NCBI GenBank assembly: GCA_030018355.1
Contig: JASEFN010000003.1
Coordinates: 83,939 to 147,938 of the forward strand
Direction: 5' to 3'
Length of the DNA: 64,000 nucleotides
Source: Caldisericia bacterium
GTDB taxonomy: Bacteria > Caldisericota > Caldisericia > B22-G15
Positions 1 to 64,000 of this stretch are shown piece by piece (within the stretch, counting starts at the first letter, position 1; every line of letters begins with the position of its first letter). The notes beneath the pieces are model-generated. The model worked only from the letters and a program-made list of their open reading frames with translations. It had not been told where the DNA came from and searched no databases. The position numbers were made by a program, and so were the translations under genes.

Positions 1-434
1 GAATCATAAATTAAAATTTCTTCACCATTTAAAAAATAAAAATTATCTTTATAAATTTTAAAATCTTTAACTTTATATAAATTCAACTTTTTTAAAAAAT
101 AAAATTTTTTTCCATTATATTTATAAATTTTGCTACTTTCTCTATCAAATAGGTATAAAAATTCATAATTACTTTCAATTAATGCATCTTTTGTCCTTAT
201 TTTTATTTTTTTAATTGGAATATAATATCTACTTAAAACAACAATATAACTTTTATTTACTGAATATATACAACCATCGTAATTTACAAAAGAATGATTA
301 TCATTTAAATATTCCTCATAGTCAACTCTTGGTGATTCATAAATAAATAAACTATTTTCGATTTGTTTTCCTTTTACGCCTTTTATAAAAATTATTAAAA
401 AAATAAATAATAAAAGAATTACTTTTTTACACAT
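1..434 (-). CDS. Partial hypothetical secreted protein or lipoprotein. The N-terminus lies at 434 and the gene runs off the window start.
   Basis: Reverse-strand ATG at 434..432 followed by MCKKVILLLFIFLIIFIKG..., a signal-peptide-like hydrophobic N-terminus. Open to position 1. Not in the ORF track because it is truncated. Confidence 0.35.
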   Translation of the reverse strand, partial: MCKKVILLLFIFLIIFIKGVKGKQIENSLFIYESPRVDYEEYLNDNHSFVNYDGCIYSVNKSYIVVLSRYYIPIKKIKIRTKDALIESNYEFLYLFDRESSKIYKYNGKKFYFLKKLNLYKVKDFKIYKDNFYFLNGEEILIYD

Positions 435-537
435 TTAATAAAATATTATACCATATAAATTCAATAAATACCATGCAAAATTTTCGGCAATATTTCTTTT
501 TATTTAATTTTTTAAAAAATTATAAAAATTTAACCTC

Positions 538-572
538 TTGACAAAATAAAAAATATTATCTATATTAGAATT
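538..572 (+). promoter_or_regulatory. Sigma-70-like promoter upstream of the major pilin gene.
   Basis: TTGACA at about 538-543, a 17-nt spacer, then TATATT. Confidence 0.4.
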
Positions 573-597
573 AGAAAAAAGAAATTTAGTTTTATAT

Positions 598-690
598 TAT
601 ATAGACCAAGAAGGCGAAGATGTCTTCTCTCAAAAGATGGGCGCCATGGGAGAGGACGGAGCCAAGTGGCGCAACCGGCTTGGTCAATTT
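598..690 (+). promoter_or_regulatory. GC-rich structured 5' leader of the pilin gene, a possible riboswitch or cis-regulatory RNA.
   Basis: GACCAAG(604-610)...CTTGGTC(675-681) closing stem around internal GGCGCC/GGCGC repeats and small hairpins. It is a local GC island within an AT-rich genome. Confidence 0.3.
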
Positions 691-737
691 ATTTTTGATT
701 AAAATGGCGCCAAATTTGAAAAAGGAGGTAGAAAACT

Positions 738-1238
738 ATGTGGAGAAGAGGAAAGGGTTTTACCCTTATTGAGTTAATGGTTGTAATCGCAATTATCTTG
801 ATTCTTGCTCTTATTGCTATTCCAGCTTATAGGAATATGCAAAATAGAGCAAGGAAATCAAGAGTTCAGAGTGATTTAAGGACACTCGCAAATGCTCTTC
901 AAATGTTTTACACTGACTGGAATACTTATCCTGTTCAAGAAACTGCTGATAGATTAGTTGCAACCTCAGGTCCAGGAGCAGAACTTACAGGGAGTACTGC
1001 TGCAACAATTAATGTTTCTACAGCGGTAAGTGCAACAGGTGAAAGAGGTGGAATAGTATATATAGAGAAACTTCCAATTGATCCATTTGATCCAGGTAAT
1101 GGTTCTTATTATTATCAAAGTAATCCTAGTGGTACCTCATATGTGTTATATTCTCAGACATCAGCACCTAACGAATATATATATAGAGATTCTGTTGGAA
1201 ATGCTGGTGTAACGACTACAGCTCCAACACCTCCATAA
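738..1238 (+). CDS. Type IV pilin / pseudopilin, the likely major subunit.
   Basis: N-terminus KGFTLIELMVVIAIILILALIAIPAY is a prepilin cleavage/methylation motif with Glu5. Strong RBS AAAGGAGG. Followed by a strong terminator. Confidence 0.85.
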   Translation: MWRRGKGFTLIELMVVIAIILILALIAIPAYRNMQNRARKSRVQSDLRTLANALQMFYTDWNTYPVQETADRLVATSGPGAELTGSTAATINVSTAVSATGERGGIVYIEKLPIDPFDPGNGSYYYQSNPSGTSYVLYSQTSAPNEYIYRDSVGNAGVTTTAPTPP

Positions 1239-1282
1239 TAATTTTTGTTAACTTTTAATACTTGTTGAGTTTAAAGGTTATC

Positions 1283-1320
1283 GGAGGAGAGAGATATCTC
1301 TCTCCTCCAGTTTAAAAAAT
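1283..1320 (+). terminator. Rho-independent terminator.
   Basis: Perfect hairpin GGAGGAGAGAGAT-ATC-TCTCTCCTCC followed by a T/A-rich tract. Confidence 0.7.
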
Positions 1321-1352
1321 TTTAAAGGGGAAATTAAAAGAGGAATTTAATT

Positions 1353-2015
1353 GTGATAATTTTTAAGTTATTTAGAAACAAAAAAGGAATTACCTTAATT
1401 GAAGCAATACTTGCTATTGTAATTTTTGTTTTTCCAATCTTTGCTACTCTATCTACTATAACTTTTTTATATCAACAAACACGTAATAGAAATCTTGAAT
1501 TACTTGCTGAAAATTTATGTAATTATATTTTAGAGGATTTGAGGGGTAGAAAATTTTATTATTATGAGGGAGAGGTGGGAGTAACTGAACAAAATAATCT
1601 TCAAAGGTTATATGAAGTTTTACCACAAGAAGAAATTTTGCCAGACGGTTCTGATCCTTTTGGTTATCCTGGAGAAAGAATAATGAAATATTCATGTATT
1701 AATGATACAATTTATGATACTGCTATTTATAATGAGAATAATCCATCATATACTTATCCATATGTTATTTTTCCTTCTGATGATTCAAGAAAATTTTATA
1801 ATATATTTAAAGTTGAACTTTATATAACAAGATTTATTAATGCCAATGTAAATGAACCAATCGAAAATGTTGATCCATATAAATTCATTTATAAAATAGA
1901 TGTTGTTTTATTAATTGAAGATCCTAAAAGTTCTTATACAAATTTAAAAGGAACTGTGTATGGTTGGAAAAGATTCACAGTAGCATCAACTGAGGTAACA
2001 TACCATGATCCGTAA
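1353..2015 (+). CDS. Prepilin-type minor pilin (GTG start).
   Basis: KGITLIEAILAIVIFVF N-terminal motif with an RBS upstream. Confidence 0.6.
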   Translation: MIIFKLFRNKKGITLIEAILAIVIFVFPIFATLSTITFLYQQTRNRNLELLAENLCNYILEDLRGRKFYYYEGEVGVTEQNNLQRLYEVLPQEEILPDGSDPFGYPGERIMKYSCINDTIYDTAIYNENNPSYTYPYVIFPSDDSRKFYNIFKVELYITRFINANVNEPIENVDPYKFIYKIDVVLLIEDPKSSYTNLKGTVYGWKRFTVASTEVTYHDP

Positions 2016-2556
2016 AAGACTTGGTTTTACTTTGATAGAACTTATGATATCTATTGCAATTTTTTCTGTAATTTTAGTTGGTATATATCCTATTTTTACT
2101 CAAATTACTACATTTAATCAAGAGAATTATATAAGAACTGCTCTTATAGATAATTTAAGAGCAGGGATGGATAGATTGATAAGGGAATTAAGAGAAGCAA
2201 CATCGGTAGAATTAGAGAATAATTTAATTCAAGATAATTATATAATATTTTCTCACCCAAATCCAAATTCTCCAAGTGGGATAGAGACAGTTAAATATGA
2301 ACTTACCACATCATCTTATTCAATCAGTTTTTTTCCTCAAGGAAAAGAGATCAAAAGATATGTTTATAATAGTACAACCAATTCATGGGAAGGTGGAAAT
2401 CCAGTTACTGAACCTACGATTTACTCATTAAAATTTTTAAGAGTTGGTCAAATTATTAAGATAGAAATAATTTCAAAAGTGCAATTAAGACTAAAAAAAG
2501 CACCACAAGATTATATTTATTTAGCTAATGTAACGGTTAGAAACCCATTACCTTAA
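2005..2556 (+). CDS. Prepilin-type minor pilin.
   Basis: LGFTLIELMISIAIFSVIL N-terminus. It overlaps the upstream gene end, indicating an operon. Confidence 0.7.
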   Translation: MIRKRLGFTLIELMISIAIFSVILVGIYPIFTQITTFNQENYIRTALIDNLRAGMDRLIRELREATSVELENNLIQDNYIIFSHPNPNSPSGIETVKYELTTSSYSISFFPQGKEIKRYVYNSTTNSWEGGNPVTEPTIYSLKFLRVGQIIKIEIISKVQLRLKKAPQDYIYLANVTVRNPLP

Positions 2557-2589
2557 TATAAATTTAATTATAAAGAAAGGAGGAAAGAT

Positions 2590-4983
2590 ATGTATAAAAA
2601 AAGAAATGGATTTGCATTAATTACTGTGTTAATCATATCAACTATTCTATTTGGTGTAATAGGCTTCACTTTTATTGCTGCTAATAGAAATTTAAATTTA
2701 AAAACAATTCTTCATCTTTCAAAAACCTCTTTAACAACCGCTGATGCTGGACTTGAAGAGATCATAAGAGAGATTCAGAGTAGTCATTTTGATAACATAG
2801 GATTATATTTATTAACACAATATATAAAAGGTTTAGATTCAACACCAGCCCTTTATAATTACTATCCTGATTTCTTCAAAGATCCAAGAAATGGTAATTA
2901 CATTTTAACAAGAGCAAAATATTTTATGGATTTTGATTATTATACACTTGATAGCGTAGGTAATCCTGTTCCAATGAAAATTGTTAATTGGAACGATTCT
3001 AATTCAAATGGACTTGCAGATGAAGGTGAATATATTTCTAAAGTGGTTGTAGAACCAAATGAAATTAAAGTTGTGGAAAGTGTCACAAGATTTATAGAAA
3101 ATTTGGCAAGACCTCAAGATGATTCAAAAATAACTGAAATTACTAATGATATTCAAAATGCATATAACACATGGATGACATATCTATGGGGTCTAAACTG
3201 GAATGAGGGGTTTAAAACAACTGACACAGGCGTAAATCTTGGAAAAATGGAAGAGATGATAAGTAAAATTGGTGGTAATGATTTAGTTGCTGATTGTTCA
3301 GGAATTAATATAAATGATGTAGTTAAACCATATGATATTGATCATCCAGCAACAGGTGATACATATGAAGGAATTATTATTCAAACTGCTGGAAAAATTG
3401 ACAGTTCAACAAGTTCGCCACAAAGAGGTTTAATAATTATAACAGCAATTGGTTATTCATTTAGTTCACCAATTCCAAAAGTTGATTATGAAAATATAAT
3501 TAAACCAAGACTTACACTTGTATGTCCAAGACCAAGTGACCCCGAATATCCAGATCACTATTTAAATGTTCTTGATATCGATGCTATTAATAACTCTCTC
3601 AAACTTGCAGGTGTTAGATATAGAATTACTCCGATGAAAAGAGGAATTAGGGGTGAATTTGAAGTAAAATATGAGGCGCCACCAAATTCAATAATTCAAT
3701 TATTAAGAGAATCAGAGACAGTGCAAACAATATCATATCAAGACCAGGTTAGTTTTTCAGATTATCTTGTTGCATCAAATGACACAATAAATTTTGGATA
3801 TGATGAAGAAGTTCATGGTCCAATTAGAAGTAATGGCAACATAAACTTTTCTGGAGAAATTTGGGGCACAATAACTGCAAATGATTATGTTTGGGATTAT
3901 ATAACATTTGGTCCTTATGCAAATCAACATACAGGTGGCTTTCATTTTTATTATAATGGTACAGAATATAAAGTGGAACCTTTTAAAAATACAACCCAAA
4001 ATAATCCTTCGTATACTATTGCAAATATTTATCCTTCATTAGTTTATAATGGGGTGACATATACCACTGTGAAAATTGTTCAAGCACCAGACCAAAAGAC
4101 ATATTATGTAGATTTACCACCATTTAATTCACCATTAAACAATATCGGACCTGAAGATGTAAAGGTTTATTCACAATTACAACCTAATATGGATTTTTCA
4201 AGAGTTCAAACATCTGGAAATCAAATAAAAACAATTGCACAACAAACTGGTTATTATTTTAACGGAACAAGTACACCAGTTGAGTTGCATTTTCTTGAAA
4301 ATGGCACAATTCAAATAAAAGAGGGGAATGGACCAACAAGAATAATTCCAATGCCAACAAATTATCCTGTTACCCTTCCAGATGGAACAGTATATCAAGG
4401 AGGAGTTATTTATGTTCAAGGTGATGTTACTGTTAGAGGCAAAGTTAATGGAAGAGTAACTGTTTATGCATCGGATGATATATGGATAATGTCTGATTTA
4501 ACATATGTTCACCCTGCTGTTACAGATCCAAATCAAGTACCAAATTATATTCCTGATGCACTTGGTTTAATTGCTTATGATGATGTCTTTATACATAAAA
4601 ATGCTCCAGAACACTTAAGAATTGATGCAGCAGTTTTAGCACAAACTGGTTCTTTTGGGATAGATCCAAACGCTAATTGGCATCCATATAATCCAAATGG
4701 ACATGTTCTTGATTTTAGAGGTTCTCAAACTTTCTATTCATCAGATAATGCACCAGCGATTGTAAGTGGCAGTAGAGTGAAAGGATATGAAACTCAATTG
4801 ACTTATTATGATTATAACTTACAAAGAGCAAGACCACCCCTATTCCCAACTATTGGAGATGAAGTTATAACAAGAATAGCAATTACCAACACTCAAACAT
4901 ACGATGAAATAAATTTAGTTGGACCACTTAAATCAACACTTTTTGGTAGAATTCTCTGGCGTGAAATGGTAAACCCTCCATAA
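2590..4983 (+). CDS. Large (797 aa) pilin-like protein, a putative pilus-tip or adhesin minor pilin of the PilX/GspK-like class.
   Basis: NGFALITVLIISTILFGV pseudopilin-like N-terminus, then a long Asn/Thr/Tyr-rich extracellular-type domain. RBS AAGGAGG. Confidence 0.55.
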   Translation: MYKKRNGFALITVLIISTILFGVIGFTFIAANRNLNLKTILHLSKTSLTTADAGLEEIIREIQSSHFDNIGLYLLTQYIKGLDSTPALYNYYPDFFKDPRNGNYILTRAKYFMDFDYYTLDSVGNPVPMKIVNWNDSNSNGLADEGEYISKVVVEPNEIKVVESVTRFIENLARPQDDSKITEITNDIQNAYNTWMTYLWGLNWNEGFKTTDTGVNLGKMEEMISKIGGNDLVADCSGININDVVKPYDIDHPATGDTYEGIIIQTAGKIDSSTSSPQRGLIIITAIGYSFSSPIPKVDYENIIKPRLTLVCPRPSDPEYPDHYLNVLDIDAINNSLKLAGVRYRITPMKRGIRGEFEVKYEAPPNSIIQLLRESETVQTISYQDQVSFSDYLVASNDTINFGYDEEVHGPIRSNGNINFSGEIWGTITANDYVWDYITFGPYANQHTGGFHFYYNGTEYKVEPFKNTTQNNPSYTIANIYPSLVYNGVTYTTVKIVQAPDQKTYYVDLPPFNSPLNNIGPEDVKVYSQLQPNMDFSRVQTSGNQIKTIAQQTGYYFNGTSTPVELHFLENGTIQIKEGNGPTRIIPMPTNYPVTLPDGTVYQGGVIYVQGDVTVRGKVNGRVTVYASDDIWIMSDLTYVHPAVTDPNQVPNYIPDALGLIAYDDVFIHKNAPEHLRIDAAVLAQTGSFGIDPNANWHPYNPNGHVLDFRGSQTFYSSDNAPAIVSGSRVKGYETQLTYYDYNLQRARPPLFPTIGDEVITRIAITNTQTYDEINLVGPLKSTLFGRILWREMVNPP

Positions 4984-4995
4984 ATATAACTTTTA

Positions 4996-5025
4996 GGGGG
5001 TGATAAATTTCACCCCCAGTTTAAT
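4996..5025 (+). terminator. Rho-independent terminator.
   Basis: GGGGGTGA-TAAATT-TCACCCCC hairpin followed by an AT-rich run. Confidence 0.65.
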
Positions 5026-5030
5026 AAGAA

Positions 5031-5555
5031 ATGAATAAAAAAGGATTTACAATAATTGAATTAGTGGTAACTTTAGCAGTTCTACTTGTTTTAATAGGTG
5101 GAGTTGTATATATTTCTCCAAGATTTATAATGAGGCAAAAATTAAAAAATAATGCATGGCAAGTTTTAAATGATATTAAAGAGGTTCAGGAAAGAGCAAG
5201 GGCACAACTTGAAAGATTAAGAATTGAATTTGATATAGATAATGGAACTTATAGATATGAAAAAAGGAAAAATGCTTTTGAGAGTGGATCAAATGAGAAT
5301 GTTGTGACTAAAAAACTTGATTTAAGAATAAATTTTAAAAGCATAAGAATTGGAAATACTACCTATGGAGCAGGAATTGCAACTTATATGTATGATGAAT
5401 GGGGGGCACCAAAAAAAGTTGATAACACAGATCCTGGCGAAATTTTAATTATTATAGAGACCCCAAGTTTAAAAAATAGTGAAGGACAAAATTTATCTAT
5501 TGAAATAACTGTTGCCCCAGGAACAGGTGCTCTTCGCATGTTTGGTCCAAAATAA
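5031..5555 (+). CDS. Prepilin-type pilin.
   Basis: KGFTIIELVVTLAVLLVL N-terminus. Confidence 0.7.
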   Translation: MNKKGFTIIELVVTLAVLLVLIGGVVYISPRFIMRQKLKNNAWQVLNDIKEVQERARAQLERLRIEFDIDNGTYRYEKRKNAFESGSNENVVTKKLDLRINFKSIRIGNTTYGAGIATYMYDEWGAPKKVDNTDPGEILIIIETPSLKNSEGQNLSIEITVAPGTGALRMFGPK

Positions 5556-5588
5556 GTCATATTAAATTTAGGATGTTATAATTTATTT

Positions 5589-6002
5589 GTGAGAAGAGAT
5601 AAAAAAGAAGAAGCAAAAAGATGGATTTTACAAGCAATAGATGAATATAATGATGCAGAAGAATTAAGAAAATTAAATAAATTTTATTTAGCACTTTTTC
5701 ATTTTCAACAAGCAGTTGAAAAAGCGCTAAAAGGATTTTTATATTTTAAAACTGGTTCTATTCATCACTTTTTTACACACTCGATTGATGATTTATTAAT
5801 ACAAGCAATAAATTTTGATAAAGAATTTGAAAATTATAAAGATTCAAAAAAATTAGATAAATATTATATACCTACAAGATATCCTAATGGTCTTCCTGGT
5901 GGAATTCCTTCAAGATTTTTTGATGACCCTGAAGAAGCACTTGAAGCATCTAAAATTGCAAAGAAAATTATTTATTTTATTAAGGATAAATTAGATTTAT
6001 GA
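5589..6002 (+). CDS. HEPN-domain protein, the putative toxin partner of the adjacent MNT.
   Basis: About 137 aa and alpha-helical, with YIPTRYP near the C-terminus, typical of the HEPN (PF05168) family. Its stop overlaps the nucleotidyltransferase start. Confidence 0.6.
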   Translation: MRRDKKEEAKRWILQAIDEYNDAEELRKLNKFYLALFHFQQAVEKALKGFLYFKTGSIHHFFTHSIDDLLIQAINFDKEFENYKDSKKLDKYYIPTRYPNGLPGGIPSRFFDDPEEALEASKIAKKIIYFIKDKLDL

Positions 6003-6349
6003 ATCTTTTAGATTTTATAAAAAAAGAGAAATTAAAAAGAAAAAAGTTATTAGAAAAAAATTTAAAGAAGATAATTTCACAATTAAAAAAAATAGGTGCA
6101 TTAAAAATTTATCTTTTCGGTTCTTTTTCAAGAGGTGATATAGATATTTATAGCGATATTGATTTATTTATTGTTATGCCTGAAGATAAAAGTGGAAAAG
6201 AGTGGTTAGATATAATATATGAATCTATTGAAAAAGATGTTGCAGTTGATTTTATTGTTTTCAATAAAAAAGAATTTGAATATGAAAAAGATTTTAATCC
6301 TTTAATAATTAATATACTTGAAAATGGCAAATTAATTTATTCAAAATGA
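5999..6349 (+). CDS. Minimal nucleotidyltransferase (MNT) of a HEPN/MNT pair.
   Basis: GSFSRGDIDIYSDIDL, the classic G-S-x(9-13)-D-x-D NTase motif. Confidence 0.8.
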   Translation: MNLLDFIKKEKLKRKKLLEKNLKKIISQLKKIGALKIYLFGSFSRGDIDIYSDIDLFIVMPEDKSGKEWLDIIYESIEKDVAVDFIVFNKKEFEYEKDFNPLIINILENGKLIYSK

Positions 6350-6419
6350 TAAAATAACATCTTGAAATAAAAATTCAATTTTTGTTAAAATAATAAAAAT
6401 AATTTTTTGGAGTTATTTT

Positions 6420-7082
6420 GTGTTTAAAAAATTTAATGGATTTACAATAATAGAACTTATTGTTGTTATTACAATTCTTTCGATAATTTCAATGGGTATA
6501 ATTTATCTTTCTCCAACTCTTATTGCTACTCAAAAATTAAGAAATGATGCATGGCAACTTGTTAATGATTTAAGAGAGGTTCAGGTAAGAGCAATGGCAC
6601 AACTTGAAAAGTTAAAAATCAATTTTTATGTTTATAATCCAAGTACACCAGAATTAAATAATATTTATGTATTTGAATTAAGAGAAGGTGCAATTCAAAA
6701 TGCATATAATGTGGGAAAAGATATTGTTTATATTATTAATCATCCAGGCGAGTTTCCAAATATTGTTGTAAGAAAATTTAGCAAAAATATAGGTTTTCCA
6801 TACTCATTTGGATATACTCAGGGAATTACAACAGACGATGGTTTAGGTAGTGCAAATTCTGTTGTTTTTGGAACTCAATCATCTCCAATCTCTTATTTTG
6901 TTTCATTTTCTTTCAATGAATGGGGAAATCCATCTCAAGGAGGTCATATAAATTTAATTTCTAATAATTTACTTGGAAAAACAAAAGATTCAAAAGGCAA
7001 CAGATTACCAAAAGTTATAACAATTTACATAACACCAGCAACTGGTCGCATAAGATTTGTTGGACCTCGTGATTGGAATTAA
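6420..7082 (+). CDS. Prepilin-type pilin (GTG start).
   Basis: NGFTIIELIVVITILS N-terminus. It resembles the protein encoded at 5031-5555, especially in the N-terminal segment (LRNDAWQLVNDLREVQ vs LKNNAWQVLNDIKEVQ). Confidence 0.7.
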   Translation: MFKKFNGFTIIELIVVITILSIISMGIIYLSPTLIATQKLRNDAWQLVNDLREVQVRAMAQLEKLKINFYVYNPSTPELNNIYVFELREGAIQNAYNVGKDIVYIINHPGEFPNIVVRKFSKNIGFPYSFGYTQGITTDDGLGSANSVVFGTQSSPISYFVSFSFNEWGNPSQGGHINLISNNLLGKTKDSKGNRLPKVITIYITPATGRIRFVGPRDWN

Positions 7083-7084
7083 TC

Positions 7085-7117
7085 ATGTTACAAAGGTGCC
7101 TGACACCATTGTAACAT
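7085..7117. repeat. Palindromic repeat copy A (ATGTTACAAAGGTGCCTGACACCATTGTAACAT).
   Basis: Near-perfect 33-bp inverted repeat directly read from the sequence. It belongs to a five-copy family in the window. Confidence 0.8.
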
Positions 7118-7162
7118 GGGTTTTTATTGACAAAAGCGTAGTTTATGATATAAAATGAAGTT

Positions 7163-7236
7163 GGGTGCGGGGTCAAGGGGAGCCCGACTTTAGGGATGAG
7201 GTCTTTGGAAAAAAAGATAAGTGACCTTCCGCACCC
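7163..7236. ncRNA. Candidate small structured RNA of unknown class.
   Basis: GGGTGCGG+GGTCA ... TGACC+CCGCACCC long-range stem enclosing a CCC-GACTTTA-GGG hairpin. It is a GC island in an otherwise AT-rich intergenic region and is flanked by palindromic repeats. No ORF. Confidence 0.25.
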
Positions 7237-7266
7237 TTAAATATTTTTAGTTCAAGATTTTAAAAA

Positions 7267-7299
7267 ATGTTAAAATTGTGTCTGACACTTTTGTAACAT
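7267..7299. repeat. Palindromic repeat copy B.
   Basis: ATGTTAAAATTGTGTCTGACACTTTTGTAACAT. Confidence 0.75.
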
Positions 7300-7300
7300 G

Positions 7301-7333
7301 ATGTTAAAATCGTGTCTGACACTATTGTAACAT
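7301..7333. repeat. Palindromic repeat copy C, in tandem with copy B.
   Basis: ATGTTAAAATCGTGTCTGACACTATTGTAACAT. Confidence 0.75.
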
Positions 7334-7334
7334 G

Positions 7335-8141
7335 TTAGATTTCGAGATTGAGAGATTTTAATATAAATTTTATAACATCATCTGCTTTTCTTTCATCAGA
7401 AATAGAAATTAGATCTTGTTTAAGTTTTTTTAAATTTTCTCTAAATAGATTAAAATCTTGCATACCCTTTGGAATATGATATGTAAGATAATATAGACCC
7501 TTTGGCCCAATATTTTTATCTATATATTCGGAGAATTTTTCATAAAGGTAATTTGGTATATTTATTAATTTGTCTGATTTTTTAAGTAAACCAACTGAAA
7601 GGAGAGCATAAAGTATCTTTATAACTTTTGTTTCAGGCAAAATTGTATTTTTCATTGCATCTTCTATACTAATTGGATTCATAAATAGATACATTACATG
7701 CCACTCATCAGGAGAAAGTTCAATGTTGTTTTCAGGAGCATTTGGATTCATTTCAATTATTGTATATCTTGGAGGTATCTTTTTATAAAGATCTTTTGTC
7801 TCATCTGCAGTTCTTATTGCATCAATCATTAGAACATCAATTGATTTTGTAATTTTTTGAGGGGTATCAATTTCTTTTAATTTAAATGAAAAAGTCCCCT
7901 CATCTATTAAAAAAAGTGAATAAAATGCCTCTTCACCAGTTAAATTTCCACAAAATGCATCATAAACTTTTCCTTTTACAATATGAATTTCACCCTTTAT
8001 CTCCTCAACCCCTTTTTTACCTTGAATATATAATATACCAGTTTTTCCTGAATTAGAAAGAAGTGTTAAAACATCAACAATAGGAAAAGTTTCAATATTT
8101 CCCTCAATAGCCATTCTGATAACCTCCTTTTTAAATTTCAA
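7335..8141 (-). CDS. DUF4388-like domain protein, a possible signalling or receiver-like protein.
   Basis: N-terminal GNIETFPIVDVLTLLSNSGKTGILYI resembles the DUF4388 family. Weak call. Confidence 0.35.
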   Translation of the reverse strand: MKFKKEVIRMAIEGNIETFPIVDVLTLLSNSGKTGILYIQGKKGVEEIKGEIHIVKGKVYDAFCGNLTGEEAFYSLFLIDEGTFSFKLKEIDTPQKITKSIDVLMIDAIRTADETKDLYKKIPPRYTIIEMNPNAPENNIELSPDEWHVMYLFMNPISIEDAMKNTILPETKVIKILYALLSVGLLKKSDKLINIPNYLYEKFSEYIDKNIGPKGLYYLTYHIPKGMQDFNLFRENLKKLKQDLISISDERKADDVIKFILKSLNLEI

Positions 8142-8157
8142 TTTTATTATAACAAAA

Positions 8158-8910
8158 TTATTTTAAATATTTTCTTACAAATTCAAGATCTTCCTTTTTA
8201 TCAATATCAATCGCAATTTCTGGATAAGGAATTGGGACTGCCCTCCCCTTTAATTTAATTTTATCAACAACAACTTTCTCGCAATCAGAGAGGGTTACTT
8301 GGTGAAATGCAGCTTTAATTATAAACCAAATTGGAAAAAGAGAAGCAAGACGAAGAGCGGATTTTCTTGCTTCAAAAACAAGTTTTCCAAATTCAATTAC
8401 CTTAGGATATAACTCTTTTCTAATTAAAAAGATATTACCCATTTTAAAATATCCGCCTTTGAGTTTCCAATATGTTCTTTTTGTACCAGGATACTTTTCA
8501 TCAACATCCTTTTTATTATTTACAAGCACATAAAGATAGCAATCTGGGCAAAATTCAAAGCAATAATTTAGAGTTTTTTCATAAATTTCTGATGTAATTA
8601 GAGGAACATCTATTGGAGTAATTAAGGAAAAGGGAAGAGATGCAACATCTGAAATTTTCATTAAATTAAAAATAAAATCATGAGTATCTTCTAAAAAGAG
8701 ATCGACTTTATTAATGTAATCTTTAAAAATCTCTCTATCGCCAATAAGGACTAATTTTTTAATTTGAGGAGTTTCTCTTAATGAATCAATAACCCAATCA
8801 ATCATTTTTTTTGATCCAATTTGAAGGAGTGCCTTATGTGGCACTCCTTCCTCTTTTACCCAATCTTCAAGCCTATCTTGGCCACCTAAAAGTATTGCTT
8901 CAACTTCCAT
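8158..8910 (-). CDS. Nucleotidyltransferase-family protein (MobA-like NTP transferase fold).
   Basis: N-terminal LLGGQDRL...IGSKKMIDWVIDSL resembles the sugar/cofactor nucleotidyltransferase N-terminus. It is in an operon with glmS and glmM. Confidence 0.4.
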   Translation of the reverse strand: MEVEAILLGGQDRLEDWVKEEGVPHKALLQIGSKKMIDWVIDSLRETPQIKKLVLIGDREIFKDYINKVDLFLEDTHDFIFNLMKISDVASLPFSLITPIDVPLITSEIYEKTLNYCFEFCPDCYLYVLVNNKKDVDEKYPGTKRTYWKLKGGYFKMGNIFLIRKELYPKVIEFGKLVFEARKSALRLASLFPIWFIIKAAFHQVTLSDCEKVVVDKIKLKGRAVPIPYPEIAIDIDKKEDLEFVRKYLK

Positions 8911-8918
8911 TTCTCACC

Positions 8919-10742
8919 TCACTCAACTGTTACAGATTTTGCTAAATTTCTCGGTTTATCCACATCAAGACCTCTTAAGTCTGCTGTATAATAAGCAATA
9001 AGTTGCAATGGAACAACTGATAAAATTGGTGAAATATATATATGTGTTCTTGGAATAATTATTGAATCGTCTGATTCTTCAATTATACCTTTAAAATCTT
9101 CTCTAACAATTGAATAAACATTACCTTTTCTTGCTTTAACCTCTTTTATATTTGATTGCATTTTTTCAAAAACTCTCTCATCAGTAGATATAGCAAATGT
9201 TGGAACACTCTCTTCAATGAGAGCAAGTGGTCCATGTTTAAGTTCTCCTGCAGGATATCCTTCGGCATGAAGATAAGAAATTTCCTTTAATTTTAGAGCA
9301 CCCTCAAGAGCAGTTGGATAATCAAGTAATCTTCCAATATAGAATGCATTATTAAGATTTACAATTTTTTCAGCAAGTTCAAATGGTTTTTTAGTATCAC
9401 TCAAAATTCTATTTACAAGGTCTGGCACTCTCTCTATTTCTTTAACAATATAGTCCTCGAAATCTTCAAAAATTACTCCTCTTAATTTTCCTATATGGAT
9501 AGAAAATAAAAGAAGGGTTAAAATTTGAGCAACATATGCTTTTGTAGATGCAACAGCAATTTCAGGTCCTGCATATATTTGAAGCACTTCATCACTCTCT
9601 CTAAAAATTGTGCTTCCATTAACATTTACTATACCTAAAGTTTTTGCTCCCAAATTTTTTGCAAGGCGAAGAGAGGCGATTGTATCTGCAGTTTCACCTG
9701 ATTGAGAAACAAGAATAACAAGAGAATCTTTATTTATATTTGGATTTTCATATCTAAACTCAGATGCTGTATCACATTTTATGGGTATATCAAGAAGGTC
9801 AGTTAAAATATATTTTGCAACTAATCCAGCGTGATATGCAGTACCACATGCAACAATATGTATATTTTTAACTCTTTTTAAAAATTCATTATCTTTTATT
9901 TCAGTGAGAATGACTTTTCCATTTTTTATTCTTCCTCTTAAGGTATCTTTTAAAATTTCTCCTTGTTCCATTATCTCTTTCAACATAAAATGTTTATAAC
10001 CTTTTTTCTCAGCCTGCTCAATATTCCACTTTACTTCCATTTTTTCAAGTTTAATTTCTTCACCGTTCATATTTACAACTTTAACAGTATCTTTTTTAAT
10101 AAGCGCAATCTCGCCATCTTTAAGAATTACAACATTTTTTGTATAAGGTAGAAGTGCTGGAATATCTGATGCAAGAAAATTTTCATTATTACCAAGACCA
10201 ATAATTAATGGTGATTCTTTTCTTACTGCAACTATTTTATCTTTTTCTTTATTTGAAAAAATTGCTAGAGCAAATGAACCTTTAAGAAATTTAACTGCTT
10301 TTAGTGTTGCTTCAAAAATATCTCCATCATAAAACTCTTCAATTAAATGTGGAACAACTTCTGTATCTGTTTCAGATTGAAATATGTGTCCTTTTGATAT
10401 TAAATCTTTTTTAATTTCATCATAATTTTCAATTATTCCATTATGAACAACAATAATCTCCTTTTTACAATCAAAATGCGGATGAGCATTAATGTCAGAT
10501 GGTGGACCATGCGTTGCCCATCTTGTTTGACCTATTCCAAGAGAATATTCTCCATTTATACATGAATTTTTAATTTTTTCTTCAAGAAGAGATATTCTTC
10601 CTTTTGTTTTCATAAGGTAAAGTTCTTTTCCACATAATGCAATTCCTGCTGAATCATATCCTCTATATTCTAATCTTTTTAAACCATCTATAATAATTGG
10701 AAGAATATCTCTATCACCAATATATCCAACAATACCACACAT
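8919..10742 (-). CDS. glmS: Glutamine--fructose-6-phosphate aminotransferase.
   Basis: Starts MCGIVGY (the catalytic Cys after Met), has SIS domains and the C-terminal ...SVTVE. The start was moved from the track's 10778 to the internal ATG at 10742 because the ribozyme occupies the upstream sequence. Confidence 0.93.
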   Translation of the reverse strand: MCGIVGYIGDRDILPIIIDGLKRLEYRGYDSAGIALCGKELYLMKTKGRISLLEEKIKNSCINGEYSLGIGQTRWATHGPPSDINAHPHFDCKKEIIVVHNGIIENYDEIKKDLISKGHIFQSETDTEVVPHLIEEFYDGDIFEATLKAVKFLKGSFALAIFSNKEKDKIVAVRKESPLIIGLGNNENFLASDIPALLPYTKNVVILKDGEIALIKKDTVKVVNMNGEEIKLEKMEVKWNIEQAEKKGYKHFMLKEIMEQGEILKDTLRGRIKNGKVILTEIKDNEFLKRVKNIHIVACGTAYHAGLVAKYILTDLLDIPIKCDTASEFRYENPNINKDSLVILVSQSGETADTIASLRLAKNLGAKTLGIVNVNGSTIFRESDEVLQIYAGPEIAVASTKAYVAQILTLLLFSIHIGKLRGVIFEDFEDYIVKEIERVPDLVNRILSDTKKPFELAEKIVNLNNAFYIGRLLDYPTALEGALKLKEISYLHAEGYPAGELKHGPLALIEESVPTFAISTDERVFEKMQSNIKEVKARKGNVYSIVREDFKGIIEESDDSIIIPRTHIYISPILSVVPLQLIAYYTADLRGLDVDKPRNLAKSVTVE

Positions 10743-10767
10743 AAATTTCTCCTTTTGCCTGGTCTTC

Positions 10768-10920
10768 CCTTTGTTCACAGGTTACCCTGTGTTTTTGAGG
10801 AAGACCTCAAAGGACGGCAACATCCTTGAGGGCATCCGCCGAATGGTTCGATTTTACCCCTTTTAAATAAGGGGAACCCTCTTCCTCGTCACCCAGATTT
10901 TTATATCTGGGCCAGGCGCT
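10768..10920 (-). ncRNA. glmS ribozyme: glmS ribozyme (GlcN6P-dependent self-cleaving riboswitch).
   Basis: Minus-strand RNA reads ...A|GCGCCUGGCCCAGAU..AUCUGGGUGACGAGGAAGAGGGUUCC...AUCGAACCAUUCGGCGGAUGCCCUC...GUGAACAAAGGGAAGACC. This matches the conserved glmS ribozyme core seen in Bacillus: AGCGCC cleavage site, UGACGAGGA, UCGAA..UUCGGCGGAUGCC, GAACAAAG.GAA. Confidence 0.85.
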
Positions 10921-12196
10921 TTTTTAAAAAGTTTTCTAAGGAGAGTGCTATCTCCTTAATCTCTTCCTCTTTTTCACCTTCCACCATAATTCTAATTAAA
11001 TTTTCTGTTCCTGATGGTCTTACCAAAACCCTTCCTTTTCCATTTAATCTTTCATTCCATATCATCACCTCCTTTTTAAATTCTTCGTCATTCATAACTA
11101 AATTTTTATTTGAAACTTCTACATTTCTTAAAATTTGAGGATATCTTATAAATTCTTTTTTCAATTCAGAAAGTGGCTTGTTTTCATTTAAAATAACTCT
11201 CAAAAGTAAAAGTGAAGTTATTATTCCATCTCCAGTTTTACTTTGTGGGAGAAAAATTATGTGACCAGATTGTTCTCCACCAATTGGAGCATTTACTTCA
11301 AGCATTTTATAAAGAACATTTCTATCACCAACTGGAGTTTCATAATATTTTATCTTATATTTTTCAAGAAGAATTTTTAACCCAAAATTACTCATTACTG
11401 TTATTACAATGCTATCTAATTTTAGGTATTTAACGAGAATAAACATTATTATATCTCCATCTACAACTTCTCCCTTATCATCAACTGCAATAACTCTATC
11501 TCCATCTCCGTCAAAAGAAAATCCTATATCAAAGTTACTCTCTTTCTTTTTTTGAACAAGAAAATTAATATTTGTAGAGCCACAATTTACATTTATTTTA
11601 TTTCCATCTGGAATTTCATTATAAAGAATGAGATCTGCATTAAGTGATGAGAAAATAATTGGAGCAACAACCGTTGTTGAGCCATAAGCAAGATCCAAAG
11701 CAATTTTCATTCCTTTTAAATTTAATTTATTATTTTTTATAACCTCACTAATATATTGATGTTTACCTAAAAGAAATTCAAAATTTTTTCCGAAATTTTT
11801 ACTTAATTTAATTTCACTATCAATTAATTTTTCTATCTCTTCTTCCTCATCTTCTGAAAGTTTAATTCCACTTCTGTTGAAAAATTTTATTCCATTATAC
11901 TCAATTGGGTTGTGAGATGCAGAGATCATTCCTCCCCCACTTTTTCCATTTATTTTAAGAAGAAGAGAGAGTGCTGGTGTTGGAAGAATTCCAGTTGAAT
12001 AAACATTAACACCAGTAGATAAAATTCCTGAAATTAAAGCAGCCTCAAGTGAATCAGATGATAAACGAGGGTCTTTTGAAACAATTAAATCTCCTTTAAA
12101 AAATAATCCTGCTGCTTTGCCTACTTTTAAAGCAAAATCTGGTGTTAGATCTTCATTTGCAATGCCTCTTATACCATCAGTCCCAAAGTATTTCAT
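10901..12196 (-). CDS. glmM: Phosphoglucosamine mutase.
   Basis: ISASHNPIEYNGIKF phosphoserine-loop motif and the FGTDGIRG N-terminus. Confidence 0.9.
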   Translation of the reverse strand: MKYFGTDGIRGIANEDLTPDFALKVGKAAGLFFKGDLIVSKDPRLSSDSLEAALISGILSTGVNVYSTGILPTPALSLLLKINGKSGGGMISASHNPIEYNGIKFFNRSGIKLSEDEEEEIEKLIDSEIKLSKNFGKNFEFLLGKHQYISEVIKNNKLNLKGMKIALDLAYGSTTVVAPIIFSSLNADLILYNEIPDGNKINVNCGSTNINFLVQKKKESNFDIGFSFDGDGDRVIAVDDKGEVVDGDIIMFILVKYLKLDSIVITVMSNFGLKILLEKYKIKYYETPVGDRNVLYKMLEVNAPIGGEQSGHIIFLPQSKTGDGIITSLLLLRVILNENKPLSELKKEFIRYPQILRNVEVSNKNLVMNDEEFKKEVMIWNERLNGKGRVLVRPSGTENLIRIMVEGEKEEEIKEIALSLENFLKKRLAQI

Positions 12197-12615
12197 TATT
12201 TTTTAATTTCATATGAATAATTTACTTTTGCACCACTTTTTTTAAGGGTTGCTGCAGCAGAGCAATATTTATTTTGCGAAAGTTCTATGGCTGTTTCAAC
12301 ACTTTTTTCGTCTAAATCCTCTCCTTCTAAAATATATTTTAAATTTATATCTGTCCAAACCTTTGGATGTGTTTCCGCTTTTGTTGCATCAACTTCTATT
12401 TTAAATGATTTAACATGCTTTTTCATTTTAGTAAGAATTGAAATAACATCCATTGCAGTGCATCCCATTAAACCAATTATAAAAAGTTCCATTGGTCTCG
12501 GACCTTTATTTTCTCCACCAACATCTTCACTTGCATCTAAAGTTATTTTGTGTTTTGAGTGTGTCTCCCCTTCGAATCTCATCTTTTCAATCCAATTTAA
12601 TTCAAAGTGTTGCAT
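12196..12615 (-). CDS. OsmC/Ohr-family peroxiredoxin-like protein.
   Basis: About 139 aa with the GPRPMELFIIGLMGCTAMDV motif typical of OsmC. Confidence 0.7.
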   Translation of the reverse strand: MQHFELNWIEKMRFEGETHSKHKITLDASEDVGGENKGPRPMELFIIGLMGCTAMDVISILTKMKKHVKSFKIEVDATKAETHPKVWTDINLKYILEGEDLDEKSVETAIELSQNKYCSAAATLKKSGAKVNYSYEIKK

Positions 12616-12692
12616 ACATCACTCCTTGATTATCTTTAATTTTTTACATTATACCACACATTGAAAAAATGTTTTTTAAATCAAATTCTATT

Positions 12693-12731
12693 AACATGTT
12701 ACTATGGTGTCTGACACCATTGTAACATGTT
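12693..12731. repeat. Palindromic repeat copy D (AACATGTTACTATGGTGTC-T-GACACCATTGTAACATGTT).
   Basis: 39-bp near-perfect palindrome between the ABC permease stop and the osmC/glmM/glmS operon. Confidence 0.8.
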
Positions 12732-13515
12732 ATTCACTGGTTAATCTTTTGTAGGTAAAGTACATTAAAGAAAATATAAAAACATCAAAAAGAAAAATAA
12801 TGAATAAACCCTGTATTAATGGTAAAATCTCCCATCCCTTGATTGTTAGAATTCTAATTGGATTTACTGCATAAGAGAGTGGATTTATTCTTGCAATTAC
12901 TTGTAACCACTTTGGCATCGCTTCAAGTGGAAATAGTGCTGTACTTGAAAAAGTTATTGGAAGAGTGAAAAAGTTAATTATTGTAAAAAATGTTTCAATT
13001 GTTTTTATTGTTGTTCCAATTATTAATGAAAATCCTGCAAAAATAAATGTAAAAAGCATACAAAATAAAATTATAACAATGACTCCTAAAATTCCTGTTG
13101 AAAATCTAACCCCAAAAATATACGCAATAAAGAGTATAATGCTACTTTGAAGAGCGGTTGCAATCATACTTGAGAGTGCTTTCCCAACAGGAATTGCAAC
13201 TCTATTAATTGGTGATGTTAAAAGTTTATCAAGATATCCAATTCTTCTATCCCAAATTATAGAACTTCCCCCAAAAATTCCACCAAAAAGAGAGGTCATA
13301 ATTACAATTCCAGGGGTCATAAATGAAAGATAGTTTGATGTCCCAAAAATTTGAGAAGCAAAAGGATTGTTTGTTAATCTACTCATTGTATTACCCATAA
13401 GACCTAACCAAATTAATGGTTGAAATATAGTTGCCAAGATTCTTGCTCTTTGTCTGAAGAATTTAATTAACTCTCTTTTACATATAGTAAATATATCTGA
13501 AATAAAGATACTCAT
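12730..13515 (-). CDS. ABC-2 type transporter permease.
   Basis: Six-TM hydrophobic profile. It is translationally coupled to the upstream ATPase. Confidence 0.7.
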   Translation of the reverse strand: MSIFISDIFTICKRELIKFFRQRARILATIFQPLIWLGLMGNTMSRLTNNPFASQIFGTSNYLSFMTPGIVIMTSLFGGIFGGSSIIWDRRIGYLDKLLTSPINRVAIPVGKALSSMIATALQSSIILFIAYIFGVRFSTGILGVIVIILFCMLFTFIFAGFSLIIGTTIKTIETFFTIINFFTLPITFSSTALFPLEAMPKWLQVIARINPLSYAVNPIRILTIKGWEILPLIQGLFIIFLFDVFIFSLMYFTYKRLTSE

Positions 13516-14525
13516 CTTCTAGCCCTCTTTATTGTAAGATTTCTTCTAAATACATCTTCTTTGCTTTCTTCACTTTCTCTGATTGTTTTACCCGTGAAAT
13601 GAAGATAAACATCATCAAGAGAGGGTCTTTTTGATCTAATTGAATCAATTTCTACTTGAAATTCTTGTGCAATTTTAAATATTTCAGGAATCAATCTATC
13701 ACCATTTTGATTAACAATTACTTGATATATACCATTTTGTAGAAGTTTTACATTTGATACACTTGATAGAGTTTTAATTCTATCAAGAAATAAATTTTTA
13801 TTATCACTCTCTTTTAAAGTAAATGTTATTATATCTCCTCCAATTATCTCTTTGAGTTTTCCTGGTTTGTCAATTGCTTTTATTTCACCCATATCAATAA
13901 TTGCAACTCTATCACAAAGTTCATCAGCCTCTTCCATATAATGAGTTGTTAAAAAAATTGTCATTCCAAAATCATATCTTAGTTTTCTTATATATTCCCA
14001 AATAGATACTCTTGTTTGAATATCAAGACCAAGAGTTGGTTCATCAAGAAAAAGAATTTTTGGTCTATGAATTAATGCAAGAGAAATATCTAACCTTTTT
14101 CTCATTCCTCCAGAATATGTTGAAACAAGATCAAATCTTCTATCCCAAAGGTTAAAAAGTGTAAGAAGATCTTTTCCTCTCTTTTCAATTTCTTTAATTG
14201 GAATATGATAAAGTTTTCCTTGAATATATAAATTTTCCCATCCAGTTAAATTGTCATCTACACTTGTTTCTTGAGATGCATAGCCAATTAAATTTCTTAC
14301 ACCATTAGGATTTTTTGATATATCAATTCCATCGACATAAACTTTTCCAGATGTTAATTTCAAAAGACCAATTATAACCTTTATTGTTGTTGTTTTTCCA
14401 GCACCATTTGGACCTAAAAAGCCAAAAATTTCACCCTTTTCTATTGAAAAAGAAATTCCTTTAACCGCTTCAACTCCGTTTGAATATATTTTTTTAAGAT
14501 TTTCAATTCTAATTATTTCTTCCAT
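13512..14525 (-). CDS. ABC transporter ATP-binding protein.
   Basis: Walker A GPNGAGKTT, signature YSGGMRKRL, Walker B ILFLDEPT. Confidence 0.88.
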   Translation of the reverse strand: MEEIIRIENLKKIYSNGVEAVKGISFSIEKGEIFGFLGPNGAGKTTTIKVIIGLLKLTSGKVYVDGIDISKNPNGVRNLIGYASQETSVDDNLTGWENLYIQGKLYHIPIKEIEKRGKDLLTLFNLWDRRFDLVSTYSGGMRKRLDISLALIHRPKILFLDEPTLGLDIQTRVSIWEYIRKLRYDFGMTIFLTTHYMEEADELCDRVAIIDMGEIKAIDKPGKLKEIIGGDIITFTLKESDNKNLFLDRIKTLSSVSNVKLLQNGIYQVIVNQNGDRLIPEIFKIAQEFQVEIDSIRSKRPSLDDVYLHFTGKTIRESEESKEDVFRRNLTIKRARR

Positions 14526-15031
14526 AAATCCTCCTCAAATAATCTTTTAATTAAATTTATAAACTTCTTATCATCTCCTCCTCTTCTTAAATGAAAAAAA
14601 ATCAGATTAATAAAAAGTTCTGCTAAATAATCATCTTTTATTTCAAAATTTTCTTTAACAAAATTAATTAAATTTACATTTTCTAGCAATTTTTTAGGTT
14701 TTTCTCCTTTTAAAATAAGAGAATTAAAAATAACCTTCATTGAAGTTTTGTATTTTTCTAAAAACACTCTTAAATTTTTTAAAGTAATTTCAACTTTTTC
14801 TTCAAATTCTTTATTTTTAATTGAATTTTCAATTTCTTTTAATGTTTTGTTCCAATCATCTAAAAAAATTTGGCAAAAAAGGTCTTCTTTTGACTTAAAA
14901 TAGTTATAAAAAGTCCCAATTGAAATTCCGAGACTCTTTACAAGTCCTCTTATTTCAAAATTTTCAAATCCCTTTTCTAAAATATATTCTTTGCATTTCT
15001 CAAAAATAATATCCTTATTCATAATGAACAA
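14513..15031 (-). CDS. TetR-family transcriptional regulator.
   Basis: N-terminal HTH IRGLVKSLGISIGTFYNYFKSKEDL. Confidence 0.75.
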   Translation of the reverse strand: MFIMNKDIIFEKCKEYILEKGFENFEIRGLVKSLGISIGTFYNYFKSKEDLFCQIFLDDWNKTLKEIENSIKNKEFEEKVEITLKNLRVFLEKYKTSMKVIFNSLILKGEKPKKLLENVNLINFVKENFEIKDDYLAELFINLIFFHLRRGGDDKKFINLIKRLFEEDLWKK

Positions 15032-15080
15032 TGTTCATTATAATTGTTAATTTATTTTTGTCAATATTTAACTCAATTAT

Positions 15081-18000
15081 TTATGGTTTATAGTTTTTTT
15101 CATACATTGGTGATGAAAATTCCTTTTCTATATCATATGCTTTACAATATATAGGGCTTTTATTGTAAACTCTTACTTTACCTTTAGCGATTCCGTAAAA
15201 AATACAACCTTTTACAAATTTTCCAGTAAAATTTCCTGTAACAATATATCCATAATTATCATTAGTCATTGAATCCTTCCATGTAAAACTAAAACTTACA
15301 TTTCCATCCTTATCATATGTTCCTGAAACTTCTTGATAAGAATTGTAACAAGTGTTGCCGTCTCCCTTTATCTTTCCATCTTTAAATTGAAGACATAACC
15401 TAATTAATCTATTAGATGTTTCCCACTTGCAATTAATATCACTCCAACTTGGAGCTGTTCCATAAACTTCATAAAAACCATCACATTTTAGAAGAGTAGT
15501 AAATAACACATCTTTATTTGATTCATATTCATATTTTTCACCTGTATATACAACTACAGGCCCACTTTCAATATTTTGAGGAAGTTTTCCTTTTATTTCT
15601 TTATCACTCCAACTTAAAATCTCAATTTCTTTATTTCCAATAAGCACTTTACTTTTTGTTGTTTTATTTTTACCAAAAGAAAATCCATTTATTGTTATTG
15701 TATCTCCACCTTTTCCAGTTGTTGGGTTTATTGAAGAAACCTTTGGTAATATATTTAATGTTACTTTTATAATAAAATAATCTCTTAAAGAAGACTCTTC
15801 CCAAAGTGATGCATGAATAATTATATTTTGTTTACCATCTTTATCAGAAAGTAAATAATCTCTTAAATCTTCAACTTTATATTCATATGCATATTGAACA
15901 GATGATGCACTGTTTAATTTCGCTTCTGTAATAGAATATTTTTGAGTATCTTGTTTTATCTTTTTTCCAGGGTTTCCATTTTTATCTTCTTCTATTGCAG
16001 TTTGAATTTCGATATCTTTCTTATAATTTGAACCATTATAAGCATTCAATTTTAACTTAAGAAGTTCTGCATCTTGAGGAATAAAGAGAGTTTTTTCTTT
16101 TGTTTGAACATTTAACCAAATATATCCTTTCTCATCCGAGGGTTTAATCTGTAACTCATAAAAATTTGTGAGTTTTTTTGTATTTGGATTTGTTATATAA
16201 AAAGAAATTTCACCTGCTGACATTGAGTTTATTTCATCATTACCAGGACACATTAAAGAAAGAGAGGGATTTGCCGCAAAAGTTCCTTCTGGATAAAGAA
16301 TTAAATATTTTTCTGTTGCAACTTTGTGTCTTCCTTTAATCCAATCCCAATCTCTTACTGTATACATTGTTCCATTTTCACTATTTGCAGGTGAAATATT
16401 TTGTGGGTCATGAATTATTATTTCTTCTCCATTTTTTGTATATCCTAAAACTAAAACAACATGTTTTACCCAATTTAAAATAACTATATGTCCTTTATCA
16501 AGTTCTGATAAGATTCTCCATTTTAGATGTGCAATTGCAAAATAAGGTATATGATTTACTGTATAATCAATTTTTTGACTTAAAAAATTTCTTAAATTAT
16601 ATGAAAAAAGTTCTTGATTTAATCCAAAATCAGAATCTTCAACTTTTAGTTCTTTAAGAATATCAAAAAGTTCTATATCTAAACCACTATATTTTATTAA
16701 CATTTGGGCTGAAGTTGAGGCACAAGAACCACCAATTTGTTCATAATATGGCATTCTTATAATTTTTTCATTTGATTTTGGGGTATAATAAGGAGTCCAT
16801 CCAATATAAACTGATAATTTTTCTTTAAAATCTAAAATATTTGAATATAAATCTATAACTTTTGATGAAAAAATGTGATTTATCTTTTTACTTAATAAAG
16901 ATTCTTGAGAAATTTTAACTTTAAATAAACCACTGTTTGAATCATACTCAAATTTAAAATCATATTTTTCTTCTCTTTCTATATCATATCCAAAAATTTG
17001 TAGTTCTTCATTTTTTAATCCTTTTGGTCCATTTGCCTGTAATTCAATCTCTTTTTTAAGTTCTTTAAGGCCAGTTATTTCAAATCCTAATGTATCAACT
17101 GTTGAAAATGAAGGATTTATAATTGATCTTAAAGTGATTTTTGTATCTTGTGAAAATGAATTTTCAGGTATAATAAGTTTTGTTCCATCAGAAAGAATAA
17201 GTTCTCCTCCCAAGGTAGTAAAAACTTTTTCTCCTTCCGCTAATATTTTATTTATTTCAGAAGGAACTTCTAAATTATATGTTATTGTTATTGTCTTTGT
17301 ATTACCATCCCACTCAATAGTACAACCCAATTCTTCTGTAACAAATCTTAATGGGAGCATTGTTCTTCCATTTATTATTTGAGGCGGAACATCAAGTTCT
17401 TTAAGAATTCCATTTACTTTTGCGCTTTTTCTCTCAATCCAGAGTTCAAGAGTTTTTGCTTTAAGTTTTATTGTTACTTTTCTTGTAGTGCCATCCCACT
17501 CTATGGTTCCACCCATCTCTTCAATTATTGCTCTTATTGGAACAAGAGTTCTTCCTTTAACAATAACTGGAACTGTCTTTCTTCCTGGGTCTATCTCTTT
17601 TTTAACTCCATTAACTGTCATATAAGGGTTATTTATTTGAAGAATGATTGTTAAAACTCCCTCTTGAGTTTTGGTGTTATCTTGAGATGGAACTTCATTA
17701 GATATTTTAGTTCCTGTTACACCAAGAGCCCAGCCACTTGTTGGTCCTCTTCTCCATTTTCCAGTAAAAGTTTTACAATCTGAAGAAATTACGAATTCTA
17801 TTTCGCCTGCATCATAGGGTAAACTATAATTTGGTGCTTCTGCCCATGTTCCTGATAAAATATTTTGAGTAACTACACCTTCTATTTTTCCATTATCATA
17901 TTCATAAGTTCCTGTAACTCTATCTCCCTTTTGAATAAGATACATTTTTCCCCAACTTGTATCCCAAATTCCAGTCCAAGTGCAATTTGCTTTAACCTCT

Positions 18001-18101
18001 TTTTTGTTATTGAAAGAGAAGTTAATAAAAGATATAAAAAGGAAAGAAAAAATAATAGTTACAAAAAATATTGTTTTCAATCTGAGTAATAATTTATACA
18101 T
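15081..18101 (-). CDS. Large secreted multidomain protein. It carries copper-amine-oxidase-N-terminal-like repeats, a papain/C39-like cysteine peptidase-like segment and an IPT/TIG domain.
   Basis: Signal peptide. Two repeats ...VNG(V/I)(K/L)KE(I/L)D...GRT(L/M)(V/L)P(I/L)R(A/F)... fit the Cu-amine-oxidase N-terminal domain. GGSCASTSAQM fits a cysteine peptidase catalytic motif. SSINPTTGKGGDTITINGFSFG fits IPT/TIG. Confidence 0.5.
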   Translation of the reverse strand: MYKLLLRLKTIFFVTIIFSFLFISFINFSFNNKKEVKANCTWTGIWDTSWGKMYLIQKGDRVTGTYEYDNGKIEGVVTQNILSGTWAEAPNYSLPYDAGEIEFVISSDCKTFTGKWRRGPTSGWALGVTGTKISNEVPSQDNTKTQEGVLTIILQINNPYMTVNGVKKEIDPGRKTVPVIVKGRTLVPIRAIIEEMGGTIEWDGTTRKVTIKLKAKTLELWIERKSAKVNGILKELDVPPQIINGRTMLPLRFVTEELGCTIEWDGNTKTITITYNLEVPSEINKILAEGEKVFTTLGGELILSDGTKLIIPENSFSQDTKITLRSIINPSFSTVDTLGFEITGLKELKKEIELQANGPKGLKNEELQIFGYDIEREEKYDFKFEYDSNSGLFKVKISQESLLSKKINHIFSSKVIDLYSNILDFKEKLSVYIGWTPYYTPKSNEKIIRMPYYEQIGGSCASTSAQMLIKYSGLDIELFDILKELKVEDSDFGLNQELFSYNLRNFLSQKIDYTVNHIPYFAIAHLKWRILSELDKGHIVILNWVKHVVLVLGYTKNGEEIIIHDPQNISPANSENGTMYTVRDWDWIKGRHKVATEKYLILYPEGTFAANPSLSLMCPGNDEINSMSAGEISFYITNPNTKKLTNFYELQIKPSDEKGYIWLNVQTKEKTLFIPQDAELLKLKLNAYNGSNYKKDIEIQTAIEEDKNGNPGKKIKQDTQKYSITEAKLNSASSVQYAYEYKVEDLRDYLLSDKDGKQNIIIHASLWEESSLRDYFIIKVTLNILPKVSSINPTTGKGGDTITINGFSFGKNKTTKSKVLIGNKEIEILSWSDKEIKGKLPQNIESGPVVVYTGEKYEYESNKDVLFTTLLKCDGFYEVYGTAPSWSDINCKWETSNRLIRLCLQFKDGKIKGDGNTCYNSYQEVSGTYDKDGNVSFSFTWKDSMTNDNYGYIVTGNFTGKFVKGCIFYGIAKGKVRVYNKSPIYCKAYDIEKEFSSPMYEKNYKP

Positions 18102-18221
18102 AAAAAACCTCCAAAAGAAAATTTGATAATTATGTGATTAAGTAAATTTTTTAATTTCTACTATCAAATAATTATCATTTTTTAAATTATAACATAATTT
18201 AATTTTTAGTTTTATTTAATT

Positions 18222-18250
18222 GACTTAAATAAATAAAATAGTAAAATATA
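18222..18250 (+). promoter_or_regulatory. Putative promoter for the tRNA-Gln gene.
   Basis: TTGACT, a 16-17 nt spacer, then TAAAAT upstream of the tRNA. Confidence 0.35.
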
Positions 18251-18259
18251 TTATGATTT

Positions 18260-18333
18260 TGGGGAGTAGCCAAGTGGTAAGGCAGCGGACTTTGGATCCG
18301 CGATCGGTGGTTCGAATCCACCCTCCCCAGCCA
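18260..18333 (+). tRNA. tRNA-Gln (anticodon UUG) with encoded CCA.
   Basis: Cloverleaf: acceptor TGGGGAG/CTCCCCA, D-arm GCC-AAGTGGTAA-GGC, anticodon stem GCGGA/TCCGC with loop CTTTGGA (anticodon TTG), T-arm GGTGG-TTCGAAT-CCACC, discriminator G, then CCA. Closely resembles E. coli tRNA-Gln. Confidence 0.9.
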
Positions 18334-18448
18334 ATCTTAAAAATCCACTCCCTCATACAATATTCAAACACAAATCACAACTTAACCCTTGAAAGGAGTT
18401 GTTAATAAGATAAAATAATTTTAAAATTTATTTTGGAGGTTAAAAGTT

Positions 18449-19381
18449 ATGCATCAAACAGAAATACAGATTTTTAAACACCATCATAACTTTAATTTAG
18501 AGAAAAAATCTTTGGAAAAAAGAACATTTTTAGTTGTTCTTTTAACATTGTTTACAATGATTGTTGAAATTATAACTGGGTGGATTTATAATTCAATTGC
18601 ACTTTTTTCAGATGGATGGCATATGAGTACACATGCAGCTGCTTTAAGTATATCTTTATTTGCATATATTCTTGCTAGAAAATATTCAAATGATGAGAGT
18701 TTTACATTTGGTACATGGAAAATTGAAATATTAGGAGCCTATACAAGTGCAATTCTTTTAGGAATAGTTGGTATTTTTATTTTATTTGTATCCATAGAAA
18801 GAATTTTTAATCCTTTAAAGATAAATTATGAATATGCTTTAATTGTTGCAATAATAGGTCTATTAGTAAATTTAATAAGTGCATTTATTTTGGGGTATGA
18901 TCATGAAAATTATACTATTTCGGAAGATAAAGATAATGAGGCTCATCAATTACATAAAAAAGATTTAAATCTTAGATCTGCTTATTTACATGTTGTTGCT
19001 GATGCAATGACTTCTTTTTTTGCAATATTAGCACTACTTGGGGTTAAATATTATAATTGGAAAATACTTGATCCAATAGTTGGTGTAATTGGCTCTATTT
19101 TAATATTTAGATGGACTTATTTACTTATAAAAGATTCCTCAGGAATTTTATTAGATAGAGAGACGAATTCTAAAATAATAAAAGAGATAACAGAAAAAAT
19201 AGAATCTGATGGTGATAGTAAAATTTGTGATTTACACCTTTTAAGAGTTTCGCAAAATAAATATGCTTGTATTTTAAGTATTATTGCAAAAAATCCATCT
19301 TCAGTAGATGATTATAAAAAAAGATTAAAGGATATTGAGGAGTTAGTTCATTTGAATATAGAGATAAATTTATGTAAATAA
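18449..19381 (+). CDS. Cation diffusion facilitator (CDF) family metal efflux transporter.
   Basis: Six TM segments with GWHMSTHAAALSISLF and HVVADAMTS motifs, plus a C-terminal cytoplasmic domain. Confidence 0.85.
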   Translation: MHQTEIQIFKHHHNFNLEKKSLEKRTFLVVLLTLFTMIVEIITGWIYNSIALFSDGWHMSTHAAALSISLFAYILARKYSNDESFTFGTWKIEILGAYTSAILLGIVGIFILFVSIERIFNPLKINYEYALIVAIIGLLVNLISAFILGYDHENYTISEDKDNEAHQLHKKDLNLRSAYLHVVADAMTSFFAILALLGVKYYNWKILDPIVGVIGSILIFRWTYLLIKDSSGILLDRETNSKIIKEITEKIESDGDSKICDLHLLRVSQNKYACILSIIAKNPSSVDDYKKRLKDIEELVHLNIEINLCK

Positions 19382-19408
19382 ATCTAATTCTTAATTCTGG
19401 AGGGAGAA

Positions 19409-20944
19409 ATGGGTGAGTACATAATTGCGTATGATGTTGGGACAAGTTGTAATAAAGCACTTCTTGTTGATGCTAATGGCACACCAATTGCAAGTTCAAT
19501 TAGTTATTATGAAATAAAGTATCCAAAACCAAATTATGCTGAACAAGACCCAGATGATTGGTTAAGATCTATTTGTAAAACAACAAAAGATGTGCTTGAA
19601 AAATCAAAAATTAAAAAGGAGGAGATTTTAGGAATAACATTTTCAAATCAAATGCTTGGAATAATTCCTGTTAATAAAGATGGAAAATTAAGAGATGCAA
19701 TAATATGGCTTGATAATAGAGCAATAAAAGAAGCGGAAAATATGATGAGAAAATTTGTAAGTCCCAAAATTTTTGCACTTCTTGCAGGTGCACCTCTTAC
19801 TGGAAAAGATGGAATACCAAAACTTCTCTGGCTTAAAAATAATGAGAGAGAAATTTATGAGAAAATGGAATATTTTCTTGATGTTAATGGATATTTGATA
19901 TTCAAAACAACTGGGAATATGGTTATGGAACTTTCTAATGCCTCTGTTTTTGGTTTAGATCTAAAGAAAAAAGATTGGCTTAAATGGATTTTTGAGTATG
20001 TTGGAATTGATACAAAAAAACTTCCTCCACTTGTAAAATCTACTGATATAGTTGGCAAATTACGAAAGGATTTGGCTAATGAATGTGGACTTCTTGAAGG
20101 AACTCCTGTCATTGCTGGTGCTGGAGATGCACTATGTGCTTCTGTTGGAGCAGGTGCTGTATTAGAAGGTGATGCTCATTTTTATTTAGGAACATCTGGG
20201 TGGGTGGGAGTTATAACCAAAAGGCATCCTACTGGAAAATGTGGCATTGCAGTGATTCAATCTGCAGATTATGAAAATTCTTTTCTTTTTGCTGAAACAG
20301 AAACAGCAGGTGAGTGTTTAAGATGGATTAAAAATGAATTTTATAGAGAAGAATCTCAAGATCCAAATATAAAAAATGTTTATACTCTAATGGATGAAGA
20401 AGTAAAAAAAGTGACACCTGGATCTGGATTTTTAATTTTTACTCCATATCTTTTTGGGGAGAGGGCACCAGTGAATGATTGTTATGTAAGAGGAAGTTTT
20501 GTTAATTTGTGTATAAATCATAAAAGAGAAAATCTCTTAAGAGCAGTTTATGAGGGTGTTGGTTATAACATAAGATGGATTCTTAATATTATAGACGAAA
20601 AATTTGGTTTTAAAATTCCCTCTTTAAGAGTAATAGGTGGAGGTGCAAGAGGAGATATTTGGATGCAAATAATATCTGATATTACAGGGAAAAAAATAGA
20701 AACTTTAGAGTATCCACAAGAAAGAGGAGCAATTGGAGCAGCCTATATTGGTTTTATTGGTTTAGGATTGATAAAAGATTTTAAATCTTTAAAAGAATTA
20801 ATAAAGCCATTTAAAATTTTTGAACCAAATTTAAATAACAAAAAAATTTATGATTTTCTTTTTGATAAGTTTAAAGATGTATATAAAAATTTAAAAAAAT
20901 TTTATAAAGAATTAAACAAAAAAATTGAGGAAATGAAATTTTAA
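19409..20944 (+). CDS. FGGY-family carbohydrate kinase (xylulokinase/glycerol kinase-like).
   Basis: YIIAYDVGTSCNKALLVD N-terminal actin-fold motif, GTSGWVG, and GGGARGDIWMQI C-terminal motif. Confidence 0.85.
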   Translation: MGEYIIAYDVGTSCNKALLVDANGTPIASSISYYEIKYPKPNYAEQDPDDWLRSICKTTKDVLEKSKIKKEEILGITFSNQMLGIIPVNKDGKLRDAIIWLDNRAIKEAENMMRKFVSPKIFALLAGAPLTGKDGIPKLLWLKNNEREIYEKMEYFLDVNGYLIFKTTGNMVMELSNASVFGLDLKKKDWLKWIFEYVGIDTKKLPPLVKSTDIVGKLRKDLANECGLLEGTPVIAGAGDALCASVGAGAVLEGDAHFYLGTSGWVGVITKRHPTGKCGIAVIQSADYENSFLFAETETAGECLRWIKNEFYREESQDPNIKNVYTLMDEEVKKVTPGSGFLIFTPYLFGERAPVNDCYVRGSFVNLCINHKRENLLRAVYEGVGYNIRWILNIIDEKFGFKIPSLRVIGGGARGDIWMQIISDITGKKIETLEYPQERGAIGAAYIGFIGLGLIKDFKSLKELIKPFKIFEPNLNNKKIYDFLFDKFKDVYKNLKKFYKELNKKIEEMKF

Positions 20945-20957
20945 AGAGGAGGTTTTT

Positions 20958-22265
20958 ATGAATTTAGATCCATTATCATTGCCAATTGCCTTACCTGAGG
21001 GTGTAGATTATGATGATTATCTTGTGGCAACATATCTTGCAATTTTTCCAAAAGAGATACCAGTGAGAAAACTTGCACCTGCTCTTGCAATTGAGCAAAG
21101 TACAGGAACATGGGTTCCTGTTCCAGGCGAGACCCCAGAAGTTAAAAGAAAACATATTGCAAAAGTTATTGGAGTTTATGAAATTCCAGATTATGAATTT
21201 GAAATTCCAAAAGAAGTAACAATGAGAAATTACATAATTCAAATTGCTTTCCCTGAAATAAACATTGGAGAGCAAATTCCAATGCTTCTTACCACTATTG
21301 TTGGTAACATATCTATGGGTGGGAGAATTAAACTTCTTGATATCCGATTTCCAGAAAAATTTGTTAAAGGATTTAAAGGTCCAAAATTTGGAATTGAAGG
21401 TATAAGAAAATTACTCAATATTCCAAAAAGGCCCCTTTTAAATAATATGATAAAACCATGCACAGGATATACAGTTGATGTTGGTGCTGAACTATTTAGA
21501 TTAGCAGCATTAGGAGGATGTGATATTGTAAAAGACGATGAACTAATTGCAGATGCAAGTTTTAATAGAATTGAAGAGAGAGTAAAAAGATATATGCAGA
21601 TTGAAAAAGAAGTTTATGAAATTAAAGGGGAGCATACATTATATACTGTTAATATTACTGATTCAGTACCAAAAATTTTTGAAAATGCAAAAAGAGCAAT
21701 AGATGCAGGTGCGAATGCTTTAATGATAAACTATCTTGCAGTTGGTTTTGCAGTTTTTCAAGCAATAGCAGAAGATCCAGAAATTCAGGTTCCAATTCTT
21801 GCTCATATGGATGTTGCTGGTGCTCTATATATGTCTCCTGATTTTGGAATAACATCTCATCTTGTTTTAGGCAAATTAATAAGACTTGCTGGAGCAGATA
21901 TTGTTGTTATTCCTGCACCTTATGGAAAAGCACAAGTTTTACCTGAAAAATTTATAAACAATGCAAACAATTTGAGACTTCCATTTTATCACATAAAGCC
22001 CACATTTCCTATGGCTTCTGGTGGAATAACACCATCAATGGTTCCAAAAGTTATCGAAGATTTAGGTCTTGATATTGTTATTGGTTCAGGTGGTGGAATT
22101 CATGCTCATCCTGAAGGACCAATAGCAGGAGGAAAAGCATTTAGGCAAGCAATTGAAGCAACAATGAGGGGAATTCCTTTAAAAGAAGCAGCAAAAGAGT
22201 ATAGAGAACTCGCAATTGCTCTTGAAAAATGGGAAGATCCATTTGGAAAGGGTCTTGGTATATAA
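20958..22265 (+). CDS. RuBisCO-like protein (form IV RLP), not a carboxylase.
   Basis: GGCDIVKDDE (vs RuBisCO GGLDFTKDDE) and a VIGSGGGIHAHP glycine loop. The H-R pair of the LHIHRAMHA motif is replaced by ILAHMDVAGA, so the R295 equivalent is missing, typical of RLPs. Confidence 0.8.
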   Translation: MNLDPLSLPIALPEGVDYDDYLVATYLAIFPKEIPVRKLAPALAIEQSTGTWVPVPGETPEVKRKHIAKVIGVYEIPDYEFEIPKEVTMRNYIIQIAFPEINIGEQIPMLLTTIVGNISMGGRIKLLDIRFPEKFVKGFKGPKFGIEGIRKLLNIPKRPLLNNMIKPCTGYTVDVGAELFRLAALGGCDIVKDDELIADASFNRIEERVKRYMQIEKEVYEIKGEHTLYTVNITDSVPKIFENAKRAIDAGANALMINYLAVGFAVFQAIAEDPEIQVPILAHMDVAGALYMSPDFGITSHLVLGKLIRLAGADIVVIPAPYGKAQVLPEKFINNANNLRLPFYHIKPTFPMASGGITPSMVPKVIEDLGLDIVIGSGGGIHAHPEGPIAGGKAFRQAIEATMRGIPLKEAAKEYRELAIALEKWEDPFGKGLGI

Positions 22266-22269
22266 AAAC

Positions 22270-22298
22270 TCTTGACAAATATAAAAATAGTTATATAT
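22270..22298 (+). promoter_or_regulatory. Sigma-70-like promoter for the ABC importer operon.
   Basis: TTGACA, a 16-nt spacer, then TATATT. Confidence 0.45.
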
Positions 22299-22366
22299 TT
22301 TTTAAAATAATTTTCAAAGAAGGAGGTGAGGCTTTTTTATTATTTTTTAAATTTGGAGGTGACTAA

Positions 22367-23965
22367 ATGAGGAGTTTTAAACTTTTAACAACTTTTATTT
22401 TAATTACCTTATTAGTATTCAGTGTTTTATTAAGTAGTGGGTGTAAGAAAAAAGTTGAAGTTGTAACTCTTACATTCGCAAAAGCAGGCGATGTTGTAAA
22501 ACTTGATCCGGCAGATGTTACAGATGGCGAATCAATAACAGTTATGAACAATATTTTTGAGGGTCTTATAAGATATAAACCAGGAACAACAGAAATTGAA
22601 CCATGGCTTGCAGAGAAATGGGATGTGAGTCCTGATGGACTTACTTTTACATTTTATTTGAGAAAAGGCGTTAAATTTCATGATGGAACAGATTTTAATG
22701 CAGATGCTGTGGTATTTTCTTTAGAAAGACAACGTGATCCAAATCATCCATTCCATAAATATGGTGAATGGGAATATTGGAGTTGGTGTTTCAATGAAAT
22801 TGAGAAAGTTGAAAAAGTTGATGATTACACAGTAAGAATAAAATTAAGCGAACCATTTGCACCATTTTTAACAACAATGGCAATGTTTACAGTTTATATT
22901 GTAAGTCCAGCAAATCATGAAAAATGGGGTGCTGAAGCAAGTTCACATCCAGTTGGAACTGGACCATTTAAATTTGTTGAATGGGTAAAAGATGATCATA
23001 TAACTCTTGAAAAGTTTGAAAATTATTGGGGACCAAAACCAAAAATTGATAAATTAATATTTAAAGTTATTCCAGATCCATCAGTAAGACTACTTGAACT
23101 TCAAAAGGGAACGATTGATGGAATGGAGTTTCCAAATCCAGATGATCTTGAAAAGATTAAAAGCGATAAAAATTTAACACTTTTATCTCAACCAGGATTA
23201 AATATAGGATATCTTGCATTTAATTTAGGAGAAGATACACCTGGATATGATCCAAAATTAAGTGATGTAAGAGTAAGAAAAGCAATATACCATGCTATAA
23301 ATAGAAAAGATATTGTTGAACATCTTTATAAAGGTACAGCAGTTGTTGCTAAAAATCCACTTCCACCAACTCTTTGGGGATATAATGATGAAATTGAAGA
23401 TTATGAATATAATCCTGATAAGGCAAAAGAACTTTTAAAAGAAGCAGGATATCCAAACGGATTTGAAACTAATCTTTGGGCAATGCCAGTTGCAAGACCA
23501 TATATGTTTGATCCACAAAAAATTGCAGAAGCAATTCAATCTGATCTGGCAAAAGTTGGAATTAAAGCAAAAATTGTTACTTATGATTGGGGAACATATC
23601 TGGATAAAACAGAAGGTGGAGAACATGCGATGTGTCTTCTTGGTTGGACAATGGATTATCCAGATCCAGATAATATTCTTTATGTTCTTCTTGATCCAGA
23701 TGCTGCAACTGTAGGAAGTGCAGGTAATGTTGCATTTTATAGAAATCCAAAAGTACATGAACTTAATATGCTTGCAAGAAAAACTTATGATATTAAAGAA
23801 AGAGAAAAATATTATAAAGAAATTCAAAGAATAATTCATGAAGATATACCTTGGGTTCCTCTTGCACATTCACAACAGATGGTTGTCTTTAGAAGCAATG
23901 TAAAAGGTTTCCTTCTTTATCCAACAGGTGATTATCACTTTGATACAGTTTATATTGAAAAGTAA
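22367..23965 (+). CDS. ABC transporter substrate-binding lipoprotein, family 5 (peptide/nickel/opine type).
   Basis: Lipobox LLSSGC, size 532 aa, and the characteristic SBP_bac_5 architecture. Confidence 0.85.
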   Translation: MRSFKLLTTFILITLLVFSVLLSSGCKKKVEVVTLTFAKAGDVVKLDPADVTDGESITVMNNIFEGLIRYKPGTTEIEPWLAEKWDVSPDGLTFTFYLRKGVKFHDGTDFNADAVVFSLERQRDPNHPFHKYGEWEYWSWCFNEIEKVEKVDDYTVRIKLSEPFAPFLTTMAMFTVYIVSPANHEKWGAEASSHPVGTGPFKFVEWVKDDHITLEKFENYWGPKPKIDKLIFKVIPDPSVRLLELQKGTIDGMEFPNPDDLEKIKSDKNLTLLSQPGLNIGYLAFNLGEDTPGYDPKLSDVRVRKAIYHAINRKDIVEHLYKGTAVVAKNPLPPTLWGYNDEIEDYEYNPDKAKELLKEAGYPNGFETNLWAMPVARPYMFDPQKIAEAIQSDLAKVGIKAKIVTYDWGTYLDKTEGGEHAMCLLGWTMDYPDPDNILYVLLDPDAATVGSAGNVAFYRNPKVHELNMLARKTYDIKEREKYYKEIQRIIHEDIPWVPLAHSQQMVVFRSNVKGFLLYPTGDYHFDTVYIEK

Positions 23966-23977
23966 AATTAAGTTAAA

Positions 23978-24004
23978 GGGGGCCTTTGTGCCCCCTTATT
24001 TTTA
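23978..24004 (+). terminator. Intra-operon attenuator/terminator hairpin after the SBP gene.
   Basis: GGGGGC-CTTTGT-GCCCCC followed by TTATTTTTAT. Confidence 0.55.
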
Positions 24005-24006
24005 TA

Positions 24007-25008
24007 ATGAGAAAGTACATTTTAAGAAGAGCATTTGAATTATTAATAGTTCTATTTATTGTTTCAATAATTACGTTTCTTTTAATTAGACTTGTCCCAG
24101 GTGATCCTGCTCAAATTCTTGCTGGTGAACATGTAACTGAAAAAATTTTAGAAGAGATAAGAGAGAAATATGGGTTAAATAAGCCAATTATTACACAATA
24201 CTTTATATGGATAAGCCAAATTTTAAGAGGAGATTTTGGTAGATCAATTAGAACTGGTGAAAGTGTTATAAAAGAACTTTTTTATAGATTTGCTAATACA
24301 TTTGAACTTTCTCTATTCGCTATTTTAATTGCAACTCTTGTTGGAGTTTTTGCTGGAATTATTTCAGCAACAAAAAGAGGATCATTTATTGATTATTTAA
24401 CAATGACAGCAGCACTTTTTGGTGTTTCAATGCCAGTTTTCTGGCTTGGTATAATGCTTATGCTTATTTTTGGAATATGGTTAAACATTTTACCAGTATC
24501 AGGAAGAGTTGATATAGGAATAAATTTAACAAGAATAACAAATTTTATGATATTAGATTCTATTTTAACTTTAAATTTTCATGCACTTCTATCAATTTTA
24601 AAACATTTAATTCTTCCAAGCATTGCCCTTGCAACAATTCCAATGGCTTTTATTGCAAGAATAACAAGGTCAAGCATGCTTGATGTATTAAATAAAGATT
24701 ATATTAGAACTGCTAAAGCAAAAGGAGTTAATGAAAGAGTTGTAATTTATAGACATGCCTTAAGAAATGCTTTAATTCCAGTTATTACAAGTATTGGAAC
24801 TGAATTTGCCCTTCTTCTTGGAGGAGCAATTTTAACAGAAACTGTTTTTGCTTGGCCTGGTCTTGGAAGATATATTGTTGGTGCAGTCTCTTCAAGAGAT
24901 TATCCAGTTGTTCAAGGTTCAATTATTTTTGTTGCTTTTATTGTTGTTATTGTTAATTTAATAGTTGATATTTTATATGCATTTATTGATCCAAGGATAA
25001 GGTATTAA
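24007..25008 (+). CDS. ABC transporter permease (DppB/OppB-like).
   Basis: The MRKYILRRAFELL start is typical of DppB. The start was moved from the track's 23986, which lies inside the terminator hairpin. Confidence 0.8.
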   Translation: MRKYILRRAFELLIVLFIVSIITFLLIRLVPGDPAQILAGEHVTEKILEEIREKYGLNKPIITQYFIWISQILRGDFGRSIRTGESVIKELFYRFANTFELSLFAILIATLVGVFAGIISATKRGSFIDYLTMTAALFGVSMPVFWLGIMLMLIFGIWLNILPVSGRVDIGINLTRITNFMILDSILTLNFHALLSILKHLILPSIALATIPMAFIARITRSSMLDVLNKDYIRTAKAKGVNERVVIYRHALRNALIPVITSIGTEFALLLGGAILTETVFAWPGLGRYIVGAVSSRDYPVVQGSIIFVAFIVVIVNLIVDILYAFIDPRIRY

Positions 25009-25871
25009 TGGAAAGAAAAAGTGAATATTATTTTATTTGGAAATATTTAAGAAAAAATAAAACCGCAATGATCGGTCTTTTTATAATAATTCTTCTTGTG
25101 TTAGTTGCTCTCTTTGCAAATTTTATCTCTCCTTTTGATCCATATACTCAATCTCTTAAAGATAGATTCAAACCTGGTTTTTGGAAAGGTAATACAATAA
25201 ATTTCCTTGGAACAGATGATTTTGGAAGAGATCTTTTATCAAGAGTGATTTTTGGATCAAGGATTTCTTTAACTGTTGGGTTCATTGCAGTAGTTATAGG
25301 AGTTTTAATAGGATCTTTTTTTGGTGTAATTTCTGGTTATTTTGGTGGAATCATTGATAGCATAATAATGAGAGGTGTTGATGTAATGTTTTCTCTTCCA
25401 AGTATCCTTCTTGCAATTGTTATTATGGCAATTTTAGGTACTGGTTTAGATAAAGCAATGATTGCAATTGGAATTACTTATGCTCCTCAAATTGCAAGGA
25501 TAGTAAGATCACAAACAATTGTTGTTAAAAATATGGAGTTTGTCGAAGCAGCAATTTCAATTGGTGAACCACATTTAATGATTATTTTTAGACATATTGT
25601 AAGAAATGTTTTATCCCCAATTATTGTTTATGGAACTCTTTCAATTGGTAGTGCAATTTTAGATGCTGCTGCTTTAGGTTTTTTAGGACTTGGTGCTCAA
25701 CCTCCGACACCCGAATGGGGGGCAATTCTTTCAAGAAGTTATCAATATATTGTTGCTGGTGCTTGGTGGGTTGCAACTTTTCCTGGTTTAATGATACTTA
25801 TTTCTGTTCTTGGGTTTAATCTGCTTGGAGATGGTTTAAGGGATGCTATTGATCCAACATTAAGATATTAA
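25008..25871 (+). CDS. ABC transporter permease (DppC/OppC-like).
   Basis: N-terminal NFISPFDPY and the EAA-like loop region. Translationally coupled. Confidence 0.8.
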   Translation: MERKSEYYFIWKYLRKNKTAMIGLFIIILLVLVALFANFISPFDPYTQSLKDRFKPGFWKGNTINFLGTDDFGRDLLSRVIFGSRISLTVGFIAVVIGVLIGSFFGVISGYFGGIIDSIIMRGVDVMFSLPSILLAIVIMAILGTGLDKAMIAIGITYAPQIARIVRSQTIVVKNMEFVEAAISIGEPHLMIIFRHIVRNVLSPIIVYGTLSIGSAILDAAALGFLGLGAQPPTPEWGAILSRSYQYIVAGAWWVATFPGLMILISVLGFNLLGDGLRDAIDPTLRY

Positions 25872-25909
25872 TTGAAAATAAATAATAAAATTAAATTAGG
25901 AGGTGAAAA

Positions 25910-26545
25910 ATGAAAATAAAATTTTTGGGACATTCATGTTTTTTGATTGAAATAGGTGGTTTAAAGGTTATGACAGATCCCTATGATAAATCAGTACCCT
26001 ATGATTTTCCAGATGGAGAAGAAGTAGATGTAGTTACAATATCACATGATCATTTTGACCATTCTGCTTTTAATAGAGTAAAAATAAAAAGAGAAGTTTT
26101 AAAAGATCCAACTAATAAGGAAATTCAAGGTGTAAAATTTAAATCAAAAACTTTTTTCCACGATGAAGAAATGGGGAGAAAAAGAGGAAAAAATGCACTC
26201 TTTTTAATTGAGGGAGAGGGAATAAAAATTTTACATTGTGGAGATTTAGGCCACATTCCTAATGAGAAAGATTTAGAAGAGTTTAAAAATATTGATATAC
26301 TTTTGCTTCCAGTTGGGGGATACTATACAATTGATTCAAAAAAAGGAGATGAGTTGATTAAAATTTTAAATCCAAAAATTGTTATACCAATGCATTATAA
26401 GACAAAAAATCTTGATTTTCCAATTGCAAAAGTTGATGATTTTTTAAAAAATAAAGAAAATGTACATAAATTAAATTCACTTGAATTTGAACTTGATAAA
26501 TCTAATATTGAAAAATACAAAGGTATTGTTGTATTTCCATTTTAG
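25910..26545 (+). CDS. MBL-fold metal-dependent hydrolase (UPF0173-like).
   Basis: KFLGHSCFLIE...VVTISHDHFDH motif. Confidence 0.65.
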   Translation: MKIKFLGHSCFLIEIGGLKVMTDPYDKSVPYDFPDGEEVDVVTISHDHFDHSAFNRVKIKREVLKDPTNKEIQGVKFKSKTFFHDEEMGRKRGKNALFLIEGEGIKILHCGDLGHIPNEKDLEEFKNIDILLLPVGGYYTIDSKKGDELIKILNPKIVIPMHYKTKNLDFPIAKVDDFLKNKENVHKLNSLEFELDKSNIEKYKGIVVFPF

Positions 26546-26550
26546 AAAAA

Positions 26551-26583
26551 ATGTTACAAAAGTGTCTGACACCATTTTAACAT
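26551..26583. repeat. Palindromic repeat copy E (degenerate).
   Basis: ATGTTACAAAAGTGTCTGACACCATTTTAACAT. Confidence 0.65.
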
Positions 26584-26603
26584 TTTTAATATAGGAGGTT
26601 TAA

Positions 26604-27824
26604 ATGAAAAAAATTTCTATTTTAGGTGGGTGTGGAACAGTTGGTAGAGTTGCAACAAAAATTCTTTTTTCAACACAAAACTATGAAATTACCGTTTGCG
26701 ATAGAGATAAAGAAGTGTTTGAATCTATTTTTGGTGAGATATCAAAATTTTTAAAATTTAAAGAATTGGATGCAAATATTGATGAATCAATAAAAGATGC
26801 AATTAGAGATACAGATGTAGTTTTAAATTGTATAGGGCCATATTATAAATATGGGCCAAAGATACTTAAAGAGGCAATAGAGTTATACAAAAATTATGTT
26901 GATGTGTGCGATGATTTTGATGCCACAATAGAGGATCTTAAATTTCATCAATTGGCAGAAGAAAAGAAGGTTTCATGTTTAATTGGAATGGGTAGTTCAC
27001 CTGGACTTGCAAACATTATTGTAAAATTTGCAGAAATGTTTCTTTTTGATGAAATAAACTCAATTGATATCTACCATGCACATGGTGGAGAAGAGTATGA
27101 AGGTCCTGCAGTTGTAAAACATAGAATTCATTCAATGCTTTCTCCTATTCCAGTTTTTCTTGATGGTGAATATAGAGAGGTTAAACTTTTTGAAGAAAGT
27201 GGTAAGACACTTGAAGAAATAGTTGAATTTCCAGGTCTTGGTACATACCCTGTTTATGCTTATCCACATCCTGAAACAATAACTCTTCCAAAATATATAA
27301 AAGGAGTAAAAAGAGTAACAAATTTAGGACTTGTTCTTCCCCCTCAATATGCAGAATTAATAAAGAATATAGTTAGAGTAGGGATTGTTGAAGAAGAACC
27401 AATTGATGTAATGGGTACTTTAATTTCACCACTTGATTTTTCAGTAAATTATATTCTTTATAAAAGGAAAGAATTAATTGAAAAATATGGTCCAAAAGAA
27501 CCTCAAGGATGTTTAAAAATCACAATAAAAGGAATAAAGAGTGAAGAAAATATCCAATATGATTTCTCGATTTTTTCAAAAGGAAAAGGAATGGGTGAGG
27601 GAACAGGAATTCCAGCAGCAATAGGAACTATTTTAATGAGCGAGGGTTTAGTTAAAGGAATAGGAGTTAATCCTCCTGAAGCGGTTCTTAATCCAGTGGA
27701 TGTTTTTAAATTACTTTTTAAAATAATGAAAGGTGAAAAAATTCCAATTTTAATTGAAAAAATTAAGGATAAGAAAAAAGAAACTGTTGATTTAGATGTT
27801 CTTTTAAAAGAATATTTAAATTAA
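26604..27824 (+). CDS. Saccharopine dehydrogenase-like NAD(P)-binding oxidoreductase.
   Basis: ILGGCGTVGRVATKIL Rossmann motif and about 400 aa, fitting the Sacchrp_dh family. Confidence 0.6.
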   Translation: MKKISILGGCGTVGRVATKILFSTQNYEITVCDRDKEVFESIFGEISKFLKFKELDANIDESIKDAIRDTDVVLNCIGPYYKYGPKILKEAIELYKNYVDVCDDFDATIEDLKFHQLAEEKKVSCLIGMGSSPGLANIIVKFAEMFLFDEINSIDIYHAHGGEEYEGPAVVKHRIHSMLSPIPVFLDGEYREVKLFEESGKTLEEIVEFPGLGTYPVYAYPHPETITLPKYIKGVKRVTNLGLVLPPQYAELIKNIVRVGIVEEEPIDVMGTLISPLDFSVNYILYKRKELIEKYGPKEPQGCLKITIKGIKSEENIQYDFSIFSKGKGMGEGTGIPAAIGTILMSEGLVKGIGVNPPEAVLNPVDVFKLLFKIMKGEKIPILIEKIKDKKKETVDLDVLLKEYLN

Positions 27825-27852
27825 AATTTAATTTAGTAAAATAAATAATGTA

Positions 27853-29190
27853 ATGAAAAAGTGTTTTGTTCTTGCCGCAGGGATTGGTAAAAGAATGCTT
27901 TCTGAAAAAAATAAAGTTTTTCATAAAATTTTTGGGTATTCAATAATTTATCACATAATTAAAAATTTAAGTTTACTTCACGATTTAGAAATTTATGTTA
28001 TTACAAATAAAGAAGTTGATTTATATAAAAATGAATTGAAAGATTTTAAATTAAATTATGTCATTCAAGATATTCCTCTTGGAACTGGAGATGCCTTAAA
28101 AAGAGGTTTAGAGTTTATCAATAACGAAGATTTTATTCTTGTTCTTCCTGGAGATACACCATTAATTAAAATGGAAACAATTATTAAAATGTTTGAAAAA
28201 TTTAATTCAGAAAACCTTGATATTTTACTCTTAACGACAATTTCTCAAGATCCAACTCAATATGGTAGAGTGATAAGAGAAGATGGAAAAATTGCAATGA
28301 TAAAAGAAGAAAAAGACCTTCTTTCTCATGAAAAAGATATAAAAGAGATAAATAGTGGAGTCTATATTTTCAAGGGAGAAGTTCTAAAGAAATTTTTACC
28401 TCTATTAAAAAATGAAAATGCTCAAAAAGAATTTTATTTAACAGATATTATAAATTTTGCATATAAAGATGAAAAAAAAATCGATTCCCTTTCATGTCAA
28501 TTTGAAGAGATTATAGGAATAAACACAAGAAAAGACTTAATGAATGCTTTTAAAATAATGAAAGATAGAAAAATAGAAGAACTAATAGAAAATGGAGTAA
28601 CAATTTTTGATCCTTTAACAACATATATTTCTCCTTATGTAACTGCAGAAAAAGATACAGAATTTTATCCAGGAGTCTATATTGAAGGTGAAGTTCACTT
28701 TGGAAAAGGTTGTAAAATAGGCCCTTTTGTAAAAATTTCTGCAATTGATGAAGTTGTAATAGTTGAAGATAATGTTGTTATTGGTCCGTTTGCAAGCATA
28801 AGAGAGGGAACTAAACTTATGAAAAATTCAAAGGCTAAAACTTTTGTTGAAATTAAGAAATCAACAATTGGTGAAAATAGTGCTGTGCCACACCTTTCAT
28901 ATATTGGTGATGCAACAATTGGGAAAAATGTAAACATTGGTGCCGGAACAATAACATGTAATTATGATGGGAAGAAGAAACATCCAACAATAATAGAAGA
29001 CGACGTTTTTATTGGGTCAGATTCAATATTGGTAGCGAAAGAGGGAGGACTCTTTATAAGAAAAGGAAGTTATACTGGAGCAGGTTCTGTTATTACAGAA
29101 GATGTTCCACCAAACTCTCTTGCATTAGGTAGGGCAAGACAAGTTAATAAAGAAAACTATTTTAAGAGAGAAAAGAGTGAAAGTTCATGA
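27853..29190 (+). CDS. glmU: Bifunctional UDP-GlcNAc pyrophosphorylase / GlcN-1-P acetyltransferase.
   Basis: N-terminal LAAGIGKRM nucleotidyltransferase motif and a C-terminal left-handed hexapeptide repeat region. Immediately upstream of prs. Confidence 0.8.
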   Translation: MKKCFVLAAGIGKRMLSEKNKVFHKIFGYSIIYHIIKNLSLLHDLEIYVITNKEVDLYKNELKDFKLNYVIQDIPLGTGDALKRGLEFINNEDFILVLPGDTPLIKMETIIKMFEKFNSENLDILLLTTISQDPTQYGRVIREDGKIAMIKEEKDLLSHEKDIKEINSGVYIFKGEVLKKFLPLLKNENAQKEFYLTDIINFAYKDEKKIDSLSCQFEEIIGINTRKDLMNAFKIMKDRKIEELIENGVTIFDPLTTYISPYVTAEKDTEFYPGVYIEGEVHFGKGCKIGPFVKISAIDEVVIVEDNVVIGPFASIREGTKLMKNSKAKTFVEIKKSTIGENSAVPHLSYIGDATIGKNVNIGAGTITCNYDGKKKHPTIIEDDVFIGSDSILVAKEGGLFIRKGSYTGAGSVITEDVPPNSLALGRARQVNKENYFKREKSESS

Positions 29191-29199
29191 AAAAATGGA

Positions 29200-30144
29200 G
29201 TGAAAATAATGGATACTGAATTTAAGATTTTTTCTGGAAATGCAAACATTGAACTTGCTAAAAAAGTTTGTGATTATTTAGGAGTAAAACTTGGTGATAT
29301 TGAAGTAGGAAGATTTGAAGATGGTGAAATTAAAGTTATTATAAACGAAAATGTAAGAGGGAAAAATGTGTATGTAATTCAACCTACACCTCCACCTGCT
29401 GAAAATTATCTTGAACTCTTCATTATTCTTGATGCACTTAAAAGAGCATCTTGTGAAAGTATATGTGCAATAACACCTTATTTTGGTTATGGGAGACAAG
29501 ATAGAAAAACAAGGGGAAGGGAACCAATAAGTGCAAAACTAATGGCAAATTTAATTGTCTCTTCTGGTGCAACAAGATTTGTTGCTATTGATTTACATGC
29601 TGGCCAAATTCAAGGTTTTTTTGATATTCCATCTGATAATCTTTCTGCAATTCCTATTTTTGCAGAATATTTTAAAAATAAAAATTTAGAAGATGTTGTT
29701 GTGGTATCTCCAGATGTAGGTGGTGTTGCAAGAGCAAATCAACTTGCGTCACGTCTTCATGCTCCAATTGTAATTTTTGCAAAAAGAAGAGAAAAACCAG
29801 ATGAAATAGCAAGAATGGATCTCGTTGGTGATGTTAAAGATAAAACAGCAATAATAATAGATGATGGAATATATACTGGTGGAACACTTATTACTGCAAC
29901 AAAAATATTGCTTGAGAAGGGTGCAAAAAAAGTTTATGCTGCAGCAACCCACGGTGTTTTTTGTAATAACACACTTGAAAAATTAAATGAATCACCTCTT
30001 GAAGAAATAATAGTTACTGATACATTAAAGATAAAAAATGGTGAAAAGTATAAGAAACTTAAAATTATTTCTGTTGCTCCTCTTATTGGAGAAGCAATTA
30101 GAAGAATTCAAACACATTCATCAATAAGTGAGTTATTTAAATGA
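29200..30144 (+). CDS. prs: Ribose-phosphate pyrophosphokinase.
   Basis: FSGNANIELAKKV, GYGRQDRK and VVSPDVGGVARA motifs. Confidence 0.9.
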   Translation: MKIMDTEFKIFSGNANIELAKKVCDYLGVKLGDIEVGRFEDGEIKVIINENVRGKNVYVIQPTPPPAENYLELFIILDALKRASCESICAITPYFGYGRQDRKTRGREPISAKLMANLIVSSGATRFVAIDLHAGQIQGFFDIPSDNLSAIPIFAEYFKNKNLEDVVVVSPDVGGVARANQLASRLHAPIVIFAKRREKPDEIARMDLVGDVKDKTAIIIDDGIYTGGTLITATKILLEKGAKKVYAAATHGVFCNNTLEKLNESPLEEIIVTDTLKIKNGEKYKKLKIISVAPLIGEAIRRIQTHSSISELFK

Positions 30145-30509
30145 ATGGGATAATTTATGTTGTATTAACTTTAACAATAATTAATTCAATTTTAATACTT
30201 TTAATTTTTATTTTTCTTGTAATATACCTAAAAGAAGTTTCAAATAAAATTTCGAGTTTAGTAGAAGAGATAAAAAATTTAATGAAAGAGATAAAGCCCT
30301 CATTAAATAAAAGTTTAAAAAATATAGAACAGACAACTAGAACAATAAAAAACATTACAAATTTAATATCAACAATTTCTCCCTTTTTAATTTTCTCTTC
30401 ATCTGGTAATATTAGTAAAATAGGTAAATATATTTCACTTTTTTATGGAATAAAAAGAGGATTTGAGATAATTAAATTATTTAGAAAAAAAGGAGGTTCA
30501 AATGAGTGA
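30141..30509 (+). CDS. DUF948-like small membrane protein.
   Basis: Single N-terminal TM followed by a coiled coil. Confidence 0.4.
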   Translation: MNGIIYVVLTLTIINSILILLIFIFLVIYLKEVSNKISSLVEEIKNLMKEIKPSLNKSLKNIEQTTRTIKNITNLISTISPFLIFSSSGNISKIGKYISLFYGIKRGFEIIKLFRKKGGSNE

Positions 30510-30711
30510 AAGAAAAGATAACTTTTTTGGAGGATTTCTATTGGGAATGGTAGTTGGAGCAATACTTGGAATACTTTTTGCCCCAGAAAAAGGCTCTGTG
30601 ACAAGAAAAATTCTTTATGAAAAAGGAAAAGAGATAGTTGATAAAGGAAAAGAAATTTTTGGTGGCAAACTCCTTCAAATTGAAGAAGAGGAAGAAGAAA
30701 AAGAAAGTTGA
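30502..30711 (+). CDS. YtxH-like small membrane-associated protein.
   Basis: FFGGFLLGMVVGAILGILFAPEKG, the YtxH signature. Confidence 0.5.
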   Translation: MSERKDNFFGGFLLGMVVGAILGILFAPEKGSVTRKILYEKGKEIVDKGKEIFGGKLLQIEEEEEEKES

Positions 30712-31784
30712 ACGAAGAAAAAAATTTAGTTAAAAAAGTTCTTACAATACTTTTTACTATACTTTTATTTTCCCTTTTCATATTTATTTTATATAAACTA
30801 AAAAATAATTTTCCCTTAATTTTACTCACAATTATATTTTCATATTTATTTTCTATTATTACAACTTTTTTACAATCAAAAAAAATTAATCTTACTTTAT
30901 CAAAAATTCTCTCTATCTTAATTGTTTTATCAATTATATTATTAATTTTGTTTGTTATTATTCCTCCAGTTATATCTCAAATATCAAAAATATTGGGAAA
31001 TTTTGAAGATATTTCAAAATCTTTTTCAAATTATATATATGAATTTATTGAAAGGATGAAATCAATTGTTGAAAACATAAAGATTTTAAATGTTGACTTT
31101 GATAAACTTTTTTCAACTTTTCAAGAAAATCTTTCAAATATAATCATAAATGTAATTCAAAAATTTTTTATTTTTATGGAAAACACATTTAGAGTTTTAT
31201 TTAATGTTGCATTTGCTTTTCTTATCTCCATATTTTTTATTTTTGAAAGAGAAAAGGTTTTAGATGGGTTTAAAAATGAGATACCTATAAAATATAGAGA
31301 AAAGGTTATTGATTTTTTTAATGAATTAAATTTTTATTTAAAAAGATACATATTTGGACAAACATTAATGTCTTTTATTATAGGTTCAACTCTTGCTATC
31401 TTTTGTTATATTATTAAAGTTCCATTTGCTGGAACAATTGGTTTTATTGCTGGTGTTGCAGAGATAATTTACTATGTTGGACCAATATTTACTTTTATAA
31501 TAGGATTAATAATTTCTTTTACAGTTTCACCTTTAACTGCTTTATGGTTTGCAATCTTTTACATTGCTCAACAACAAATTACAGCAAATTTTATATATCC
31601 ATTATTTTGGTCAAAAAAGATCGTTAAAATTTCTCCAATTGCACTTTTTGCAACAATGATACTTCTTTTATCTCTCTTTGGTCCATTTTCACTTTTCTTT
31701 ACTGTTCCTCTTTTAATTATAATAAAAGTAACTTATGGATTTTTCAAAAAAACAAAATTATATAATGATATTAAAAATATTTAA
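30708..31784 (+). CDS. AI-2E family (PerM-like) transporter.
   Basis: Eight-TM profile, 358 aa, typical AI-2E topology. Confidence 0.55.
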   Translation: MNEEKNLVKKVLTILFTILLFSLFIFILYKLKNNFPLILLTIIFSYLFSIITTFLQSKKINLTLSKILSILIVLSIILLILFVIIPPVISQISKILGNFEDISKSFSNYIYEFIERMKSIVENIKILNVDFDKLFSTFQENLSNIIINVIQKFFIFMENTFRVLFNVAFAFLISIFFIFEREKVLDGFKNEIPIKYREKVIDFFNELNFYLKRYIFGQTLMSFIIGSTLAIFCYIIKVPFAGTIGFIAGVAEIIYYVGPIFTFIIGLIISFTVSPLTALWFAIFYIAQQQITANFIYPLFWSKKIVKISPIALFATMILLLSLFGPFSLFFTVPLLIIIKVTYGFFKKTKLYNDIKNI

Positions 31785-31815
31785 AATTTTGTTAAAATTT
31801 ATTTAAGAGTTTAAA

Positions 31816-33306
31816 ATGACAATAAAAAATAAACTTTTAATTTTAACTTCAATTATAATTTTTATATCAATTTTAAGCATAATAATATTTATCTATTTTG
31901 TTACTAAAATTCATATAAACAACAATATTGAATTTAGAGTACAAGTTTATAAACAAAGTCTTTTATCACTATTAGAAGGAGAAAAAAGTAAATTAAATCT
32001 CATTCTTAATGATTACGCAAATTGGACTGAGTTAGGGGAATATGCAGTAGTGAAAAAAGATAAAGAATGGATAGAAGAAAATCTTTTTCCATGGGTCAAA
32101 GAAAATTTTGGTTTTGATTTAATTCTTTTAATAAAAGATGATGGTGAAATTATAGTAAACTCTTTTATTGATGATTTAGATACTTCAAATTTTATTTTGA
32201 AAGATGGGAAAACAAAATTTGGATATTATGTAACAAATAGAGGTCTAATCTTATATTCAACTTCAGGAGTTTATGATAATGATGGAATTAATTTTTATAA
32301 CGCATATTTAACATTTGGATATCTCATAAATGAAAAAACTTTAAAAAATTATAAAGATATTTTAGACATGGATATTCAATTGATAACTGAAAATTACATA
32401 ATTTCTACTGATCCAACACTTAAAAAATTTACATTAGAAGAAGAGAAAAAAACTTATCAATATATAGATAATTATATTTGTACATTTTTACCAATTTATA
32501 ATGAAAATGGAGAAAAAATCGCAGAATTCTATATTCATAAATTTGACGACTTTCCACGCAAATTAATGGATTCAATGTACTCAGGAATTTTAATTGCAAT
32601 GATAATAACATTTATTTCTGCTTTTGTAATAAATATTTTAGTTGTTTTAAATATCTTAAAACCTCTAATAAAATTTGAGGGTATTACTAAAAAAATTGCA
32701 GAAGGAAGGTATGATGTAAAACTAAATTTTAATAGAGAAGATGAAATAGGTTACTTAGCAAAAAGTTTTAAAAAGATGATTGAGAAAATTTTAAATCGAG
32801 AGAATGAATTGAAAAAAGAGAGGGAAAAATTAATTGAGAGTTCTTATAGAGACCCACTTACAGAAGTTTATAATAGGAAATATCTTATTGAATATGTTGA
32901 GAAATTGATAAATGATAAAAGAAAATTTTCAATTGTATTTCTTGATCTTGATAACTTTAAGTTAATAGATGATGTTCTTGGACACAAAACAGGAGATGAG
33001 ATATTAAAGAAAATAGCAATCTGGTTTCAAAATAATTTAAGAAAAGATGATATTGTTGCAAGATATGGGGGAGATGAATTTTGTTTAATACTTCATGATG
33101 TGGATAAAAAGAGAAGTGAAGAGATAGTTGAAAGATTATATAAACTTTTTACCCTTGAATCATTTTATCCTGAAGATATTCCAATTGGATTTAGTTTTGG
33201 AATTGCAACTTATCCAGACGATGCAGATAATCTTGACAAACTTTTAACTCTTGCAGATACAAAGATGTATAAAATGAAAGAATTAAGATTTAAACAGGAA
33301 GGGTAA
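31816..33306 (+). CDS. Sensor diguanylate cyclase (GGDEF).
   Basis: Two TM segments flanking a periplasmic region, a HAMP-like linker, RYGGDEF active site, and the RxxD I-site region. Confidence 0.85.
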   Translation: MTIKNKLLILTSIIIFISILSIIIFIYFVTKIHINNNIEFRVQVYKQSLLSLLEGEKSKLNLILNDYANWTELGEYAVVKKDKEWIEENLFPWVKENFGFDLILLIKDDGEIIVNSFIDDLDTSNFILKDGKTKFGYYVTNRGLILYSTSGVYDNDGINFYNAYLTFGYLINEKTLKNYKDILDMDIQLITENYIISTDPTLKKFTLEEEKKTYQYIDNYICTFLPIYNENGEKIAEFYIHKFDDFPRKLMDSMYSGILIAMIITFISAFVINILVVLNILKPLIKFEGITKKIAEGRYDVKLNFNREDEIGYLAKSFKKMIEKILNRENELKKEREKLIESSYRDPLTEVYNRKYLIEYVEKLINDKRKFSIVFLDLDNFKLIDDVLGHKTGDEILKKIAIWFQNNLRKDDIVARYGGDEFCLILHDVDKKRSEEIVERLYKLFTLESFYPEDIPIGFSFGIATYPDDADNLDKLLTLADTKMYKMKELRFKQEG

Positions 33307-33388
33307 AGTTTTCAAAATTTATATTGTTGCAAAATAAGTTCAAATAAGATACTATATATGATAGTCTTTTAGTTAATCACATTAGGAG

Positions 33389-34711
33389 GTGCTGATGAGG
33401 AAAAGAGTAATAATAATGGGAGCAGCAGGCAGAGATTTCCACAATTTTAATACATTCTTTAAAGATAATGAAGAGTATGAAGTTATTGCTTTTACAGCAA
33501 CACAAATTCCAAATATTGAAAATAGAAAATATCCTTCCTCTCTTGCAGGAAAACTATATCCGAATGGAATTCCAATTTATCCAGAAGAGGAACTACCAGA
33601 ATTAATTAAAAAATTTAATGTCGATTATGTTGTTTTTTCCTACTCAGATGTATCTCATGAATATGTTATGCACAGAGCATCAATTGCTTTAGCAAGTGGT
33701 GCAAATTTTTTGCTATTAGGACCAAAACATACTCAAATTGAGAGTAAAAAGAAAGTTATTTCAATTTGTGCAGTGAGAACTGGAAGTGGAAAAAGTCAAA
33801 CAACAAGAAGAGTTGTTAGTATAGTAAAAGAAATGGGTTTAAAACCTGTTGTTATAAGACATCCTATGCCATATGGGAACCTTGAAAGACAAAGAGTACA
33901 GAGATTTGAAACTATTGAAGATTTAGAAAAAGAAAATTGCACAATTGAAGAAAGGGAGGAATATGAACCCCATATAACAAGAGGTGTTGTTGTTTATGCT
34001 GGAGTAGATTATGAGGCTATTTTAAGAAGAGCAGAAGAAGAAGGAGATATAATTATTTGGGATGGTGGAAATAATGATTTTCCATTTTATAAATCTGATT
34101 TAAAAATTGTTGTTGCAGATCCATTAAGATTAGGTCATGAAATAACATATCATCCAGGAGAAGTGAATTTTCTTTCTGCAGATGTTATTGTAATTAATAA
34201 AGTTGATACTTCTCCATTTGAAAATGTTCAGATTTTAAGAAATAGAATTTATGAATTAAATCCTAAGGCTAAAGTAGTTGAAGCAGCATCTCCTATTTTT
34301 ATTGAAAATTATGAGTTAATTAAAGGAAAAAGAGTTCTTGTTGTTGAAGATGGTCCAACACTTACTCATGGTAATATGTCTTATGGTGCAGGGTTTATTG
34401 CTGCTAAAAAATTTGGTGCTAAAGAGATTGTTGATCCAAGACCATATATAAAAGGCTCAATAAAAGAAGCATTCATTAAATACCCACAAATTACTCAAAT
34501 ACTTCCTGCATTAGGTTATGGAGATGAACAACTTAAGGAACTCGAAGAGGTAATAAATTCTATACCAGCAGATCTTGTTGTCGTTGCTACTCCAATTAAT
34601 CTTGCAAGAGTTATAAAAATGAACAAAGAAAGTGTAAGAGTATTATATGAACTACAAGAAATTGGAAAACCAACACTCAAAGAGATTATTGAAGAAAAAT
34701 TTAGGAAATAA
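33389..34711 (+). CDS. P-loop NTPase-domain protein, possibly cyclic 2,3-diphosphoglycerate synthetase-like.
   Basis: Walker A TGSGKSQTT, an NKVD (G4-like) motif, and about 440 aa. Family assignment is from memory and uncertain. Confidence 0.35.
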   Translation: MLMRKRVIIMGAAGRDFHNFNTFFKDNEEYEVIAFTATQIPNIENRKYPSSLAGKLYPNGIPIYPEEELPELIKKFNVDYVVFSYSDVSHEYVMHRASIALASGANFLLLGPKHTQIESKKKVISICAVRTGSGKSQTTRRVVSIVKEMGLKPVVIRHPMPYGNLERQRVQRFETIEDLEKENCTIEEREEYEPHITRGVVVYAGVDYEAILRRAEEEGDIIIWDGGNNDFPFYKSDLKIVVADPLRLGHEITYHPGEVNFLSADVIVINKVDTSPFENVQILRNRIYELNPKAKVVEAASPIFIENYELIKGKRVLVVEDGPTLTHGNMSYGAGFIAAKKFGAKEIVDPRPYIKGSIKEAFIKYPQITQILPALGYGDEQLKELEEVINSIPADLVVVATPINLARVIKMNKESVRVLYELQEIGKPTLKEIIEEKFRK

Positions 34712-35368
34712 ATGATAATTTTTCTATTTTTCTTAATTTTCTTTTTACCAATAATTCTTTTTCTTTTCCTCTTTCCTTTAGGATATTTATTTTATGGTTT
34801 ATTAAATATTTTAACTATCCCTCTTCAAATTATCGAAATAGCAATCAATAAAAACTTAAGGAAAAATCATGCTTTAGAGCATGCAACAATTAATGTTATT
34901 GAAGAAGAGATGAACAAAAGAGGTATTCTTTCAGGTTATGCAAGAGAGAATGGCTTCTATGTTTTTGGAAGAATCGATCCAGAAATTTTGCTTAAAGCGA
35001 GTGAAATTGGAAGAGAAAAACTTATTTTAGGTGAAACTCATTATGCAATACATGAGAGATGTGGAACAAGTATTGGTGTTGCATCATTTTTGACAATTAT
35101 ATTTTTTCTTTTACTTATAATATTAACATCTTCATTTAACATATTCCTTTTACTTATTGCAATTATTTTAGGTCAAATTTTAGGGCCTCCTCTTGGTAAA
35201 TTAACTCAAAAATATTTCACCACTGATCCAGATGTTAGTGATATTAAAATAGTTAGTGTGGAGTATAATCCAACAAATATTTATGGTCCTTTTGGTATAC
35301 TTTATCCAAGTATGCCTTCTTCCTTCTTTATAAGAACAGAAAGAATAAAAACTTTTAGAGTTTTATGA
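34712..35368 (+). CDS. Hypothetical membrane protein.
   Basis: N- and C-terminal TM helices. Overlaps the downstream gene start. Confidence 0.4.
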   Translation: MIIFLFFLIFFLPIILFLFLFPLGYLFYGLLNILTIPLQIIEIAINKNLRKNHALEHATINVIEEEMNKRGILSGYARENGFYVFGRIDPEILLKASEIGREKLILGETHYAIHERCGTSIGVASFLTIIFFLLLIILTSSFNIFLLLIAIILGQILGPPLGKLTQKYFTTDPDVSDIKIVSVEYNPTNIYGPFGILYPSMPSSFFIRTERIKTFRVL

Positions 35369-36225
35369 AAACTTATTTTTCTCTTTTAAGAGTAAAACAT
35401 TGGATAAAAAATCTTTTTGTCTTTGCTCCTATAATTTTTTCTAAAAATTTATTCAATTTAGAGTTATTTAATAAAACTTTAATAACTTTTTTTCTTCTCT
35501 CCCTACTTACCAGTGGGCTATATATTTTAAATGATATTTTTGATCTTGATAGTGACTTGGAACATCCTGAGAAAAGAAATAGACCACTTCCAAGTGGTAA
35601 AGTTAATAAAAATTTTGCCCTAACTCTATCAATAATTTTAATAACATTGCCAATAACTCTCTCTCTTTTTATTGATCATGCTTTAACAATTATATTTTTT
35701 ATTTATTTAATTTTAAATTTCTTATACTCTTTTTTAATTAAGAGATTAGTAATAATTGATGTATTTATAATTGCAATTAACTTTATTTTAAGAATTTTTT
35801 CTGGTTCTGTGGTAACAAAAATTACAGTATCAAATTGGTTAATTTTATGCACACTTTTTTTATCTCTTTTTTTAGGTTTTGCAAAGAGAAGATTTGAAAT
35901 TGTTCTTTTAGGAGAGAATGCACATAAACATAGAGAAGTCCTGTCCTCTTATTCAGTCGAACTTCTTGATAAATTAATTGTTATTTTATCAACTGCAACA
36001 ATTCTTTCTTATTCACTTTATTCTGTTTCAACTGAAACAAAAGAAAAGTTTGGAGAAGGTTTTATTTTTACAATTCCTATAGTTCTTTATGGAATTTTGA
36101 GATATTTTTATTTAATCTATGAAAAAAAAGAGGGAGAGCCAATAAAACTTGTAACAGAAGATTTGCCACTAATTTTAACAATTTTGATCTGGATTATTTT
36201 TTCAATTTTCATTATCTATAAATAA
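35365..36225 (+). CDS. UbiA-family prenyltransferase, decaprenyl-phosphate phosphoribosyltransferase-like.
   Basis: NDIFDLDSDLEHPEKRNRPLPSG fits the UbiA NDxxDxxxD...RPL motif. Multi-TM. Confidence 0.7.
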   Translation: MKTYFSLLRVKHWIKNLFVFAPIIFSKNLFNLELFNKTLITFFLLSLLTSGLYILNDIFDLDSDLEHPEKRNRPLPSGKVNKNFALTLSIILITLPITLSLFIDHALTIIFFIYLILNFLYSFLIKRLVIIDVFIIAINFILRIFSGSVVTKITVSNWLILCTLFLSLFLGFAKRRFEIVLLGENAHKHREVLSSYSVELLDKLIVILSTATILSYSLYSVSTETKEKFGEGFIFTIPIVLYGILRYFYLIYEKKEGEPIKLVTEDLPLILTILIWIIFSIFIIYK

Positions 36226-36276
36226 TCTGATATAATCAATTAAAAAACAAATTTATTTTTAAAAAGAGGTGAAGAA

Positions 36277-36780
36277 TTGATAAGAGATTTTAAAGATTTT
36301 AAACCTCAAATTGGAAAAAATTCTTGGATAAGCGAAACTGCAATAATAATTGGTAATGTTAAAATAGGTGATAATGTGGGTATTTGGTTTGGTGCTGTTT
36401 TAAGAGGAGATGTTGCACCAATTGAAATTGGAAATAATACAAATATACAAGATAATGCTGTTATTCATTCTGAAGTTGGTTATCCTACAAAAATTGGTAA
36501 TGGAGTAACAATAGGTCATAATTCTATTATTCATGGATGTGAAATTGGTGATGATACATTAGTTGGAATGGGTGCAATTATTCTAAATGGTGCAAAAATA
36601 GGAAAAAATTGCATAATTGGTGCTGGTTCTGTTATTACGGAAGGAAAGGTTATAGAAGATAATTCTCTCGTTTTGGGTGTTCCTGGTAAAGTTGTTAGAA
36701 AAGTTACAAATGAAGAGATAAAAAGAATAAAAGAAAATGCTCTATCTTACATTGCTCTTAAAGGAGAGTATGAAAAGTAA
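36277..36780 (+). CDS. Gamma-carbonic-anhydrase-family hexapeptide-repeat protein (TTG start).
   Basis: Left-handed beta-helix repeats and His residues positioned as in gamma-CA/PaaY. Confidence 0.7.
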   Translation: MIRDFKDFKPQIGKNSWISETAIIIGNVKIGDNVGIWFGAVLRGDVAPIEIGNNTNIQDNAVIHSEVGYPTKIGNGVTIGHNSIIHGCEIGDDTLVGMGAIILNGAKIGKNCIIGAGSVITEGKVIEDNSLVLGVPGKVVRKVTNEEIKRIKENALSYIALKGEYEK

Positions 36781-36812
36781 AGGACTCTCAGATGAGAGTC
36801 CTTTTTTATTTT
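36781..36812 (+). terminator. Rho-independent terminator.
   Basis: AGGACTCTCA-GA-TGAGAGTCCT followed by TTTTTTATTTTT. Confidence 0.75.
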
Positions 36813-36822
36813 TGGATATAAT

Positions 36823-38541
36823 ATGGGACTAAAAGAGAAAATTGAAGTTGCAAAAGAAGAAAGAGAAGGGGATTTAATTCTTAAGGGAGGGAAAATTGTA
36901 AATGTTTTTGATAACTCTGTTGAAGAGGGAGATATTATAATTTATGAGGGTGAAATAGTAGGAGTAGGTAAATATTCAAAAGCAAAAGAGATATATAATA
37001 TTCAAGGTTATTATGTATCTTTTGGTTTTTTTGATAGTCATATTCACATTGAAAGCACATCTTTAACACCTCAAGAATTTGCAAAAGCAGTTGTTCCAAA
37101 AGGTACAAGTGTTGTTGTTGCTGATCCACATGAAATTGCAAATGTAGCGGGAATTAGGGGTTTAAAATATATGCTTTCTTCTTCAGAAAATTTGCCAATT
37201 GATATTTATTTTATGCTTCCATCATGTGTTCCATCTTCTCCATTTGAAAATTCAGGTTCAAGATTAACAGTTGAACACCTTTATCCATTTTTATCTCATC
37301 CTAAAGTTTTAGGTCTTGGTGAAATGATGAATTATCCTGGTGTTTTAAATGGAGATAATGAAGTTTTAAGGAAATTAGAATATTTTAAAGATAAAATAAT
37401 TGATGGACATTCACCTTTTCTTCTTGGTAATAATCTTAATGGTTATCTTGCCGCAGGGGTAAGTTCGGATCATGAATGTACAAATTTAGTTGAAGCAAGA
37501 GAAAAATTAAAAAAGGGGATGTGGATAATGATAAGAGAGGGTAGTGTTGCAAAAGATCTGGATGCTCTTTATCCTCTTATAAATCAAAACACTTATCCAA
37601 GAATTTTGTTATGTAGTGATGATAAACACCCAGGAGATTTGTTAAAAGAGGGACATATAAATGGAATTTTGAAAAAATTGGTAAAAAAAGGAATAGATCC
37701 TATAGTTGCTATAAGACTTGCGACACTAAATCCAGCAATTTACTTTGGTTTAAAAAAATTTGGTGCTATTGCGCCTAACTTTTTTGCAAATATTGTTGTT
37801 CTTGATGATCTTATTAATTTTGAACCAAAACTCGTTTTTTATAGAGGAAATCTTGTTGCAAAAGATGGGGTTCCTATGTTTTCATATGAGAGAACAAAAT
37901 CTGAAGGAGGAGTTAAAAACACTGTTAATATTAAAACATTAACATATGAAAAAATTAGTGTAAAAGCCTTAGGTGATAAGATAAATGTAATAGGTGTAAA
38001 TAAAAATTCATTGATAACTGAAAGATTTTTTGTTAAACCAAAAATTGAAAATGGTTTTGTTGTACCAGATATATCTCGAGACATTTTAAAGATAGTTGTT
38101 GTTGAAAGACACAAAGCAACTGGTAATGTTGGGGTTGGTTTTATTAAAGGTTTTAAATTAAAAGAAGGAGCAATTGCATCTACTATTGCTCATGATCATC
38201 ATAATATAATCTCTGTTGGAACTAATGATAAAGATATTCTACTTTCAATATCTATTCTTGAATCTTATGGAGGAGGTATATCAATTGCAAAAAATGGAAA
38301 AATTTTACATATTCTACCTCTTCCATATGGAGGTCTCATGTGTGATAGAAGTGCAAAAGAGGTAGATGAGGAATATCAAAAACTTTTATTTATAACAAGA
38401 AAACTTGGATGTACTCTTGATGACCCATTTATGTCACTTTCTTTTATGGCTCTTCCTGTAATTCCTCATTTAAAGATAACTGATTTAGGTCTTGTTGATA
38501 CAGATAATTTTAAAATTATCTCTTTATTTGAAAAGGGGTGA
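36823..38541 (+). CDS. ade: Adenine deaminase.
   Basis: 572 aa with the GFFDSHIHIESTSLTP metal-binding motif of the amidohydrolase-superfamily adenine deaminase. Confidence 0.85.
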   Translation: MGLKEKIEVAKEEREGDLILKGGKIVNVFDNSVEEGDIIIYEGEIVGVGKYSKAKEIYNIQGYYVSFGFFDSHIHIESTSLTPQEFAKAVVPKGTSVVVADPHEIANVAGIRGLKYMLSSSENLPIDIYFMLPSCVPSSPFENSGSRLTVEHLYPFLSHPKVLGLGEMMNYPGVLNGDNEVLRKLEYFKDKIIDGHSPFLLGNNLNGYLAAGVSSDHECTNLVEAREKLKKGMWIMIREGSVAKDLDALYPLINQNTYPRILLCSDDKHPGDLLKEGHINGILKKLVKKGIDPIVAIRLATLNPAIYFGLKKFGAIAPNFFANIVVLDDLINFEPKLVFYRGNLVAKDGVPMFSYERTKSEGGVKNTVNIKTLTYEKISVKALGDKINVIGVNKNSLITERFFVKPKIENGFVVPDISRDILKIVVVERHKATGNVGVGFIKGFKLKEGAIASTIAHDHHNIISVGTNDKDILLSISILESYGGGISIAKNGKILHILPLPYGGLMCDRSAKEVDEEYQKLLFITRKLGCTLDDPFMSLSFMALPVIPHLKITDLGLVDTDNFKIISLFEKG

Positions 38542-39911
38542 GTTTAATGAAATTAGTGGTAGGTGGGATGGTTTATTATAATGGAAAAGTTGAGAATTTA
38601 GATATTTTAATTGAAAAAGAAAAAATTATTGGTATAGGAAAATTTTCAACAGAAAATAAAGAAATAATTGACGCAACTGGTTTCTTAATTCTTCCTGGAG
38701 GCATTGATTCTCATGTTCATTTCAACGATCCTGGTTTTACGCATAGGGAAGATTTTGAGTCTGGAAGTAAAGCATCGGTTTCATCTGGAATAACAACAGT
38801 TATAGATATGCCATGTACTTCCATTCCTCAAGTAAAGGATAAGGAATCACTTTATAAAAAACTTGATGAGATTAAAAATAAATCCTATGTTGATTATGCA
38901 CTTTATGGTGGGGTTACAGGTGATATGATAAGGGATAAAAAATTTAAAGATATAGAAAATTTATATTCAGAAGGTGTTGTAGGTTTTAAAATTTATTCTT
39001 ACAGTTCAGCACCTTATTTTGAACATTTATCTTATGGAGAGATGTATGAACTTTTTAAATATTTTAAAAAAGAAGATATTCTTTTTACTTTACATGCAGA
39101 AGATTATTCAATAACAAAACATTATATGGAATTAGCACAAAAAAAAGAAGATTTGAGTGAAGGTGAAAAATGGATTCTTGCAAGACCATATCTTGCAGAA
39201 GTTATCTCTATTCTAATTTCATCAAGATTAATTAAAGATACAAATTTAAGGTTAAATATAACACATATATCAACAAGTGAAGGAGTAAAACTTGTTAAAG
39301 AGAGAAAAGATGAGGGTGTTAAGATTTTTTGTGAAACAACCCCACATCATCTCCTATTAACTCAAGATGATTTAATAAAAAATCCAAAACTTGTTAAAAC
39401 ATCTCCGCCTGTGAGATGTTATGAAAATAGAGAACTCATGTGGAAATTTTTAAAAGAAGGTTTTATAGATGGAGTTTGTTCAGACCACTTTTCTGGCGAA
39501 TGGGAAAATGAAAAAAATAAAGAAAATATTTTTGAAGTAGCAGCAGGAATTTCAGGAATTGATACAATTTTTCCTCTTATTTTTTCAGAAGGAGTTATGA
39601 AAGGAAGAATCTCTTTAAGTAAATTTGTTGAAGTTATGAGTGAAAATCCAGCAAAAATTTTTAAACTATATCCAAGAAAAGGAAAAATTGAAATTGGTTT
39701 TGATGCAGATTTAGTTTTTATTGATTTAAATAGAGTTTGGAAAATCGAAGGTAAGAATTTCTATTCAAAAGGAAAATATACTCCTTTTGAGAATTGGAAA
39801 ATCTATGGAAAAGTTGTTAAAACAATGTTAAGAGGAGAGATTGTTTTTGATGAAAATAAAGGCTTTCTTGTTGAAAAGGGATTTGGTAGATTCTTAAGAA
39901 GAATTGATTGA
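38538..39911 (+). CDS. Cyclic amidohydrolase (allantoinase / dihydroorotase / dihydropyrimidinase family).
   Basis: LPGGIDSHVHFNDPG...ITTVIDMP, 457 aa. Confidence 0.7.
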   Translation: MSLMKLVVGGMVYYNGKVENLDILIEKEKIIGIGKFSTENKEIIDATGFLILPGGIDSHVHFNDPGFTHREDFESGSKASVSSGITTVIDMPCTSIPQVKDKESLYKKLDEIKNKSYVDYALYGGVTGDMIRDKKFKDIENLYSEGVVGFKIYSYSSAPYFEHLSYGEMYELFKYFKKEDILFTLHAEDYSITKHYMELAQKKEDLSEGEKWILARPYLAEVISILISSRLIKDTNLRLNITHISTSEGVKLVKERKDEGVKIFCETTPHHLLLTQDDLIKNPKLVKTSPPVRCYENRELMWKFLKEGFIDGVCSDHFSGEWENEKNKENIFEVAAGISGIDTIFPLIFSEGVMKGRISLSKFVEVMSENPAKIFKLYPRKGKIEIGFDADLVFIDLNRVWKIEGKNFYSKGKYTPFENWKIYGKVVKTMLRGEIVFDENKGFLVEKGFGRFLRRID

Positions 39912-40608
39912 GGAGGGTTATATGAGAAGTTTAATAACATATTTAGGTCATTCATCATTTTCAATAAAATATTCTCAAGGAGAAATATTAATTGATCCCT
40001 TTTTTGAAATTGAAAATGATTTTATTGAAAAAACTAAAATAACATACATCTTTTTGACTCATGGACATCAAGACCATATAGGAAAAACTCTTGAACTATA
40101 TAAAAAGTTTAATCTAAAAATTGCAGGTGCTTATGAATTGATGTTGTTTTTAAATAGTAAAGGAGTAAGGGAAGAAGATTTAATTTCAATTAATTTTGGA
40201 GGATTTATAGAATTTCCATTTGGGAAAGTCAAGATGGTTTATGCACTTCACTCATCATCTACACTTAATGATGGAAAAATTGTTTATACTGGAAATCCAT
40301 GTGGTTATATTTTTAAATTTGAAGATAGAACAATCTATCACATGGGAGATACAGGTCTATCTTATGAATTTAAACTCATTGGAGAGTTAGAAAAGATAAA
40401 TGTTTTGTTAATTCCAATAGGAGGAGTTTTTACAATGGATATCGATGACGCAATAAATGCAGTTAAGATGATTAACAGTGAATATGTAATACCAATGCAC
40501 TATAATACATTTGATGAAATTAAGTGTGATCCAATATTATTTAAGAGAAGAGTTGAAAGTGAGACGCTCTCTAAATGTATAATCTTAAAGAAAGGTGAAA
40601 GTTTCTAA
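39904..40608 (+). CDS. MBL-fold metal-dependent hydrolase (UPF0173-like).
   Basis: ITYLGHSSFSIK...IFLTHGHQDHIG. Confidence 0.65.
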   Translation: MIEEGYMRSLITYLGHSSFSIKYSQGEILIDPFFEIENDFIEKTKITYIFLTHGHQDHIGKTLELYKKFNLKIAGAYELMLFLNSKGVREEDLISINFGGFIEFPFGKVKMVYALHSSSTLNDGKIVYTGNPCGYIFKFEDRTIYHMGDTGLSYEFKLIGELEKINVLLIPIGGVFTMDIDDAINAVKMINSEYVIPMHYNTFDEIKCDPILFKRRVESETLSKCIILKKGESF

Positions 40609-40613
40609 AAAAA

Positions 40614-41492
40614 GTGATCAATAAAATAATTGTTCCTTCAGAATGGGAAGAGTTAAAAGAGAAATTCTTATCTAAAGGAAAAAAATTAATAGTTTTAGGG
40701 GGTTCTGATTCTGGAAAATCAACTTTTATTCTTTATTTAGCAAATTCTATTGCATCAACTGGTAAAAAAGTTGGCATTTTGGATCTTGATATAGGTCAAT
40801 CCAATATTGGTCCTCCTGGAACAATTGGATATGGAGTACTTGAGAAAGAGATCGAGAGTTTAGATTCACTCCAACCTAAAAAGATGGTTTTTATTGGTGC
40901 AGTATCACCTAAGGGAAATCTTCTTCAAATTGTTGTTGGTGCAAGAAAATTACTTGATTCAATGGAAATGGAAAATTTAGATTATATTTTAATTGATACA
41001 ACTGGTTTAGTAGATGGATTAATTGCTGAAGTTTTAAAACATAACAAAATAGAATGTTTAAATCCAGATTTCATCGTTTTATTTCAAAAAGAAAATGAAA
41101 GAGAAAATTTGATAAAGCCATTTTTATATGATGGAAAAGAGATAGTTAGATTAAAAATTAATGAGATTGTAAGAGAAAGATCAAGAATAGAAAGAATTGA
41201 ATATAGAAATAGAAAATTTAGTGAATATTTTAAAAATTCAAAAAGAGTAGAAATTTTCTTTAAAGAGCATAACATTTTAGGTTATAATATAAATAAATTT
41301 GATCCAATTAACAATTCAATAGTTGGTCTTCTTGATAAAGAAAGATTTTTACTTTATCTTGGTATTTTAGAAAAATTCAACAGAGAAAAAATGTCAATTA
41401 TAATTGACTCACCTATAGGAGAAGAGAAAGGAATAAAATATATAAAATTCTCTAATCTAATTTACAATATAAAAACATTTGCCCCCTCTTAA
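40614..41492 (+). CDS. Clp1/Grc3-like polynucleotide 5'-kinase P-loop protein (GTG start).
   Basis: LIVLGGSDSGKSTFILYLAN plus ILDLDIGQSNIGPPGTIG closely parallel human Clp1 VVGPTDVGKST...VELDVGQGSVSIPGTMG (Walker A and the Clp1_P lid). Confidence 0.6.
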   Translation: MINKIIVPSEWEELKEKFLSKGKKLIVLGGSDSGKSTFILYLANSIASTGKKVGILDLDIGQSNIGPPGTIGYGVLEKEIESLDSLQPKKMVFIGAVSPKGNLLQIVVGARKLLDSMEMENLDYILIDTTGLVDGLIAEVLKHNKIECLNPDFIVLFQKENERENLIKPFLYDGKEIVRLKINEIVRERSRIERIEYRNRKFSEYFKNSKRVEIFFKEHNILGYNINKFDPINNSIVGLLDKERFLLYLGILEKFNREKMSIIIDSPIGEEKGIKYIKFSNLIYNIKTFAPS

Positions 41493-41520
41493 TTGAGGAG
41501 GCTTTTGTAAAATTTTTTTT
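41482..41520. terminator. Bidirectional terminator between convergent genes.
   Basis: CCCCCTC-TTAATT-GAGGAGG hairpin followed by a T8 run. Confidence 0.55.
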
Positions 41521-41535
41521 AATAAGTTGTTATTT

Positions 41536-41895
41536 TTAACTTTCAGTCTTTTTAATCAAATTTTTAATTGCTTCAATTGCCTGTTCAGTTGTCATATTTC
41601 TAATGTCAACTCCATAGTGCTTTGTTTTATCAAAACCTGCTTTTTCAAAGGCGTCTCTAAACATTTTAATTTGCATTTTTGGATCACAACCTGCAATGTA
41701 AAGTTTATCAATTTTTCCATTAGTTGATAAAAGAGTTGTTAAGTAATTATCACCATCATCTGCACAAAGTTGAGGATGGATAGAAACAAAATCAACAAGT
41801 TCTTCTCTTCTTAAAGTGTTTAAAACTTCAAAAATGTTCATTTGGTGAAAAGATGGACATGTTCCTTGACAAACACATAAAATTAATCCTTTCAT
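41536..41895 (-). CDS. MvhD/FlpD-like hydrogenase iron-sulfur-subunit-domain protein.
   Basis: N-terminal LILCVCQGTCPS cysteine cluster and C-terminal IAGCDP. The family call is weak. Confidence 0.35.
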   Translation of the reverse strand: MKGLILCVCQGTCPSFHQMNIFEVLNTLRREELVDFVSIHPQLCADDGDNYLTTLLSTNGKIDKLYIAGCDPKMQIKMFRDAFEKAGFDKTKHYGVDIRNMTTEQAIEAIKNLIKKTES

Positions 41896-42128
41896 TTTTT
41901 CTCACCTCCATCTAATGCAATTCTAACTTTACTTCCAATAAAATTAATCGCACCTGTTGGACATGCTCCTTTAAGACACCCTTTACAAAAATCTACACAA
42001 TTTTCAGGTCTTATAACTTCAACCTTTCCATTAATAACCTCATAAACATTATGAGGACAAAATTCAACACAAGAGAAACAAGAAATGCATTTTTCATAAT
42101 CAATTACAGGATACCAATTTTTAGACAT
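41892..42128 (-). CDS. 4Fe-4S ferredoxin.
   Basis: CISCFSCVEFCP and CVDFCKGCLKGACP cluster motifs, 78 aa. Confidence 0.8.
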   Translation of the reverse strand: MSKNWYPVIDYEKCISCFSCVEFCPHNVYEVINGKVEVIRPENCVDFCKGCLKGACPTGAINFIGSKVRIALDGGEKK

Positions 42129-42131
42129 ACT

Positions 42132-42563
42132 TTAACCTCCTTTATTAGTTGTTTTTACTCTCTCTTCACTCTTAAAATCTTTAATTAATTTTTTCCATTT
42201 AGGATCATTTACACCAACAACACATTTGTTTTTTTCTCTTAAAGAGACTCTCAATTTTAATAAAAATATGTTTTTTTTGATATAATCTTCAGGAATAGAT
42301 AAGATTGTGTGAAAAAGATTTTCTAAAAATGGATCAAGATTTTCATTTATTGAATATTTAACTAATCTTCCCGATCTTTCTTCAATTACTAAATTTATAC
42401 TTTTAAGTTCTTGTAAATATTTTGAAACATTATAATGCGTTTCTTCTAAAGCATCTGCAATTTCACATACATAAAAACCTTGCTTCTCTTTTAATAATAG
42501 CATTAATAATTTTAATCTCTTTTCAGATGACAAAACTTTGAAAATTTTTGTGTATTTATACAT
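42132..42563 (-). CDS. ArsR/SmtB-family transcriptional regulator.
   Basis: Winged HTH: LKLLMLLLKEKQGFYVCEIADALEETHYNVSKYLQELK. Confidence 0.65.
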   Translation of the reverse strand: MYKYTKIFKVLSSEKRLKLLMLLLKEKQGFYVCEIADALEETHYNVSKYLQELKSINLVIEERSGRLVKYSINENLDPFLENLFHTILSIPEDYIKKNIFLLKLRVSLREKNKCVVGVNDPKWKKLIKDFKSEERVKTTNKGG

Positions 42564-42807
42564 ATTATATCTTCATCTTCTCCTTTATCTACAAAAGTAT
42601 TTTTATTGAAGAACTACAACAACTTGAACTAGAGTTTATAAATTTTATAGATAAATTCTCTTTGTCAACTTCTTTTAAAATCTTTTTAAACTCTTTAACT
42701 GCTTTATCTGATACAGCAATCATTATAACCTCCTTTTATTCCAATATGCACATATTAGCATATATTTAAAAATTTGTCAATATCAATTTTATTAACTTAT
42801 TTTTTAA

Positions 42808-43995
42808 TTAAATTATTCCTAACTCTTTTCCACCCTTATATAATGCTTTTAATGCTTTTTCAATATCTTCATGCGAATGAGATGCCATTATACATGAACG
42901 GAGTCTTGCTGTTCCTGGTGGGATTGCTGGAGTTAAAATTGGAAATATTAAAATACCTTCATCCCATAATATTCTTGTTAATTTTAAAGCAAGTTCATCA
43001 TCTTTCAATAAAATTGGGACAACTGCAGATTGAGTATTCATTGTATCATAGCCCATTTTTTTGAGTTCACTTGTATAGTGATTTATATTTTCCCAAAGTT
43101 TTTTTATTCTCCATTTCTCTTCTTCAATAACATCAAAAGAGACCATCGCAGCAACTGTTTGTGCGGGTGGAAGTGCAGCTGAAAAAATGTATGCTCTTGA
43201 ATTATGTTTTATAAAATCAATTAACTTTTTATCTCCAGCAATATAACCACCAACTGAAGGAATTGTTTTTGAAAGAGTACCCATAGAAATATCAACTTCT
43301 CCATATATTCCAAAATATTCTTCTATACCCTTTCCATTTTCTCCTAAAACTCCAAGAGAGTGAGCCTCATCAACCATAAGTAGAGCATTATATTTTTTCT
43401 TTATTTCAACAAGTTCAGGAAGAGGTGCAATATCTCCATCCATTGAATATACTCCATCAACAACTATTAATTTAACTCTATCTTGTGGCACATCTTTAAT
43501 TAATTCTTCAAGATGTTCAACATCATTATGGTCAAATCTAATGAAATTTGCTCTTGATTGAATTGCTCCATCTACAATACTTGCATGATCATATTTGTCG
43601 CAGAAAACATAATCATCTTTTGTAAGTAGAGTAGAAATAGTGGTTAAATTTGTTACATACCCACTACTAAATACTGCACTTGCTTCTCTTCCTTTAAAAC
43701 GAGCAATTCTTTCTTCAAGTTGGTTATGAAGAATTGTTGTACCAGCAAGAAGTCGAACTCCATGTGCACCTGTACTAAATTCATCAATTGCTTTTTTGGC
43801 TGCCTCATTTATTTTTGGATGGTTTATAAGACCAAGATATGAATATGATCCAAACATTATATAATCTTTTCCATTTATAACAACATGAGCATCATACATT
43901 TTTTCAATAGGTGCTTGATAAAAATATAAATTTCTTCTTTTTGCATCTTCAAGTCTTTCAAGAAATTTATTTATTCTTGCATCAAGTGGGTTCAT
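42808..43995 (-). CDS. Glycine C-acetyltransferase / 8-amino-7-oxononanoate synthase family (class II PLP aminotransferase).
   Basis: 395 aa with PLP-lysine region GTLSKTIPSVGGYIAG and a His-rich N-terminal region. Confidence 0.8.
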   Translation of the reverse strand: MNPLDARINKFLERLEDAKRRNLYFYQAPIEKMYDAHVVINGKDYIMFGSYSYLGLINHPKINEAAKKAIDEFSTGAHGVRLLAGTTILHNQLEERIARFKGREASAVFSSGYVTNLTTISTLLTKDDYVFCDKYDHASIVDGAIQSRANFIRFDHNDVEHLEELIKDVPQDRVKLIVVDGVYSMDGDIAPLPELVEIKKKYNALLMVDEAHSLGVLGENGKGIEEYFGIYGEVDISMGTLSKTIPSVGGYIAGDKKLIDFIKHNSRAYIFSAALPPAQTVAAMVSFDVIEEEKWRIKKLWENINHYTSELKKMGYDTMNTQSAVVPILLKDDELALKLTRILWDEGILIFPILTPAIPPGTARLRSCIMASHSHEDIEKALKALYKGGKELGII

Positions 43996-44067
43996 GTTTA
44001 CTTCCTCCTTGTTAATTTAAACTTTTTTAATTATACTATAAAATGAAATTTGTTTTTGGAGGTTTTT

Positions 44068-45219
44068 ATGGAATTTAATGTTTTACTTCAAGGAAATATT
44101 TTTTTTGGTAAAGGATCTCTTATAAAGATTATTGAACTTTCAAAACATCTTGGAAAAATAACTCTTATTGTTACAGGAAAAAGATCAACAAAAGAGAGTG
44201 GAGCACTTTCAAAATTAATTGAGTATCTTAAGGATATGGGAGTTAATTTTGTGGTGTTTGATAAAATAGAGCCAAATCCTTCAGTTGAAATTGTTGAAGA
44301 AGGTGGAAAACTTTTTCTGGAAAATGGGTGTGAATCAATAATAGCAATTGGCGGAGGAAGTAGCATAGATGCAGCAAAAGGAATTGGAGTTTATGCAATT
44401 TATAAAGAAATTATTCCCTTTTTAACTCAAGAGAAAATAGTTGATCAAAAAATTCCACCTCTTATAGCAATTCCTACAACTTCTGGTACAGGTTCTGAAG
44501 TAACGAAGTACTCAATAATTACTTATAAAGATAAAAAACTTGCAATTGTATCTCCATTTATTACTCCTCAATTTGCAATTTTAGATCCAGAACTTACGCT
44601 TTCAATGACTCCAAAAATTGTAAGAGATACAGGAATTGATGCATTATCTCATGCTCTTGAGGGACTTTTTTCTCTTGGGGCAACACCAATATCAGATCTT
44701 TTTGGATATGAAGCAGTAAAAATAATCTATAAATATCTACCAAGAAGTTTTGCAAAAAAAGGCGATTTTGAGGCTAAAGAAATGATGCATTATGCCTCTA
44801 TGATTGCTGGACTTCAAATATCAATAAGTGGAACTGGAATAGTTCATGGAATGGGATATCCATTAACTACAAAATATGGATTTCCACATGGTTTTGCAAA
44901 TGCACTACTTATGCCATATGTTTTTAAATTTGAACTACCAGCAGTGTATGAAAAAATGGCAAGAATAACTAAAATGCTTGGTTTTGATGAAAAAGATACC
45001 TTTTCAGATGCTTATAAATTTTTAAACATTTTATTAGAGTTTTACAAAATTTTAGAATTGCCTTTAACTTTAAAAGAAGTAGGAGTTAAAGAGGAGGATT
45101 TGCCAACTTTTTCACAAGAAGTTTTTAAAAATGAAAGATTAAAGAGAATTGCTCCAAGAGTTCCTGAGTATGAAGATATTCTAAATATTTACAAGAATGC
45201 ATATAAAGGTGTAATATAA
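44068..45219 (+). CDS. Iron-containing alcohol dehydrogenase.
   Basis: GGGSSIDAAKGI NAD-binding motif and the His metal ligands. The start was moved to the MEFNVL ATG that has a GGAGG RBS. Confidence 0.8.
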   Translation: MEFNVLLQGNIFFGKGSLIKIIELSKHLGKITLIVTGKRSTKESGALSKLIEYLKDMGVNFVVFDKIEPNPSVEIVEEGGKLFLENGCESIIAIGGGSSIDAAKGIGVYAIYKEIIPFLTQEKIVDQKIPPLIAIPTTSGTGSEVTKYSIITYKDKKLAIVSPFITPQFAILDPELTLSMTPKIVRDTGIDALSHALEGLFSLGATPISDLFGYEAVKIIYKYLPRSFAKKGDFEAKEMMHYASMIAGLQISISGTGIVHGMGYPLTTKYGFPHGFANALLMPYVFKFELPAVYEKMARITKMLGFDEKDTFSDAYKFLNILLEFYKILELPLTLKEVGVKEEDLPTFSQEVFKNERLKRIAPRVPEYEDILNIYKNAYKGVI

Positions 45220-45223
45220 TAAA

Positions 45224-46912
45224 GTGAACAGAAGATCATTTAATCCAATTGATATATTAGCAATAGGAATAATCTTTGCAATTTTCTATTTTATATTTGT
45301 TGGTAGTAAAAGTTATTCAAAAGAACTATTTGAAAAAAGAGAAATTGTGTTATCGCTTAAATATCTGCCACTTTATTCCTTTTATTCAATATTAAGAATT
45401 TTTATAGCATTTATAATTTCTTTTGTTTTTGCTATAGTATATGGCTATCTTGCATTTAAAAATAAAACTCTCGAGGTTTTTTTAATTCCCATTCTTGATG
45501 TTTTACAATCAATTCCTGTTCTTTCATTTCTTCCACCTGTTTTTTATTTCTTTGTTTCTATTTTTAAGGGTTCATCCTTAGGATTAGAACTTGCCTCAAT
45601 TATTCTAATTTTTACAGGTCAAGTTTGGAATCTTGTTTTTAGTTTCTACAACTCATTAAAAACTGAACCAAAAGAATTTGAAGATGTTGTAAGAATAAAT
45701 AAACTTAATTTCTGGGAACGTTTTACAAAATTAGATCTTCCACATGCTGCAATTGGTTTGATTTGGAATAGTATGATGTCTGTTGCTGGTGGTTGGTTTT
45801 TCTTGATGGCTTGTGAAAACTTTTCAATTTTAAACCAAGAGTACACTCTCCTTGGTCTTGGTTCATTCCTTGCAAAGGCATCAGAAGTTGGGGATATGAA
45901 AATGATAATGATAGGATTGTTTACCTTAATTTTAATAATAGTTCTAATAGATCAATTTATATGGAGACCACTTATAGCATGGTCATCAAAATTTAAAATG
46001 GAAGAAAAAGGAGAAGAGGAGGCAAGATCTTTTATTCTTGAACTATATCAAAGATCTCAAATTTTTGCTTTTGTTTCTTTTAATATAATTTCTCCTTTAA
46101 ATAAATTTATAACTAATCTCTTCACAAGAAAGAGAGAAAGAGGGGAAAATTTTACAGTCGAGATCATTAAAAAAGTTTTATCATATATAATTTTTGGTTA
46201 TCTATTTTTATTTATGATGAAAGGTGTAGAGGGATTAATTAAAACAATTATGTCAGTATCATTATCTGACTGGTTATTAATAGTAAAAGGTGGGGGATTC
46301 ACTTTATTTAGAGTTATTTTAGCAGTTTTAATTGGTTATCTTTGGACAATACCAGTTGGAGTAAAAATTGGTATAAATCCTAATATTTCAAAATATGCTC
46401 AACCTGTAGCCCAAATTTTAGCATCAATTCCTGCTACTGCCCTCTTTCCAGTCATTTTACTTTTCTTTTTAAACTTAAGAGGTGGATTACAAATAAGTTC
46501 AATAATACTTATGGCTCTTGGAACTCAATGGTATCTTCTTTTTAATGTTATTGGAGGTGCTAAACAAATTCCTAAAGATTTTATAGAAGTGGGTAAAATT
46601 TTTAAATTAAGTGGAAAAAATTGGTGGAGTATAATTGTCATACCTACAATTTTTTCTTCATTAATAACTGGTGGAATTACAGCATGGGGTGGTGCATGGA
46701 ACTCAAGCATTGTTTCTGAATATGTAAATTTTGGTGGAAAGGTACATATGATTACTGGACTTGGTGCTTTAATTAGTAGTGCAACAGAAAGGGGTGACAT
46801 ACCCCTTCTTACAGCAAGTACTTTATTTATGGCTGTTATTGTAGTATTATTTAATAGACTCTTCTGGAGAAAAATGTATAATCTCGCAGAAGATAAATAT
46901 CATTTGGAGTAG
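45224..46912 (+). CDS. ABC transporter permease, duplicated NitT/TauT-type domains.
   Basis: 562 aa with two six-TM halves. Confidence 0.7.
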   Translation: MNRRSFNPIDILAIGIIFAIFYFIFVGSKSYSKELFEKREIVLSLKYLPLYSFYSILRIFIAFIISFVFAIVYGYLAFKNKTLEVFLIPILDVLQSIPVLSFLPPVFYFFVSIFKGSSLGLELASIILIFTGQVWNLVFSFYNSLKTEPKEFEDVVRINKLNFWERFTKLDLPHAAIGLIWNSMMSVAGGWFFLMACENFSILNQEYTLLGLGSFLAKASEVGDMKMIMIGLFTLILIIVLIDQFIWRPLIAWSSKFKMEEKGEEEARSFILELYQRSQIFAFVSFNIISPLNKFITNLFTRKRERGENFTVEIIKKVLSYIIFGYLFLFMMKGVEGLIKTIMSVSLSDWLLIVKGGGFTLFRVILAVLIGYLWTIPVGVKIGINPNISKYAQPVAQILASIPATALFPVILLFFLNLRGGLQISSIILMALGTQWYLLFNVIGGAKQIPKDFIEVGKIFKLSGKNWWSIIVIPTIFSSLITGGITAWGGAWNSSIVSEYVNFGGKVHMITGLGALISSATERGDIPLLTASTLFMAVIVVLFNRLFWRKMYNLAEDKYHLE

Positions 46913-46917
46913 AGTGT

Positions 46918-48207
46918 ATGTATTTACTTGAAGTAAGAAATGTTAGTAAAAAATTTACATTTCCTGGAAAAAAGGAAATTTTTGTTTTAAAGGATATTAA
47001 TTTTAATATTCGTGAAGGTGAGATTGTTTCAATTTTAGGACCATCAGGTTCAGGAAAATCTACTCTTTTACGAATAATTGCTGGTTTAATAAAACCAGAT
47101 GAAGGAGTTGTTATTTATAGAAATAAAATAATAACAGATGTAAATCCAGGTGTATCAATTGTTTTTCAGAATTTTGCTCTTTTTCCTTGGCTTACAGTTG
47201 AAGAAAATGTTTTATTAGGACTAATAAATAAAGAAATGGATATTAAAGAAAAAAGAGAAAAGGCTCTTAAAGCAATAGATATTGTAGGTCTTGATGGATT
47301 TGAGAAGGCATATCCTAAAGAACTATCTGGTGGAATGAAACAAAGAGTTGGATTTGCAAGAGCACTTGTAGTTGAACCAGATATACTTTTAATGGATGAG
47401 CCTTTTTCATCTCTTGATGTTTTAACTGCTGAAAACTTAAGAAATGACCTTTTGGAGTTATGGATTGAAAACAAAATTCCAACGAAAGCAATTATATTAA
47501 TAACTCATAGTATTGAGGAAGCAGTTTATATGTCTGATAGGGTTTTAATTATAAGTAAAGACCCAGGGAGAATAGTTGAAGATATTGAAATTAAAATTCC
47601 ACACTGGAGAGATAAAAACTCTCAAAAGTTTCTATCTCTTGTTGATAGAATATATACAACATTAACAGGCGGAGAAATAGAAAAAGAAAGAGAAATTATG
47701 AGAGTTTCAAAAGAGACTCTTATAATACCTAATGCAAGAGTAGGTGCAATAACAGGTTTTGTTGAACTTGTATCTGATCTTGGAGGAAAAACAGATTTAT
47801 TCAAAATAGGTAGAGAACTCTATATGGATCTTGAGGATCTATTGCCAATTGTTGAAGCATCAGAACTTCTTGGCTTTACCAAATATAAACAGGGTGATAT
47901 TGAATTGACCCCTGATGGAGAAAATTTCGTTGAAGCAGATCTTCTTAAAAAGAAAGAAATTTTTAGAGAAAAAGTTCTTGAAAATGTTTTTATGATAAAG
48001 CAAATTGTTAGAGTTTTAAAATCAAAAACAAACAAAAGAATTTCTGAGGATTTCTTCCTTGATATTTTAGAAAGAAGAATGACAAGAAGTGAAGCAGAAA
48101 AACAGATGGATATTTTAATAGATTGGGGAAGATATGCAGAGTTATTTACATACGATGATGAGACAGATGAACTTATTCTTGAAGAGGAGATAGAAACTAA
48201 AACATAA
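46918..48207 (+). CDS. ABC transporter ATP-binding protein (NitT/TauT family) with a C-terminal extension.
   Basis: Walker A GPSGSGKST, signature LSGGMKQRV, Walker B LLMDEPFSSLD, plus a roughly 170-aa extra C-terminal domain. Confidence 0.85.
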   Translation: MYLLEVRNVSKKFTFPGKKEIFVLKDINFNIREGEIVSILGPSGSGKSTLLRIIAGLIKPDEGVVIYRNKIITDVNPGVSIVFQNFALFPWLTVEENVLLGLINKEMDIKEKREKALKAIDIVGLDGFEKAYPKELSGGMKQRVGFARALVVEPDILLMDEPFSSLDVLTAENLRNDLLELWIENKIPTKAIILITHSIEEAVYMSDRVLIISKDPGRIVEDIEIKIPHWRDKNSQKFLSLVDRIYTTLTGGEIEKEREIMRVSKETLIIPNARVGAITGFVELVSDLGGKTDLFKIGRELYMDLEDLLPIVEASELLGFTKYKQGDIELTPDGENFVEADLLKKKEIFREKVLENVFMIKQIVRVLKSKTNKRISEDFFLDILERRMTRSEAEKQMDILIDWGRYAELFTYDDETDELILEEEIETKT

Positions 48208-48209
48208 AA

Positions 48210-49325
48210 ATGTTTTTTGAAGTAAAAGATAGATTTGAAAATATAAGAATTTCTAAATTAAAACTTAATGATATTGAAATTGAGACACCCGTCTTTATGC
48301 CAGTTGGAACTCAAGCAACAGTTAAAACGCTCTCTTCATTTGATGTTTGGGATATTGGATATAGATTGATCCTTGTAAATTCATACCATCTTTATCTTCA
48401 GCCAGGTGAAGAGACAATAAAAAAGTTTAATGGAGTTAAAAATTTCATGAATTGGAAAGGTCTTCTTCTTTCAGATTCAGGTGGCTTTCAAGTTCTATCT
48501 CTTTCAGATATTAGAGAGATAAAAGAAGACGGAGTTGTTTTTAAATCTTTTATTGATGGTTCACTCCACTTTTTTTCTCCTGAATTTACAGTAAAATTTC
48601 AAGAAACACTTGGTGTTGATATAATGATGACTCTTGATATTTGTCCTCCATATGGAATTAGCGAAGAGGAGTTAAAAAAATTTACACATTTAAGTATAGA
48701 TTGGGCGAAAAGAGGAAAAAGTGTTAAAGAAGAAGGAAAAGGACAACTTTTTGCTGTTATTCAGGGTGGATTAAATTTAAATTTAAGACTTAAAGCACTA
48801 GAGGAGTTAGAAAAAGAGAATTTTCCAGGTTATGGGATTGGTGGACTTTCAATAGGAGAACCATGGAGCAAAACAAAAGAGTTTTTATTGAAGTTTGTGC
48901 CACAGATGCCTCAAGATAAACCAAGATATTTTATGGGACTAGGAGATCCAATAAGTATAATGGATGCAGTTGAAGCAGGAGTTGATATGTTTGATTGTGT
49001 CTACCCCACAAGAATTGCAAGAAATAGAACTCTTTTAACTAAATATGGAAAGTTAAGAATTACAAAGAGTGAATATAAAATGGATGAAAGACCAATAGAA
49101 GAAGATTGTGACTGTTTTACATGTAGGAATTTTAGTAGAGCATATTTACATCATCTTTTTAAAGCAAAAGAAATCCTTGCCCCTCGTCTTGCAACAATTC
49201 ACAATTTAAGATTTATGTATAATTTTATGGAAAAATTAAGAAACTCAATTAAAAACAGAAAATATTTTGATTTTAGAAAAGAATTTGAAACTGACTTTTT
49301 AACAAATTTTAAAAGAGATGAATAA
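48210..49325 (+). CDS. tgt: Queuine tRNA-ribosyltransferase.
   Basis: LLSDSGGFQ catalytic motif and the zinc site CDCFTC...H. Confidence 0.9.
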   Translation: MFFEVKDRFENIRISKLKLNDIEIETPVFMPVGTQATVKTLSSFDVWDIGYRLILVNSYHLYLQPGEETIKKFNGVKNFMNWKGLLLSDSGGFQVLSLSDIREIKEDGVVFKSFIDGSLHFFSPEFTVKFQETLGVDIMMTLDICPPYGISEEELKKFTHLSIDWAKRGKSVKEEGKGQLFAVIQGGLNLNLRLKALEELEKENFPGYGIGGLSIGEPWSKTKEFLLKFVPQMPQDKPRYFMGLGDPISIMDAVEAGVDMFDCVYPTRIARNRTLLTKYGKLRITKSEYKMDERPIEEDCDCFTCRNFSRAYLHHLFKAKEILAPRLATIHNLRFMYNFMEKLRNSIKNRKYFDFRKEFETDFLTNFKRDE

Positions 49326-49352
49326 AAAATTAAATAAAGGAGGAATAAAATA

Positions 49353-50177
49353 ATGGCCAATGAAATTAGAAAGGTTAAAACATTTATAATTTTCTTACTA
49401 ACCATAAGTTATATACTTGGTTTTTTAGTATATTTTTTAAAAAACTATTTTGTGCTTTCTCAGACCTTCTTTACAATTTTTTCAATAGTTTATATGTATT
49501 TACCATTTTTTACAGTTGTTTTAGTTGAAAAATACATTTATAAAGGGAGTTTAAAAGGACTTGGTTTTTATTTAAAATGGGACAAATATATTTTTCTATC
49601 GATTTTTATCCCCATAATTTTAACCTATCTCTCTAATTTTCTAAGTTTGATTTTTAAAGATATAACTATTAATTATGAGTATTTTAAGCCATATTTTTTA
49701 ATTCTATTGACATTACAAGTTATAATTGTTGGTTCTACAATAAATGCACTTGTTGCTCTTGGAGAGGAAGTTGGATGGAGAGGTTATCTTGTGAATAATT
49801 TAATTCATAAAGGATTTTTTAAAGCATCTATATTTATTGGCTTTATTTGGGGAATCTGGCATACGCCCCTTATTTTAATGGGATTAAATTATCCTGAATC
49901 AAAATTTTTTGGAATCTTTATGATGGTGTTATTTACAATTCTTTTATCTCCAATAATGATTTATATAACAATTAAATCTAAATCAATAATAAATGCTTCA
50001 ATTTTTCATGGAGTTATGAATTCAATAGGTGGACTTCATTTAATTTTACTTAAAGGTGGAACAGATTTAACAAAAGGAATAATAGGATTTCCAGGCCTTA
50101 TTATTTTGCTTTTTCTAAATATAATCTTTTTGCCAAAATTTTTAGAATTTGAGAGAGAACTTAAAAGTTGCTCTTGA
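49353..50177 (+). CDS. CPBP-family (CAAX/Abi) intramembrane metalloprotease.
   Basis: EEVGWRGYL and WGIWH motifs, multi-TM. Confidence 0.8.
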   Translation: MANEIRKVKTFIIFLLTISYILGFLVYFLKNYFVLSQTFFTIFSIVYMYLPFFTVVLVEKYIYKGSLKGLGFYLKWDKYIFLSIFIPIILTYLSNFLSLIFKDITINYEYFKPYFLILLTLQVIIVGSTINALVALGEEVGWRGYLVNNLIHKGFFKASIFIGFIWGIWHTPLILMGLNYPESKFFGIFMMVLFTILLSPIMIYITIKSKSIINASIFHGVMNSIGGLHLILLKGGTDLTKGIIGFPGLIILLFLNIIFLPKFLEFERELKSCS

Positions 50178-50205
50178 CAATCTCATAAAATTTTATATGA
50201 TATTT
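50173..50205 (+). promoter_or_regulatory. Putative promoter.
   Basis: TTGACA then a TATATGATAT-type -10 upstream of the 50235 gene. Confidence 0.3.
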
Positions 50206-50234
50206 TAGACTTTGAATTTTATGGAGGTTTACAT

Positions 50235-52169
50235 ATGAATGAAAAAGATAAACCACGAAGTAGTAAGAACGGAAAGGTAACAAAAAAAGAACTTTTTGGA
50301 AAAATAGAGAGTTTAGATGAGTATATAAAAAGTCATACAAGCAAAGTTAAAATGTCTCCTTTTCTTTTATCAAGTGATATTGAAGAAAAGGAGATAAGAG
50401 ATCTAATTAAAAAAGAGATTGATTATTTAATAGAAATTTTAAAACCAAAAGAAAATGATAGAATTCTTGATCTTATATCAAGCCACGGAGAATACTCATT
50501 AGAACTTGCAAGAAGAGGATTTATAAATGTAGAAGGGCTTGATAGATCAAGTAACTTAATTCAAAAATCAAAACTTAGAGCAAAAAAAGAGAACTTACCT
50601 GTTAAGTTTAGAGAAGGGACTCCAAGAAAACTTTTTTATCCACCTAATAGTTTTGATGTTGTTTTGCTAATTGGTAATGTCTTTGGTTTTTTTGAGACAC
50701 CACTTGATGCTTTTAATGTTTTAAAAGAGATCTTTAGAGTGTTAAAAAAGGGTGGAAAAATATTTATAGATATAATAGATAGTGAATATGAAAAGAAAAA
50801 CATTGTTCCATATTACTGGCAGTGGCTGGATAAAAATCATTATGTTTTAAGAGAAAATAAATTATCTTTAAATGAAGATAGTTTAATAATTAGAGAGATT
50901 GTGAGTCATATTCAAAAAGGAGTAATAAAAGATAGTTTCTTTTCATTGAGATTATATACAAAAGATGAAATTCTAAATCTACTTAAAAGAGCAGGTTTTT
51001 CTGATATTCAAATATTTGATCACTCAATTGATATAAATATTCCAATATCAAATTTCCAAATTGGAGAAAAACATATCTCTTTTGTTGCTACAGTATATAA
51101 AGAAATAAAAGAAGAAGTAAAAGTTAAAAAAGTTTTAAGAAATGTTTGTGTTATATTGGGTGATCCAAAGAAAAGTGATCCACTTAAACCAAATCACATT
51201 TTTGATGAGGATGATTTAAGAGCAATAGAAAAGTTAAAAGAAACTTTAAAAACATTTAAAAATTATAAATTCATCTATTTAGATAATCATGATCATCTTG
51301 CTGAAGAACTAATGGGGTTAAAAGGTAAAGTGGATTATGTTTTAAATTTATGTGATGAAGGTTATTTTAATGATCCTACAAAAGAGATGCATATTCCTGC
51401 AATTCTAGATGTTTTAAATATTCCATATACTGGTGCAACTCCACAATCACTTGCACATGCATATGATAAATCTCTTGTAAGAGGAATTGCAAGAGAAATG
51501 GGTATTCCTGTCCCAGATGCTTTTCTTGTAAAGCCAGGTGAAAATGTTTATGAATTACCAATAAATTTTCCTATTATAGTTAAACCTAATTTTGGGGATT
51601 CAAGTTTTGGTATAACTCAAAAAAATGTCTGTTTTGATTATGAAAGTTTAATAAAAGTTATAAGAGATCTAAGAGATCTTTTTGGTTATGAAAAACCAAT
51701 ACTTATTGAAGAATTTTTAACAGGTAAGGAATTAAGTTTAGGAATAATTGGTAATCCACCAAGATATCCATTTAAACTTTTACCTCTTGCTGAACTTGAT
51801 TACTCATCTTTACCTGAAGATTTGCCTAAGATATGTGGTTATGAAGCAAAGTGGTTACCTAATTCTCCTTATGGGAAAATAAAATTTATTAAAGCAACAG
51901 TTTCTGAAGAAGTTGAAAGAGATTTAATTGATTGGAGTATTAGACTCTTTGAAAGATTAGAATGCAGAGATTATGCAAGATTTGATTTTAGATTAAATTC
52001 AAGTGGATTTCCAAAACTTCTAGAGGTAAATCCAAATCCAGGATGGCACTATGATGGTTTTTTAGCAGAGATTGCAAGAATTCAAAATATTGATTATAAA
52101 ACACTTCTTGAATTAATATTAAAATCAACTGAAATTAGATTGGGATTAATACCAGCAGAAGAGTTTTAA
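50235..52169 (+). CDS. Fusion protein: N-terminal class I SAM-dependent methyltransferase and C-terminal ATP-grasp ligase (D-Ala-D-Ala ligase-like).
   Basis: The N-terminal half has an MTase fold (ILDLISSHGEYSLELARRGF...VVLLIGNVFGFF). The C-terminal half has DHLAEELMGLKGKVDYVLNL (pre-ATP-grasp) and IVKPNFGDSSFGIT...EEFLTGKELSLGIIGN (ATP-grasp). Confidence 0.65.
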   Translation: MNEKDKPRSSKNGKVTKKELFGKIESLDEYIKSHTSKVKMSPFLLSSDIEEKEIRDLIKKEIDYLIEILKPKENDRILDLISSHGEYSLELARRGFINVEGLDRSSNLIQKSKLRAKKENLPVKFREGTPRKLFYPPNSFDVVLLIGNVFGFFETPLDAFNVLKEIFRVLKKGGKIFIDIIDSEYEKKNIVPYYWQWLDKNHYVLRENKLSLNEDSLIIREIVSHIQKGVIKDSFFSLRLYTKDEILNLLKRAGFSDIQIFDHSIDINIPISNFQIGEKHISFVATVYKEIKEEVKVKKVLRNVCVILGDPKKSDPLKPNHIFDEDDLRAIEKLKETLKTFKNYKFIYLDNHDHLAEELMGLKGKVDYVLNLCDEGYFNDPTKEMHIPAILDVLNIPYTGATPQSLAHAYDKSLVRGIAREMGIPVPDAFLVKPGENVYELPINFPIIVKPNFGDSSFGITQKNVCFDYESLIKVIRDLRDLFGYEKPILIEEFLTGKELSLGIIGNPPRYPFKLLPLAELDYSSLPEDLPKICGYEAKWLPNSPYGKIKFIKATVSEEVERDLIDWSIRLFERLECRDYARFDFRLNSSGFPKLLEVNPNPGWHYDGFLAEIARIQNIDYKTLLELILKSTEIRLGLIPAEEF

Positions 52170-53431
52170 TGAAAGAGGTTGTATTAAAATTAGATAAATT
52201 TGATCTTAATGGTGGTACTTTTGGTTTTTACGATAATAAAAAAGTTTTAGTTTATGGAGCACTTCCAGGAGAAGTTGTAAAAGTAAAAATTTATGGAAAG
52301 AAAAAAGATTATTTTCTTGGTGAGATTTTAGAGATAATTCAAAAATCTGATGAAAGAATAAAAGAAAAAGAGGATCATTTTATATCTTGTTCACCATGGC
52401 AAATTCTTAAAGAAGAGAGAGAAAATTTTTATAAAAAGGAGTTAATTTTAGATTTAATAAAAGAGAATAATTTAGATATTAAAGATTTCGATATAAAAGA
52501 TAAAAATATTTTTTATAAATATAGAAATAAACTTGAATTCAGTTTTTTAGATGAAGAATTAGAATTTGCCTTTTTTAAAAGAGGAACACATAAAAAGAAA
52601 GTTAAAATAGATGGATGTATTTTAGGCTATGATTCAATAAATTATGTTGCAAAGGAAATTTTAAATCAATTAAAAGAAAAGAATATACCACCTAAAATTT
52701 TAAAAAGTTTAATTTTAAGAGGAAATAGAGAGAAAGAAGTTATTGCTTCTCTTTTCATAAAAGAGAAGGTGAAAATTTTGGAAAATCCTTTAAATATTCA
52801 AAATCTTAAAGGATTTTCTTTATTTTATTCATCACCACTTTCTCCTGCATCTATTAAAACTGAGACTCTTTTTGAAAATGGTGAAAATTTTTTAAAAGAA
52901 AAAATCCTTAATAAAACTTTTTTCTTCACAACAACTTCTTTTTTTCAAGTAAATATTGATATGTTTGAAGAAGCACTTTTAGATATAAAGAATTTTGTTG
53001 ATGTAAATGATAATATATACGATATTTATAGTGGAGTTGGAACAATAGGAATTGCTCTTGATTTGAAAAATGTAAATTTTATTGAGAGCGAAAAAGAAAA
53101 TATCTTCCTTAAGAAAATGAATCTTGAAATTAATGGGATAAGAAATTTTAGATTAATTGAAAATAGAGCAGAAAATGTAATATCAACTATAGAAAGAAAT
53201 TCGGTTTTAATTTTAGACCCTCCAAGAGAGGGTCTTCATAAAAAGATATTGGAAGAATCAATAAAAAAAGATTTTAAAAGAATTATATACCTTTCATGCA
53301 ATCCAAAAACTCAACTTAGAGATTTATCTTTTCTAAAAGAAAGATATAATTTAAAATTTTTTAAAGGTTATAACTTTTTTCCCAGAACTCCGCATATAGA
53401 AACTTTGTCTATTCTTGATAGAAAAATTTAG
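52169..53431 (+). CDS. TrmA/RlmD-family RNA (uracil-5)-methyltransferase with an N-terminal TRAM-like domain.
   Basis: The C-terminal LDPPREG and SCNP motifs are typical of the m5U methyltransferase family. Confidence 0.7.
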   Translation: MKEVVLKLDKFDLNGGTFGFYDNKKVLVYGALPGEVVKVKIYGKKKDYFLGEILEIIQKSDERIKEKEDHFISCSPWQILKEERENFYKKELILDLIKENNLDIKDFDIKDKNIFYKYRNKLEFSFLDEELEFAFFKRGTHKKKVKIDGCILGYDSINYVAKEILNQLKEKNIPPKILKSLILRGNREKEVIASLFIKEKVKILENPLNIQNLKGFSLFYSSPLSPASIKTETLFENGENFLKEKILNKTFFFTTTSFFQVNIDMFEEALLDIKNFVDVNDNIYDIYSGVGTIGIALDLKNVNFIESEKENIFLKKMNLEINGIRNFRLIENRAENVISTIERNSVLILDPPREGLHKKILEESIKKDFKRIIYLSCNPKTQLRDLSFLKERYNLKFFKGYNFFPRTPHIETLSILDRKI

Positions 53432-53841
53432 TTATTCTCCTCTCTATGTTCCTTTTTTATAAGATTCCAATGATAAATATAAACTGGAATTCCAACAATT
53501 AACATAGCTATATTTCTTGTAAATGAATCTACAAGATATGGAAAATAACCAAGATGTTTTGATGTTTCTTTGTATCTTTTATATTCTTCCTCCCATTGAA
53601 GAAGGGCTTTCTTTTGTTCTTCTGTTAATTCAATTTTTTCAACGGCTTCATTTAATTTTACACTTTCAAGCCAATAAGGAATTGGTGGTAAATAAGATCC
53701 ATATCTTGCCTCAAGGGCATCTCTAAAGAATGTTAATTGTAAACCAAGATTTATTAATCCAACTGATCCAATGATAATTAAAGTTAATCCAACCATAGAG
53801 AAAAGGTATAAATAAATTTTTCTTAAAGTAAACTTACTCAT
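53428..53841 (-). CDS. Hypothetical membrane protein.
   Basis: N-terminal TM segment. No recognisable domain. Confidence 0.4.
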   Translation of the reverse strand: MSKFTLRKIYLYLFSMVGLTLIIIGSVGLINLGLQLTFFRDALEARYGSYLPPIPYWLESVKLNEAVEKIELTEEQKKALLQWEEEYKRYKETSKHLGYFPYLVDSFTRNIAMLIVGIPVYIYHWNLIKKEHREENN

Positions 53842-53930
53842 AAAACCTCCTTTTTAGTTTTTAATAATATAAACCAATAATATCAGAAAAAGTTTCAAAA
53901 TTGTATAAAATTATAAAAAGGAGGAAGAAG

Positions 53931-54503
53931 ATGGAAAAAGAATTAAAAGAGTACAATGGAATTAAACTTTCAAGTTTGAGTGAATTTAGAGAAAATTCAA
54001 TTAAAGGTCCACAGAGTGTGGATATTAAAAATTATACACTTGAAATTTATGAAGAAGGAATTTTTAAGAAAGCGTATAGATATGAAGAAGTAATAAACAA
54101 TTTTAAAGCGACAAAAAAGATAATAACGCTTTATTGTGTTGAAGGATGGGATACAACGATTTTATATGAGGGAATAAATCTTATTGATATATTAAATGAT
54201 TCAAATGTTTCTTTTAAGTATCCTGTGATAATTTTTGGTGCAGTAGATGGTTATACAACTTCACTTGAAACCTCTTTTGTTTTAAATAGCAAATTAATAA
54301 TTGCATACAAAATGAATGGGATAACTATACCAAAAGAAAACGGATTCCCATTTGTTTTAATTGGAGAGAATAAATGGGGGTATAAATGGATTAAGTGGTT
54401 AAATAGAATAGAATTATCTAATGATAAAGATTATAGAGGATATTGGGAATCGAGAGGTTATTCAAATTCAGCAAATCTTAATGAACCATTTTTTGAAAGA
54501 TAA
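53931..54503 (+). CDS. Molybdopterin-binding oxidoreductase-like domain protein (sulfite-oxidase/MsrP-fold fragment-sized).
   Basis: ITLYCVEGWDTTI resembles the Oxidored_molyb CVEGWS motif. Start placed at the MEKELKEY ATG preceded by AAAGGAGG. Confidence 0.45.
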   Translation: MEKELKEYNGIKLSSLSEFRENSIKGPQSVDIKNYTLEIYEEGIFKKAYRYEEVINNFKATKKIITLYCVEGWDTTILYEGINLIDILNDSNVSFKYPVIIFGAVDGYTTSLETSFVLNSKLIIAYKMNGITIPKENGFPFVLIGENKWGYKWIKWLNRIELSNDKDYRGYWESRGYSNSANLNEPFFER

Positions 54504-56810
54504 CCCTTTGAGTGATGTTTCAAAATTTTTTCTGGTATATTTATAACCCCATTCTTTACAAGATAAAAAATAAAAATATAAACTCTTTCTCCATTGCTTT
54601 TCTTTGCTTTCTTTACTTTTAATAACCCTACAATATTCCAAATGATAAACACCCTCCATACTATACACTTTCCAATAATTCACTTTTAACAGATATATGA
54701 CTTTCGTTCACACATTTTACATTACTAAAAACTTGTTCTATACAAATATTAGCTACTTAACAAATTTTTTTGTATTTTTGAGCCTTCTCTTTTGCTTTAA
54801 GCCTTTTAGAAGATTTAACTTTTTGCCATACAATGTCATTTGTATGCAAATTGGTTTAAAGCCAAGTTTCTCCAACTTTTCAAGTAATATACCTGACTGC
54901 TCATTTAAAAGTTTACCTTCATTATTGTGCTGATTTAAGTTTTACACCGAATATCCACAACCTGTTATCTTGTCGATAAACTAAAACAATCGGTTTGATA
55001 TTAACTTTTATCTCTTTCCCTTGTTTACTCCAAAAATAATATGTGATGTATTATACTATAAGCTTTCTATTAACTAAAACATAAGTATATAAGTATTTTT
55101 TATTTTTCTAAACCTATCCCTTTTTCTGTTAGATATTGGAATAGTCCATGTGGTCTTGCTTCTAAAAATAGTTGAATACAAAAAAATTATTCTTAATGAA
55201 GGAAATTTTAATTTCCTAATAGTTCCTTATCTCTACCAAAAAAGTTTTCTATAACTTGCTTGATGTGGTATTTTAAGAAACAAGAGAGTAATTATGTATT
55301 ATAGGAAGTTTTTTCTGCAGAATTCCTCTATAAGCTTAAATATTTGTTGTGCTTTTAAAGTTGAAAAATATGTATTTTGAATTTTTTTTATAATTTTTCA
55401 GAGTTATTATAATAACCAATATTTTGAAATTTTGTATAGATGCTATTTTCGAAGGTCAAGGATATTTTTGAAACACTTAAGTTTTAAGATTTACGCTGAG
55501 AAAGCCAATCCTTTTGGTCTGTGATGAAAGGTGGTATATATAATGAAAGTCTAATAATAAAGATCAAGTTTGGGTCTTAGATAAACTTCTAAAAACGGAC
55601 CACTTGTAGGTAATTGCCTATGAAACGGAAAATTTTATTGAAAGAGGAAAAGTTCATCTCTTAAGATGTTAGGGAAGTTACTTTATACATTAATAATATG
55701 CTCTTTTAATTTCAGTTAATAAAATTTTAAACATTATATAACCTCTTCTATTTTTTAAAAAAGATCAATTTCTTTGTTTTATTTGAATATTTTTTATAAA
55801 TGTTCAAGATTTGTAATTCTAAATATATAAAATCAGAATCGCTTTTAATTTTTGAAACACATATAAGACTTTCAAACTTAAAAATATCTATAATATTTTA
55901 TATATTTCTTTTAAGTTCGTTTTTTTATATTTGCTATTAAGATAACAGGATAACCTAATTTACGCTTTAACTATTTCTCCTTTCAAAGAACTGATTTTTC
56001 CTTTAAAGTAATTACCTTTAATATTTTTAACAATCAATGTAATTAATAAAAAATATTTGTCAATATTCTACGTAGTAATGTACTCACCTTTGAAAAAAGT
56101 AGAGAAAGTTTATGTTTTGCTTTTTTTAGAATTTTCTTTCAACTATTAAATAATTTTCCCATTTTTTATAACAAAATATACTTCTATCCTATTTCTAGTT
56201 CTTTTTCTGAAATAGTATTTATATAATTTGATGTTATTCTGTGAGAGTATTTGATTAAATATTATTTCACCTTTATCAGCTTCTAGAAAATAAAGTAAAC
56301 TTGCATTTTTTAAAAATAAAAAACTAGCCAATAAAAGTAATTAAAATTTTTTATTTTGTATTCTTTGAGTTCCTTTATCTGTTATATTGTAAGATTGTCA
56401 ATCTCTGTTTTTAATAAAAATTACTCTGTTATTACAAAAATTTGTAAACTTTACATTTCATATAGTTTATATAAAACTTGCACATTTCAAATCTTCACAG
56501 ATACTATTCAAACTTCTCGTAAAATAAAACTAAAAATTAACAAGATTCAAATACTACAATAAAATAAATTTTTTATTAAAAATAAAATTTCTAAATATTA
56601 ACACATACTTCAATTTTTACATCAATTTACCTGATAAAATGTCTTAATAAGGATAAATCATGATTTACCTATATAATTTTTCAATCATAAATAAATTATT
56701 AAAAAATTTTTGTAAAAATCTCTTTTCGTTAATTTTGGAAATGTAATAAGAAATATAAATCCATTTTGAAAAACTTAACAAACTACTGTACTATTGACAC
56801 ATTTTTACCC

Positions 56811-57671
56811 CTAAATCTTAAATATTCCATATCCTAACGATGTTTTCGCTCCAATACCAAACTTTTCTAATGCTTCCTTTAATAACACTTCTGACTTTTG
56901 GAGTAAAGAATTGTCCTGTGAAATTAAATAGAATCGAAAAGTTGTTTTCTCAACAGTCAAAAATTCTACAGGTTTTGGATTTTGCCAATCTGCCGGAGGT
57001 TGCTTTCCAGAATAATAATCAGGATAATGGGGGTTCATTATATCAATCTTCAAATTTATATCACTTACCGGATAAGCATCTATAAAATATACCTTCCCTT
57101 GATGCTTTTGAGTGCCGAAGATTTTAATCAACTCTCCAAATTTTATATTACCAATTTCCAAATCCAACTCGTTTCCTTTTTCAAGATCACTCGAAATTTG
57201 CTCCACAGCATCTTCAAAACTTTTATTATCTTTATTCATCTTCTGTTCTGCAAACTTCAACACCGCCCAATGCTTTGTTACTCCTTTGACCGCACTTCCC
57301 GGAATATACGGAATCCCATAAATATGATGCAAAGTCATCGATGTTTCCTGGGGATGTACTCCTCCAAGCCCAATTATAAGATGCCAAGGACATATGCTTT
57401 GAAAATTCTTAACATTAAAACCATTATTTTTTAAAAGATTAATCAAATTTTCTCTTCTCTTCTGAATGTTTTCTAAAAAATTTCTTTCCCATTTGAATTT
57501 CTCAATTTCCTTATTAATCACTATCCTTTCAGGCAAGATCTCCCCAAGAACAATTGGTGAGTTAAATAGAAAATAAAAATTATTATCAGGTCCAATGCTT
57601 TGAGCTGAAAGTATACTAAAGGTATCTCGAGGAAAATACTTATTTTTTGATACATGAAACCTAATACTCAT
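56811..57671 (-). CDS. cmr6: Type III-B CRISPR RAMP protein Cmr6.
   Basis: GLGGVHPQETSMTLHHIYGIPYIPGSAVKG, the Cmr6 G-rich loop / PYIPGSS(L/V)KG signature. Confidence 0.85.
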   Translation of the reverse strand: MSIRFHVSKNKYFPRDTFSILSAQSIGPDNNFYFLFNSPIVLGEILPERIVINKEIEKFKWERNFLENIQKRRENLINLLKNNGFNVKNFQSICPWHLIIGLGGVHPQETSMTLHHIYGIPYIPGSAVKGVTKHWAVLKFAEQKMNKDNKSFEDAVEQISSDLEKGNELDLEIGNIKFGELIKIFGTQKHQGKVYFIDAYPVSDINLKIDIMNPHYPDYYSGKQPPADWQNPKPVEFLTVEKTTFRFYLISQDNSLLQKSEVLLKEALEKFGIGAKTSLGYGIFKI

Positions 57672-58096
57672 TCTTCACTCTCCTCCTCTGTTTCAATCAA
57701 ACCCTCTGCAAACCTCTTCACCCAATTTAAAAATGCAAGTATCTCCTCTGTGACATATCGATAATTTTGAGAATCAAGCGAAATAACCCATTCTACTAAC
57801 TCAATGTTATCTGGCATCTTTATTCTTGCTGTTGAATCACTTCTAAGATAATCCATCATTTGCGAATATAAAAGTTCATAAGCATTTCCATTTTTTGCTT
57901 TCGACTTAACAAATGCAAGGGTTTGCCCAAGTCCATTGGAAAGAATCATCTGAGGAATTTTTCTTGAGTAAGCACGGTAATTCTTGAGTAATTCTTTATT
58001 AGAAGAATTTTCATCAACCACTTCCTTTACACACCTATACGCAAACTCTGCTCTCCCCTTTTCAAGTTTTGTAATTAAACTCTCTCTATCAGGCAT
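57668..58096 (-). CDS. cmr5: Type III-B small subunit Cmr5.
   Basis: 142 aa and alpha-helical, positioned between cmr4 and cmr6. Confidence 0.7.
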   Translation of the reverse strand: MPDRESLITKLEKGRAEFAYRCVKEVVDENSSNKELLKNYRAYSRKIPQMILSNGLGQTLAFVKSKAKNGNAYELLYSQMMDYLRSDSTARIKMPDNIELVEWVISLDSQNYRYVTEEILAFLNWVKRFAEGLIETEEESEE

Positions 58097-58118
58097 AACT
58101 AACCTCCTTTGTTAATTT

Positions 58119-59105
58119 TCAAAGGATTTTTAACCTTACAAAACCCTTTCCAATTGTTTGATTGCCCCCTATCTGAACTATCTCTGGAAGCCCATCTTTA
58201 AAAAACTTAGCAACAAGTTCTGCCTCTTCCTGTGGAGTAACAGATTTAAATATCCCTTTTTGCTCATCACTTTTTACTTTTGGCTCTGTAAACATCACGA
58301 GAGAATATAAGATTGTATCTTGAGGCAAATATTCTTCTGTCCATAGCGCCCCTGACGCAACAGTGCCAGTTTTATCGTCAATTCTCGTCCTCGTAATTAC
58401 CTCAGTAGAGGTCTTTACAAATTGCTTAAAATCATCATCACTTAAAATAACAAGATCACTTTTTAACTTCTCCCTCCAATAGTTATAAGCATTATCACTA
58501 GGGAAAATTCGATTTGCGAACCATTCAGCAATTCCAGAGGTTATATCATTTTCGTTTACTTCAAAAGTGAATTCTTCAAGTATAATTTTTGACTCAATTG
58601 CAAGATTTGATTGTCTTGGTGTAGTGTTTTGAAGTGTGTAAAAGTTTCCAAAATTGCTAGAGTTTATACCAGCCATCTTGATTTCCTTACTAAATCTTTC
58701 AAGAACCATCGGACAAGTTATCCAAGCAAAAATACCCTTCAACGATTTAACAGGAAATAAAAGAATTCTCGCATCCGTAAAAGTAATAGCGCTTGCATGC
58801 TCATCACTATCTTCTGGTCCAAAAACAAGTGATAAATAGTCTTTGTTAAGTTCTGTTTCAGCATTGTCTTTAATGTATTTTATTTTGTCTTTGGGTCTAA
58901 TTTTTTTAGCATTTAATTCAATTTCTTTATTCGCAATTCCAAACGCCTCTTTTATACAGCCCTTTAGTCCTGAAGCTTCAATCTTGGGAAAATCCGTATG
59001 CCTTTCCCTTTGAATGGGAAGATCCACAAGCCCCAATTCACTCCCACTTCCAGCATGAACAGGAGTTTCTGCAATTATGAACAATGACTGTACTTTTTTA
59101 AACAT
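58119..59105 (-). CDS. cmr4: Type III-B backbone RAMP Cmr4.
   Basis: N-terminal FIIAETPVHAGSGSELGLVDLPIQRE, the Cmr4 (Cas7-group) signature with the catalytic Asp region. Confidence 0.85.
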   Translation of the reverse strand: MFKKVQSLFIIAETPVHAGSGSELGLVDLPIQRERHTDFPKIEASGLKGCIKEAFGIANKEIELNAKKIRPKDKIKYIKDNAETELNKDYLSLVFGPEDSDEHASAITFTDARILLFPVKSLKGIFAWITCPMVLERFSKEIKMAGINSSNFGNFYTLQNTTPRQSNLAIESKIILEEFTFEVNENDITSGIAEWFANRIFPSDNAYNYWREKLKSDLVILSDDDFKQFVKTSTEVITRTRIDDKTGTVASGALWTEEYLPQDTILYSLVMFTEPKVKSDEQKGIFKSVTPQEEAELVAKFFKDGLPEIVQIGGNQTIGKGFVRLKIL

Positions 59106-60306
59106 GCCATCCCTCCTTTTGTATTTTATAAACTTTGTAGTTTTCTAAATCTTTTATCTTCGACAAGTTATTTTTAAAAGTTTCAACATACTCACTTTCA
59201 ACATTATGCACATCACTTCCTATGCTAATCGCTCCAGCATAAATATCATACTCCATGACACCATACCGAGTTTTTCTTTCCTTTACTTTATATAAAATCC
59301 TTACCTGTAAATTATTCTCCTTATGTTTAAAACATTTAAAGTCTTGTAAATCCACACCTTCCAATCTATGGTCTAAATCAGGATCCTGTAGGTTTTGCTC
59401 TATTCTTCGCTTAAGCTCTAATAAAGATTTTTCCGCTATGTTCTTAAAATTTTGGTCCTTGCCAATATACTCTTTAAATAATTTAGATACATAAAAAACT
59501 CTAAACCCTCGCTTATACTTTTCCCATAAAACTATCCCCAAGTTGTTTAGAGAATATAAGTTTTCAACCCTTTCCACTAGACTTAAAATATCTGCATAGT
59601 CTTCCTCATTAATACCCTTCAGTTCACTAACCCCATCCTTTTCCAATTTAGCAAAAAACTCTTCATATTCTTCGAATATCTCCCATTTAATATCTAATGG
59701 AATGTAAGGTATCTTTATTAAAGCATCAGTTTTTTCAAATATATAATAAACAGGACATTTATTCACCTGAGCAAGGATCGTAAGATACGGAATGGTCGCC
59801 TTGTATCCCCCAGTGATGTTAATAATCACATTATCCCAGTATTCATCCGCAATCCTATAAATCTCATTTATCAATTCACTCATACCAACATTAAACTCTT
59901 CTCTATCCTGAACCTGCAAACACTTAATAAATCTTGTGTAAATTTTTTTACTATCAAACCCTAAATCCTGAAGAATTTCTTCTATTAACTGACTCGCAAG
60001 CTTACTTAAAATTGTATCAGAATACAGAAGATAAACTTCAAAATCATCATCCCTTAACTCCTCTTTTAACTTTAAAAGGCTTTTCACTTCCGCCGATAGA
60101 GTCACTTTATTCTCATCTTTTCTTGAGTCAATCCATTCTTTAATTGCATCTCTAAGAGATTGAATCCTCCTCTTTTCTGAATCAAATTCCTCTGCCTTCT
60201 TTTCCTGTAGATCTTCAAAGTAACCTCTAGAAGTGTTATTTCTCTTTTCTTCCTCAAAATAATTCTCAAATATCGATGTCCCAACCATCGTAATTACCTT
60301 CTTCAT
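59098..60306 (-). CDS. CARF-domain protein embedded in the cmr operon, in the Csx1 positional slot, with an unrecognised C-terminal effector domain.
   Basis: The N-terminal beta-strand/loop VITMVGTSIFEN and the NITGGYKATIPYL motif fit the CARF family's [DN]-[IL]-T-[HG]-G-[FY]-[RK]. The C-terminal ~200 aa lacks any R-x4-6-H HEPN motif. Confidence 0.6.
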   Translation of the reverse strand: MKKVITMVGTSIFENYFEEEKRNNTSRGYFEDLQEKKAEEFDSEKRRIQSLRDAIKEWIDSRKDENKVTLSAEVKSLLKLKEELRDDDFEVYLLYSDTILSKLASQLIEEILQDLGFDSKKIYTRFIKCLQVQDREEFNVGMSELINEIYRIADEYWDNVIINITGGYKATIPYLTILAQVNKCPVYYIFEKTDALIKIPYIPLDIKWEIFEEYEEFFAKLEKDGVSELKGINEEDYADILSLVERVENLYSLNNLGIVLWEKYKRGFRVFYVSKLFKEYIGKDQNFKNIAEKSLLELKRRIEQNLQDPDLDHRLEGVDLQDFKCFKHKENNLQVRILYKVKERKTRYGVMEYDIYAGAISIGSDVHNVESEYVETFKNNLSKIKDLENYKVYKIQKEGWHV

Positions 60307-61406
60307 GATACACTCCCAATAAATGTTAAACCATAACCTTCCTCTGGATATATGTCCGAAATATTCTTAAAATGAAAAACATCCTTAACCTTTTGAACAT
60401 CAGAATCATCAAGTATCTGAAAATAATATACACTCCCCGCAGGAACTGCCCTTCGCATAGGTTTTGGCTTATTTTCCGCCATATCCCATCCTCCAATCAA
60501 TTTATATTTCCCAATTACGCAACCAACCAACTTCAATTTAATACCCTTATGCTCTCCTTGAAGCGTATTTTCATCAATCCAACTTGGAAGATAACCCTTT
60601 TCAAAAATTGCCGGTGTAGCAAGATAAATCTTAAATAACCTGTTGTTAAAACTTAAACTTATACCCTTAATCTCTTGAAGTAAATCACTTTCCATTTTTT
60701 CTATCTTCGCAGTTTTCCCTTCTCCGCCAAGCTGAATTATACCCGATTCAGGAACGTCTTCAACCCCCTCAATCCACACAGCAATCGCCACATCACCTTT
60801 CAATTTTTCATCTTTCAACCTTATCATTGGCACATGATAAAGATGCCCCTTTACTGTGGTTTTTGTTATACGGTTTCTTGCAATTCCAATCTTCGACTCC
60901 ACAATGTAAAGCTCATCTTTCTCTGTTAGTCTTAAACCTTTCTTCCCTAATAAATAATCACTCAAATAAATAGCAGTAATATAACCTTCAGCTTCTTTTA
61001 TATGCTCCATACCTTTCCAAACCAAAATCCCATCCATTTGATAATCTGAAATAAATATGTCAGGCCTCTCAGAAAAAGTTAAAGACTTTAAAATATCATT
61101 TCTCTTGTTTTCTTTCTTCTTCAGTAAATCCAACGGCGAAGGAAATAATAATTCCCCTTTTAACAGAATTGAACCTTTAATTTTTAGGGAGCCTTTTGTT
61201 TCAGTCGTTCCTAATTCTTCTTTGAACCTCCCTTCTTTGAAATCTTTCAAACTTCCCTTTTCAAATATTAGCCATGTCCTTATCGCACCATACAATGTTG
61301 TAGGATTTGGTGGAAAAATTATCTCTGTCCAAGACTCCGCACCCATTGTGAAAGGTATTCCACTTCTGAAAAATAAAGTATCATTTGGTATAATCTTATA
61401 CCACAT
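60303..61406 (-). CDS. cmr3: Type III-B Cmr3.
   Basis: N-terminal IIPNDTLFFRSGIPF matches the Cmr3 DxLFFRxGRPF motif. 367 aa. Confidence 0.85.
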   Translation of the reverse strand: MWYKIIPNDTLFFRSGIPFTMGAESWTEIIFPPNPTTLYGAIRTWLIFEKGSLKDFKEGRFKEELGTTETKGSLKIKGSILLKGELLFPSPLDLLKKKENKRNDILKSLTFSERPDIFISDYQMDGILVWKGMEHIKEAEGYITAIYLSDYLLGKKGLRLTEKDELYIVESKIGIARNRITKTTVKGHLYHVPMIRLKDEKLKGDVAIAVWIEGVEDVPESGIIQLGGEGKTAKIEKMESDLLQEIKGISLSFNNRLFKIYLATPAIFEKGYLPSWIDENTLQGEHKGIKLKLVGCVIGKYKLIGGWDMAENKPKPMRRAVPAGSVYYFQILDDSDVQKVKDVFHFKNISDIYPEEGYGLTFIGSVS

Positions 61407-61407
61407 A

Positions 61408-63978
61408 CTACTCTCTCTTATTTAAAAAACTCACAATTTCAAGTAAGTTGGTAAAGTTGTCTAAATCTCCACCAGATTTCCAGAAAAGCTTTTGAATATT
61501 TGTGTAAAAGTCATCAATAAGCTCTTTTCTCTTATTTTTCTCATCCTTTCCGCTTCCTTTATAATTGTAAGCACGAGAAATCAATCTATAAAGTTCACCA
61601 TTGAATACATCCTCAGATGACACCAAGCGCCCATCCTTGTCCTTTAATCTCAAAAATTCCCTTTTTAACTTCTGGATAAATCCATGAGAAATATGCCTTT
61701 CATTCTCATCATCCATTGCATTCTTCGCCCTTTTTATCACATCAATAGTTTGTAGCACATCATTGGTTGTGCTATCCTTGTATATCCACTTGTACATTAC
61801 TATCCTTTCTTCTCCTGACTTCTTTATCAGAAGAATTGAAAAGGAATCTTTACTTGTATTTGATTTCACCATCTTCTCCATCTGGAAAACTTTACCTATC
61901 ACCATTTTTAATGGCTCCTTATAATGTGCAATTACAACCCCCATAGATGCAGTTGCCTTTTTCCCCATCGTAAGGTAATAAACTCCATCTTTTTCCACAA
62001 AACCCGTTTGATTTTCTCCAGATACTTTTATTTGGCCATCTTCAACTCTTGTCTCTCCAGAAAAAGCAAACCTTAACTTCTCCATAACATCAAGTAAATC
62101 TCTTAAATTAACAAAAGCTAACACATCATCTCCGCCAGTATATATGAGTTTCCCAAGATGCTCCTCCTCAACAATTTTCTTCACAAACTCTATGGAGTAA
62201 TTCCTTAAAGCATTTGAAATAGAAGCATGTATTGCTGGCGTTAAAAGCTTCTTTGAAGATTTAACCTTTAACTGCTCCTTAAAATCTTCCGGTAACTTTC
62301 TCCACACCTCAGAATTATAAGTGTTCTCAATCTTCGGAAGAAGCTCACCCGAAAGCCACTTCCCCATGTTGTCTCCATCAAGATAAATTAAAGCATAATA
62401 AGGATTTGGCTTTCCTACTTTTTCAGATAATTGTTTAAGACATTCTTTAATTTGCTTTATCTGCTCATCAGTTAAATCAACATCGAATTCTTCTTTTATT
62501 GACTCCTTTTCTAAATTCTCCTCAAAAAACAATTCACCTTCCACAGTTTTCTGTATTACATCCTTCAACTTTGGTATAGAAGATACAATAGAAAGTTTAC
62601 TGCTCAGTGAATTTTTAAGTAAGTTTTCATATTCTTCAAACTTTTCTCTAGCTTCCTTCAACGCTTTCTTCTTAAAATCTGCTACGGTAACTTCTGCTGT
62701 TGATGGAAATGTCAAATCTTCAAAGCTTCTATCAACTTTTTCTTCAAGATAAAGTTTAAATGTTCTTTTAATGAAGCATAACCCACATAAGCCTTCACCG
62801 CTAGAAAAATACTTATGTTCTACCCTATCAGTTAAATCTATTGCTTCTGGATTGTATTTTGTAAATTTTTTCTTATTCTCTTTTTCCCAGAAAAATAAAA
62901 CATTTCTCTCCCCACAGAGAGAACATTTACGTCCCGTTTCCTCAACTTGCTTAAATTTTCTTAAATTTTTTCTTGCACCCATCCATTTCTCAAGCACAGT
63001 ATAAAGAAGCTGATAAAGTAGACCAATATTTGGAGAATATTCTTCTTTATTCTTTGCAAAATTCCAAAGCTCCTTCCATGCTTTTAATTCACCATCATAG
63101 AAGAAATTTTTAAAGTCATCAACCTCTATATCAGCCTCGCCTTTTCTCCACGGAACTGCAACCCAGTATACCTGTGGAAAATCCACAAGCTGTTTCACTA
63201 TCGCATCTTTTATTTCTTCTGCCTTTAAACTTAACTTTTGCAAAATTACATCCAGAATATTTGATAACTCCTCAAAAATTTTCTCTTTCGCTCTCTCAGC
63301 CAATTGTTTAATTTTTTCTGTCTCAGATTCAGGAATTATCGCAACGAATCTATTTGGGATTGTTGGAATACTAACAAAATCTGAATTTGATTTCTCGACT
63401 CGAATTCCTTTCTCCCTCTCAAGAAACCAATCCATAAGAGGTTGATTGAAAAGATCTGGGTATATAATCGATGTCGGACCATACTCGTTTATTATCACCT
63501 TCATCCCAATGAAGGTTAAATACGAAAGAAGAAAACTCCCAATATAAAGATCTTGTGCTTTCCTTGCCTGTGAAATAAAAGATTGAACAGGACCAATAGT
63601 GAAAAGAAATAACGAATTATTTTGAATTAATTTATCATCATACAAGTATGCATTAACTGCAGATGAAACCTTCAAATGTTCCCATATTGAGTGATCTGGT
63701 ACCCTCGTATCCGCCGGGAAAAGTGGTATATACTTGCACCATGGTCTATTACGGGATCTCTCAATAAGTTTTATAAGTAAATTTCTCCAGATATAAAGAA
63801 ATTTGCGTTCATCATCGTAACTGCTTATTTCTCTTCCAATCTCTTTAAAAACCTCACTAACAACCGAGAAAACCTCAGATGAATTAATATTCGAAATATC
63901 CATCTTCCCCTCACTTAAAGGATGCCTGATTTCATTAAAATCCTGTGAAATCCCAGCTGGAAGCAAACTTCGCTCCAT
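61408..63978 (-). CDS. cmr2: Cas10/Cmr2 large subunit (HD nuclease + Palm/cyclase).
   Basis: HD motif ADTRVPDHSIWEH near the N-terminus. Treble-clef Cys cluster CSLCGERN...CGLC. GGDD cyclase motif IYTGGDDVLAF. An alternative start ATG lies about 25 codons downstream of the track start. The gene lies 22 nt from the window edge. Confidence 0.9.
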   Translation of the reverse strand: MERSLLPAGISQDFNEIRHPLSEGKMDISNINSSEVFSVVSEVFKEIGREISSYDDERKFLYIWRNLLIKLIERSRNRPWCKYIPLFPADTRVPDHSIWEHLKVSSAVNAYLYDDKLIQNNSLFLFTIGPVQSFISQARKAQDLYIGSFLLSYLTFIGMKVIINEYGPTSIIYPDLFNQPLMDWFLEREKGIRVEKSNSDFVSIPTIPNRFVAIIPESETEKIKQLAERAKEKIFEELSNILDVILQKLSLKAEEIKDAIVKQLVDFPQVYWVAVPWRKGEADIEVDDFKNFFYDGELKAWKELWNFAKNKEEYSPNIGLLYQLLYTVLEKWMGARKNLRKFKQVEETGRKCSLCGERNVLFFWEKENKKKFTKYNPEAIDLTDRVEHKYFSSGEGLCGLCFIKRTFKLYLEEKVDRSFEDLTFPSTAEVTVADFKKKALKEAREKFEEYENLLKNSLSSKLSIVSSIPKLKDVIQKTVEGELFFEENLEKESIKEEFDVDLTDEQIKQIKECLKQLSEKVGKPNPYYALIYLDGDNMGKWLSGELLPKIENTYNSEVWRKLPEDFKEQLKVKSSKKLLTPAIHASISNALRNYSIEFVKKIVEEEHLGKLIYTGGDDVLAFVNLRDLLDVMEKLRFAFSGETRVEDGQIKVSGENQTGFVEKDGVYYLTMGKKATASMGVVIAHYKEPLKMVIGKVFQMEKMVKSNTSKDSFSILLIKKSGEERIVMYKWIYKDSTTNDVLQTIDVIKRAKNAMDDENERHISHGFIQKLKREFLRLKDKDGRLVSSEDVFNGELYRLISRAYNYKGSGKDEKNKRKELIDDFYTNIQKLFWKSGGDLDNFTNLLEIVSFLNKRE

Positions 63979-64000
63979 ACATGATGCGATGATATCAGGC

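Follow-up and report, generated by a model that had tools for sequence, protein, structure and literature searches.

The piece of DNA shown here carries the same short palindrome three times, and two further copies lie elsewhere in the window, meaning the whole 64,000-nt (64-kb) stretch that was analyzed. The locus therefore raises the question of what these palindromes are: a dispersed repeat family, sites for a DNA-binding protein, sites of recombination or transposition, or terminators that happen to resemble one another. The original prediction named a REP/BIME-like or MITE-like element family and a regulator or nucleoid-protein site as candidates. The evidence assembled below makes it probable that they belong to a REP-like family of dispersed palindromes in the Caldisericia, which would act as terminator or stabilizer hairpins at the 3′ ends of transcripts and would have spread by copying.

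Five palindromes in the window

A pattern search allowing up to three mismatches found a 33-bp near-perfect palindrome at exactly five sites in the window (copies 1 to 5, at 7085–7117, 7267–7299, 7301–7333, 12696–12728, and 26551–26583), with a chance expectation of 0.00 matches in 100 dinucleotide-preserving shuffles. The five copies originally described are borne out, four of them at the start positions given (7085, 7267, 7301, and 26551). The fifth had been placed at 12693, and its 33-mer starts instead at 12696, within a palindrome that extends from 12692 to 12732. Neither a profile search (nhmmer --max) nor a half-site search of the window turned up further or degenerate copies, and the 11-bp core GTGTCWGACAC and the 9-mer ATGTTACAA do not occur in the window outside the five copies. 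All five lie in the first 27 kb, and the remaining 37 kb holds none. The GC content of the window, which belongs to an uncultured Caldisericia bacterium, is ~28%, and the same contigs were found again in several metagenomes.

The positions that are invariant among the five copies read ATGTTA-N5-GTGnCTGACAC-N5-TAACAT. More generally, the unit is a near-perfect palindrome of 33–41 bp whose 13-bp apex, GGTGTCWGACACC, does not change and whose outer stem varies with lineage yet is self-complementary. The arms had been described as near-perfect around a single central T. The T is present in all five copies, and the arms pair at 14 of 16 positions in copies 1 and 3, 13 in copies 2 and 5, and 15 in copy 4. 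In copy 4, pairing that includes the flanks reaches 19 of 20 positions, and the palindrome there is 41 bp long. The central T (at 7101, 7283, 7317, 12712, and 26567) is on the + strand in every case, regardless of the strand of the adjacent gene. This would fit strand-specific insertion or a flip of the element, but the five copies amount to four independent sites and the agreement is not significant. In the orthologous copies of two relatives, L031 and L148, the center base is the opposite of that in the window.

Each copy has its own setting. Copy 1 (ATGTTACAAAGGTGCCTGACACCATTGTAACAT) starts 2 nt past the stop codon of a pilin-like N_methyl gene (6420–7082, +) and is followed by GGG and a T5 run (7121–7125); the −35 box of a small-RNA promoter comes 9 nt beyond the copy. 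Copies 2 and 3 had been called a tandem, and they do form a head-to-tail doublet with 1 nt between them, downstream of a PatA_N/DUF4388 gene on the − strand (7335–8141). Copy 3 is the member proximal to this gene and starts 1 nt past its stop codon (7335–7337), and the distal copy 2 is preceded on the + strand by A5 (7262–7266), which on the − strand is a T5 run after the hairpin. The A7/G27 mismatch that both carry identifies them as products of a tandem duplication. Copy 4 lies at the end of a tetR–ABC operon, upstream of the osmC promoter. Its 33-mer is 1 nt past the stop codon of an ABC-2 permease gene (12730–13515, −), the stop codon falls inside the stem of the longer palindrome (12692–12732), and no T-run follows. 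Copy 5 starts 5 nt past the stop codon of a Lactamase_B_3 gene (25910–26545, +), is flanked by A5 and T4, and ends 20 nt before the start of a saccharopine-dehydrogenase gene.

The description of the copies as intergenic and located at gene ends is accurate for all five, each being 1–5 nt from a stop codon. Counted together with copies from other genomes of both phyla discussed below, 21 of 26 copy/gene-end pairs fall between −7 and +5 nt from the stop codon, and some copies take up the ~40 bp that separate convergent genes. The genes beside the copies are intact, functionally unrelated housekeeping genes with Pfam matches that extend to the C terminus (FtsY, PanB, OpuAC, MutS2–Smr, and GlmS-operon genes). 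Positions other than the 3′ end are also found in relatives, where several copies lie in divergent or 5′ regions (L033, L147). In practical terms, the elements mark operon ends.

A candidate small-RNA gene that is not part of the repeat family lies between copy 1 and the doublet (7127–7248, +). Its sigma-70-like promoter, TTGACA at 7127–7132 and TAAAAT at 7151–7156 with 18 nt between them, is an 11/12 match and the best between positions 6000 and 14000. The candidate RNA is ~87 nt long and GC-rich, with a closing helix (7163–7170/7229–7236) and a T5 run at 7244–7248, and no gene lies downstream on its strand. The gene and its promoter are found beside the PatA_N gene in eight Caldisericia lineages at 79–93% identity, and the 5′ half, TTGGGTGCGGGGTCAAGGGGAGCCCGACTTTAGGG, is invariant. 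Structural covariation support for the RNA is weak because the closing helix never varies, and positions 7050–7400 gave no Rfam match to it at E ≤ 10. The small-RNA gene is conserved and unannotated, and annotators should not confuse it with the repeats. As for the palindrome itself, a reading as a promoter with CTGACA as the −35 box was rejected: no −10 box lies at a suitable distance apart from one across the tandem junction, where the fit was judged accidental.

Several other features of the window can be noted beside the repeats. The pilin-like gene before copy 1 is in a type IV pilin-like (N_methyl) gene cluster (738–7082) that has a c-di-GMP-II riboswitch immediately upstream (601–688, +) and contains a HEPN/MNT toxin–antitoxin pair (5589–6349). 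A GGDEF cyclase is encoded at 31816–33306. A glmS ribozyme (10751–10931, −) upstream of glmS is conserved in relatives, as is a RuBisCO large-subunit-like gene beside an FGGY kinase (20958–22265, +). Type III-B CRISPR–Cas (cmr) genes (56811–63978, −) adjoin a 2.3-kb AT-rich stretch without an ORF of 100 aa or more (54504–56810), where an array might be expected, and this stretch holds no CRISPR or other direct repeats. A link between the palindrome and the cmr locus was considered and dropped, the window having no array and nothing at that locus similar to the palindrome.

Hairpins, T-runs, and the question of termination

Folded as RNA, the copies give hairpins that are more stable than shuffled controls, at −18.5 kcal/mol for copy 1 (z −3.9), −22.1 kcal/mol for the doublet (z −5.7), −22.5 kcal/mol for copy 4 (z −7.4), and −9.4 kcal/mol for copy 5 (z −3.0). 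The palindromes had been said to lack a following T-tract, which is wrong. Read in the direction of the upstream gene, a T4–T5 run comes after the hairpin at three of four sites, compared with 8% of window positions (binomial P ~0.002); the sequences that come next are GGGTTTTT at 7085, TTTTTAAA at the doublet, and TTTT at 26551. The associated claim that these are not classical intrinsic terminators was overstated, given the three sites with a T-run; the copy at 12696 has none. Relatives have a T-run at about half of their gene-end copies, as read from the tails, and every high-GC copy described below is without one. The AU-rich base of the stem beside the T-run is poor for intrinsic termination. 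A simple terminator scan missed the copies because its loop rule needs a loop of 3–8 nt.

The mismatches within the stems were examined for signs of selection on RNA. In the transcribed orientation, G-U pairs are not in excess over C-A (2 versus 5), and the center base has no orientation bias (A/U = 14/12). With neither bias present, the sequences carry no signal of selection at the RNA level, and a hairpin or cruciform in DNA would be equally compatible with them.

Relatives within the class and beyond it

The related loci that were compared are ~20-kb regions around glmS and the saccharopine-dehydrogenase gene, from Caldisericia lineages with GlmS identities of 72–91%. Orthologous sites in these regions show presence/absence polymorphism. 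The site between the ABC-2 permease gene and osmC is filled in the window lineage alone, by an insertion of ~42 bp directly after the TAA. Elsewhere this site has unrelated hairpins or a canonical hairpin-plus-T-run terminator, and two lineages have almost no spacer. The presence of unrelated hairpins or a terminator at the same position indicates that selection keeps a 3′ hairpin there. In addition, osmC retains its own conserved extended −10 box, so the operon ends at this junction and a 3′ hairpin would be expected there.

A similar turnover is seen at the site between the Lactamase_B_3 and saccharopine-dehydrogenase genes. It is empty in the closest relative, L150, with 14 nt from stop to start, while the window and the more distant L148 are both filled, each by a different variant, and L151 and L152 have unrelated sequence. 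In L031, from assembly GCA_017880035.1, a counterpart of copy 1 follows the same pilin-like gene with its outer boxes swapped (ATGTAAC...GTTACAT). A copy in L033, between the small-RNA promoter and yhhN, has the divergent outer arms CCGCAAC...GTTGCGG, and the same site has no copy in L148 or L149. Further copies lie in a divergent region in L147, upstream of tetR in L149, and 0 nt after a stop codon in L152. In all, at least nine other Caldisericia assemblies carry the element type at unrelated loci, beside different neighbor genes.

The apex is constant in all Caldisericia copies, and the outer arms come in at least seven variants, all self-complementary. In a 29-copy alignment, stem pairing holds in 85.5% of cells versus 74.8% in shuffles, and the covariation score is 0.275 versus 0.106, with 0 of 500 shuffles as high. 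Such values are raised by kinship among the copies, but the pattern in qualitative terms is plain: a constant apex on a variable but paired stem. Because the outer arms change between lineages yet stay complementary, what is maintained appears to be a hairpin and not a fixed double-stranded recognition sequence.

The ~229 kb of related loci that are unbiased hold six copies, or ~1 per 38 kb, compared with five in the 64 kb of the window. Extrapolation gives roughly 40–150 copies per genome. The GTDB representatives yielded one or two exact-pattern matches each, and no orthologous genes are common to the window and the GTDB matches L001, L003, and L004. A search for target-site duplications (TSDs) was negative, direct repeats flanking the copies being no longer than mismatched controls (4.25 versus 3.73 nt; 3.26 versus 3.04 nt). 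Short flanking repeats at three window sites (AAATCT, AATA, and TTTTA) were considered as TSDs and rejected, since they are not above the mismatched-flank controls.

Counterparts were also found far outside the class. A scan of GTDB species representatives with the pattern TGTTA-N5-GTGnCWGACAC-N5-TAACA recovered the family in a Caldisericota MAG, in an unclassified 29%-GC digester MAG, and, as one copy, in an Ilumatobacteraceae MAG, CAYGLH01, of 71% GC. A metagenome scan yielded 18 contigs of ~70% GC, of which 17 belong to one metagenome and the other to a sister data set (Ga0316576, Ga0316578); every contig has TTGTTACGCAGGTGTCWGACACCTGCGTAACAA or a close variant, for at least 18 copies. The organism of origin is probably a relative of the Ilumatobacteraceae. 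Its copies abut the stop codons of intact housekeeping genes, at 0 nt for FtsY, 1 nt for PanB, and 11 and 1 nt for the convergent OpuAC and acyl-CoA-ligase genes. One contig (L023, 1395–1441) has a copy followed by a partial second right arm, CGACACCTTCGTAAC, which represents a partial duplication in tandem comparable to the doublet of the window.

The high-GC and window families have in common the whole apex and the TGTTAC/GTAACA boxes, with ~25 of 33 positions identical, a likeness that is partly imposed by the search pattern. Several matches were not forced in this way, namely C/G at arm position 7, an extra G/C by which the core is longer, a center base that is A or T in 18 of 18 copies of the 70%-GC genome, with N allowed in the search, and an equivalent placement at stop codons. 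On the strength of these unforced matches, a true relationship between the two families is likely, although not certain.

In a Flavihumibacter MAG, a perfect palindrome of 35 bp, GGTGTCAGACACATGT-TAG-ACATGTGTCTGACACC, lies right after a stop codon (L002, 7082–7116; L006, ~2980–3014), with additional TCTGACACCT units in its vicinity. It contains the GTGTCWGACAC word of the window family in another architecture, and in a third phylum. A link to viral contigs was tried and rejected: the core plus 1 bp (AGGTGTCWGACACCT and TGGTGTCWGACACCA) gave 52 and 59 matches, an extended palindrome is confined to a single small group of related contigs, and elsewhere the flanks pair no more often than by chance. 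A BLAST search of plasmids with both consensus sequences gave no match.

These remote counterparts allow a bolder reading, which is tentative and on balance doubtful. The apex would define a cross-phylum superfamily of hairpin elements that a hairpin-specific enzyme or RNA-binding protein recognizes and that is installed precisely at stop codons. Membership would extend from the Caldisericia to the Ilumatobacteraceae-like actinobacterium and possibly to the Flavihumibacter palindrome. If true, this would be a third "tagged" REP-like class beside those with GTAG and CGTC, with the tag at the loop and not the foot, and horizontal transfer would be possible between 28%-GC and 70%-GC genomes.

Probable role, alternatives, and comparison with known systems

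The strongest clue to function is position: the copies take the place of a terminator and begin at the stop codon, and those of the window show an excess of T-runs. In the reading given at the outset as probable, the unit would make up the 3′ end of the transcript from the upstream gene and would form a 13–20-bp hairpin at the stop codon or within 5 nt of it. The hairpin would stop or attenuate read-through, most clearly where a U-run comes next, would shield the upstream mRNA by blocking 3′-to-5′ exonucleases, and would insulate neighboring transcription units. With a stem that begins at the stop codon and has to be melted by the terminating ribosome, the hairpin may also couple translation termination to the fate of the mRNA. 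Such an optional second role would resemble the one reported for E. coli, where REPs no more than 15 nt from a stop codon affect translation (as cited in PMC12306157); REP termini often supply the stop codon (PMC3733652).

As for the spread of the family, gain and loss at orthologous sites and tandem duplication without TSDs suggest some non-DDE copying route. Candidates would be a hairpin-recognizing HUH/RAYT-type enzyme or template switching/gene conversion. The original prediction had proposed a check for an associated Tn/IS200-like (TnpA-REP) transposase, and none came to light: no RAYT, IS200-like, Y1_Tnp, or other transposase was found by Pfam among the ORFs of the 64-kb window or among the genes listed for the related loci, which span ~250 kb.

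The copies could also be ordinary Rho-independent terminators, alike only through local duplication or gene conversion, in which case there would be no mobile or proliferating family. A T-run after the hairpin at three of four sites would then be expected, as would the unrelated terminator hairpins that relatives carry at the same positions, the placement of all five copies within 20 kb of each other, and the lack of a mobilizing enzyme in the window and related loci. We regard this explanation as unlikely, however, because at least nine other Caldisericia assemblies have the same element at unrelated loci, the high-GC organism has at least 18 copies, orthologous sites are filled and empty between close relatives, and the 13-nt apex is conserved far past the needs of termination. 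The proviso attached to the original prediction, that the copies might be local duplications and not a dispersed element, is contradicted on the same grounds, by copies at unrelated loci in related assemblies and in another phylum. It is also quite improbable, and a little more so, that the palindromes are duplex-DNA sites at which GGTGTCWGACACC is recognized by a sequence-specific protein that binds as a dimer, for example a global regulator or a nucleoid-associated or partition-type protein. A core that is invariant across lineages and two or three phyla, a center that is always A/T (18 of 18 in the 70%-GC genome, with N allowed), the absence of a strand or G-U signal of RNA-level selection, the copy that in three Caldisericia lineages closely precedes the −35 box of the small-RNA promoter, and the copies in 5′ regions of L147 and L149 would all suit such a site. 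The case is weakened by the fact that most copies abut stop codons, at 0–5 nt, and some fill 40-bp convergent gaps without a promoter to regulate. The outer 10 bp of each arm, which a protein site would not need, vary yet remain complementary, the adjoining genes have no common function, and neither half-sites nor degenerate sites are found. The earlier proposal of a genome-wide regulator or nucleoid-protein site fares poorly on these counts of placement, covarying outer stem, and unrelated neighbors.

Recombination or transposition sites are very improbable, whether attC-like, Xer/dif-like, or a minimal MITE made of the abutted terminal inverted repeats of a DDE transposon. Placement right after stop codons is attC-like, the termini TGTTAC...GTAACA have TG...CA ends, the small-RNA gene is bracketed by copies, and the saccharopine-dehydrogenase gene beside copy 5 is missing in L031. 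Yet L150 has the dehydrogenase gene without the palindrome, no integrase, Xer-type recombinase, or transposase is nearby, and the neighbors are housekeeping operons without cassettes. An attC site has the order R″(RYYYAAC)...R′(GTTRRRY), a cassette array, and a nearby IntI, and the box order here, GTTAC...GTAAC, is the reverse of R″/R′. There is no asymmetric spacer of 6–8 bp, and an informal comparison with the consensus sequences of parS, dif, matS, attC, and known operators gave no in-register match. The proposal of a MITE-like element also sits badly with arms that are 1 base apart, with no internal sequence between them and no TSD above controls.

REP-like repeats are common, and the family itself is therefore no surprise. 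No such family has been described for the Caldisericota in the searchable literature, in which no Caldisericum repeats were found and a search with the core sequence returned only primers. A gathering-threshold scan of the whole window with Rfam 15 gave no match on the copies, and the hits at E ≤ 10 in 7050–7400 were spurious sub-threshold miRNA/snoRNA matches.

Among other known systems, intrinsic terminators likewise have a hairpin directly downstream of the gene, the window has a T-run at three of four sites, and the copies occupy the position of the terminators of relatives. They differ in that the family stem is 13–20 bp with an AU-rich base and many copies are without a T-run. Sequence-conserved terminators are known in the form of the paired DUS of Neisseria and USS of Pasteurellaceae, and the family differs from uptake sequences in having no single half-sites inside genes. 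Integron attC sites are also imperfect palindromes at or overlapping the stop codon of the preceding ORF that fold as single-stranded hairpins, whereas the family is much shorter, symmetric without extrahelical bases, and opposite in box order, with no integrase or cassette array.

Closest in kind are the REP/BIME elements or, to be more exact, those REP-like stem-loop families that are "untagged." REP copy number is usually above 100 per genome. The density of the present family, at ~1 per 13–38 kb, is apparently lower than that of REP/BIME elements. REP/BIME elements of Enterobacteria and Pseudomonas, including the REPIN–RAYT systems, and the family described here are both imperfect palindromes of 20–40 bp, extragenic and at gene 3′ ends, often within 15 nt of the stop codon, dispersed, variable from relative to relative, without TSDs, and able to form stable mRNA hairpins (PMC12306157, PMC3733652). 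The label "REP/BIME-like" is apt in this broad sense; membership in the strict sense is not supported. A GTAG or CGTC terminal tetranucleotide is absent at both ends in the 29-copy alignment, and no RAYT is seen in the window or related loci. The only cluster, at 7267/7301, is a direct tandem with a 1-nt spacer, whereas BIMEs have alternating orientations and conserved linkers. In addition, the stem is AU-rich with a conserved apex, whereas REPs have a conserved foot.

The less ordinary traits of the family are the constraint at the level of the apex, common to remote genomes, and how very closely the copies adjoin stop codons. The placement at 0–5 nt makes it a natural test case for the coupling of translation termination and 3′ hairpins outside E. 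coli. For specialists, the interest lies in a constraint that falls on the hairpin apex and not on a terminal tag, with the same apex in a genome remote in both phylogeny and base composition. The untagged REP-like stem-loop families of M. tuberculosis, D. radiodurans, Bordetella, Brucella, and cyanobacteria are species specific, with no terminal tetranucleotide and no known mobilizing enzyme (PMC3733652). The present family departs from them in that the apex, and not just the structure, is common to the lineages of a class and to a family in a different phylum.

Follow-up and report, generated by a model that had tools for sequence, protein, structure and literature searches.

Does the short GC-rich element that lies between two convergent genes in this AT-rich genome constitute a gene of its own, and what kind of RNA would such a gene encode? 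The element belongs to a stretch of 64 kb (from here on, the window, with all positions counted from its first base) in which the neighboring proteins point to uncultured members of the Caldisericota/Caldisericia. Little work has been done on the phylum Caldisericota, of which only one species is in culture. An initial annotation, made from the sequence alone, had read the element either as a small RNA gene or as the cargo of a repeat-flanked mini-element. The first of these readings is borne out by a promoter of its own that is conserved in position, a sharp island of conservation in 10 variants, and a noncoding sequence, and we consider it very likely that we are dealing with a real, free-standing small RNA gene.

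The GC-rich element and its surroundings

The 74-nt sequence quoted in the initial annotation matches positions 7163 to 7236 of the + strand exactly, and from its fold, its conservation, and a covariance model, we take this interval to be the whole predicted transcript body of a structured small RNA. The description of a GC-rich, structured element of about 75 nt was therefore accurate (74 nt, 55% GC, with a stable fold), while the span originally assigned to it, 7119 to 7266, coincides with the whole gap between the repeats and not with the element itself. The GC content of 55% (0.554), versus 28.8% for the genome, lies 3.9 standard deviations above the mean of all 74-nt segments (mean, 0.288; standard deviation, 0.068) and ranks third among them in the 64 kb. 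The three richest segments are a tRNA (18260 to 18330), a c-di-GMP-II riboswitch (601 to 688), and the 74-nt element, with the glmS ribozyme (10751 to 10931) tied for fourth, and the tRNA, the riboswitch, and the ribozyme are all confirmed by Rfam. GC-rich islands in a genome of 29% GC thus pick out structured RNAs. Other 74-nt segments with 50 to 53% GC, around 20084, 21063, 25650, 58337, 58992, 60716, and 63131, may be coding or may hide further structured RNAs.

The element sits between the end of a prepilin-like open reading frame (ORF) at 7082 (+) and that of an ORF with DUF4388/PATAN domains at 7335 (−). The first of these closes a cluster of genes with prepilin motifs (738 to 7082), headed by a type IV pilin-like ORF (738 to 1238). 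Directly upstream of this ORF is the c-di-GMP-II-GAG riboswitch mentioned above (601 to 688, +; 42.6 bits, with a gathering score of 40), which suggests that c-di-GMP controls a pilus or pseudopilus operon. Within the cluster, two paralogous prepilin-like genes (5031 to 5555 and 6420 to 7082), which have in common a stretch of 135 nt with 78% identity, are separated by an inserted pair that resembles a toxin-antitoxin system, made up of a HEPN gene (5589 to 6002) and a minimal nucleotidyltransferase gene (5999 to 6349). One related locus (L004) carries two such pairs in the same cluster. On the other side, the glmS ribozyme (−; 91 bits) lies upstream of the glmS ORF (8919 to 10778) and is followed by an operon of glmS, an NTP-transferase gene, and the DUF4388 gene, an arrangement that is the same in all related loci. 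Some relatives (L005 and L013) have two tandem DUF4388 genes. In several relatives, a gene for a WYL-domain regulator is followed by genes for Cas6 and a Cas8b-type protein (TM1802) (L005:14960-18599, L009:19455-20771, and L011:16346-17663); these genes are ~6 to 9 kb from the RNA and apparently unrelated to it.

The palindromic repeats that had been reported on both sides of the element are real. Copy A occupies positions 7084 to 7118, and copies B and C positions 7266 to 7300 and 7300 to 7334, all of them neighbors that fall outside the RNA gene. They belong to a family of near-perfect palindromes of 35 nt, CATGTTACAAnGGTGTCTGACACCnTTGTAACATG, in intergenic DNA at gene ends, with further copies standing alone at 12695 to 12729 and 26550 to 26584, and their core, GGTG(T/C)CTGACACC, is found again, flanked by other arms, in related genomes (L005:1-40 and L018:4920-4962). 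These palindromes are probably REP-like or terminator hairpins. Like REP-like palindromes, they are found at gene ends, both singly and in tandem. Their sequence has no relation to that of the RNA, next to which they are absent in the relatives. On the − strand, which is that of the operon, TTTTTT comes directly after the second of the two hairpins, that of copy B, and folding of the spacer gives −22 kcal/mol, so in this strain these two copies probably act as the terminator hairpins of the DUF4388 operon.

Promoter, transcript, and predicted fold

Upstream of the element there is a −35 box, TTGACA (7127 to 7132, +), followed after an 18-nt spacer by a −10 box, TAAAAT (7151 to 7156, +), and the two together match 11 of the 12 consensus positions. 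The TTGACA had been noticed at the outset, with coordinates one base off (7128 to 7133). As an alternative, the overlapping TGATATAAA might represent an extended −10 box. Promoter-like matches are common in AT-rich DNA (5 were found, versus 3.1 expected), and the weight of the promoter evidence therefore comes from conservation. The relatives have TTGACA-17/18-(TGn)TATAAT, with TGn before the −10 box in most of them. Of those for which upstream DNA was read, nearly all (L005 being the exception) have the TTGACA in the corresponding place, and the end of the −10 box is invariably exactly 6 nt ahead of the RNA's first G. Transcription is predicted to start at that first G, position 7163.

The other end of the transcript is less uniform. 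The A/T-rich tail noted initially is present as UUAAAUAUUUUUAG (7237 to 7250, +), a possible termination region. An uninterrupted U run right after the closing stem P1 is seen only in some relatives (L005, L014, and L027), and the others have UU followed by a mixture of A and U, as in the tail AUUAAAAAUUC of L030. A terminator scan found none at the element on either strand, because what it would have to accept as the loop between the two stem strands is 48 nt long. The 3′ end of the RNA would fall after P1, in the region of the A/U-rich tail.

The predicted structure is closed by two helices. P1 is formed by 8 bp between GGGUGCGG (7163 to 7170, +) and CCGCACCC (7229 to 7236, +), both strands being invariant (in all 10 variants for the 5′ strand), and P2 by 4 to 5 bp between GGUCA (7171 to 7175, +) and UGACC (7222 to 7226, +), with a bulge of 2 nt (7227 and 7228, UU here) parting the two helices on the 3′ side. 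The stem of 12 to 13 bp that results is GC-rich, and together with the bulge it closes a three-way junction. The closing stem of 13 bp proposed in the initial annotation is thus present as pairing, although the bulge splits it into 8 bp plus 4 to 5 bp and the fifth pair of P2 is not kept. The minimum free energy (MFE) of the + strand is −30 to −31 kcal/mol, with a z score of −3.0 and 0 to 1 of 200 shuffled sequences folding as well, and the z score ranges from −2.1 to −3.0 across the variants.

Inside the junction, an invariant purine-rich strand, AGGGGAG (7176 to 7182, +), leads into the predicted hairpin CCC-GACUUUA-GGG (7183 to 7195, +; stem of 3 bp and loop of 7 nt), also invariant. It is followed by a variable region (7196 to 7221, +) that comprises a hairpin, (G)UCUUU-GGAAAA-AAAGA(U), and an A-rich tail ending in a conserved AAG (7219 to 7221), with which AGGGGAG could form tandem A·G/G·A pairs. 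The CCC-GACUUUA-GGG hairpin had been part of the original description and is recovered, together with a short second hairpin, in the RNAalifold consensus over the relatives as well as in the MFE structures of the relatives. It is absent from the MFE structure of the window's own sequence, in which GGG-GAG-CCC plus GACUUUA/UGAGGUC takes its place. The latter structure uses an alternative pairing of the junction compared to the consensus, so that the two predictions differ in the interior of the fold.

Conservation among relatives and absence of known families

To follow the RNA through related genomes, we used loci encoding homologs of the DUF4388 protein (50 to 100% identity), together with metagenome matches to an invariant 19-mer, GGGGAGCCCGACTTTAGGG. 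The RNA was found once in every syntenic locus for which enough downstream DNA was fetched, and 10 of the 11 metagenome matches to the 19-mer proved to be this RNA, again in that context. The remaining match (L017) is a GC-rich chance match that scores 14 bits in the covariance model, against 95 bits for the element in the window and 90 to 98 bits in the relatives, always with one copy per locus searched. The RNA is always convergent with the glmS-NTP-transferase-DUF4388 operon, at 21 to 191 nt past the DUF4388 stop codon. The genes on its far side differ between genomes and include those for pilin, PIN-like, YhhN, and DOMON proteins, HEPN/nucleotidyltransferase pairs, and aldehyde oxidase.

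These loci provide 10 distinct variants of the RNA, with lengths of 72, 73, and 74 nt and indels inside the element. The first 33 nt, GGGUGCGGGGUCAAGGGGAGCCCGACUUUAGGG, are invariant in all of them, and so is the final CCGCACCC. GGUC/GACC of P2 is kept throughout, with a single change from U-A to U-G in the L013 group, while its fifth pair, A-U, is not kept, the partner being U, A, or C. The bulge reads UU, UA, UG, AA, or AU, with a constant length of 2 nt. The segment that runs from the invariant hairpin to P2 differs in sequence, and by 1 to 2 nt in length, yet no variant lacks a GGA placed within or next to a short hairpin loop, or the A-rich strand with AAG at its end. Pairing is found in 99% of the stem cells, compared with 35 to 45% when the partners are slid. 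The U-G change, which is the only substitution in the stem, keeps the pairing on the + strand and would be an A·C mismatch on the − strand. The + promoter and this change, which pairs only there, show the RNA gene to be on the + strand.

The RNA is 84 to 97% identical to that of the window, against 83 to 93% for the glmS ribozyme in these pairs of genomes, so the conservation of the RNA equals that of the ribozyme. The adjacent 74-nt flanks are 51 to 69% identical, which is the background level, and beyond the promoter, the sequences are unalignable. For the DUF4388 protein encoded next to the RNA, identity in the relatives is only 50 to 89%. Among 16 pairs tested for covariation, 14 never vary, 1 shows a wobble-compatible change, and 1 is broken, with no pair changed on both sides. 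There is no covariation because the stems almost never vary, and the fold is therefore neither supported nor refuted by it, resting instead on thermodynamics and conservation. The initial annotation had counted a lack of stem covariation against the element, and with 14 of the 16 pairs invariant, such a lack is uninformative here rather than a failure. Part of this invariance is due to limited divergence, as the sampled clade is narrow.

More distant contexts with a DUF4388 paralog (L028 and L029) held no copy of the RNA as judged by the covariance model. A scan of a genome collection with a neighboring protein (which returned one locus) and the metagenome scan with the 19-mer (which returned the same clade only) yielded no divergent homologs. 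From these searches, the RNA is apparently restricted to one clade of uncultured Caldisericia. A scan of viral contigs gave 0 matches to the RNA, and a viral origin was discarded.

The comparison with Rfam envisaged at the outset covered the whole window at the gathering score, 401 nt at an E value of ≤10, and 88 nt at an E value of ≤10 with lax filters, on both strands and with Rfam 15, and no family matched at the element, even at an E value of ≤10. The sole matches at that threshold were spurious ones of microRNA type, located on the palindromes. The original statements that the element is neither a tRNA nor a transfer-messenger RNA, and that it could not be matched confidently to signal recognition particle (SRP) RNA or 6S RNA, agree with these results. 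ARAGORN found no gene between 6900 and 7500, and the tRNA model of Rfam matched only at 18260 to 18330. Bacterial SRP RNA, of the small or the large type, had no covariance match (E value of ≤10), and inspection showed no conserved GNRA tetraloop or symmetric-loop motif of domain IV. For 6S RNA there was likewise no Rfam match, and the element has 74 nt versus an extended helix of ~150 to 200 nt with a large central bubble. Hammerhead-like GAUGAG, K-turn, tRNA cloverleaf, and hepatitis delta virus (HDV)-like topologies were rejected by inspection, the motifs being either not conserved or wrongly arranged. Nor does the element have the layout of a riboswitch or other cis-regulatory leader: in all relatives, as in the window, the gene that comes next downstream is convergent with it. 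Rfam 15 gave no aptamer family.

A coding sequence could also be discarded. Short ORFs are present in single variants only (AUG...UAA with 14 codons in the window and GUG ACC... with 7 to 12 codons in others), and two variants (L027 and L030) are without a start codon. The indels, of 1 to 2 nt, would shift a reading frame, and the variants have no ORF in common; the RNA is therefore noncoding. All in all, the RNA family is apparently undescribed and specific to this Caldisericia clade. Our search of the full-text literature returned no mention of the sequence and nothing relevant on small or structured RNAs or on CsrA in Caldisericum or Caldiserica. The element would be a first small RNA candidate for the Caldisericota, none being described in the literature searched. 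With it, a covariance model is at hand for the annotation of these genomes, as is a defined molecule of 74 nt for binding and probing experiments, although its practical importance will be modest until a partner or a phenotype is known.

Candidate functions and likeness to known RNAs

With moderate confidence in the statement as a whole, we propose that the element encodes an independently transcribed Caldisericia small RNA (sRNA) of ~74 to 85 nt that acts in trans via a conserved partner, most probably a protein. The near-consensus σ70 promoter would drive transcription from the first G of GGGUGCGG, and the 5′ and 3′ ends of the RNA would pair into P1, the 2-nt bulge, and P2, closing the three-way junction. 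This junction would hold the invariant purine-rich strand AAGGGGAG, the invariant 3-bp hairpin with its 7-nt loop GACUUUA, and the variable hairpin that presents GGA, together with the A-rich strand. The folded RNA would then be recognized by its partner, most probably a protein, through contacts with the invariant junction and loop, and would function as a component of a ribonucleoprotein or as a protein-sequestering RNA. The terminal stem P1/P2 would stabilize the molecule and probably help termination where a U run follows. Protein binding in trans, taken by itself as the mode of action, is a more tentative proposal. As both stem strands and the junction are invariant while the 2-nt bulge is saturated with changes, the constraint appears to act on the whole folded surface and not on one short seed, and with nearly the whole of that surface invariant, a simple seed-pairing RNA becomes less likely.

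One possibility for a protein-sequestering RNA, by analogy, would be a sponge similar to the Csr/Rsm RNAs. Each variant has ~3 GGA motifs, kept through sequence change in most variants, against a chance estimate of ~2.4 for a G/A-rich 74-mer. Searches with tblastn for CsrA and Hfq gave no match in ~367 kb of redundant genome fragments. The RNA might also be a housekeeping-grade ribonucleoprotein or ligand-binding RNA unique to the lineage, whose gene may double as a stop signal and antisense partner of the convergent glmS-NTP-transferase-DUF4388 operon. In this reading, which we regard as unlikely, purifying selection would act on the entire surface of the folded RNA with the same strength as on the glmS ribozyme, and the stop and antisense function would link the RNA to the supply of cell envelope precursors.

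Several other explanations account for parts of these data. A base-pairing regulatory sRNA would have as its seed either AAGGGGAG or the GACUUUA loop and the CCC/GGG that flank it, and the stem would be only a stabilizer and terminator. Many trans-acting sRNAs have a promoter of their own, a terminal stem, an A/U tail, an A-rich strand, and a conserved unpaired stretch, all of which are seen here, and the variable region behaves as nonseed sequence. Such an sRNA seems rather unlikely to us, however, as nearly all of the molecule is conserved, both strands of the stem included; the invariant core has no complement of ≥9 nt elsewhere in the 64-kb window, where the only matches are chance-like ones to the A/T-rich variable part; and AAGGGGAG looks like a Shine-Dalgarno sequence and not like the complement of one, so that ribosome-binding sites would not be its pairing partners. 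The constant position of the RNA, convergent and 21 to 191 nt past the DUF4388 stop in every lineage while its other flank has been repeatedly rearranged, would instead fit a cis element of the operon, that is, a bidirectional terminator and/or an RNA antisense to the read-through 3′ end that controls its stability. In the relatives, the spacer has weak A/T hairpins only and no GC-containing hairpin, so a transcript of the operon would continue into the RNA gene; in the window, by contrast, a hairpin followed by TTTTTT is provided by the repeats. For a terminator, though, neither a promoter of its own that is conserved nor a conserved interior of 48 nt is required, and terminator hairpins normally have loops of 3 to 8 nt and drift freely in sequence. 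The terminator scan was negative on both strands, the hairpin on the − strand is followed by mixed A/U sequence with no U run, and the U-G change makes an A·C mismatch there. We therefore see a cis element as a distinctly unlikely explanation of the whole RNA, and a cis role on the operon could coexist with a function in trans.

The remaining explanations are weaker. Small aptamers typically have a three-way junction in which the junction itself and a loop do not vary, and with a promoter of its own pointing into the 3′ end of the operon, the element might be an orphan riboswitch in which a ligand-stabilized P1 terminates transcription, while without ligand, read-through would produce an antisense RNA to the DUF4388/glmS operon. 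P1 plus P2 amounts to 12 to 13 GC-rich pairs (~−30 kcal/mol for the whole fold), which is far more stable than ligand-dependent P1 stems, and with no conserved antiterminator pairing, no co-oriented downstream gene in any lineage, and no match to an Rfam aptamer, we judge this to be very improbable. Even less probable is a highly divergent form of a known housekeeping RNA (minimal SRP RNA, 6S RNA, Y RNA, or a tRNA-like RNA). The very strong promoter, the paired 5′ and 3′ ends, and conservation at the level of the glmS ribozyme are what such an RNA would show, but no Rfam 15 family matched the 88 nt on either strand with lax filters at an E value of ≤10, ARAGORN was negative, inspection revealed neither a GNRA tetraloop nor the symmetric-loop motif of SRP domain IV, and the element is far too short for 6S RNA. 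Last, the cargo of a repeat-flanked mobile mini-element, the second reading of the initial annotation, has in its favor the location between the palindromic 35-mers at 7084 to 7118 and 7266 to 7334. We find it hardly credible, since all relatives have the RNA at the same locus with the repeats absent, the repeats also stand alone at 12695 and 26550, and the RNA is single copy in the window and in every locus searched.

An sRNA with a conserved partner, as we propose, resembles several known systems in part. With small three-way-junction aptamers of the size of the purine riboswitches, it shares a length of ~70 nt, a junction closed by P1 with two hairpins, and the invariance of the junction and one loop. 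It differs from them in having neither an expression platform nor a co-oriented downstream gene, in its P1/P2 stem, which is too stable to switch, and in matching no Rfam aptamer. With CsrB, RsmY, and RsmZ, it has in common a strong promoter of its own and GGA motifs in or beside loops (AGGGGAG; GGGAUGA, UGGAUG, or UGGAAUG; and UUGGAA, AAGGAG, or AAGGAU). The Rsm and Csr RNAs contain 5 to 22 GGA motifs, whereas here there are ~3, a number near chance, with the middle motif missing in L027, and there is no Rfam match to these families. CsrB/Rsm-type sponges are known only from Gammaproteobacteria. Genes for generic trans-acting sRNAs are likewise free-standing and intergenic, with a near-consensus σ70 promoter, a product of ~75 to 85 nt, and a terminal helix rich in GC, after which comes an A/U-rich tail, and they too are noncoding and conserved only in a narrow clade. 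Their architecture, however, is that of a 5′ seed plus a 3′ terminator hairpin in which the seed is the conserved part, whereas in the Caldisericia RNA, the 5′ and 3′ ends pair to close a single three-way junction and almost every position is invariant.

Follow-up and report, generated by a model that had tools for sequence, protein, structure and literature searches.

A RuBisCO-like protein (RLP) encoded in the genome of a Caldisericia bacterium appears, from its sequence, to be a member of a distinct, uncharacterised clade. Its conserved partners are an FGGY sugar kinase and an enzyme of amine/carbonyl chemistry, which is either a saccharopine-dehydrogenase-like (SacDH-like) NAD(P) enzyme or, in other lineages, an aminotransferase. 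We favour the explanation, with a probability of roughly 0.45, that these genes make up an uncharacterised kinase/RLP/amine-carbonyl module that does not belong to methionine salvage. We found no paper in the literature describing such a module. Since the RLP is distinct from both MtnW and CO2-fixing RuBisCO, and its kinase partner is present in every related genome examined and an amine enzyme in most, the genes suggest a sugar-phosphate pathway of anaerobic bacteria and archaea that has yet to be described.

The kinase–RLP gene cluster is a genuine feature of the window (the whole 64,000-nt stretch of DNA that was analysed). All six ORFs of the preliminary description were recovered at their coordinates on the plus strand and given Pfam and NCBIfam assignments: a CDF transporter (18449–19381; PF01545), a xylulokinase-like FGGY kinase of 511 aa (19409–20944; PF00370 and PF02782), the RLP of 435 aa (20958–22265; PF02788 and PF00016), a family-5 substrate-binding lipoprotein (SBP) of 532 aa (22367–23965; PF00496, 408 bits), a DppB/Opp2B-like ABC permease (23986–25008; PF00528 and PF19300) and a DppC-like ABC permease (25008–25871; PF00528 and PF12911). 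A tRNA-Gln (18260–18333) lies between a divergent upstream gene and the CDF gene. Downstream, on the same strand, follow a metallo-beta-lactamase-fold hydrolase of 211 aa (25910–26545; PF13483, 165.6 bits) and the SacDH-like gene, encoding 406 aa (26604–27824; PF03435 and PF16653), which falls outside the range described earlier and is split from the RLP gene by the transporter genes. The hydrolase gene keeps its position between importer and SacDH-like gene only in the closest related locus (L001), and its membership in the pathway is uncertain. The FGGY–RLP gap, previously given as 14 nt, is 13 nt on recounting (AGAGGAGGTTTTT) and carries a GGAGG site; in two related loci (L003 and L005) the two ORFs overlap. 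As for the separate promoter assigned to the SBP and permease genes, a candidate is present in the RLP/SBP intergenic region (TTGACA-16-TATATT, 22272–22299, plus strand, 11/12 consensus match), but such matches are not enriched in this AT-rich region (60 found versus 65.8 ± 8.2 in shuffles); a promoter ahead of the SBP gene is possible. A GC-rich hairpin followed by a T run (23976–23997, plus strand; 8-bp stem, 6 GC pairs) spans the SBP–permease junction, overlapping the TTG codon at which the permease ORF is listed to start, and might act as an attenuator after the SBP gene.

Conservation of the neighbourhood was assessed with one locus per species, although the loci are not phylogenetically independent, and with a distance limit of 6 kb in the 45 species-level loci with enough flanking sequence. 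An FGGY kinase gene lies upstream of the RLP gene in all 45, mostly abutting it, and the kinases are 50–76% identical to that of the window. The pairing is therefore not coincidental, and the FGGY kinase is a core partner of the RLP. Its best NCBIfam match is XylB (TIGR01312; 343 bits, cut-off 380), followed by GntK (279 bits) and LsrK (198 bits), and it matches the AI-2 kinase LsrK in the PDB (5ya0) at 1.2e-40. FGGY genes are also paired with more distant RLP relatives. At ∼49% identity (P0124), the order is RLP–FGGY, with Aminotran_3 and Aldolase_II genes nearby; at ∼47% (P0126), Fe-ADH, RLP, Zn-ADH and FGGY genes are consecutive, with ABC-transporter genes further downstream. In a relative with 60% identity (P0121), an Aminotran_3 gene precedes the RLP gene.

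The SacDH-like enzyme is the third conserved partner of the pair. A relative of the RLP is encoded in 422 loci; in the best 80 of these (70–89% identity), the SacDH-like gene lies directly downstream of the RLP gene about 40 times. Among the 45 well-flanked loci, a SacDH-like gene is found within 6 kb in 24 and a class-III aminotransferase gene in 16, never both, so that 40 loci carry one or the other; a class I/II PLP enzyme encoded right after the RLP in another locus (L040) brings the total with an amine enzyme to 41, and the remaining 4 contain only the FGGY–RLP pair. The SacDH-like partner is found chiefly in Dehalococcoidia and Caldisericota, the aminotransferase chiefly in Anaerolineae and Thermoflexia. 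Considering that the partners are split by lineage and that the loci are not independent, the mutual exclusivity may be the result of only a few events. SacDH-like genes are also paired with FGGY and/or RLP genes in Actinomycetota (SacDH–FGGY–RLP in Ca. Solincola), Archaeoglobus (SacDH–RLP) and Bathyarchaeia (SacDH–FGGY). An AlphaFold2 model of the window protein (pLDDT 92) is nearest in fold to carboxyspermidine dehydrogenase (TM 0.80) and L-lysine dehydrogenase (3abi; TM 0.70/0.80), with BioU also among the matches, at only ∼20% identity to any solved member. Among enzymes of the SacDH fold is an NAD-dependent primary-amine dehydrogenase, L-lysine 6-dehydrogenase (PMC10413350). This conserved amine/carbonyl enzyme, in either form, had been missed in the preliminary description.

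The transporters had been counted as part of the same system. For the CDF transporter, tblastn (E ≤ 1e-10, at least half of the query covered) found no homologue in the best 80 of the 422 related loci, including the closest, and the protein scores as the Co/Ni efflux protein DmeF (339.9 bits, cut-off 250). RuBisCO-family enzymes, for their part, use Mg2+. We conclude that the CDF gene stands next to the module without being related to it. A few lineages besides this one also have a family-5 ABC importer or parts of it close to the pair, but within the operon the importer is lineage-specific and occurs only in this Caldisericia lineage (the window and L001); likewise, the SBP gene is found at a matching position only in L001. 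In L040, the pair has a full family-5 system directly beside it, whose SBP gene (32% identity) adjoins the FGGY gene; family-5 permease genes lie upstream of the pair in L064 and L076, and MFS genes are near it in eight other loci. Altogether, MFS or family-5 ABC genes occur within 6 kb in 10 of the 45 well-flanked loci. The SBP scores best against DppA (475 bits, cut-off 1005) and the first permease against the Opp2B nickel permease (338.8 bits, cut-off 350). By eye, the SBP has a possible lipoprotein signal peptide ending in LLSSGC. There is no ABC ATPase gene after the permeases and no adjacent ORF has Walker-A/LSGGQ motifs, so the importer is without local ATPase genes. The SBP is a candidate lineage-specific accessory for import of the pathway substrate.

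In order to define the RLP active site, residues were numbered by alignment to spinach RbcL, whose sequence was confirmed to be identical to PDB 1ir1. Sixteen of 20 RuBisCO active-site residues are kept, E60, N123, K175, K201, D203, E204, H294, K334 (E46, N117, K166, K192, D194, E195, H283 and K324 in the window protein) and the proximal-phosphate glycines among them. Lost are K177 (C168) and the distal-phosphate site (R295M, H298A and H327V; M284, A287 and V317). As stated earlier, the R295 equivalent is missing, with Met284 in its place, and the RLP is of form-IV type, not a RuBP carboxylase. The same signature is found in all relatives checked (58–97% identity; Caldisericota, Chloroflexota, Actinomycetota and archaea), with no variation except at position 298, which is either Ala or Thr, and at position 379 of a single sequence; T173 is replaced by Met and K177 by Cys. 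The retention of E60, N123 and K334, all lost in MtnW, had escaped notice.

The data show the gene content, the conserved partnerships, the active-site pattern and the separation from MtnW and true RuBisCO; from these we infer an order of steps, a kind of substrate and a direction, and, by analogy with the family, the enolisation chemistry. The xylulokinase-like FGGY kinase would phosphorylate a free ketose-like compound, probably supplied in this Caldisericia genome by the family-5 importer inserted into the operon. The RLP would bind the monophosphate through its retained proximal-phosphate site (S354-G355-G356, G378-G379, T51 and W52). With a carbamylated K192 and Mg2+ on D194/E195, the RLP would form an enediolate, after which the substrate is isomerised or tautomerised. 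Just before or after these steps, the SacDH-like enzyme, as an NAD(P)-dependent amine dehydrogenase, would convert between amine and carbonyl, a role taken by the aminotransferase in other lineages. Since the distal-phosphate site has become Met/Ala/Val, the substrate probably has no charge at its far end, which would be deoxy, methylthio or short-chain. The import–phosphorylation–enolisation/isomerisation route proposed earlier thus stands as a reasonable outline, with the CDF transporter removed and the importer confined to certain lineages. A hydrophobic distal pocket is not an obvious fit for an amine-bearing substrate, and the position of the amine enzyme in this scheme is tentative.

A simple isomerase would have no need of E60, N123 and K334, and their retention is a hint of carboxyl chemistry. 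An RLP that carries out such chemistry, which we consider unlikely, could decarboxylate a beta-keto-acid phosphate in the manner of OiaX/OtnC or, more boldly, add CO2 to an uncharged-tail ketose monophosphate (such as 5-deoxy- or 5-methylthio-ribulose 1-phosphate), giving 3-phosphoglycerate and a 2-hydroxy acid that is then handled by the pathway of the amine enzyme. The eight catalytic residues listed above are those with which RuBisCO enolises its substrate and adds CO2, and the E60/N123/K334 trio is shared by the OiaX-like clade of P0232, which reaches 524 bits with the OiaX model. Identity of the RLP to P0167, a representative in which all the RuBisCO residues are present, is 39.7%, much the same as its 40.6% identity to MtnW. 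The Bathyarchaeia SacDH–FGGY pair, with no RLP, has a class-II-aldolase-family gene nearby, whose product scores 119 bits against the model of OtnC, a 3-oxo-tetronate-4-phosphate decarboxylase (cut-off 250). However, kept residues by themselves do not prove activity, K177 and T173 are replaced, the RLP scores only 192 bits against the OiaX model (cut-off 700) and a DUF1537 kinase is absent. Moreover, R295 and H327 are retained in OiaX-like proteins but not in the RLP family, whose hydrophobic distal site makes a distal carboxylate unlikely.

Somewhat more doubtful is salvage of a by-product of S-adenosylmethionine (5′-methylthioadenosine, 5′-deoxyadenosine or the AI-2 precursor DPD), with the RLP acting like the Rhodospirillum rubrum 5-methylthioribulose-1-phosphate 1,3-isomerase or like LsrG on phospho-DPD. 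The hydrophobic distal pocket (M284, A287 and V317) resembles the Pro/Ser/Leu that MtnW has at these positions, which in MtnW face the methylthio tail; the kinase is clearly similar to LsrK; radical-SAM genes recur near the pair in some loci; and the presence of the module in a 1.76-Mb Chloroflexota genome (L058) would fit housekeeping salvage. Nevertheless, MtnA, MtnP/N, cupin, LuxS and LsrF-type families were unmatched in the recurrent neighbour clusters and annotated adjacent genes, the annotation having covered clusters with a minimum of four to five loci and a selection of the neighbouring genes. The amine enzyme is left without explanation, an exogenous substrate is favoured by the transporter genes that several lineages have beside the pair, and PDB 3qfw, an R. 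palustris RuBisCO-family chain that may or may not represent DeepYkr, gives 110 bits compared with 313 for MtnW.

That the RLP is simply the MtnW of methionine salvage (2,3-diketo-5-methylthiopentyl-1-phosphate enolase) and has a kinase neighbour by chance is very improbable. Its top NCBIfam and PDB matches are indeed MtnW (PRK09549, 398.8 bits; 2oek, 4e-92), and close relatives carry that name in some database sources, but both curated cut-offs are missed (409 for PRK09549; 359.2 bits versus 513.6 for the second model). Placement in the MtnW clade, named in the preliminary description as the case against it, is not what was found: the RLP family forms its own clade in 98 of 100 neighbour-joining bootstraps, apart from the MtnW group (62–69/100). 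The invariable FGGY partner also argues against MtnW, as does the lack of methionine-salvage genes among the recurrent locus neighbours and the ∼20 window ORFs annotated by Pfam/NCBIfam, the other ORFs having been read by eye. Asn117 stands where the Geobacillus kaustophilus enzyme has its general base Lys98, and the missing catalytic Lys contradicts an MtnW identity. A true RuBP-carboxylating form III RuBisCO, despite the 16 matching positions, is contradicted by the sequence and practically untenable, since replacement of K177, R295, H298 and H327 leaves the distal phosphate of RuBP with no binding site, the rubisco_III model gives 274 bits (cut-off 497), and AMP phosphorylase, R15P isomerase and PRK are not among the annotated neighbours.

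Compared with known systems, the nearest solved structures and curated models are those of MtnW/YkrW (G. kaustophilus 2oek and Bacillus subtilis 2zvi; ∼41% identity). Both families keep K175, K201, D203, E204 and H294 and have a non-basic distal site. Positions 60, 123, 334 and 379–381 are Gly, Lys, Ser and S-A-G in MtnW but, as in RuBisCO, Glu, Asn, Lys and S-G-G in the RLP family, which has an FGGY kinase in place of MtnK/A/B/X. Form III RuBisCO of the archaeal pentose-bisphosphate pathway (∼40% identity for a representative with all the RuBisCO residues) shares the enolisation and CO2-addition residues but differs in its neighbour genes and in having the distal-phosphate site and K177. In the OiaX/OiaT (D-apionate) and OtnC (tetronate) pathways, a keto-sugar-acid phosphate made by a kinase is likewise passed to an RLP or a class-II-aldolase-family enzyme, although that kinase is a DUF1537 protein and not FGGY. 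For the third partner, BioU replaces the class-III aminotransferase BioA, and lysine epsilon-aminotransferase is the aminotransferase counterpart of L-lysine 6-dehydrogenase; in both cases a SacDH-fold enzyme and a class-III aminotransferase perform one amine/carbonyl conversion in different organisms, on substrates (8-amino-7-oxononanoate and lysine) that have no evident connection with RLPs or sugar kinases. In Rhodospirillum rubrum and R. palustris, the DeepYkr RLP is a 5-methylthioribulose-1-phosphate 1,3-isomerase (PMC5893883). Its partners MtnP, MtnA and a cupin methylsulfurylase are absent from the annotated RLP neighbours, which instead include the FGGY kinase and the amine enzyme. In terms of chemistry, isomerisation of an uncharged-tail ketose monophosphate via enediolates, as in DeepYkr, is what we consider most likely for the RLP.

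Between positions 18449 and 30144 of the window (G+C ~28%), eleven ORFs follow one another in the same direction; neighbours overlap by 1 nt at the closest and are 101 nt apart at the widest, and most have GGAGG ribosome-binding sites. One protein of the window is identical to P0271, which is annotated from a Caldisericia MAG. Pfam and NCBIfam matches give the order CDF transporter, FGGY kinase (19409–20944, + strand), RuBisCO-like protein (RLP; 20958–22265, +), family-5 substrate-binding protein (SBP), two permeases, MBL-fold protein, saccharopine-dehydrogenase-like (SacDH-like) protein (26604–27824, +), GlmU and Prs. The gene calls and coordinates of the preliminary description proved right, and its kinase–RLP spacing of 14 nt is corrected to 13 nt. 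It had also given the SBP and permease genes a promoter of their own; a good consensus match is indeed present at 22272–22299, but such matches are equally common in shuffled sequence, and the promoter claim is without statistical support in 28%-GC DNA. Because the transporter and MBL genes intervene, the SacDH-like gene lies 4.3 kb downstream of the RLP gene. The same layout, with transporter and MBL genes between RLP and SacDH-like genes, is seen in the closest MAG (L001); in a more distant Caldiserica MAG (L003), the FGGY, RLP and SacDH-like genes are contiguous. A tRNA-Gln gene (anticodon TTG; 18260–18333, +) sits between the CDF gene and a divergent upstream gene. On the minus strand, positions 15081–18101 encode a 1006-aa protein with copper-amine-oxidase N-terminal-like, Peptidase_C39-like and TIG domains, which is conserved upstream of the cluster in L001 at 72% identity.

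The cluster and seven related loci yielded no riboswitch that might give a clue to the ligand. Elsewhere in the window, a glmS ribozyme (10751–10931, −; RF00234, 91 bits) lies upstream of a glmS-like ORF (8919–10778), and an ORF that follows (10901–12196) is phosphoglucosamine-mutase-like, a call made by eye from its N-terminus. A c-di-GMP-II riboswitch match (601–688, +; RF03169), at 42.6 bits barely above the gathering score of 40, is directly followed by a run of prepilin-like ORFs (738–7082) with GFTLIEL-type motifs at their N-termini. Type III-B CRISPR-Cas effector genes at 56811–63978 (−) encode Cmr2/Cas10, Cmr3, an APE2256/Csx1-like protein, a RAMP protein, Cmr5 and a second RAMP protein; no CRISPR array was found near them in the ORF-poor stretch 54400–56900.

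The RLP belongs to the RuBisCO large-subunit superfamily, with scores of 39.5 bits for PF02788 and 152.7 bits for PF00016, which exceed the gathering score in each case. Spinach RbcL, in a copy identical to PDB 1ir1 over 475 residues, supplied the numbering for an alignment of 111 superfamily members. In this numbering the RLP retains E60, T65, W66, N123, K175, K201, D203, E204, H294 and K334 as well as S379, G380, G381, G403 and G404, and carries the changes K177C, R295M, H298A, H327V and L335A; its own residues at RuBisCO positions K177, R295, H298 and H327 are C168, M284, A287 and V317. In the alignment, the metal and carbamate residues (K192, D194, E195) and the enolisation residues (K166, H283) are in place, the proximal-phosphate cradle is intact and the distal site is apolar. 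Since the distal-phosphate ligands R295, H298 and H327 are all lost, together with K177, the RLP cannot be a RuBP carboxylase, in agreement with the preliminary description. It thus lacks the complete residue set of bona fide RuBisCO (forms I–III), and its score against the rubisco_III model, 274.1 bits, is below the cut-off of 497.

The closest database matches of the RLP are the MtnW (YkrW) enolases of methionine salvage, which act on DK-MTP-1-P (PRK09549, 398.8 bits; PDB 2oek, E = 4e-92), but neither MtnW equivalog cut-off is reached (409 for PRK09549; 513.6 for TIGR03332, which scores 359.2 bits). Lys98 of Geobacillus kaustophilus MtnW is reportedly the general base of the enolase reaction, in work of Imker et al. 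2007, and aligns with Asn117 of the RLP (RuBisCO position 123); because asparagine stands at the general-base position, a defining MtnW feature is missing. None of mtnK, mtnA, mtnB, mtnX and mtnD was found among the ~20 window ORFs annotated by Pfam or NCBIfam (the rest were judged by eye), nor among the recurrent neighbours in the best 80 of 422 related loci. The RLP also falls well short of the OiaX/NonPhoto group of the apionate pathway (192.3 bits against a cut-off of 700), and its kinase partner is of the FGGY and not the DUF1537 family. For the DeepYkr clade of MTRu-1-P 1,3-isomerases, to which RLP1 of R. rubrum and R. palustris belongs, no cupin, the partner methylsulfurylase, was seen among the annotated recurrent neighbours, and a PDB search with cluster representative P0159, meant as an anchor for this clade, gave YkrW structures only. 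PDB 3qfw, a RuBisCO-family chain from R. palustris whose clade is unverified, scored 110 bits against the RLP.

Among 1.84 billion cluster representatives searched, 387 proteins matched at E <= 1e-30. A neighbour-joining tree of representatives joined the window RLP and twelve sampled close relatives (72–97% identity) in one clade in 98/100 bootstraps; widening it by four representatives with the M295-A298-V327 combination, one of which shares 60% identity with the window RLP, gave 70/100. MtnW, with 2oek and 2zvi as anchors, formed a separate clade (62–69/100) that did not contain the window RLP, so that the placement which would have made the kinase neighbour coincidental is not observed. 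Identity to MtnW is 40.6%, and to P0167, a representative with the full RuBisCO residue set, 39.7%. Representatives that are 47–50% identical to the window RLP and have N123, C177 and K334 in common are grouped loosely around the family. In a scan of one genome per species, covering 20 kb around each locus, 422 loci encode an RLP relative; the best 80, at 70–89% identity, come from Caldisericota and Chloroflexota (among the latter Dehalococcoidia, Anaerolineae and Thermoflexia). The active-site signature recurs in Ca. Solincola (Actinomycetota, 64% identity), in an Archaeoglobus MAG (58%) and in a protein (59%) from a contig with ubiquitin, E1, E2 and JAB-type genes. The contig of the 60%-identical RLP (L081) has ubiquitin, ThiF/E1, UQ_con/E2 and JAB genes in a row (1334–4385), a eukaryote-like ubiquitin system that could suggest an archaeal host. 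In operons whose RLP is 72–80% identical, the kinase and SacDH-like protein reach only 50–60%. The RLP, at 70–89% identity across phyla, evolves more slowly than its operon partners, and its conservation therefore reflects constraint and not recent transfer.

Window proteins were compared by tblastn with the best 80 of the 422 loci, and partners were counted strictly, within 6 kb of the RLP gene, at those 45 loci whose sequence extends to at least 4 kb upstream and at least 2.5 kb downstream of it. The FGGY kinase is present at all 45, so the partnership noticed in the window is conserved. A SacDH-like gene occurs at 24/45 loci and a class-III aminotransferase gene at 16/45; the two are never found together (0/45), and 40 of the 45 loci have one or the other. 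Where present, the SacDH-like gene usually comes directly after the RLP gene, and the aminotransferase gene directly precedes the kinase gene in the cases in which gene order was examined. Of the five loci left, L040 carries a gene for a class I/II PLP enzyme right after the RLP gene, and the other four have the kinase–RLP pair only. Farther from the window RLP, a 60%-identical relative has an Aminotran_3 gene directly upstream and no kinase. For P0124 (49% identity) the order is RLP–FGGY with Aldolase_II and Aminotran_3 genes nearby, and for P0126 (47%) Fe-ADH, RLP, Zn-ADH and FGGY genes stand in a row, with ABC-transporter genes further downstream. Searches from the SacDH-like protein recovered TetR-SacDH-FGGY-RLP in Ca. 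Solincola and SacDH-RLP in Archaeoglobus. In Bathyarchaeia (L093/L094, 3991–8807), SacDH-like and FGGY genes are adjacent, with MFS, class-II-aldolase-family and HAD phosphatase genes nearby and no RLP; the aldolase-family enzyme may substitute for it there. Taken with the other gene orders, this means that any two of the three components are found together somewhere, the pattern to be expected of a functional module.

On one Dehalococcoidia contig (L036/L037, 2905–12874), the FGGY-RLP-SacDH unit and three further genes occur twice as a perfect inverted duplication; this may be a genuine palindrome or may have arisen in assembly. L086 (P0123, 50% identical) has glpA-like (DAO), FAD-binding and GlpC-like (CCG/Fer4) genes on the two sides of its RLP gene, another context for an RLP, apparently linked to polyol phosphate oxidation.

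The kinase is an FGGY family member (FGGY_N 187.4 bits, FGGY_C 94.9 bits) that stays below the XylB equivalog cut-off (TIGR01312, 343 bits against 380.25). It resembles xylulokinase, gluconokinase and AI-2 kinase, all of which phosphorylate a terminal hydroxyl. The SacDH-like protein belongs to the saccharopine/carboxyspermidine dehydrogenase superfamily (Sacchrp_dh_NADP 51.8 bits, Sacchrp_dh_C 36.6 bits). Its confident AF2 model (pLDDT 92) is nearest in fold to CASDH (8deb, TM 0.80) and then to L-lysine dehydrogenase (3abi), with BioU further down the list of matches; the protein scores 41.7 bits against the carboxy(nor)spermidine dehydrogenase equivalog cut-off of 800 and shares ~20% identity with solved CASDH structures. 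Carboxyspermidine dehydrogenase, L-lysine dehydrogenase and BioU make or break C–N bonds next to a carbonyl in NAD(P)-dependent reactions. Class-III lysine epsilon-aminotransferase performs the same reaction as L-lysine 6-dehydrogenase, and another class-III enzyme, BioA, has BioU as its replacement. The homology of L-lysine 6-dehydrogenase is recognised, and it acts as a primary-amine dehydrogenase (PMC10413350). Given these two precedents and the lineage-wise alternation, the exchange of SacDH-like enzyme and aminotransferase is best read, by analogy, as non-orthologous displacement of one amine/carbonyl step. The alternation tracks taxonomy and may thus reflect few events. All NCBIfam matches that could name a function for the aminotransferases and Aldolase_II proteins were below cut-off.

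The CDF transporter scores as a Co/Ni efflux pump of the DmeF equivalog (339.9 bits, cut-off 250). The preliminary description had suggested that it may supply or remove the divalent metal of the RLP. A supplying role finds no support. The transporter has no tblastn match in any of the best 80 of 422 loci, L001 included, where a lectin-like protein and an alpha/beta-hydrolase are encoded upstream of the kinase. Because of this absence, we reject it as part of the system. The importer genes (22367–25871) comprise a binding protein and two permeases and no adjacent ATPase, and thus fall short of a full Opp/Dpp-type family-5 system, which would include two ATPases. ATPase genes are absent in the window and in L001 alike, so the importer must either be served by ATPases from another place in the genome or borrow those of a second system. 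In the window lineage, this importer is inserted inside an otherwise contiguous operon. An Anaerolineae MAG (L040) has a complete family-5 system with two ATPases, divergent from and adjoining the kinase. In L064 the RLP has family-5 permease genes within 6 kb, and in L076 such genes are found ~7 kb upstream; another eight loci have MFS genes near the kinase–RLP pair. Import of the substrate is thus plausible in several lineages, but most loci have no transporter, and the preliminary description's importer step holds only to that extent.

To our knowledge, every characterised RLP forms an enediolate and isomerises or tautomerises its substrate in some form. We tentatively favour a module of this kind (probability about 0.45). 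The kinase would deliver a ketose-like substrate that carries a single phosphate and has no charge at its far end; the RLP would form the enediolate and then isomerise or tautomerise it; and the amine enzyme would tie the carbon skeleton of the substrate to an amino compound.

The main rival, which we consider unlikely, is that the RLP performs carboxyl chemistry, either decarboxylation or even CO2 addition. It draws on E60, N123 and K334, which are kept in the RLP and in the OiaX-like decarboxylase clade and lost in MtnW, and it is compatible with the Aldolase_II-family gene, of the family of the decarboxylase OtnC, near the SacDH-FGGY pair of the RLP-less Bathyarchaeia, although that protein is below every curated cut-off. 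Salvage of a SAM by-product would fit an RLP pocket that is apolar and a module that is found even in a 1.76-Mb genome, but no annotated neighbouring gene supports it, and we regard it as quite improbable. A very long shot is a RuBisCO acting on monophosphates, in which a ketose 1-phosphate whose tail is uncharged would take the place of RuBP and its enediolate would still receive CO2. Substrates such as 5-deoxy- or 5-methylthio-ribulose 1-phosphate are equally remote candidates within it, and just as improbably the products would be 3-phosphoglycerate and a 2-hydroxy acid, the latter passed on via the neighbouring amine/oxo enzyme. Were it true, the RLP would be a present-day link between form III RuBisCO and MtnW-type RLPs and part of a new salvage route by which widespread anaerobes incorporate CO2. 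As substrates, Amadori compounds, amino-polyols, 2-amino-aldonic acids, DXP and phospho-DPD were weighed as well; each fits some partners and none fits all, and none is put forward.

Whether the reaction is the favoured isomerisation or tautomerisation or another, the family combines a distinctive RuBisCO-like active site with a conserved, unexplained three-enzyme context. The few RLP clades with an assigned reaction that we know of are the methionine-salvage enolase, the MTRu-1-P isomerase and the apionate-pathway decarboxylase and transcarboxylase. The full-text literature searched contains no account of this clade or of its partnerships; key subscription papers lay outside that search, and an earlier characterisation may exist. 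A genome paper on a different RLP calls the functions of such proteins unknown (PMC7325909). The clade is widespread in uncultured anaerobes that dominate sediments and aquifers, spanning Dehalococcoidia, Anaerolineae, Caldisericota and some Actinomycetota, with archaeal relatives. Metabolic reconstructions now label its members 'RuBisCO' or 'MtnW', a gap that an assigned reaction would fill, and the three-gene module is a compact, directly testable system. An assigned reaction would also bear on how carboxylation was gained or lost in the superfamily. The RuBisCO catalytic set is kept more fully here than in MtnW: where the two solved MtnW enzymes have G60, K123, S334 and S-A-G at 379–381, the RLP has E60, N123, K334 and S-G-G.

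Follow-up and report, generated by a model that had tools for sequence, protein, structure and literature searches.

Kinases of the Clp1 family are rare and scattered in bacteria, where they were described by Saito et al. in 2019 (PMC6777427). One of these, the enzyme of Thermus scotoductus (Ts-Clp1), is thermostable, with proven kinase activity and a preference for single-stranded RNA over single-stranded DNA (PMC6777427), and its action as an RNA 5'-OH kinase has been established experimentally (PMC6777427; PMC10598085). The family also includes Grc3 and NOL9, which work with a HEPN nuclease in pre-rRNA processing (Las1-Grc3 and LAS1L-NOL9, respectively). A different arrangement is found in Pnkp, where the 5'-OH polynucleotide kinase belongs to the T4-Pnk rather than the Clp1 type and stands beside other end-modifying enzymes.

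The locus considered here lies in a 64,000-nt stretch of the genome of a thermophilic Caldisericia bacterium (hereafter the window) and consists of four plus-strand genes, the last of which encodes a short-form Clp1. The original prediction placed the four open reading frames correctly and took them for a single operon, in which a hydrolase of the metallo-beta-lactamase (MBL) fold and the kinase formed a module for RNA-end healing, co-transcribed for unexplained reasons with purine genes. The reading that we favour, at a probability of roughly 0.7, is that two older gene units have come to lie head-to-tail in one sublineage, and that the Clp1 protein acts as an RNA 5'-OH kinase.

There is little ambiguity about the family of the last gene. 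Its product, named 'Clp1/GlmU family protein' in GenBank, matches the Pfam CLP1_P profile at 145.3 bits over positions 1-188 of 188, and its matches among PDB sequences are human Clp1, NOL9, C. elegans Clp1, and Grc3. A P-loop kinase domain (residues ~22-208) is followed by a beta-rich C-terminal domain (~210-289), with Walker A at G29-S36, Walker B at D59-Q62, a clasp at T129-T-G-L132, and a lid formed by R189-R194 together with R198. Across 19 homologs there is no variation in Walker A, Walker B, or the lid arginines, and the clasp tryptophan position, L132 here, is occupied by L, F, or M in most prokaryotic relatives. An AlphaFold (AF2) model with a pLDDT of 90.9 has Clp1, Grc3, and NOL9 structures as all of its top 23 Foldseek matches (TM ~0.77 over ~300 columns).

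The protein might instead be a SIMIBI-class P-loop NTPase, such as a MinD/ParA/Mrp-like ATPase or a MeaB-like GTPase, whose likeness to Clp1 is superficial. Such a reading would draw on low-scoring secondary matches to CbiA, MipZ, MeaB, ParA, and MrpORP in Pfam and NCBIfam (16-29 bits) and on the replacement of the clasp tryptophan by leucine, but we regard it as very improbable. The MinD/ParA/MeaB Pfam models score at most 29 bits on this protein, with only CbiA, MipZ, and MeaB passing their own cutoffs, and these by a few bits; all NCBIfam matches to SIMIBI families fall far under cutoff. The sequence has Walker B in its Clp1-specific form (DxGQ), the TxG core of the clasp, and the lid motif RxxxxR, and the structural match to Clp1/Grc3/NOL9 takes in the C-terminal domain, while the next fold class, the SRP GTPases, reaches a TM of only ~0.3. 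Full coverage of the profile, the lid, and the fold therefore place the protein in the Clp1 family rather than in another P-loop family, with similarity that extends well beyond Walker A. The early remark that its P-loop and lid motifs resemble those of Clp1 was accurate.

Like Ts-Clp1 and other short-form bacterial members, the Caldisericia kinase is the product of a single gene, has a short N-terminus, and comes from a thermophile-type lineage as Ts-Clp1 does; its CLP1_P domain carries the same Walker A, Walker B, and lid elements. Ts-Clp1, by its description, has a lysine at one lid arginine, whereas the Caldisericia protein keeps both. Neither Caldisericota nor a neighbourhood of the kind seen here appears in the main text of Saito et al. 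(PMC6777427). Rarity among bacteria had been judged correctly, but both this rarity and the bacterial type are already published. Human CLP1, C. elegans Clp1 (PDB 4OHV-4OI2), and Pyrococcus Clp1 share the kinase and C-terminal folds (Foldseek E = 1e-20, TM 0.77) and the same catalytic motifs. Identity to these proteins is only ~18%, however, and the Caldisericia protein lacks their N-terminal beta-sandwich, has leucine for the clasp tryptophan, and is without TSEN or cleavage-factor partners. No intron-containing tRNA was seen in the window, whose single tRNA is intron-free.

From these comparisons we infer the kinase activity, substrate, and cellular role of the protein. It is predicted to be an active polynucleotide 5'-hydroxyl kinase of the Ts-Clp1 kind that would move the gamma-phosphate of ATP onto the 5'-OH of RNA, with DNA as a poorer substrate. 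K35 and S36 of Walker A would bind phosphate and Mg2+, D59 of Walker B would activate the 5'-OH, and lid residues R189 and R194 would stabilise the transition state; L132 would take the place of the clasp tryptophan, which stacks on the terminal base. In the cell, the 5'-OH ends left on RNA by metal-independent ribonucleases would probably be converted to 5'-phosphate ends, which are open to decay or ligation.

The features of the locus are collected in Table 1. The cluster was annotated in GenBank beforehand, under names that agree with the family assignments given here.

Table 1. Genes and predicted hairpins at the Clp1 locus, in window coordinates
Feature	Position	Strand	Length	Supporting match or measure	GenBank
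gCA, gamma-carbonic-anhydrase-family (hexapeptide repeat)	36277-36780	+		Pfam Hexapep; NF050158 179 bits (below cutoff)	MDI6861147.1
Hairpin between gCA and ade, 11-bp stem then T-run	36779-36804	+		-18.3 kcal/mol, z = -4.6	
Adenine deaminase (ade)	36823-38541	+	572 aa	TIGR01178 625.7 bits (cutoff 472.5)	MDI6861148.1
Cyclic amidohydrolase, dihydroorotase/allantoinase/hydantoinase group	38547-39911	+	454 aa	TIGR00857 338.7 bits (cutoff 279)	
UPF0173 MBL-fold hydrolase	39922-40608	+	228 aa	NF001911 245.6 bits (cutoff 144); Pfam Lactamase_B_3	
Short-form bacterial Clp1-family kinase, predicted 5'-OH polynucleotide kinase	40614-41492	+	292 aa	CLP1_P	MDI6861151.1
Hairpin over Clp1 stop codon	41481-41502			plus strand -12.1 kcal/mol, z = -2.3; minus strand -15.7, z = -4.8	
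HdrA-like gene, convergent to Clp1	41536-41895	-			

The genes are tightly packed, as had been proposed, though the two overlaps that had been reported are artefacts of taking the earliest possible start codon. The maximal reading frame of the amidohydrolase opens at GTG 38538 and that of the MBL gene at TTG 39904, but the likely starts are ATG 38547 and ATG 39922, preceded by the Shine-Dalgarno sequences GGGGTGA and GAGGAGG, respectively. With these starts, which the GenBank calls share, the successive junctions have gaps of +5, +10, and +5 nt. Such spacing is not distinctive. Over the whole window, 22 of 48 co-directional junctions measure 10 nt or less, with a median of 18 nt and a coding density of ~91%, and related contigs of 1.37-1.40 Mb point to a small genome; gaps as short as these are usual in a genome so compact.

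Only the first of the two flanking terminators, both originally called strong, merits that description on the coding strand. The upstream hairpin, predicted to act as an intrinsic terminator or attenuator, overlaps the stop codon of gCA, and from its end to the ATG of ade there are ~18 nt. Its position is kept, with differing stem sequences, in six of the seven related loci examined (L011, L001, L003, L006, and L005 among them); L012 has no counterpart. With this conserved, terminator-like structure immediately ahead of ade, a canonical promoter has no space, so the mode of expression of the four genes is uncertain. On the operon strand the downstream hairpin is of moderate strength, the opposite strand giving the more stable fold, and it is probably a bidirectional terminator common to Clp1 and the convergent HdrA-like gene. 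The four genes are plausibly co-transcribed, but this reflects compact-genome packing rather than a common pathway.

The first two genes were correctly recognised from the outset as an adenine deaminase, with Pfam Amidohydro_1 and Adenine_deam_C domains, and a cyclic amidohydrolase. The latter, a 'dihydroorotase family protein' in GenBank, scores 334.4 bits against the allantoinase model TIGR03178, under its cutoff of 357.9, and likely acts on a purine-ring or ureide compound. Anaerobic purine degradation of the clostridial type follows the Rabinowitz pathway, which employs a xanthine amidohydrolase, an aminoimidazole-carboxylate decarboxylase, and a formiminotransferase. The nearest relatives of the amidohydrolase outside Caldisericota (41-44% identity) sit in loci of this character; the closest, at L091 and L093 (41-43% identical), are found alongside FTCD, UbiD/UbiX, BMC shell genes, and an adenine deaminase. 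This company links ade with the amidohydrolase without any involvement of Clp1. Of purine-degradation genes, the Caldisericia locus has only these two. Genes for FTCD, a decarboxylase, xanthine dehydrogenase, and a microcompartment are absent from it, so any pathway here is incomplete or of another kind. The gCA gene lies directly before ade in 11 of 11 Caldisericota loci whose DNA extends that far (13 less L007 and L013, which are cut off upstream) and is part of a conserved gCA-ade-amidohydrolase block. This first unit would carry a pair for purine-base catabolism or salvage, with ade converting adenine to hypoxanthine and the allantoinase-like amidohydrolase opening a purine-derived or ureide ring.

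The MBL protein had been described as RNase Z/beta-CASP-like. An RNase Z, RNase J, or beta-CASP identity was rejected; RNase Z and RNase J scores are far under cutoff, no beta-CASP domain or RNase Z exosite is present, and UPF0173 fits instead, with PDB matches to TM_1162 (E = 5e-50) and Igni18 (E = 2e-38). Like TM_1162 (PDB 3X2X-3X30) and Igni18 (PDB 6HRG), the protein belongs to the NF001911 equivalog family, is of equal size, and has the HxHxDH metal site (here HGHQDH); adjacency to a Clp1 kinase was not found reported for either of them in the literature. Igni18 is promiscuous in vitro and has phosphodiesterase activity on model substrates, and those who characterised it suspect that its ancestry is RNA-related (PMC7846560).

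Comparison of gene neighbourhoods separates the Caldisericota loci into three clades. Clade A (the window, L001, L002, and L011) has the order gCA-ade-amidohydrolase-MBL-Clp1. Clade B (L003, L004, and L012-L014) passes directly from the amidohydrolase to Clp1 across a 5-nt gap, with no MBL gene between. In clade C (L005-L007, L015, and L016), MBL-(methyltransferase)-Clp1 is transcribed divergently from gCA-ade-amidohydrolase, and an unrelated oxidoreductase gene lies between the halves. Rearrangement has parted the two units from each other but has never split ade from the amidohydrolase. These clade differences, together with the purine-fermentation relatives of the amidohydrolase, are the reason for regarding the "operon" as a join between gCA-ade-amidohydrolase and a second unit, the UPF0173 MBL hydrolase with Clp1. 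By tblastn, the window's MBL, ade, and amidohydrolase were found near Clp1 in 13 Caldisericota loci and in 0 of 77 others.

All four genes could belong to one nucleic-acid scavenging pathway, in which MBL and Clp1 would make degradable fragments with 5'-phosphates from RNA or oligonucleotides, and the freed adenine would be deaminated and metabolised onward by ade and the amidohydrolase. The co-directional arrangement with 5-10 nt gaps between two hairpins suits this scheme, as do the direct amidohydrolase-Clp1 succession of clade B and the placement of Clp1 within ~5 kb of ade/amidohydrolase in 13 of 13 Caldisericota loci. Against it, tight packing is the genomic norm, clade C holds the halves in divergent orientation, the association is seen in 0 of 77 other Clp1 loci and 0 of 2 purine-fermentation loci with amidohydrolase relatives, and the locus does not encode the steps from RNA to adenine (exonuclease, nucleotidase, nucleosidase, or phosphorylase). 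We consider a shared pathway improbable, though the ~5 kb proximity leaves room for a loose functional tie between Clp1 and the purine genes.

Somewhat less improbable, but still unlikely, is a dedicated module of two enzymes, MBL and Clp1, for the processing of RNA ends, with the purine genes as mere neighbours. In one version, the MBL enzyme would serve as a phosphodiesterase or nuclease to cut RNA or open 2',3'-cyclic phosphate ends, and Clp1 would phosphorylate the 5'-OH, much as in Las1-Grc3 or the healing half of Pnkp. MBL lies directly before Clp1 in clades A and C, the pair surviving an inversion relative to ade/amidohydrolase; the activity and suspected ancestry of Igni18 fit as well, and in clade C the pair stands beside a SAM methyltransferase and a helix-hairpin-helix protein. 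Generic MBL-fold genes also occur 0.8-3.3 kb from Clp1 at six other loci in about four lineages, but these are of different subfamilies, non-adjacent, and often on the opposite strand. An HMM search, which agreed with tblastn, placed UPF0173 within 8 kb of Clp1 in 0 of 77 non-Caldisericota loci, and clade B Clp1 has no adjacent MBL. UPF0173 proteins are widespread, stand alone, and have no demonstrated nucleic-acid substrate. The methyltransferase of clade C is of a generic class I kind and gives no sign of Hen1; the partner proteins there, of 251 aa and 326 aa, match nothing. Neither an RNA ligase, a phosphatase or 3'-phosphatase, nor a Hen1 partner was found in the Clp1 neighbourhood, which sets the locus apart from Pnkp, although the methyltransferase gene between MBL and Clp1 in clade C recalls that system; the locus likewise has no HEPN nuclease of the Las1 kind, and the pairing is conserved in one phylum only. 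An RNA-end-processing pair is possible but lacks comparative support.

One observation counts against the favoured reading: the MBL-Clp1 adjacency has been kept in two clades across an inversion while Clp1 has diverged to 52% identity (51% for MBL, clade A versus clade C). There is some evidence here that the pair is more than chance.

The two-unit reading accounts best for the linkage with purine genes, as a lineage-specific juxtaposition. Elsewhere in bacteria the neighbours of Clp1 are unrelated and lineage-specific, examples being DUF72, THEP1, MazG, PHP, and NTP_transf_5. The Caldisericia protein is a genuine Clp1, a predicted RNA 5'-kinase of a previously described type, and its place beside a metal hydrolase and genes for purine breakdown seems to be an accident of gene order in this lineage rather than a new pathway.

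To judge from its sequence and predicted structure, the 292-aa product of the last of four genes on the forward strand of the window is a true member of the Clp1 family. The Pfam CLP1_P profile (PF16575) matches it at 145.3 bits against a cutoff of 26.6 (E = 2.5e-42) and is covered end to end, at positions 1-188 of 188, while the MinD, ParA, MeaB and Mrp models score between 16 and 29 bits and the best competing P-loop model reaches 29. As originally predicted, the P-loop and lid are those of Clp1. Walker A (G29-GSDS-G34-K35-S36) and Walker B (D59-I-G-Q62) are intact, with G29, G34, K35, D59, G61 and Q62 invariant among 19 homologs; the lid (R189-SRIE-R194, an RxxxxR motif) aligns with that of human Clp1, and both R194 and a further arginine, R198, are invariant. 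The family clasp motif, [T/S/L]xGW, carries a tryptophan that stacks on an RNA base. Here it reads T129-T-G131-L132, the TxG core being kept with leucine in place of tryptophan. Leucine, phenylalanine and methionine predominate at this position over 90 prokaryotic loci (L 53, F 19, M 12, W 4), so that the substitution is typical of the prokaryotic branch and probably no defect of this gene, though it may affect activity. Only the clasp deviates among the four family motifs as defined in PMC6777427.

Structural comparison leads to the same family. Searched by sequence against the PDB, the protein matches human Clp1, NOL9, C. elegans Clp1 and Grc3, with the alignment extending through the lid. 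An AlphaFold2 model built from 19 homologs is confident (pLDDT 90.9, pTM 0.89), and the 23 PDB entries that Foldseek ranks highest for it are all Clp1, Grc3 or NOL9 structures (E down to 1.6e-20, TM 0.77); the next fold class, the SRP GTPases, lies at TM ~0.3. Since the score of 0.77 is normalised to the query, the beta-rich C-terminal domain (residues ~210-289) is matched as well. The protein lacks the N-terminal domain of eukaryotic Clp1, like published bacterial Clp1. The alternative, that it belongs to another P-loop family and resembles Clp1 at Walker A only, is contradicted by rival scores of at most 29 bits and by the Clp1-like fold.

The claim that Clp1 is rare in bacteria also holds, though it had already been published. 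Saito et al. (2019) catalogued it in 14 of 1,543 complete bacterial genomes (0.9%), dispersed over phyla, in forms with short N-termini and without the archaeal C-terminal domain (PMC6777427). The homolog from Thermus scotoductus, Ts-Clp1, is a thermostable, ATP-dependent 5'-OH kinase that prefers ssRNA to ssDNA (PMC6777427); a follow-up in 2023 confirmed activity on single- and double-stranded RNA and stated that the function of prokaryotic Clp1 needs investigation (PMC10598085). The window's protein is itself in GenBank as 'Clp1/GlmU family protein [Caldisericia bacterium]' (MDI6861151.1, with upstream neighbours MDI6861148-50). A scan of one genome per GTDB species with an alignment of nine sequences gave at least 595 confirmed Clp1 loci, those listed coming from Caldisericota, Armatimonadota, Vulcanimicrobiota, Brocadiia, Nitrospirota, Bacillota, Thermodesulfobacteriota, Poribacteria and several archaeal groups. 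Exhaustive HMMER searching of 1.84 billion cluster representatives (50% identity) yielded 2,325 matches at E <= 1e-3 and 305 at E <= 1e-30. Now that genomes derived from metagenomes are available, the family looks less exotic than it did in 2019; it is rare but of a known kind, and the window's Clp1 adds to it Caldisericota, a phylum absent from the main text of the 2019 survey (PMC6777427).

The locus itself shows that the protein belongs to the family, that its catalytic motifs are intact, that the predicted fold is Clp1-like and how its linkages are distributed. A mechanism for the kinase draws also on structures of C. elegans Clp1. By extension from the family (PMC6777427), K35 and S36 would bind ATP-Mg, D59 would activate the RNA 5'-OH, R189 and R194 of the lid would stabilise the transition state, L132 would stand in for the stacking tryptophan, and the product would be 5'-phosphate RNA. 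Such an enzyme would probably act on RNA whose 5'-OH ends were left by metal-independent RNases, making those ends fit for ligation or for decay that depends on a 5'-phosphate.

An ORF listing reproduced all four genes at exactly the coordinates of the original prediction (see table). Their tight packing stands as well, but two of the quoted overlaps are a product of taking the first possible start codon. Identical proteins in GenBank have 454 aa (gene 2) and 228 aa (gene 3), in agreement with the later ATG codons, and with these starts the real gaps are 5, 10 and 5 nt. About 91% of the window is coding, and its 48 co-directional junctions have a median gap of 18 nt (22 of the 48 are 10 nt or less); in so densely coded a stretch, with short gaps throughout, the spacing of the four genes is nothing special. 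They are the tail end of some 21 co-directional genes (18449-41492).

The four genes had been placed between two strong terminators. Hairpins do lie at both ends, but on the operon strand the downstream one is of moderate strength only; it is stronger on the other strand, where it can serve a convergent HdrA-like gene. The upstream hairpin separates ade from a gamma-carbonic-anhydrase-family gene (gCA), and its position is kept in six of seven loci examined (the window and the related loci L001, L003, L005, L006 and L011), across three Caldisericota clades, with stem sequences that differ between loci by compensating changes; the seventh, L012, lacks it. Its T-run is only ~18 nt from the ade ATG, too short a distance to hold a canonical promoter. 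At 36817-36822 of the window, a TATAAT box abuts that ATG, matching neither a leadered nor a leaderless start, and no clear SD sequence was found before ade. The hairpin suggests an attenuator or a processing or stability element rather than a simple operon boundary, and the four genes are predicted to be reached, probably, by read-through from genes upstream. Before gCA lies a trio of genes, conserved in clades A and B, whose start and stop codons abut or overlap; they encode a 440-aa protein (only weakly cobW-like, without a family assignment), a DUF6391 protein and a UbiA-family decaprenyl-phosphate phosphoribosyltransferase-like protein.

Features of the window and arrangements at related loci (L numbers denote loci in other genomes)
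Feature	Location	Strand	Details
Gene 1, adenine deaminase (ade)	36823-38541	+	
Gene 2, amidohydrolase, maximal ORF	38538-39911	+	likely start ATG 38547, preceded by GGGGTGA
Gene 3, MBL-fold hydrolase, maximal ORF	39904-40608	+	likely start ATG 39922, preceded by perfect GAGGAGG
Gene 4, Clp1	40614-41492	+	
gCA/ade hairpin	36779-36804	+	11-bp stem, T-run; -18.3 kcal/mol, z = -4.6
Downstream hairpin	41481-41502	both	operon strand -12.1 kcal/mol, z = -2.3; opposite strand -15.7, z = -4.8
Trio upstream of gCA	33389-36225	+	
c-di-GMP-II-GAG riboswitch	601-688	+	42.6 bits, barely over gathering score of 40
glmS ribozyme/riboswitch, full-length	10751-10931	-	Rfam RF00234, 91 bits
Methyltransferase/ATP-grasp fusion	50235-52169	+	644 aa
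AT-rich segment	54504-56810		2.3 kb, GC ~26%
Type III-B CRISPR-Cas module	56811-63978	-	cas10/cmr2 (61408-63978), cmr3, cmr4, cmr5, cmr6
Clade A	window, L001, L002, L011		gCA-ade-amidohydrolase-MBL-Clp1; Clp1 at least 79% identical
Clade B	L003, L004, L012-L014		gCA-ade-amidohydrolase-Clp1, without MBL; amidohydrolase/Clp1 gap 5 nt; Clp1 ~64%
Clade C	L005-L007, L015, L016	one strand	MBL-(SAM methyltransferase)-Clp1-HhH protein-251 aa; Clp1 ~52%
Clade C		other strand	gCA-ade-amidohydrolase; oxidoreductase gene between it and the MBL/Clp1 block
Decayed SAM methyltransferase	L005 7790-8005		47% identity over 72 aa
Purine-degradation-like cluster	L091 5082-13416; L093 5012-13416		
DUF72-Clp1 pair	L008 7250-8930; L028, L029 ~7190-8800; L051		neighbourhood clustering
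PHP/177-aa/Clp1/NTP_transf_5 block	L026, L053, L057, L062, L066, L070, L072, L079		

By profile match, gene 1 is an adenine deaminase (TIGR01178, 625.7 bits against a cutoff of 472.5; Adenine_deam_C PF13382, 220 bits) and gene 2 a cyclic amidohydrolase. TIGR00857, a dihydroorotase model (multifunctional-complex type) at subfamily-domain level, matches gene 2 at 338.7 bits against a cutoff of 279.05, and as a broad subfamily model it does not fix the substrate. The allantoinase model AllB (TIGR03178) scores 334.4 bits, just under its cutoff of 357.85, and no other pyr genes were found near gene 2. Databases name the protein 'dihydroorotase family protein' (NCBI) or 'dihydropyrimidinase/allantoinase' (JGI), and its nearest relatives outside the Caldisericota clade, at 41-44% identity, are mostly called allantoinase AllB, some dihydroorotase. 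Clostridial purine fermentation involves a ring-opening amidohydrolase, an aminoimidazole-carboxylate decarboxylase and a formiminoglycine formiminotransferase. In Caloramator (L091) and a related genome (L093), relatives of gene 2 are clustered with FTCD, an isochorismatase-family hydrolase, UbiX and UbiD, together with BMC shell proteins (BMC, EutN) and an adenine deaminase ~5 kb downstream; these clusters appear to be microcompartment-associated anaerobic purine-degradation loci. Because their relatives share such loci, ade and the amidohydrolase are a purine-catabolic pairing independently of Clp1. A third relative of gene 2, in another Caldiserica genome (L092), lies among housekeeping genes without ade.

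Gene 3 is, on the strength of its profile and PDB matches, a UPF0173 metal-dependent hydrolase (Pfam Lactamase_B_3). NF001911 (UPF0173; PRK00685) scores 245.6 bits against a cutoff of 144, the HxHxDH metal motif is present as HGHQDH, and two UPF0173 proteins with PDB structures, TM_1162 (E = 5e-50, residues 11-233) and Igni18 (E = 2e-38), are matched. The label 'RNase Z/beta-CASP-like' was wrong, because the RNase Z (TIGR02651, 17 bits against 293) and RNase J (TIGR00649, 26 against 400) models score an order of magnitude under cutoff and 228 aa leaves no room for a beta-CASP domain. Neither that nor any other insertion domain was found in the protein, and its sole RNase J match in the PDB is a 40-residue motif (E = 4e-4). 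Igni18 is promiscuous in vitro (phosphodiesterase, lactonase, lipase and others) and has no established physiological role (PMC7846560).

The original prediction left the co-transcription of Clp1 with purine genes unexplained. Neighbourhoods were compared within 8 kb of Clp1 in 90 loci, 13 from Caldisericota and 77 from elsewhere, and relatives of the window's MBL-fold hydrolase, ade and amidohydrolase occur near Clp1 in the 13 Caldisericota loci only (0 of the 77 others; a UPF0173 profile HMM agrees). Within the phylum there are three arrangements (see table), of which pairwise identities make clades A and B sisters, with C outside. Breakpoints never split ade from the amidohydrolase; this, and the conserved position of the hairpin before ade, argue that gCA-ade-amidohydrolase and MBL-Clp1 are independent units. 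The two would have been brought into the same orientation in the lineage of clades A and B, after which clade B would have lost the MBL gene. With no such linkage in the 77 other loci and the arrangement shuffled among clades, the simplest account of the coupling of Clp1 to purine genes is that they came to be juxtaposed in this one lineage, whose genome is compact. Two contigs of one metagenome-assembled genome (JAAYUH01; L013 and L014) each carry ade-amidohydrolase-Clp1, with Clp1 62% and 64% identical to the window's, reflecting either a duplication or a bin that mixes strains or species.

The pairing of the MBL-fold enzyme with the kinase had been taken to indicate an RNA-end healing or processing module. 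Their adjacency is common to two Caldisericota clades, A and C; among the 90 loci it is confined to that phylum, and clade B has no MBL gene at the locus, which leaves the module unsupported. In the clade C locus L005, the 211-bp gap between the two genes holds a decayed SAM methyltransferase that is intact in its sisters L006, L007 and L016. That MBL and Clp1 form a functional unit at all seems to us unlikely. The more specific proposal, likewise improbable, is that in Caldisericota the UPF0173 protein, as a phosphodiesterase or nuclease, and the short-form Clp1, as a 5'-OH kinase, would make up a minimal RNA-end processing pair by analogy with Las1-Grc3 or with the healing half of Pnkp. A real pair of this kind would provide the first physiological role for UPF0173, a widespread orphan family, and the first cellular function for bacterial Clp1.

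All-against-all blastp clustering of ORFs within 4 kb of Clp1 at the 90 loci revealed no universal neighbour, the clusters being lineage-limited: a 177-aa protein with PHP and NTP_transf_5 (Armatimonadota-like), DUF72 (six loci) and CobA. Nor did any cluster over the same 4 kb and 90 loci correspond to RNA ligase, RtcB, Hen1 or a 3'-phosphatase. Immediately before Clp1, a DUF72 gene was found in Brocadiia, Thermodesulfobacteriota and one Spirochaetota metagenome-assembled genome, the start and stop codons either overlapping or separated by 2 nt; no other pairing seen across phyla is as tight, and it may point to the function of Clp1 better than UPF0173 does. In the Armatimonadota-like block, a PHP phosphoesterase and the 177-aa protein, which is membrane-anchored, are divergent upstream of Clp1, and NTP_transf_5 follows ~400 nt downstream; a phosphoesterase and a nucleotidyltransferase around a 5'-kinase would fit end-healing chemistry, in a block that is lineage-limited. 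Single-locus neighbours are MazG and a THEP1-type NTPase, the latter following Clp1 in the DUF72 locus L008. Generic Lactamase_B proteins occur 0.8-3.3 kb from Clp1 in six loci of about four lineages, neither adjacent to it nor of the UPF0173 family.

Two further connections were considered. The clade C cassette (MBL-methyltransferase-Clp1-HhH-251 aa-AF_0692) was rejected as unsupported in the role of a Pnkp/Hen1-like repair system: its methyltransferase is generic class I, neither NCBIfam nor the PDB matches its proteins of 251 aa and 326 aa, and none of the cassette's extra genes is present in the window. The Pnkp/Hen1 system combines a kinase-phosphatase-ligase protein (Pnkp) with Hen1, a 3'-terminal 2'-O-methyltransferase; the window's locus lacks phosphatase, ligase and Hen1 domains. 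The other candidate was the type III-B module in the window, which includes a Cas_APE2256/Csx1-like CARF protein (59098-60306) between cmr3 and cmr4. Type III-B Cmr/Csx1 enzymes yield 5'-OH RNA ends. The module lies 15 kb from Clp1 on the other strand with unrelated genes between, and neighbour clustering found no cas genes beside Clp1 at other loci (90 loci, 4 kb). In the AT-rich segment beside cmr6 all ORFs are shorter than 110 aa, and a search of it revealed neither a CRISPR array nor any other repeat family.

Elsewhere in the window, a glmS ribozyme is directly followed by a 619-aa ORF (8919-10778) that is presumably glmS, and the c-di-GMP-II-GAG riboswitch stands upstream of a 166-aa ORF (738-1238). 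A further gene, upstream of one for a TrmA-like tRNA (U5) methyltransferase, encodes a fusion protein with a class I SAM methyltransferase at its N-terminus and a D-Ala-D-Ala-ligase-like ATP-grasp domain at its C-terminus.

A conserved partner would be a useful clue to the role of bacterial Clp1. Because the UPF0173 clue is weak and confined to one phylum, the locus adds one lineage and opens no new question. What the comparison does show is that prokaryotic Clp1 lacks a universal neighbour, and it flags lineage-specific pairings, among which DUF72 with its overlapping codons and PHP with NTP_transf_5 would be better starting points for function.
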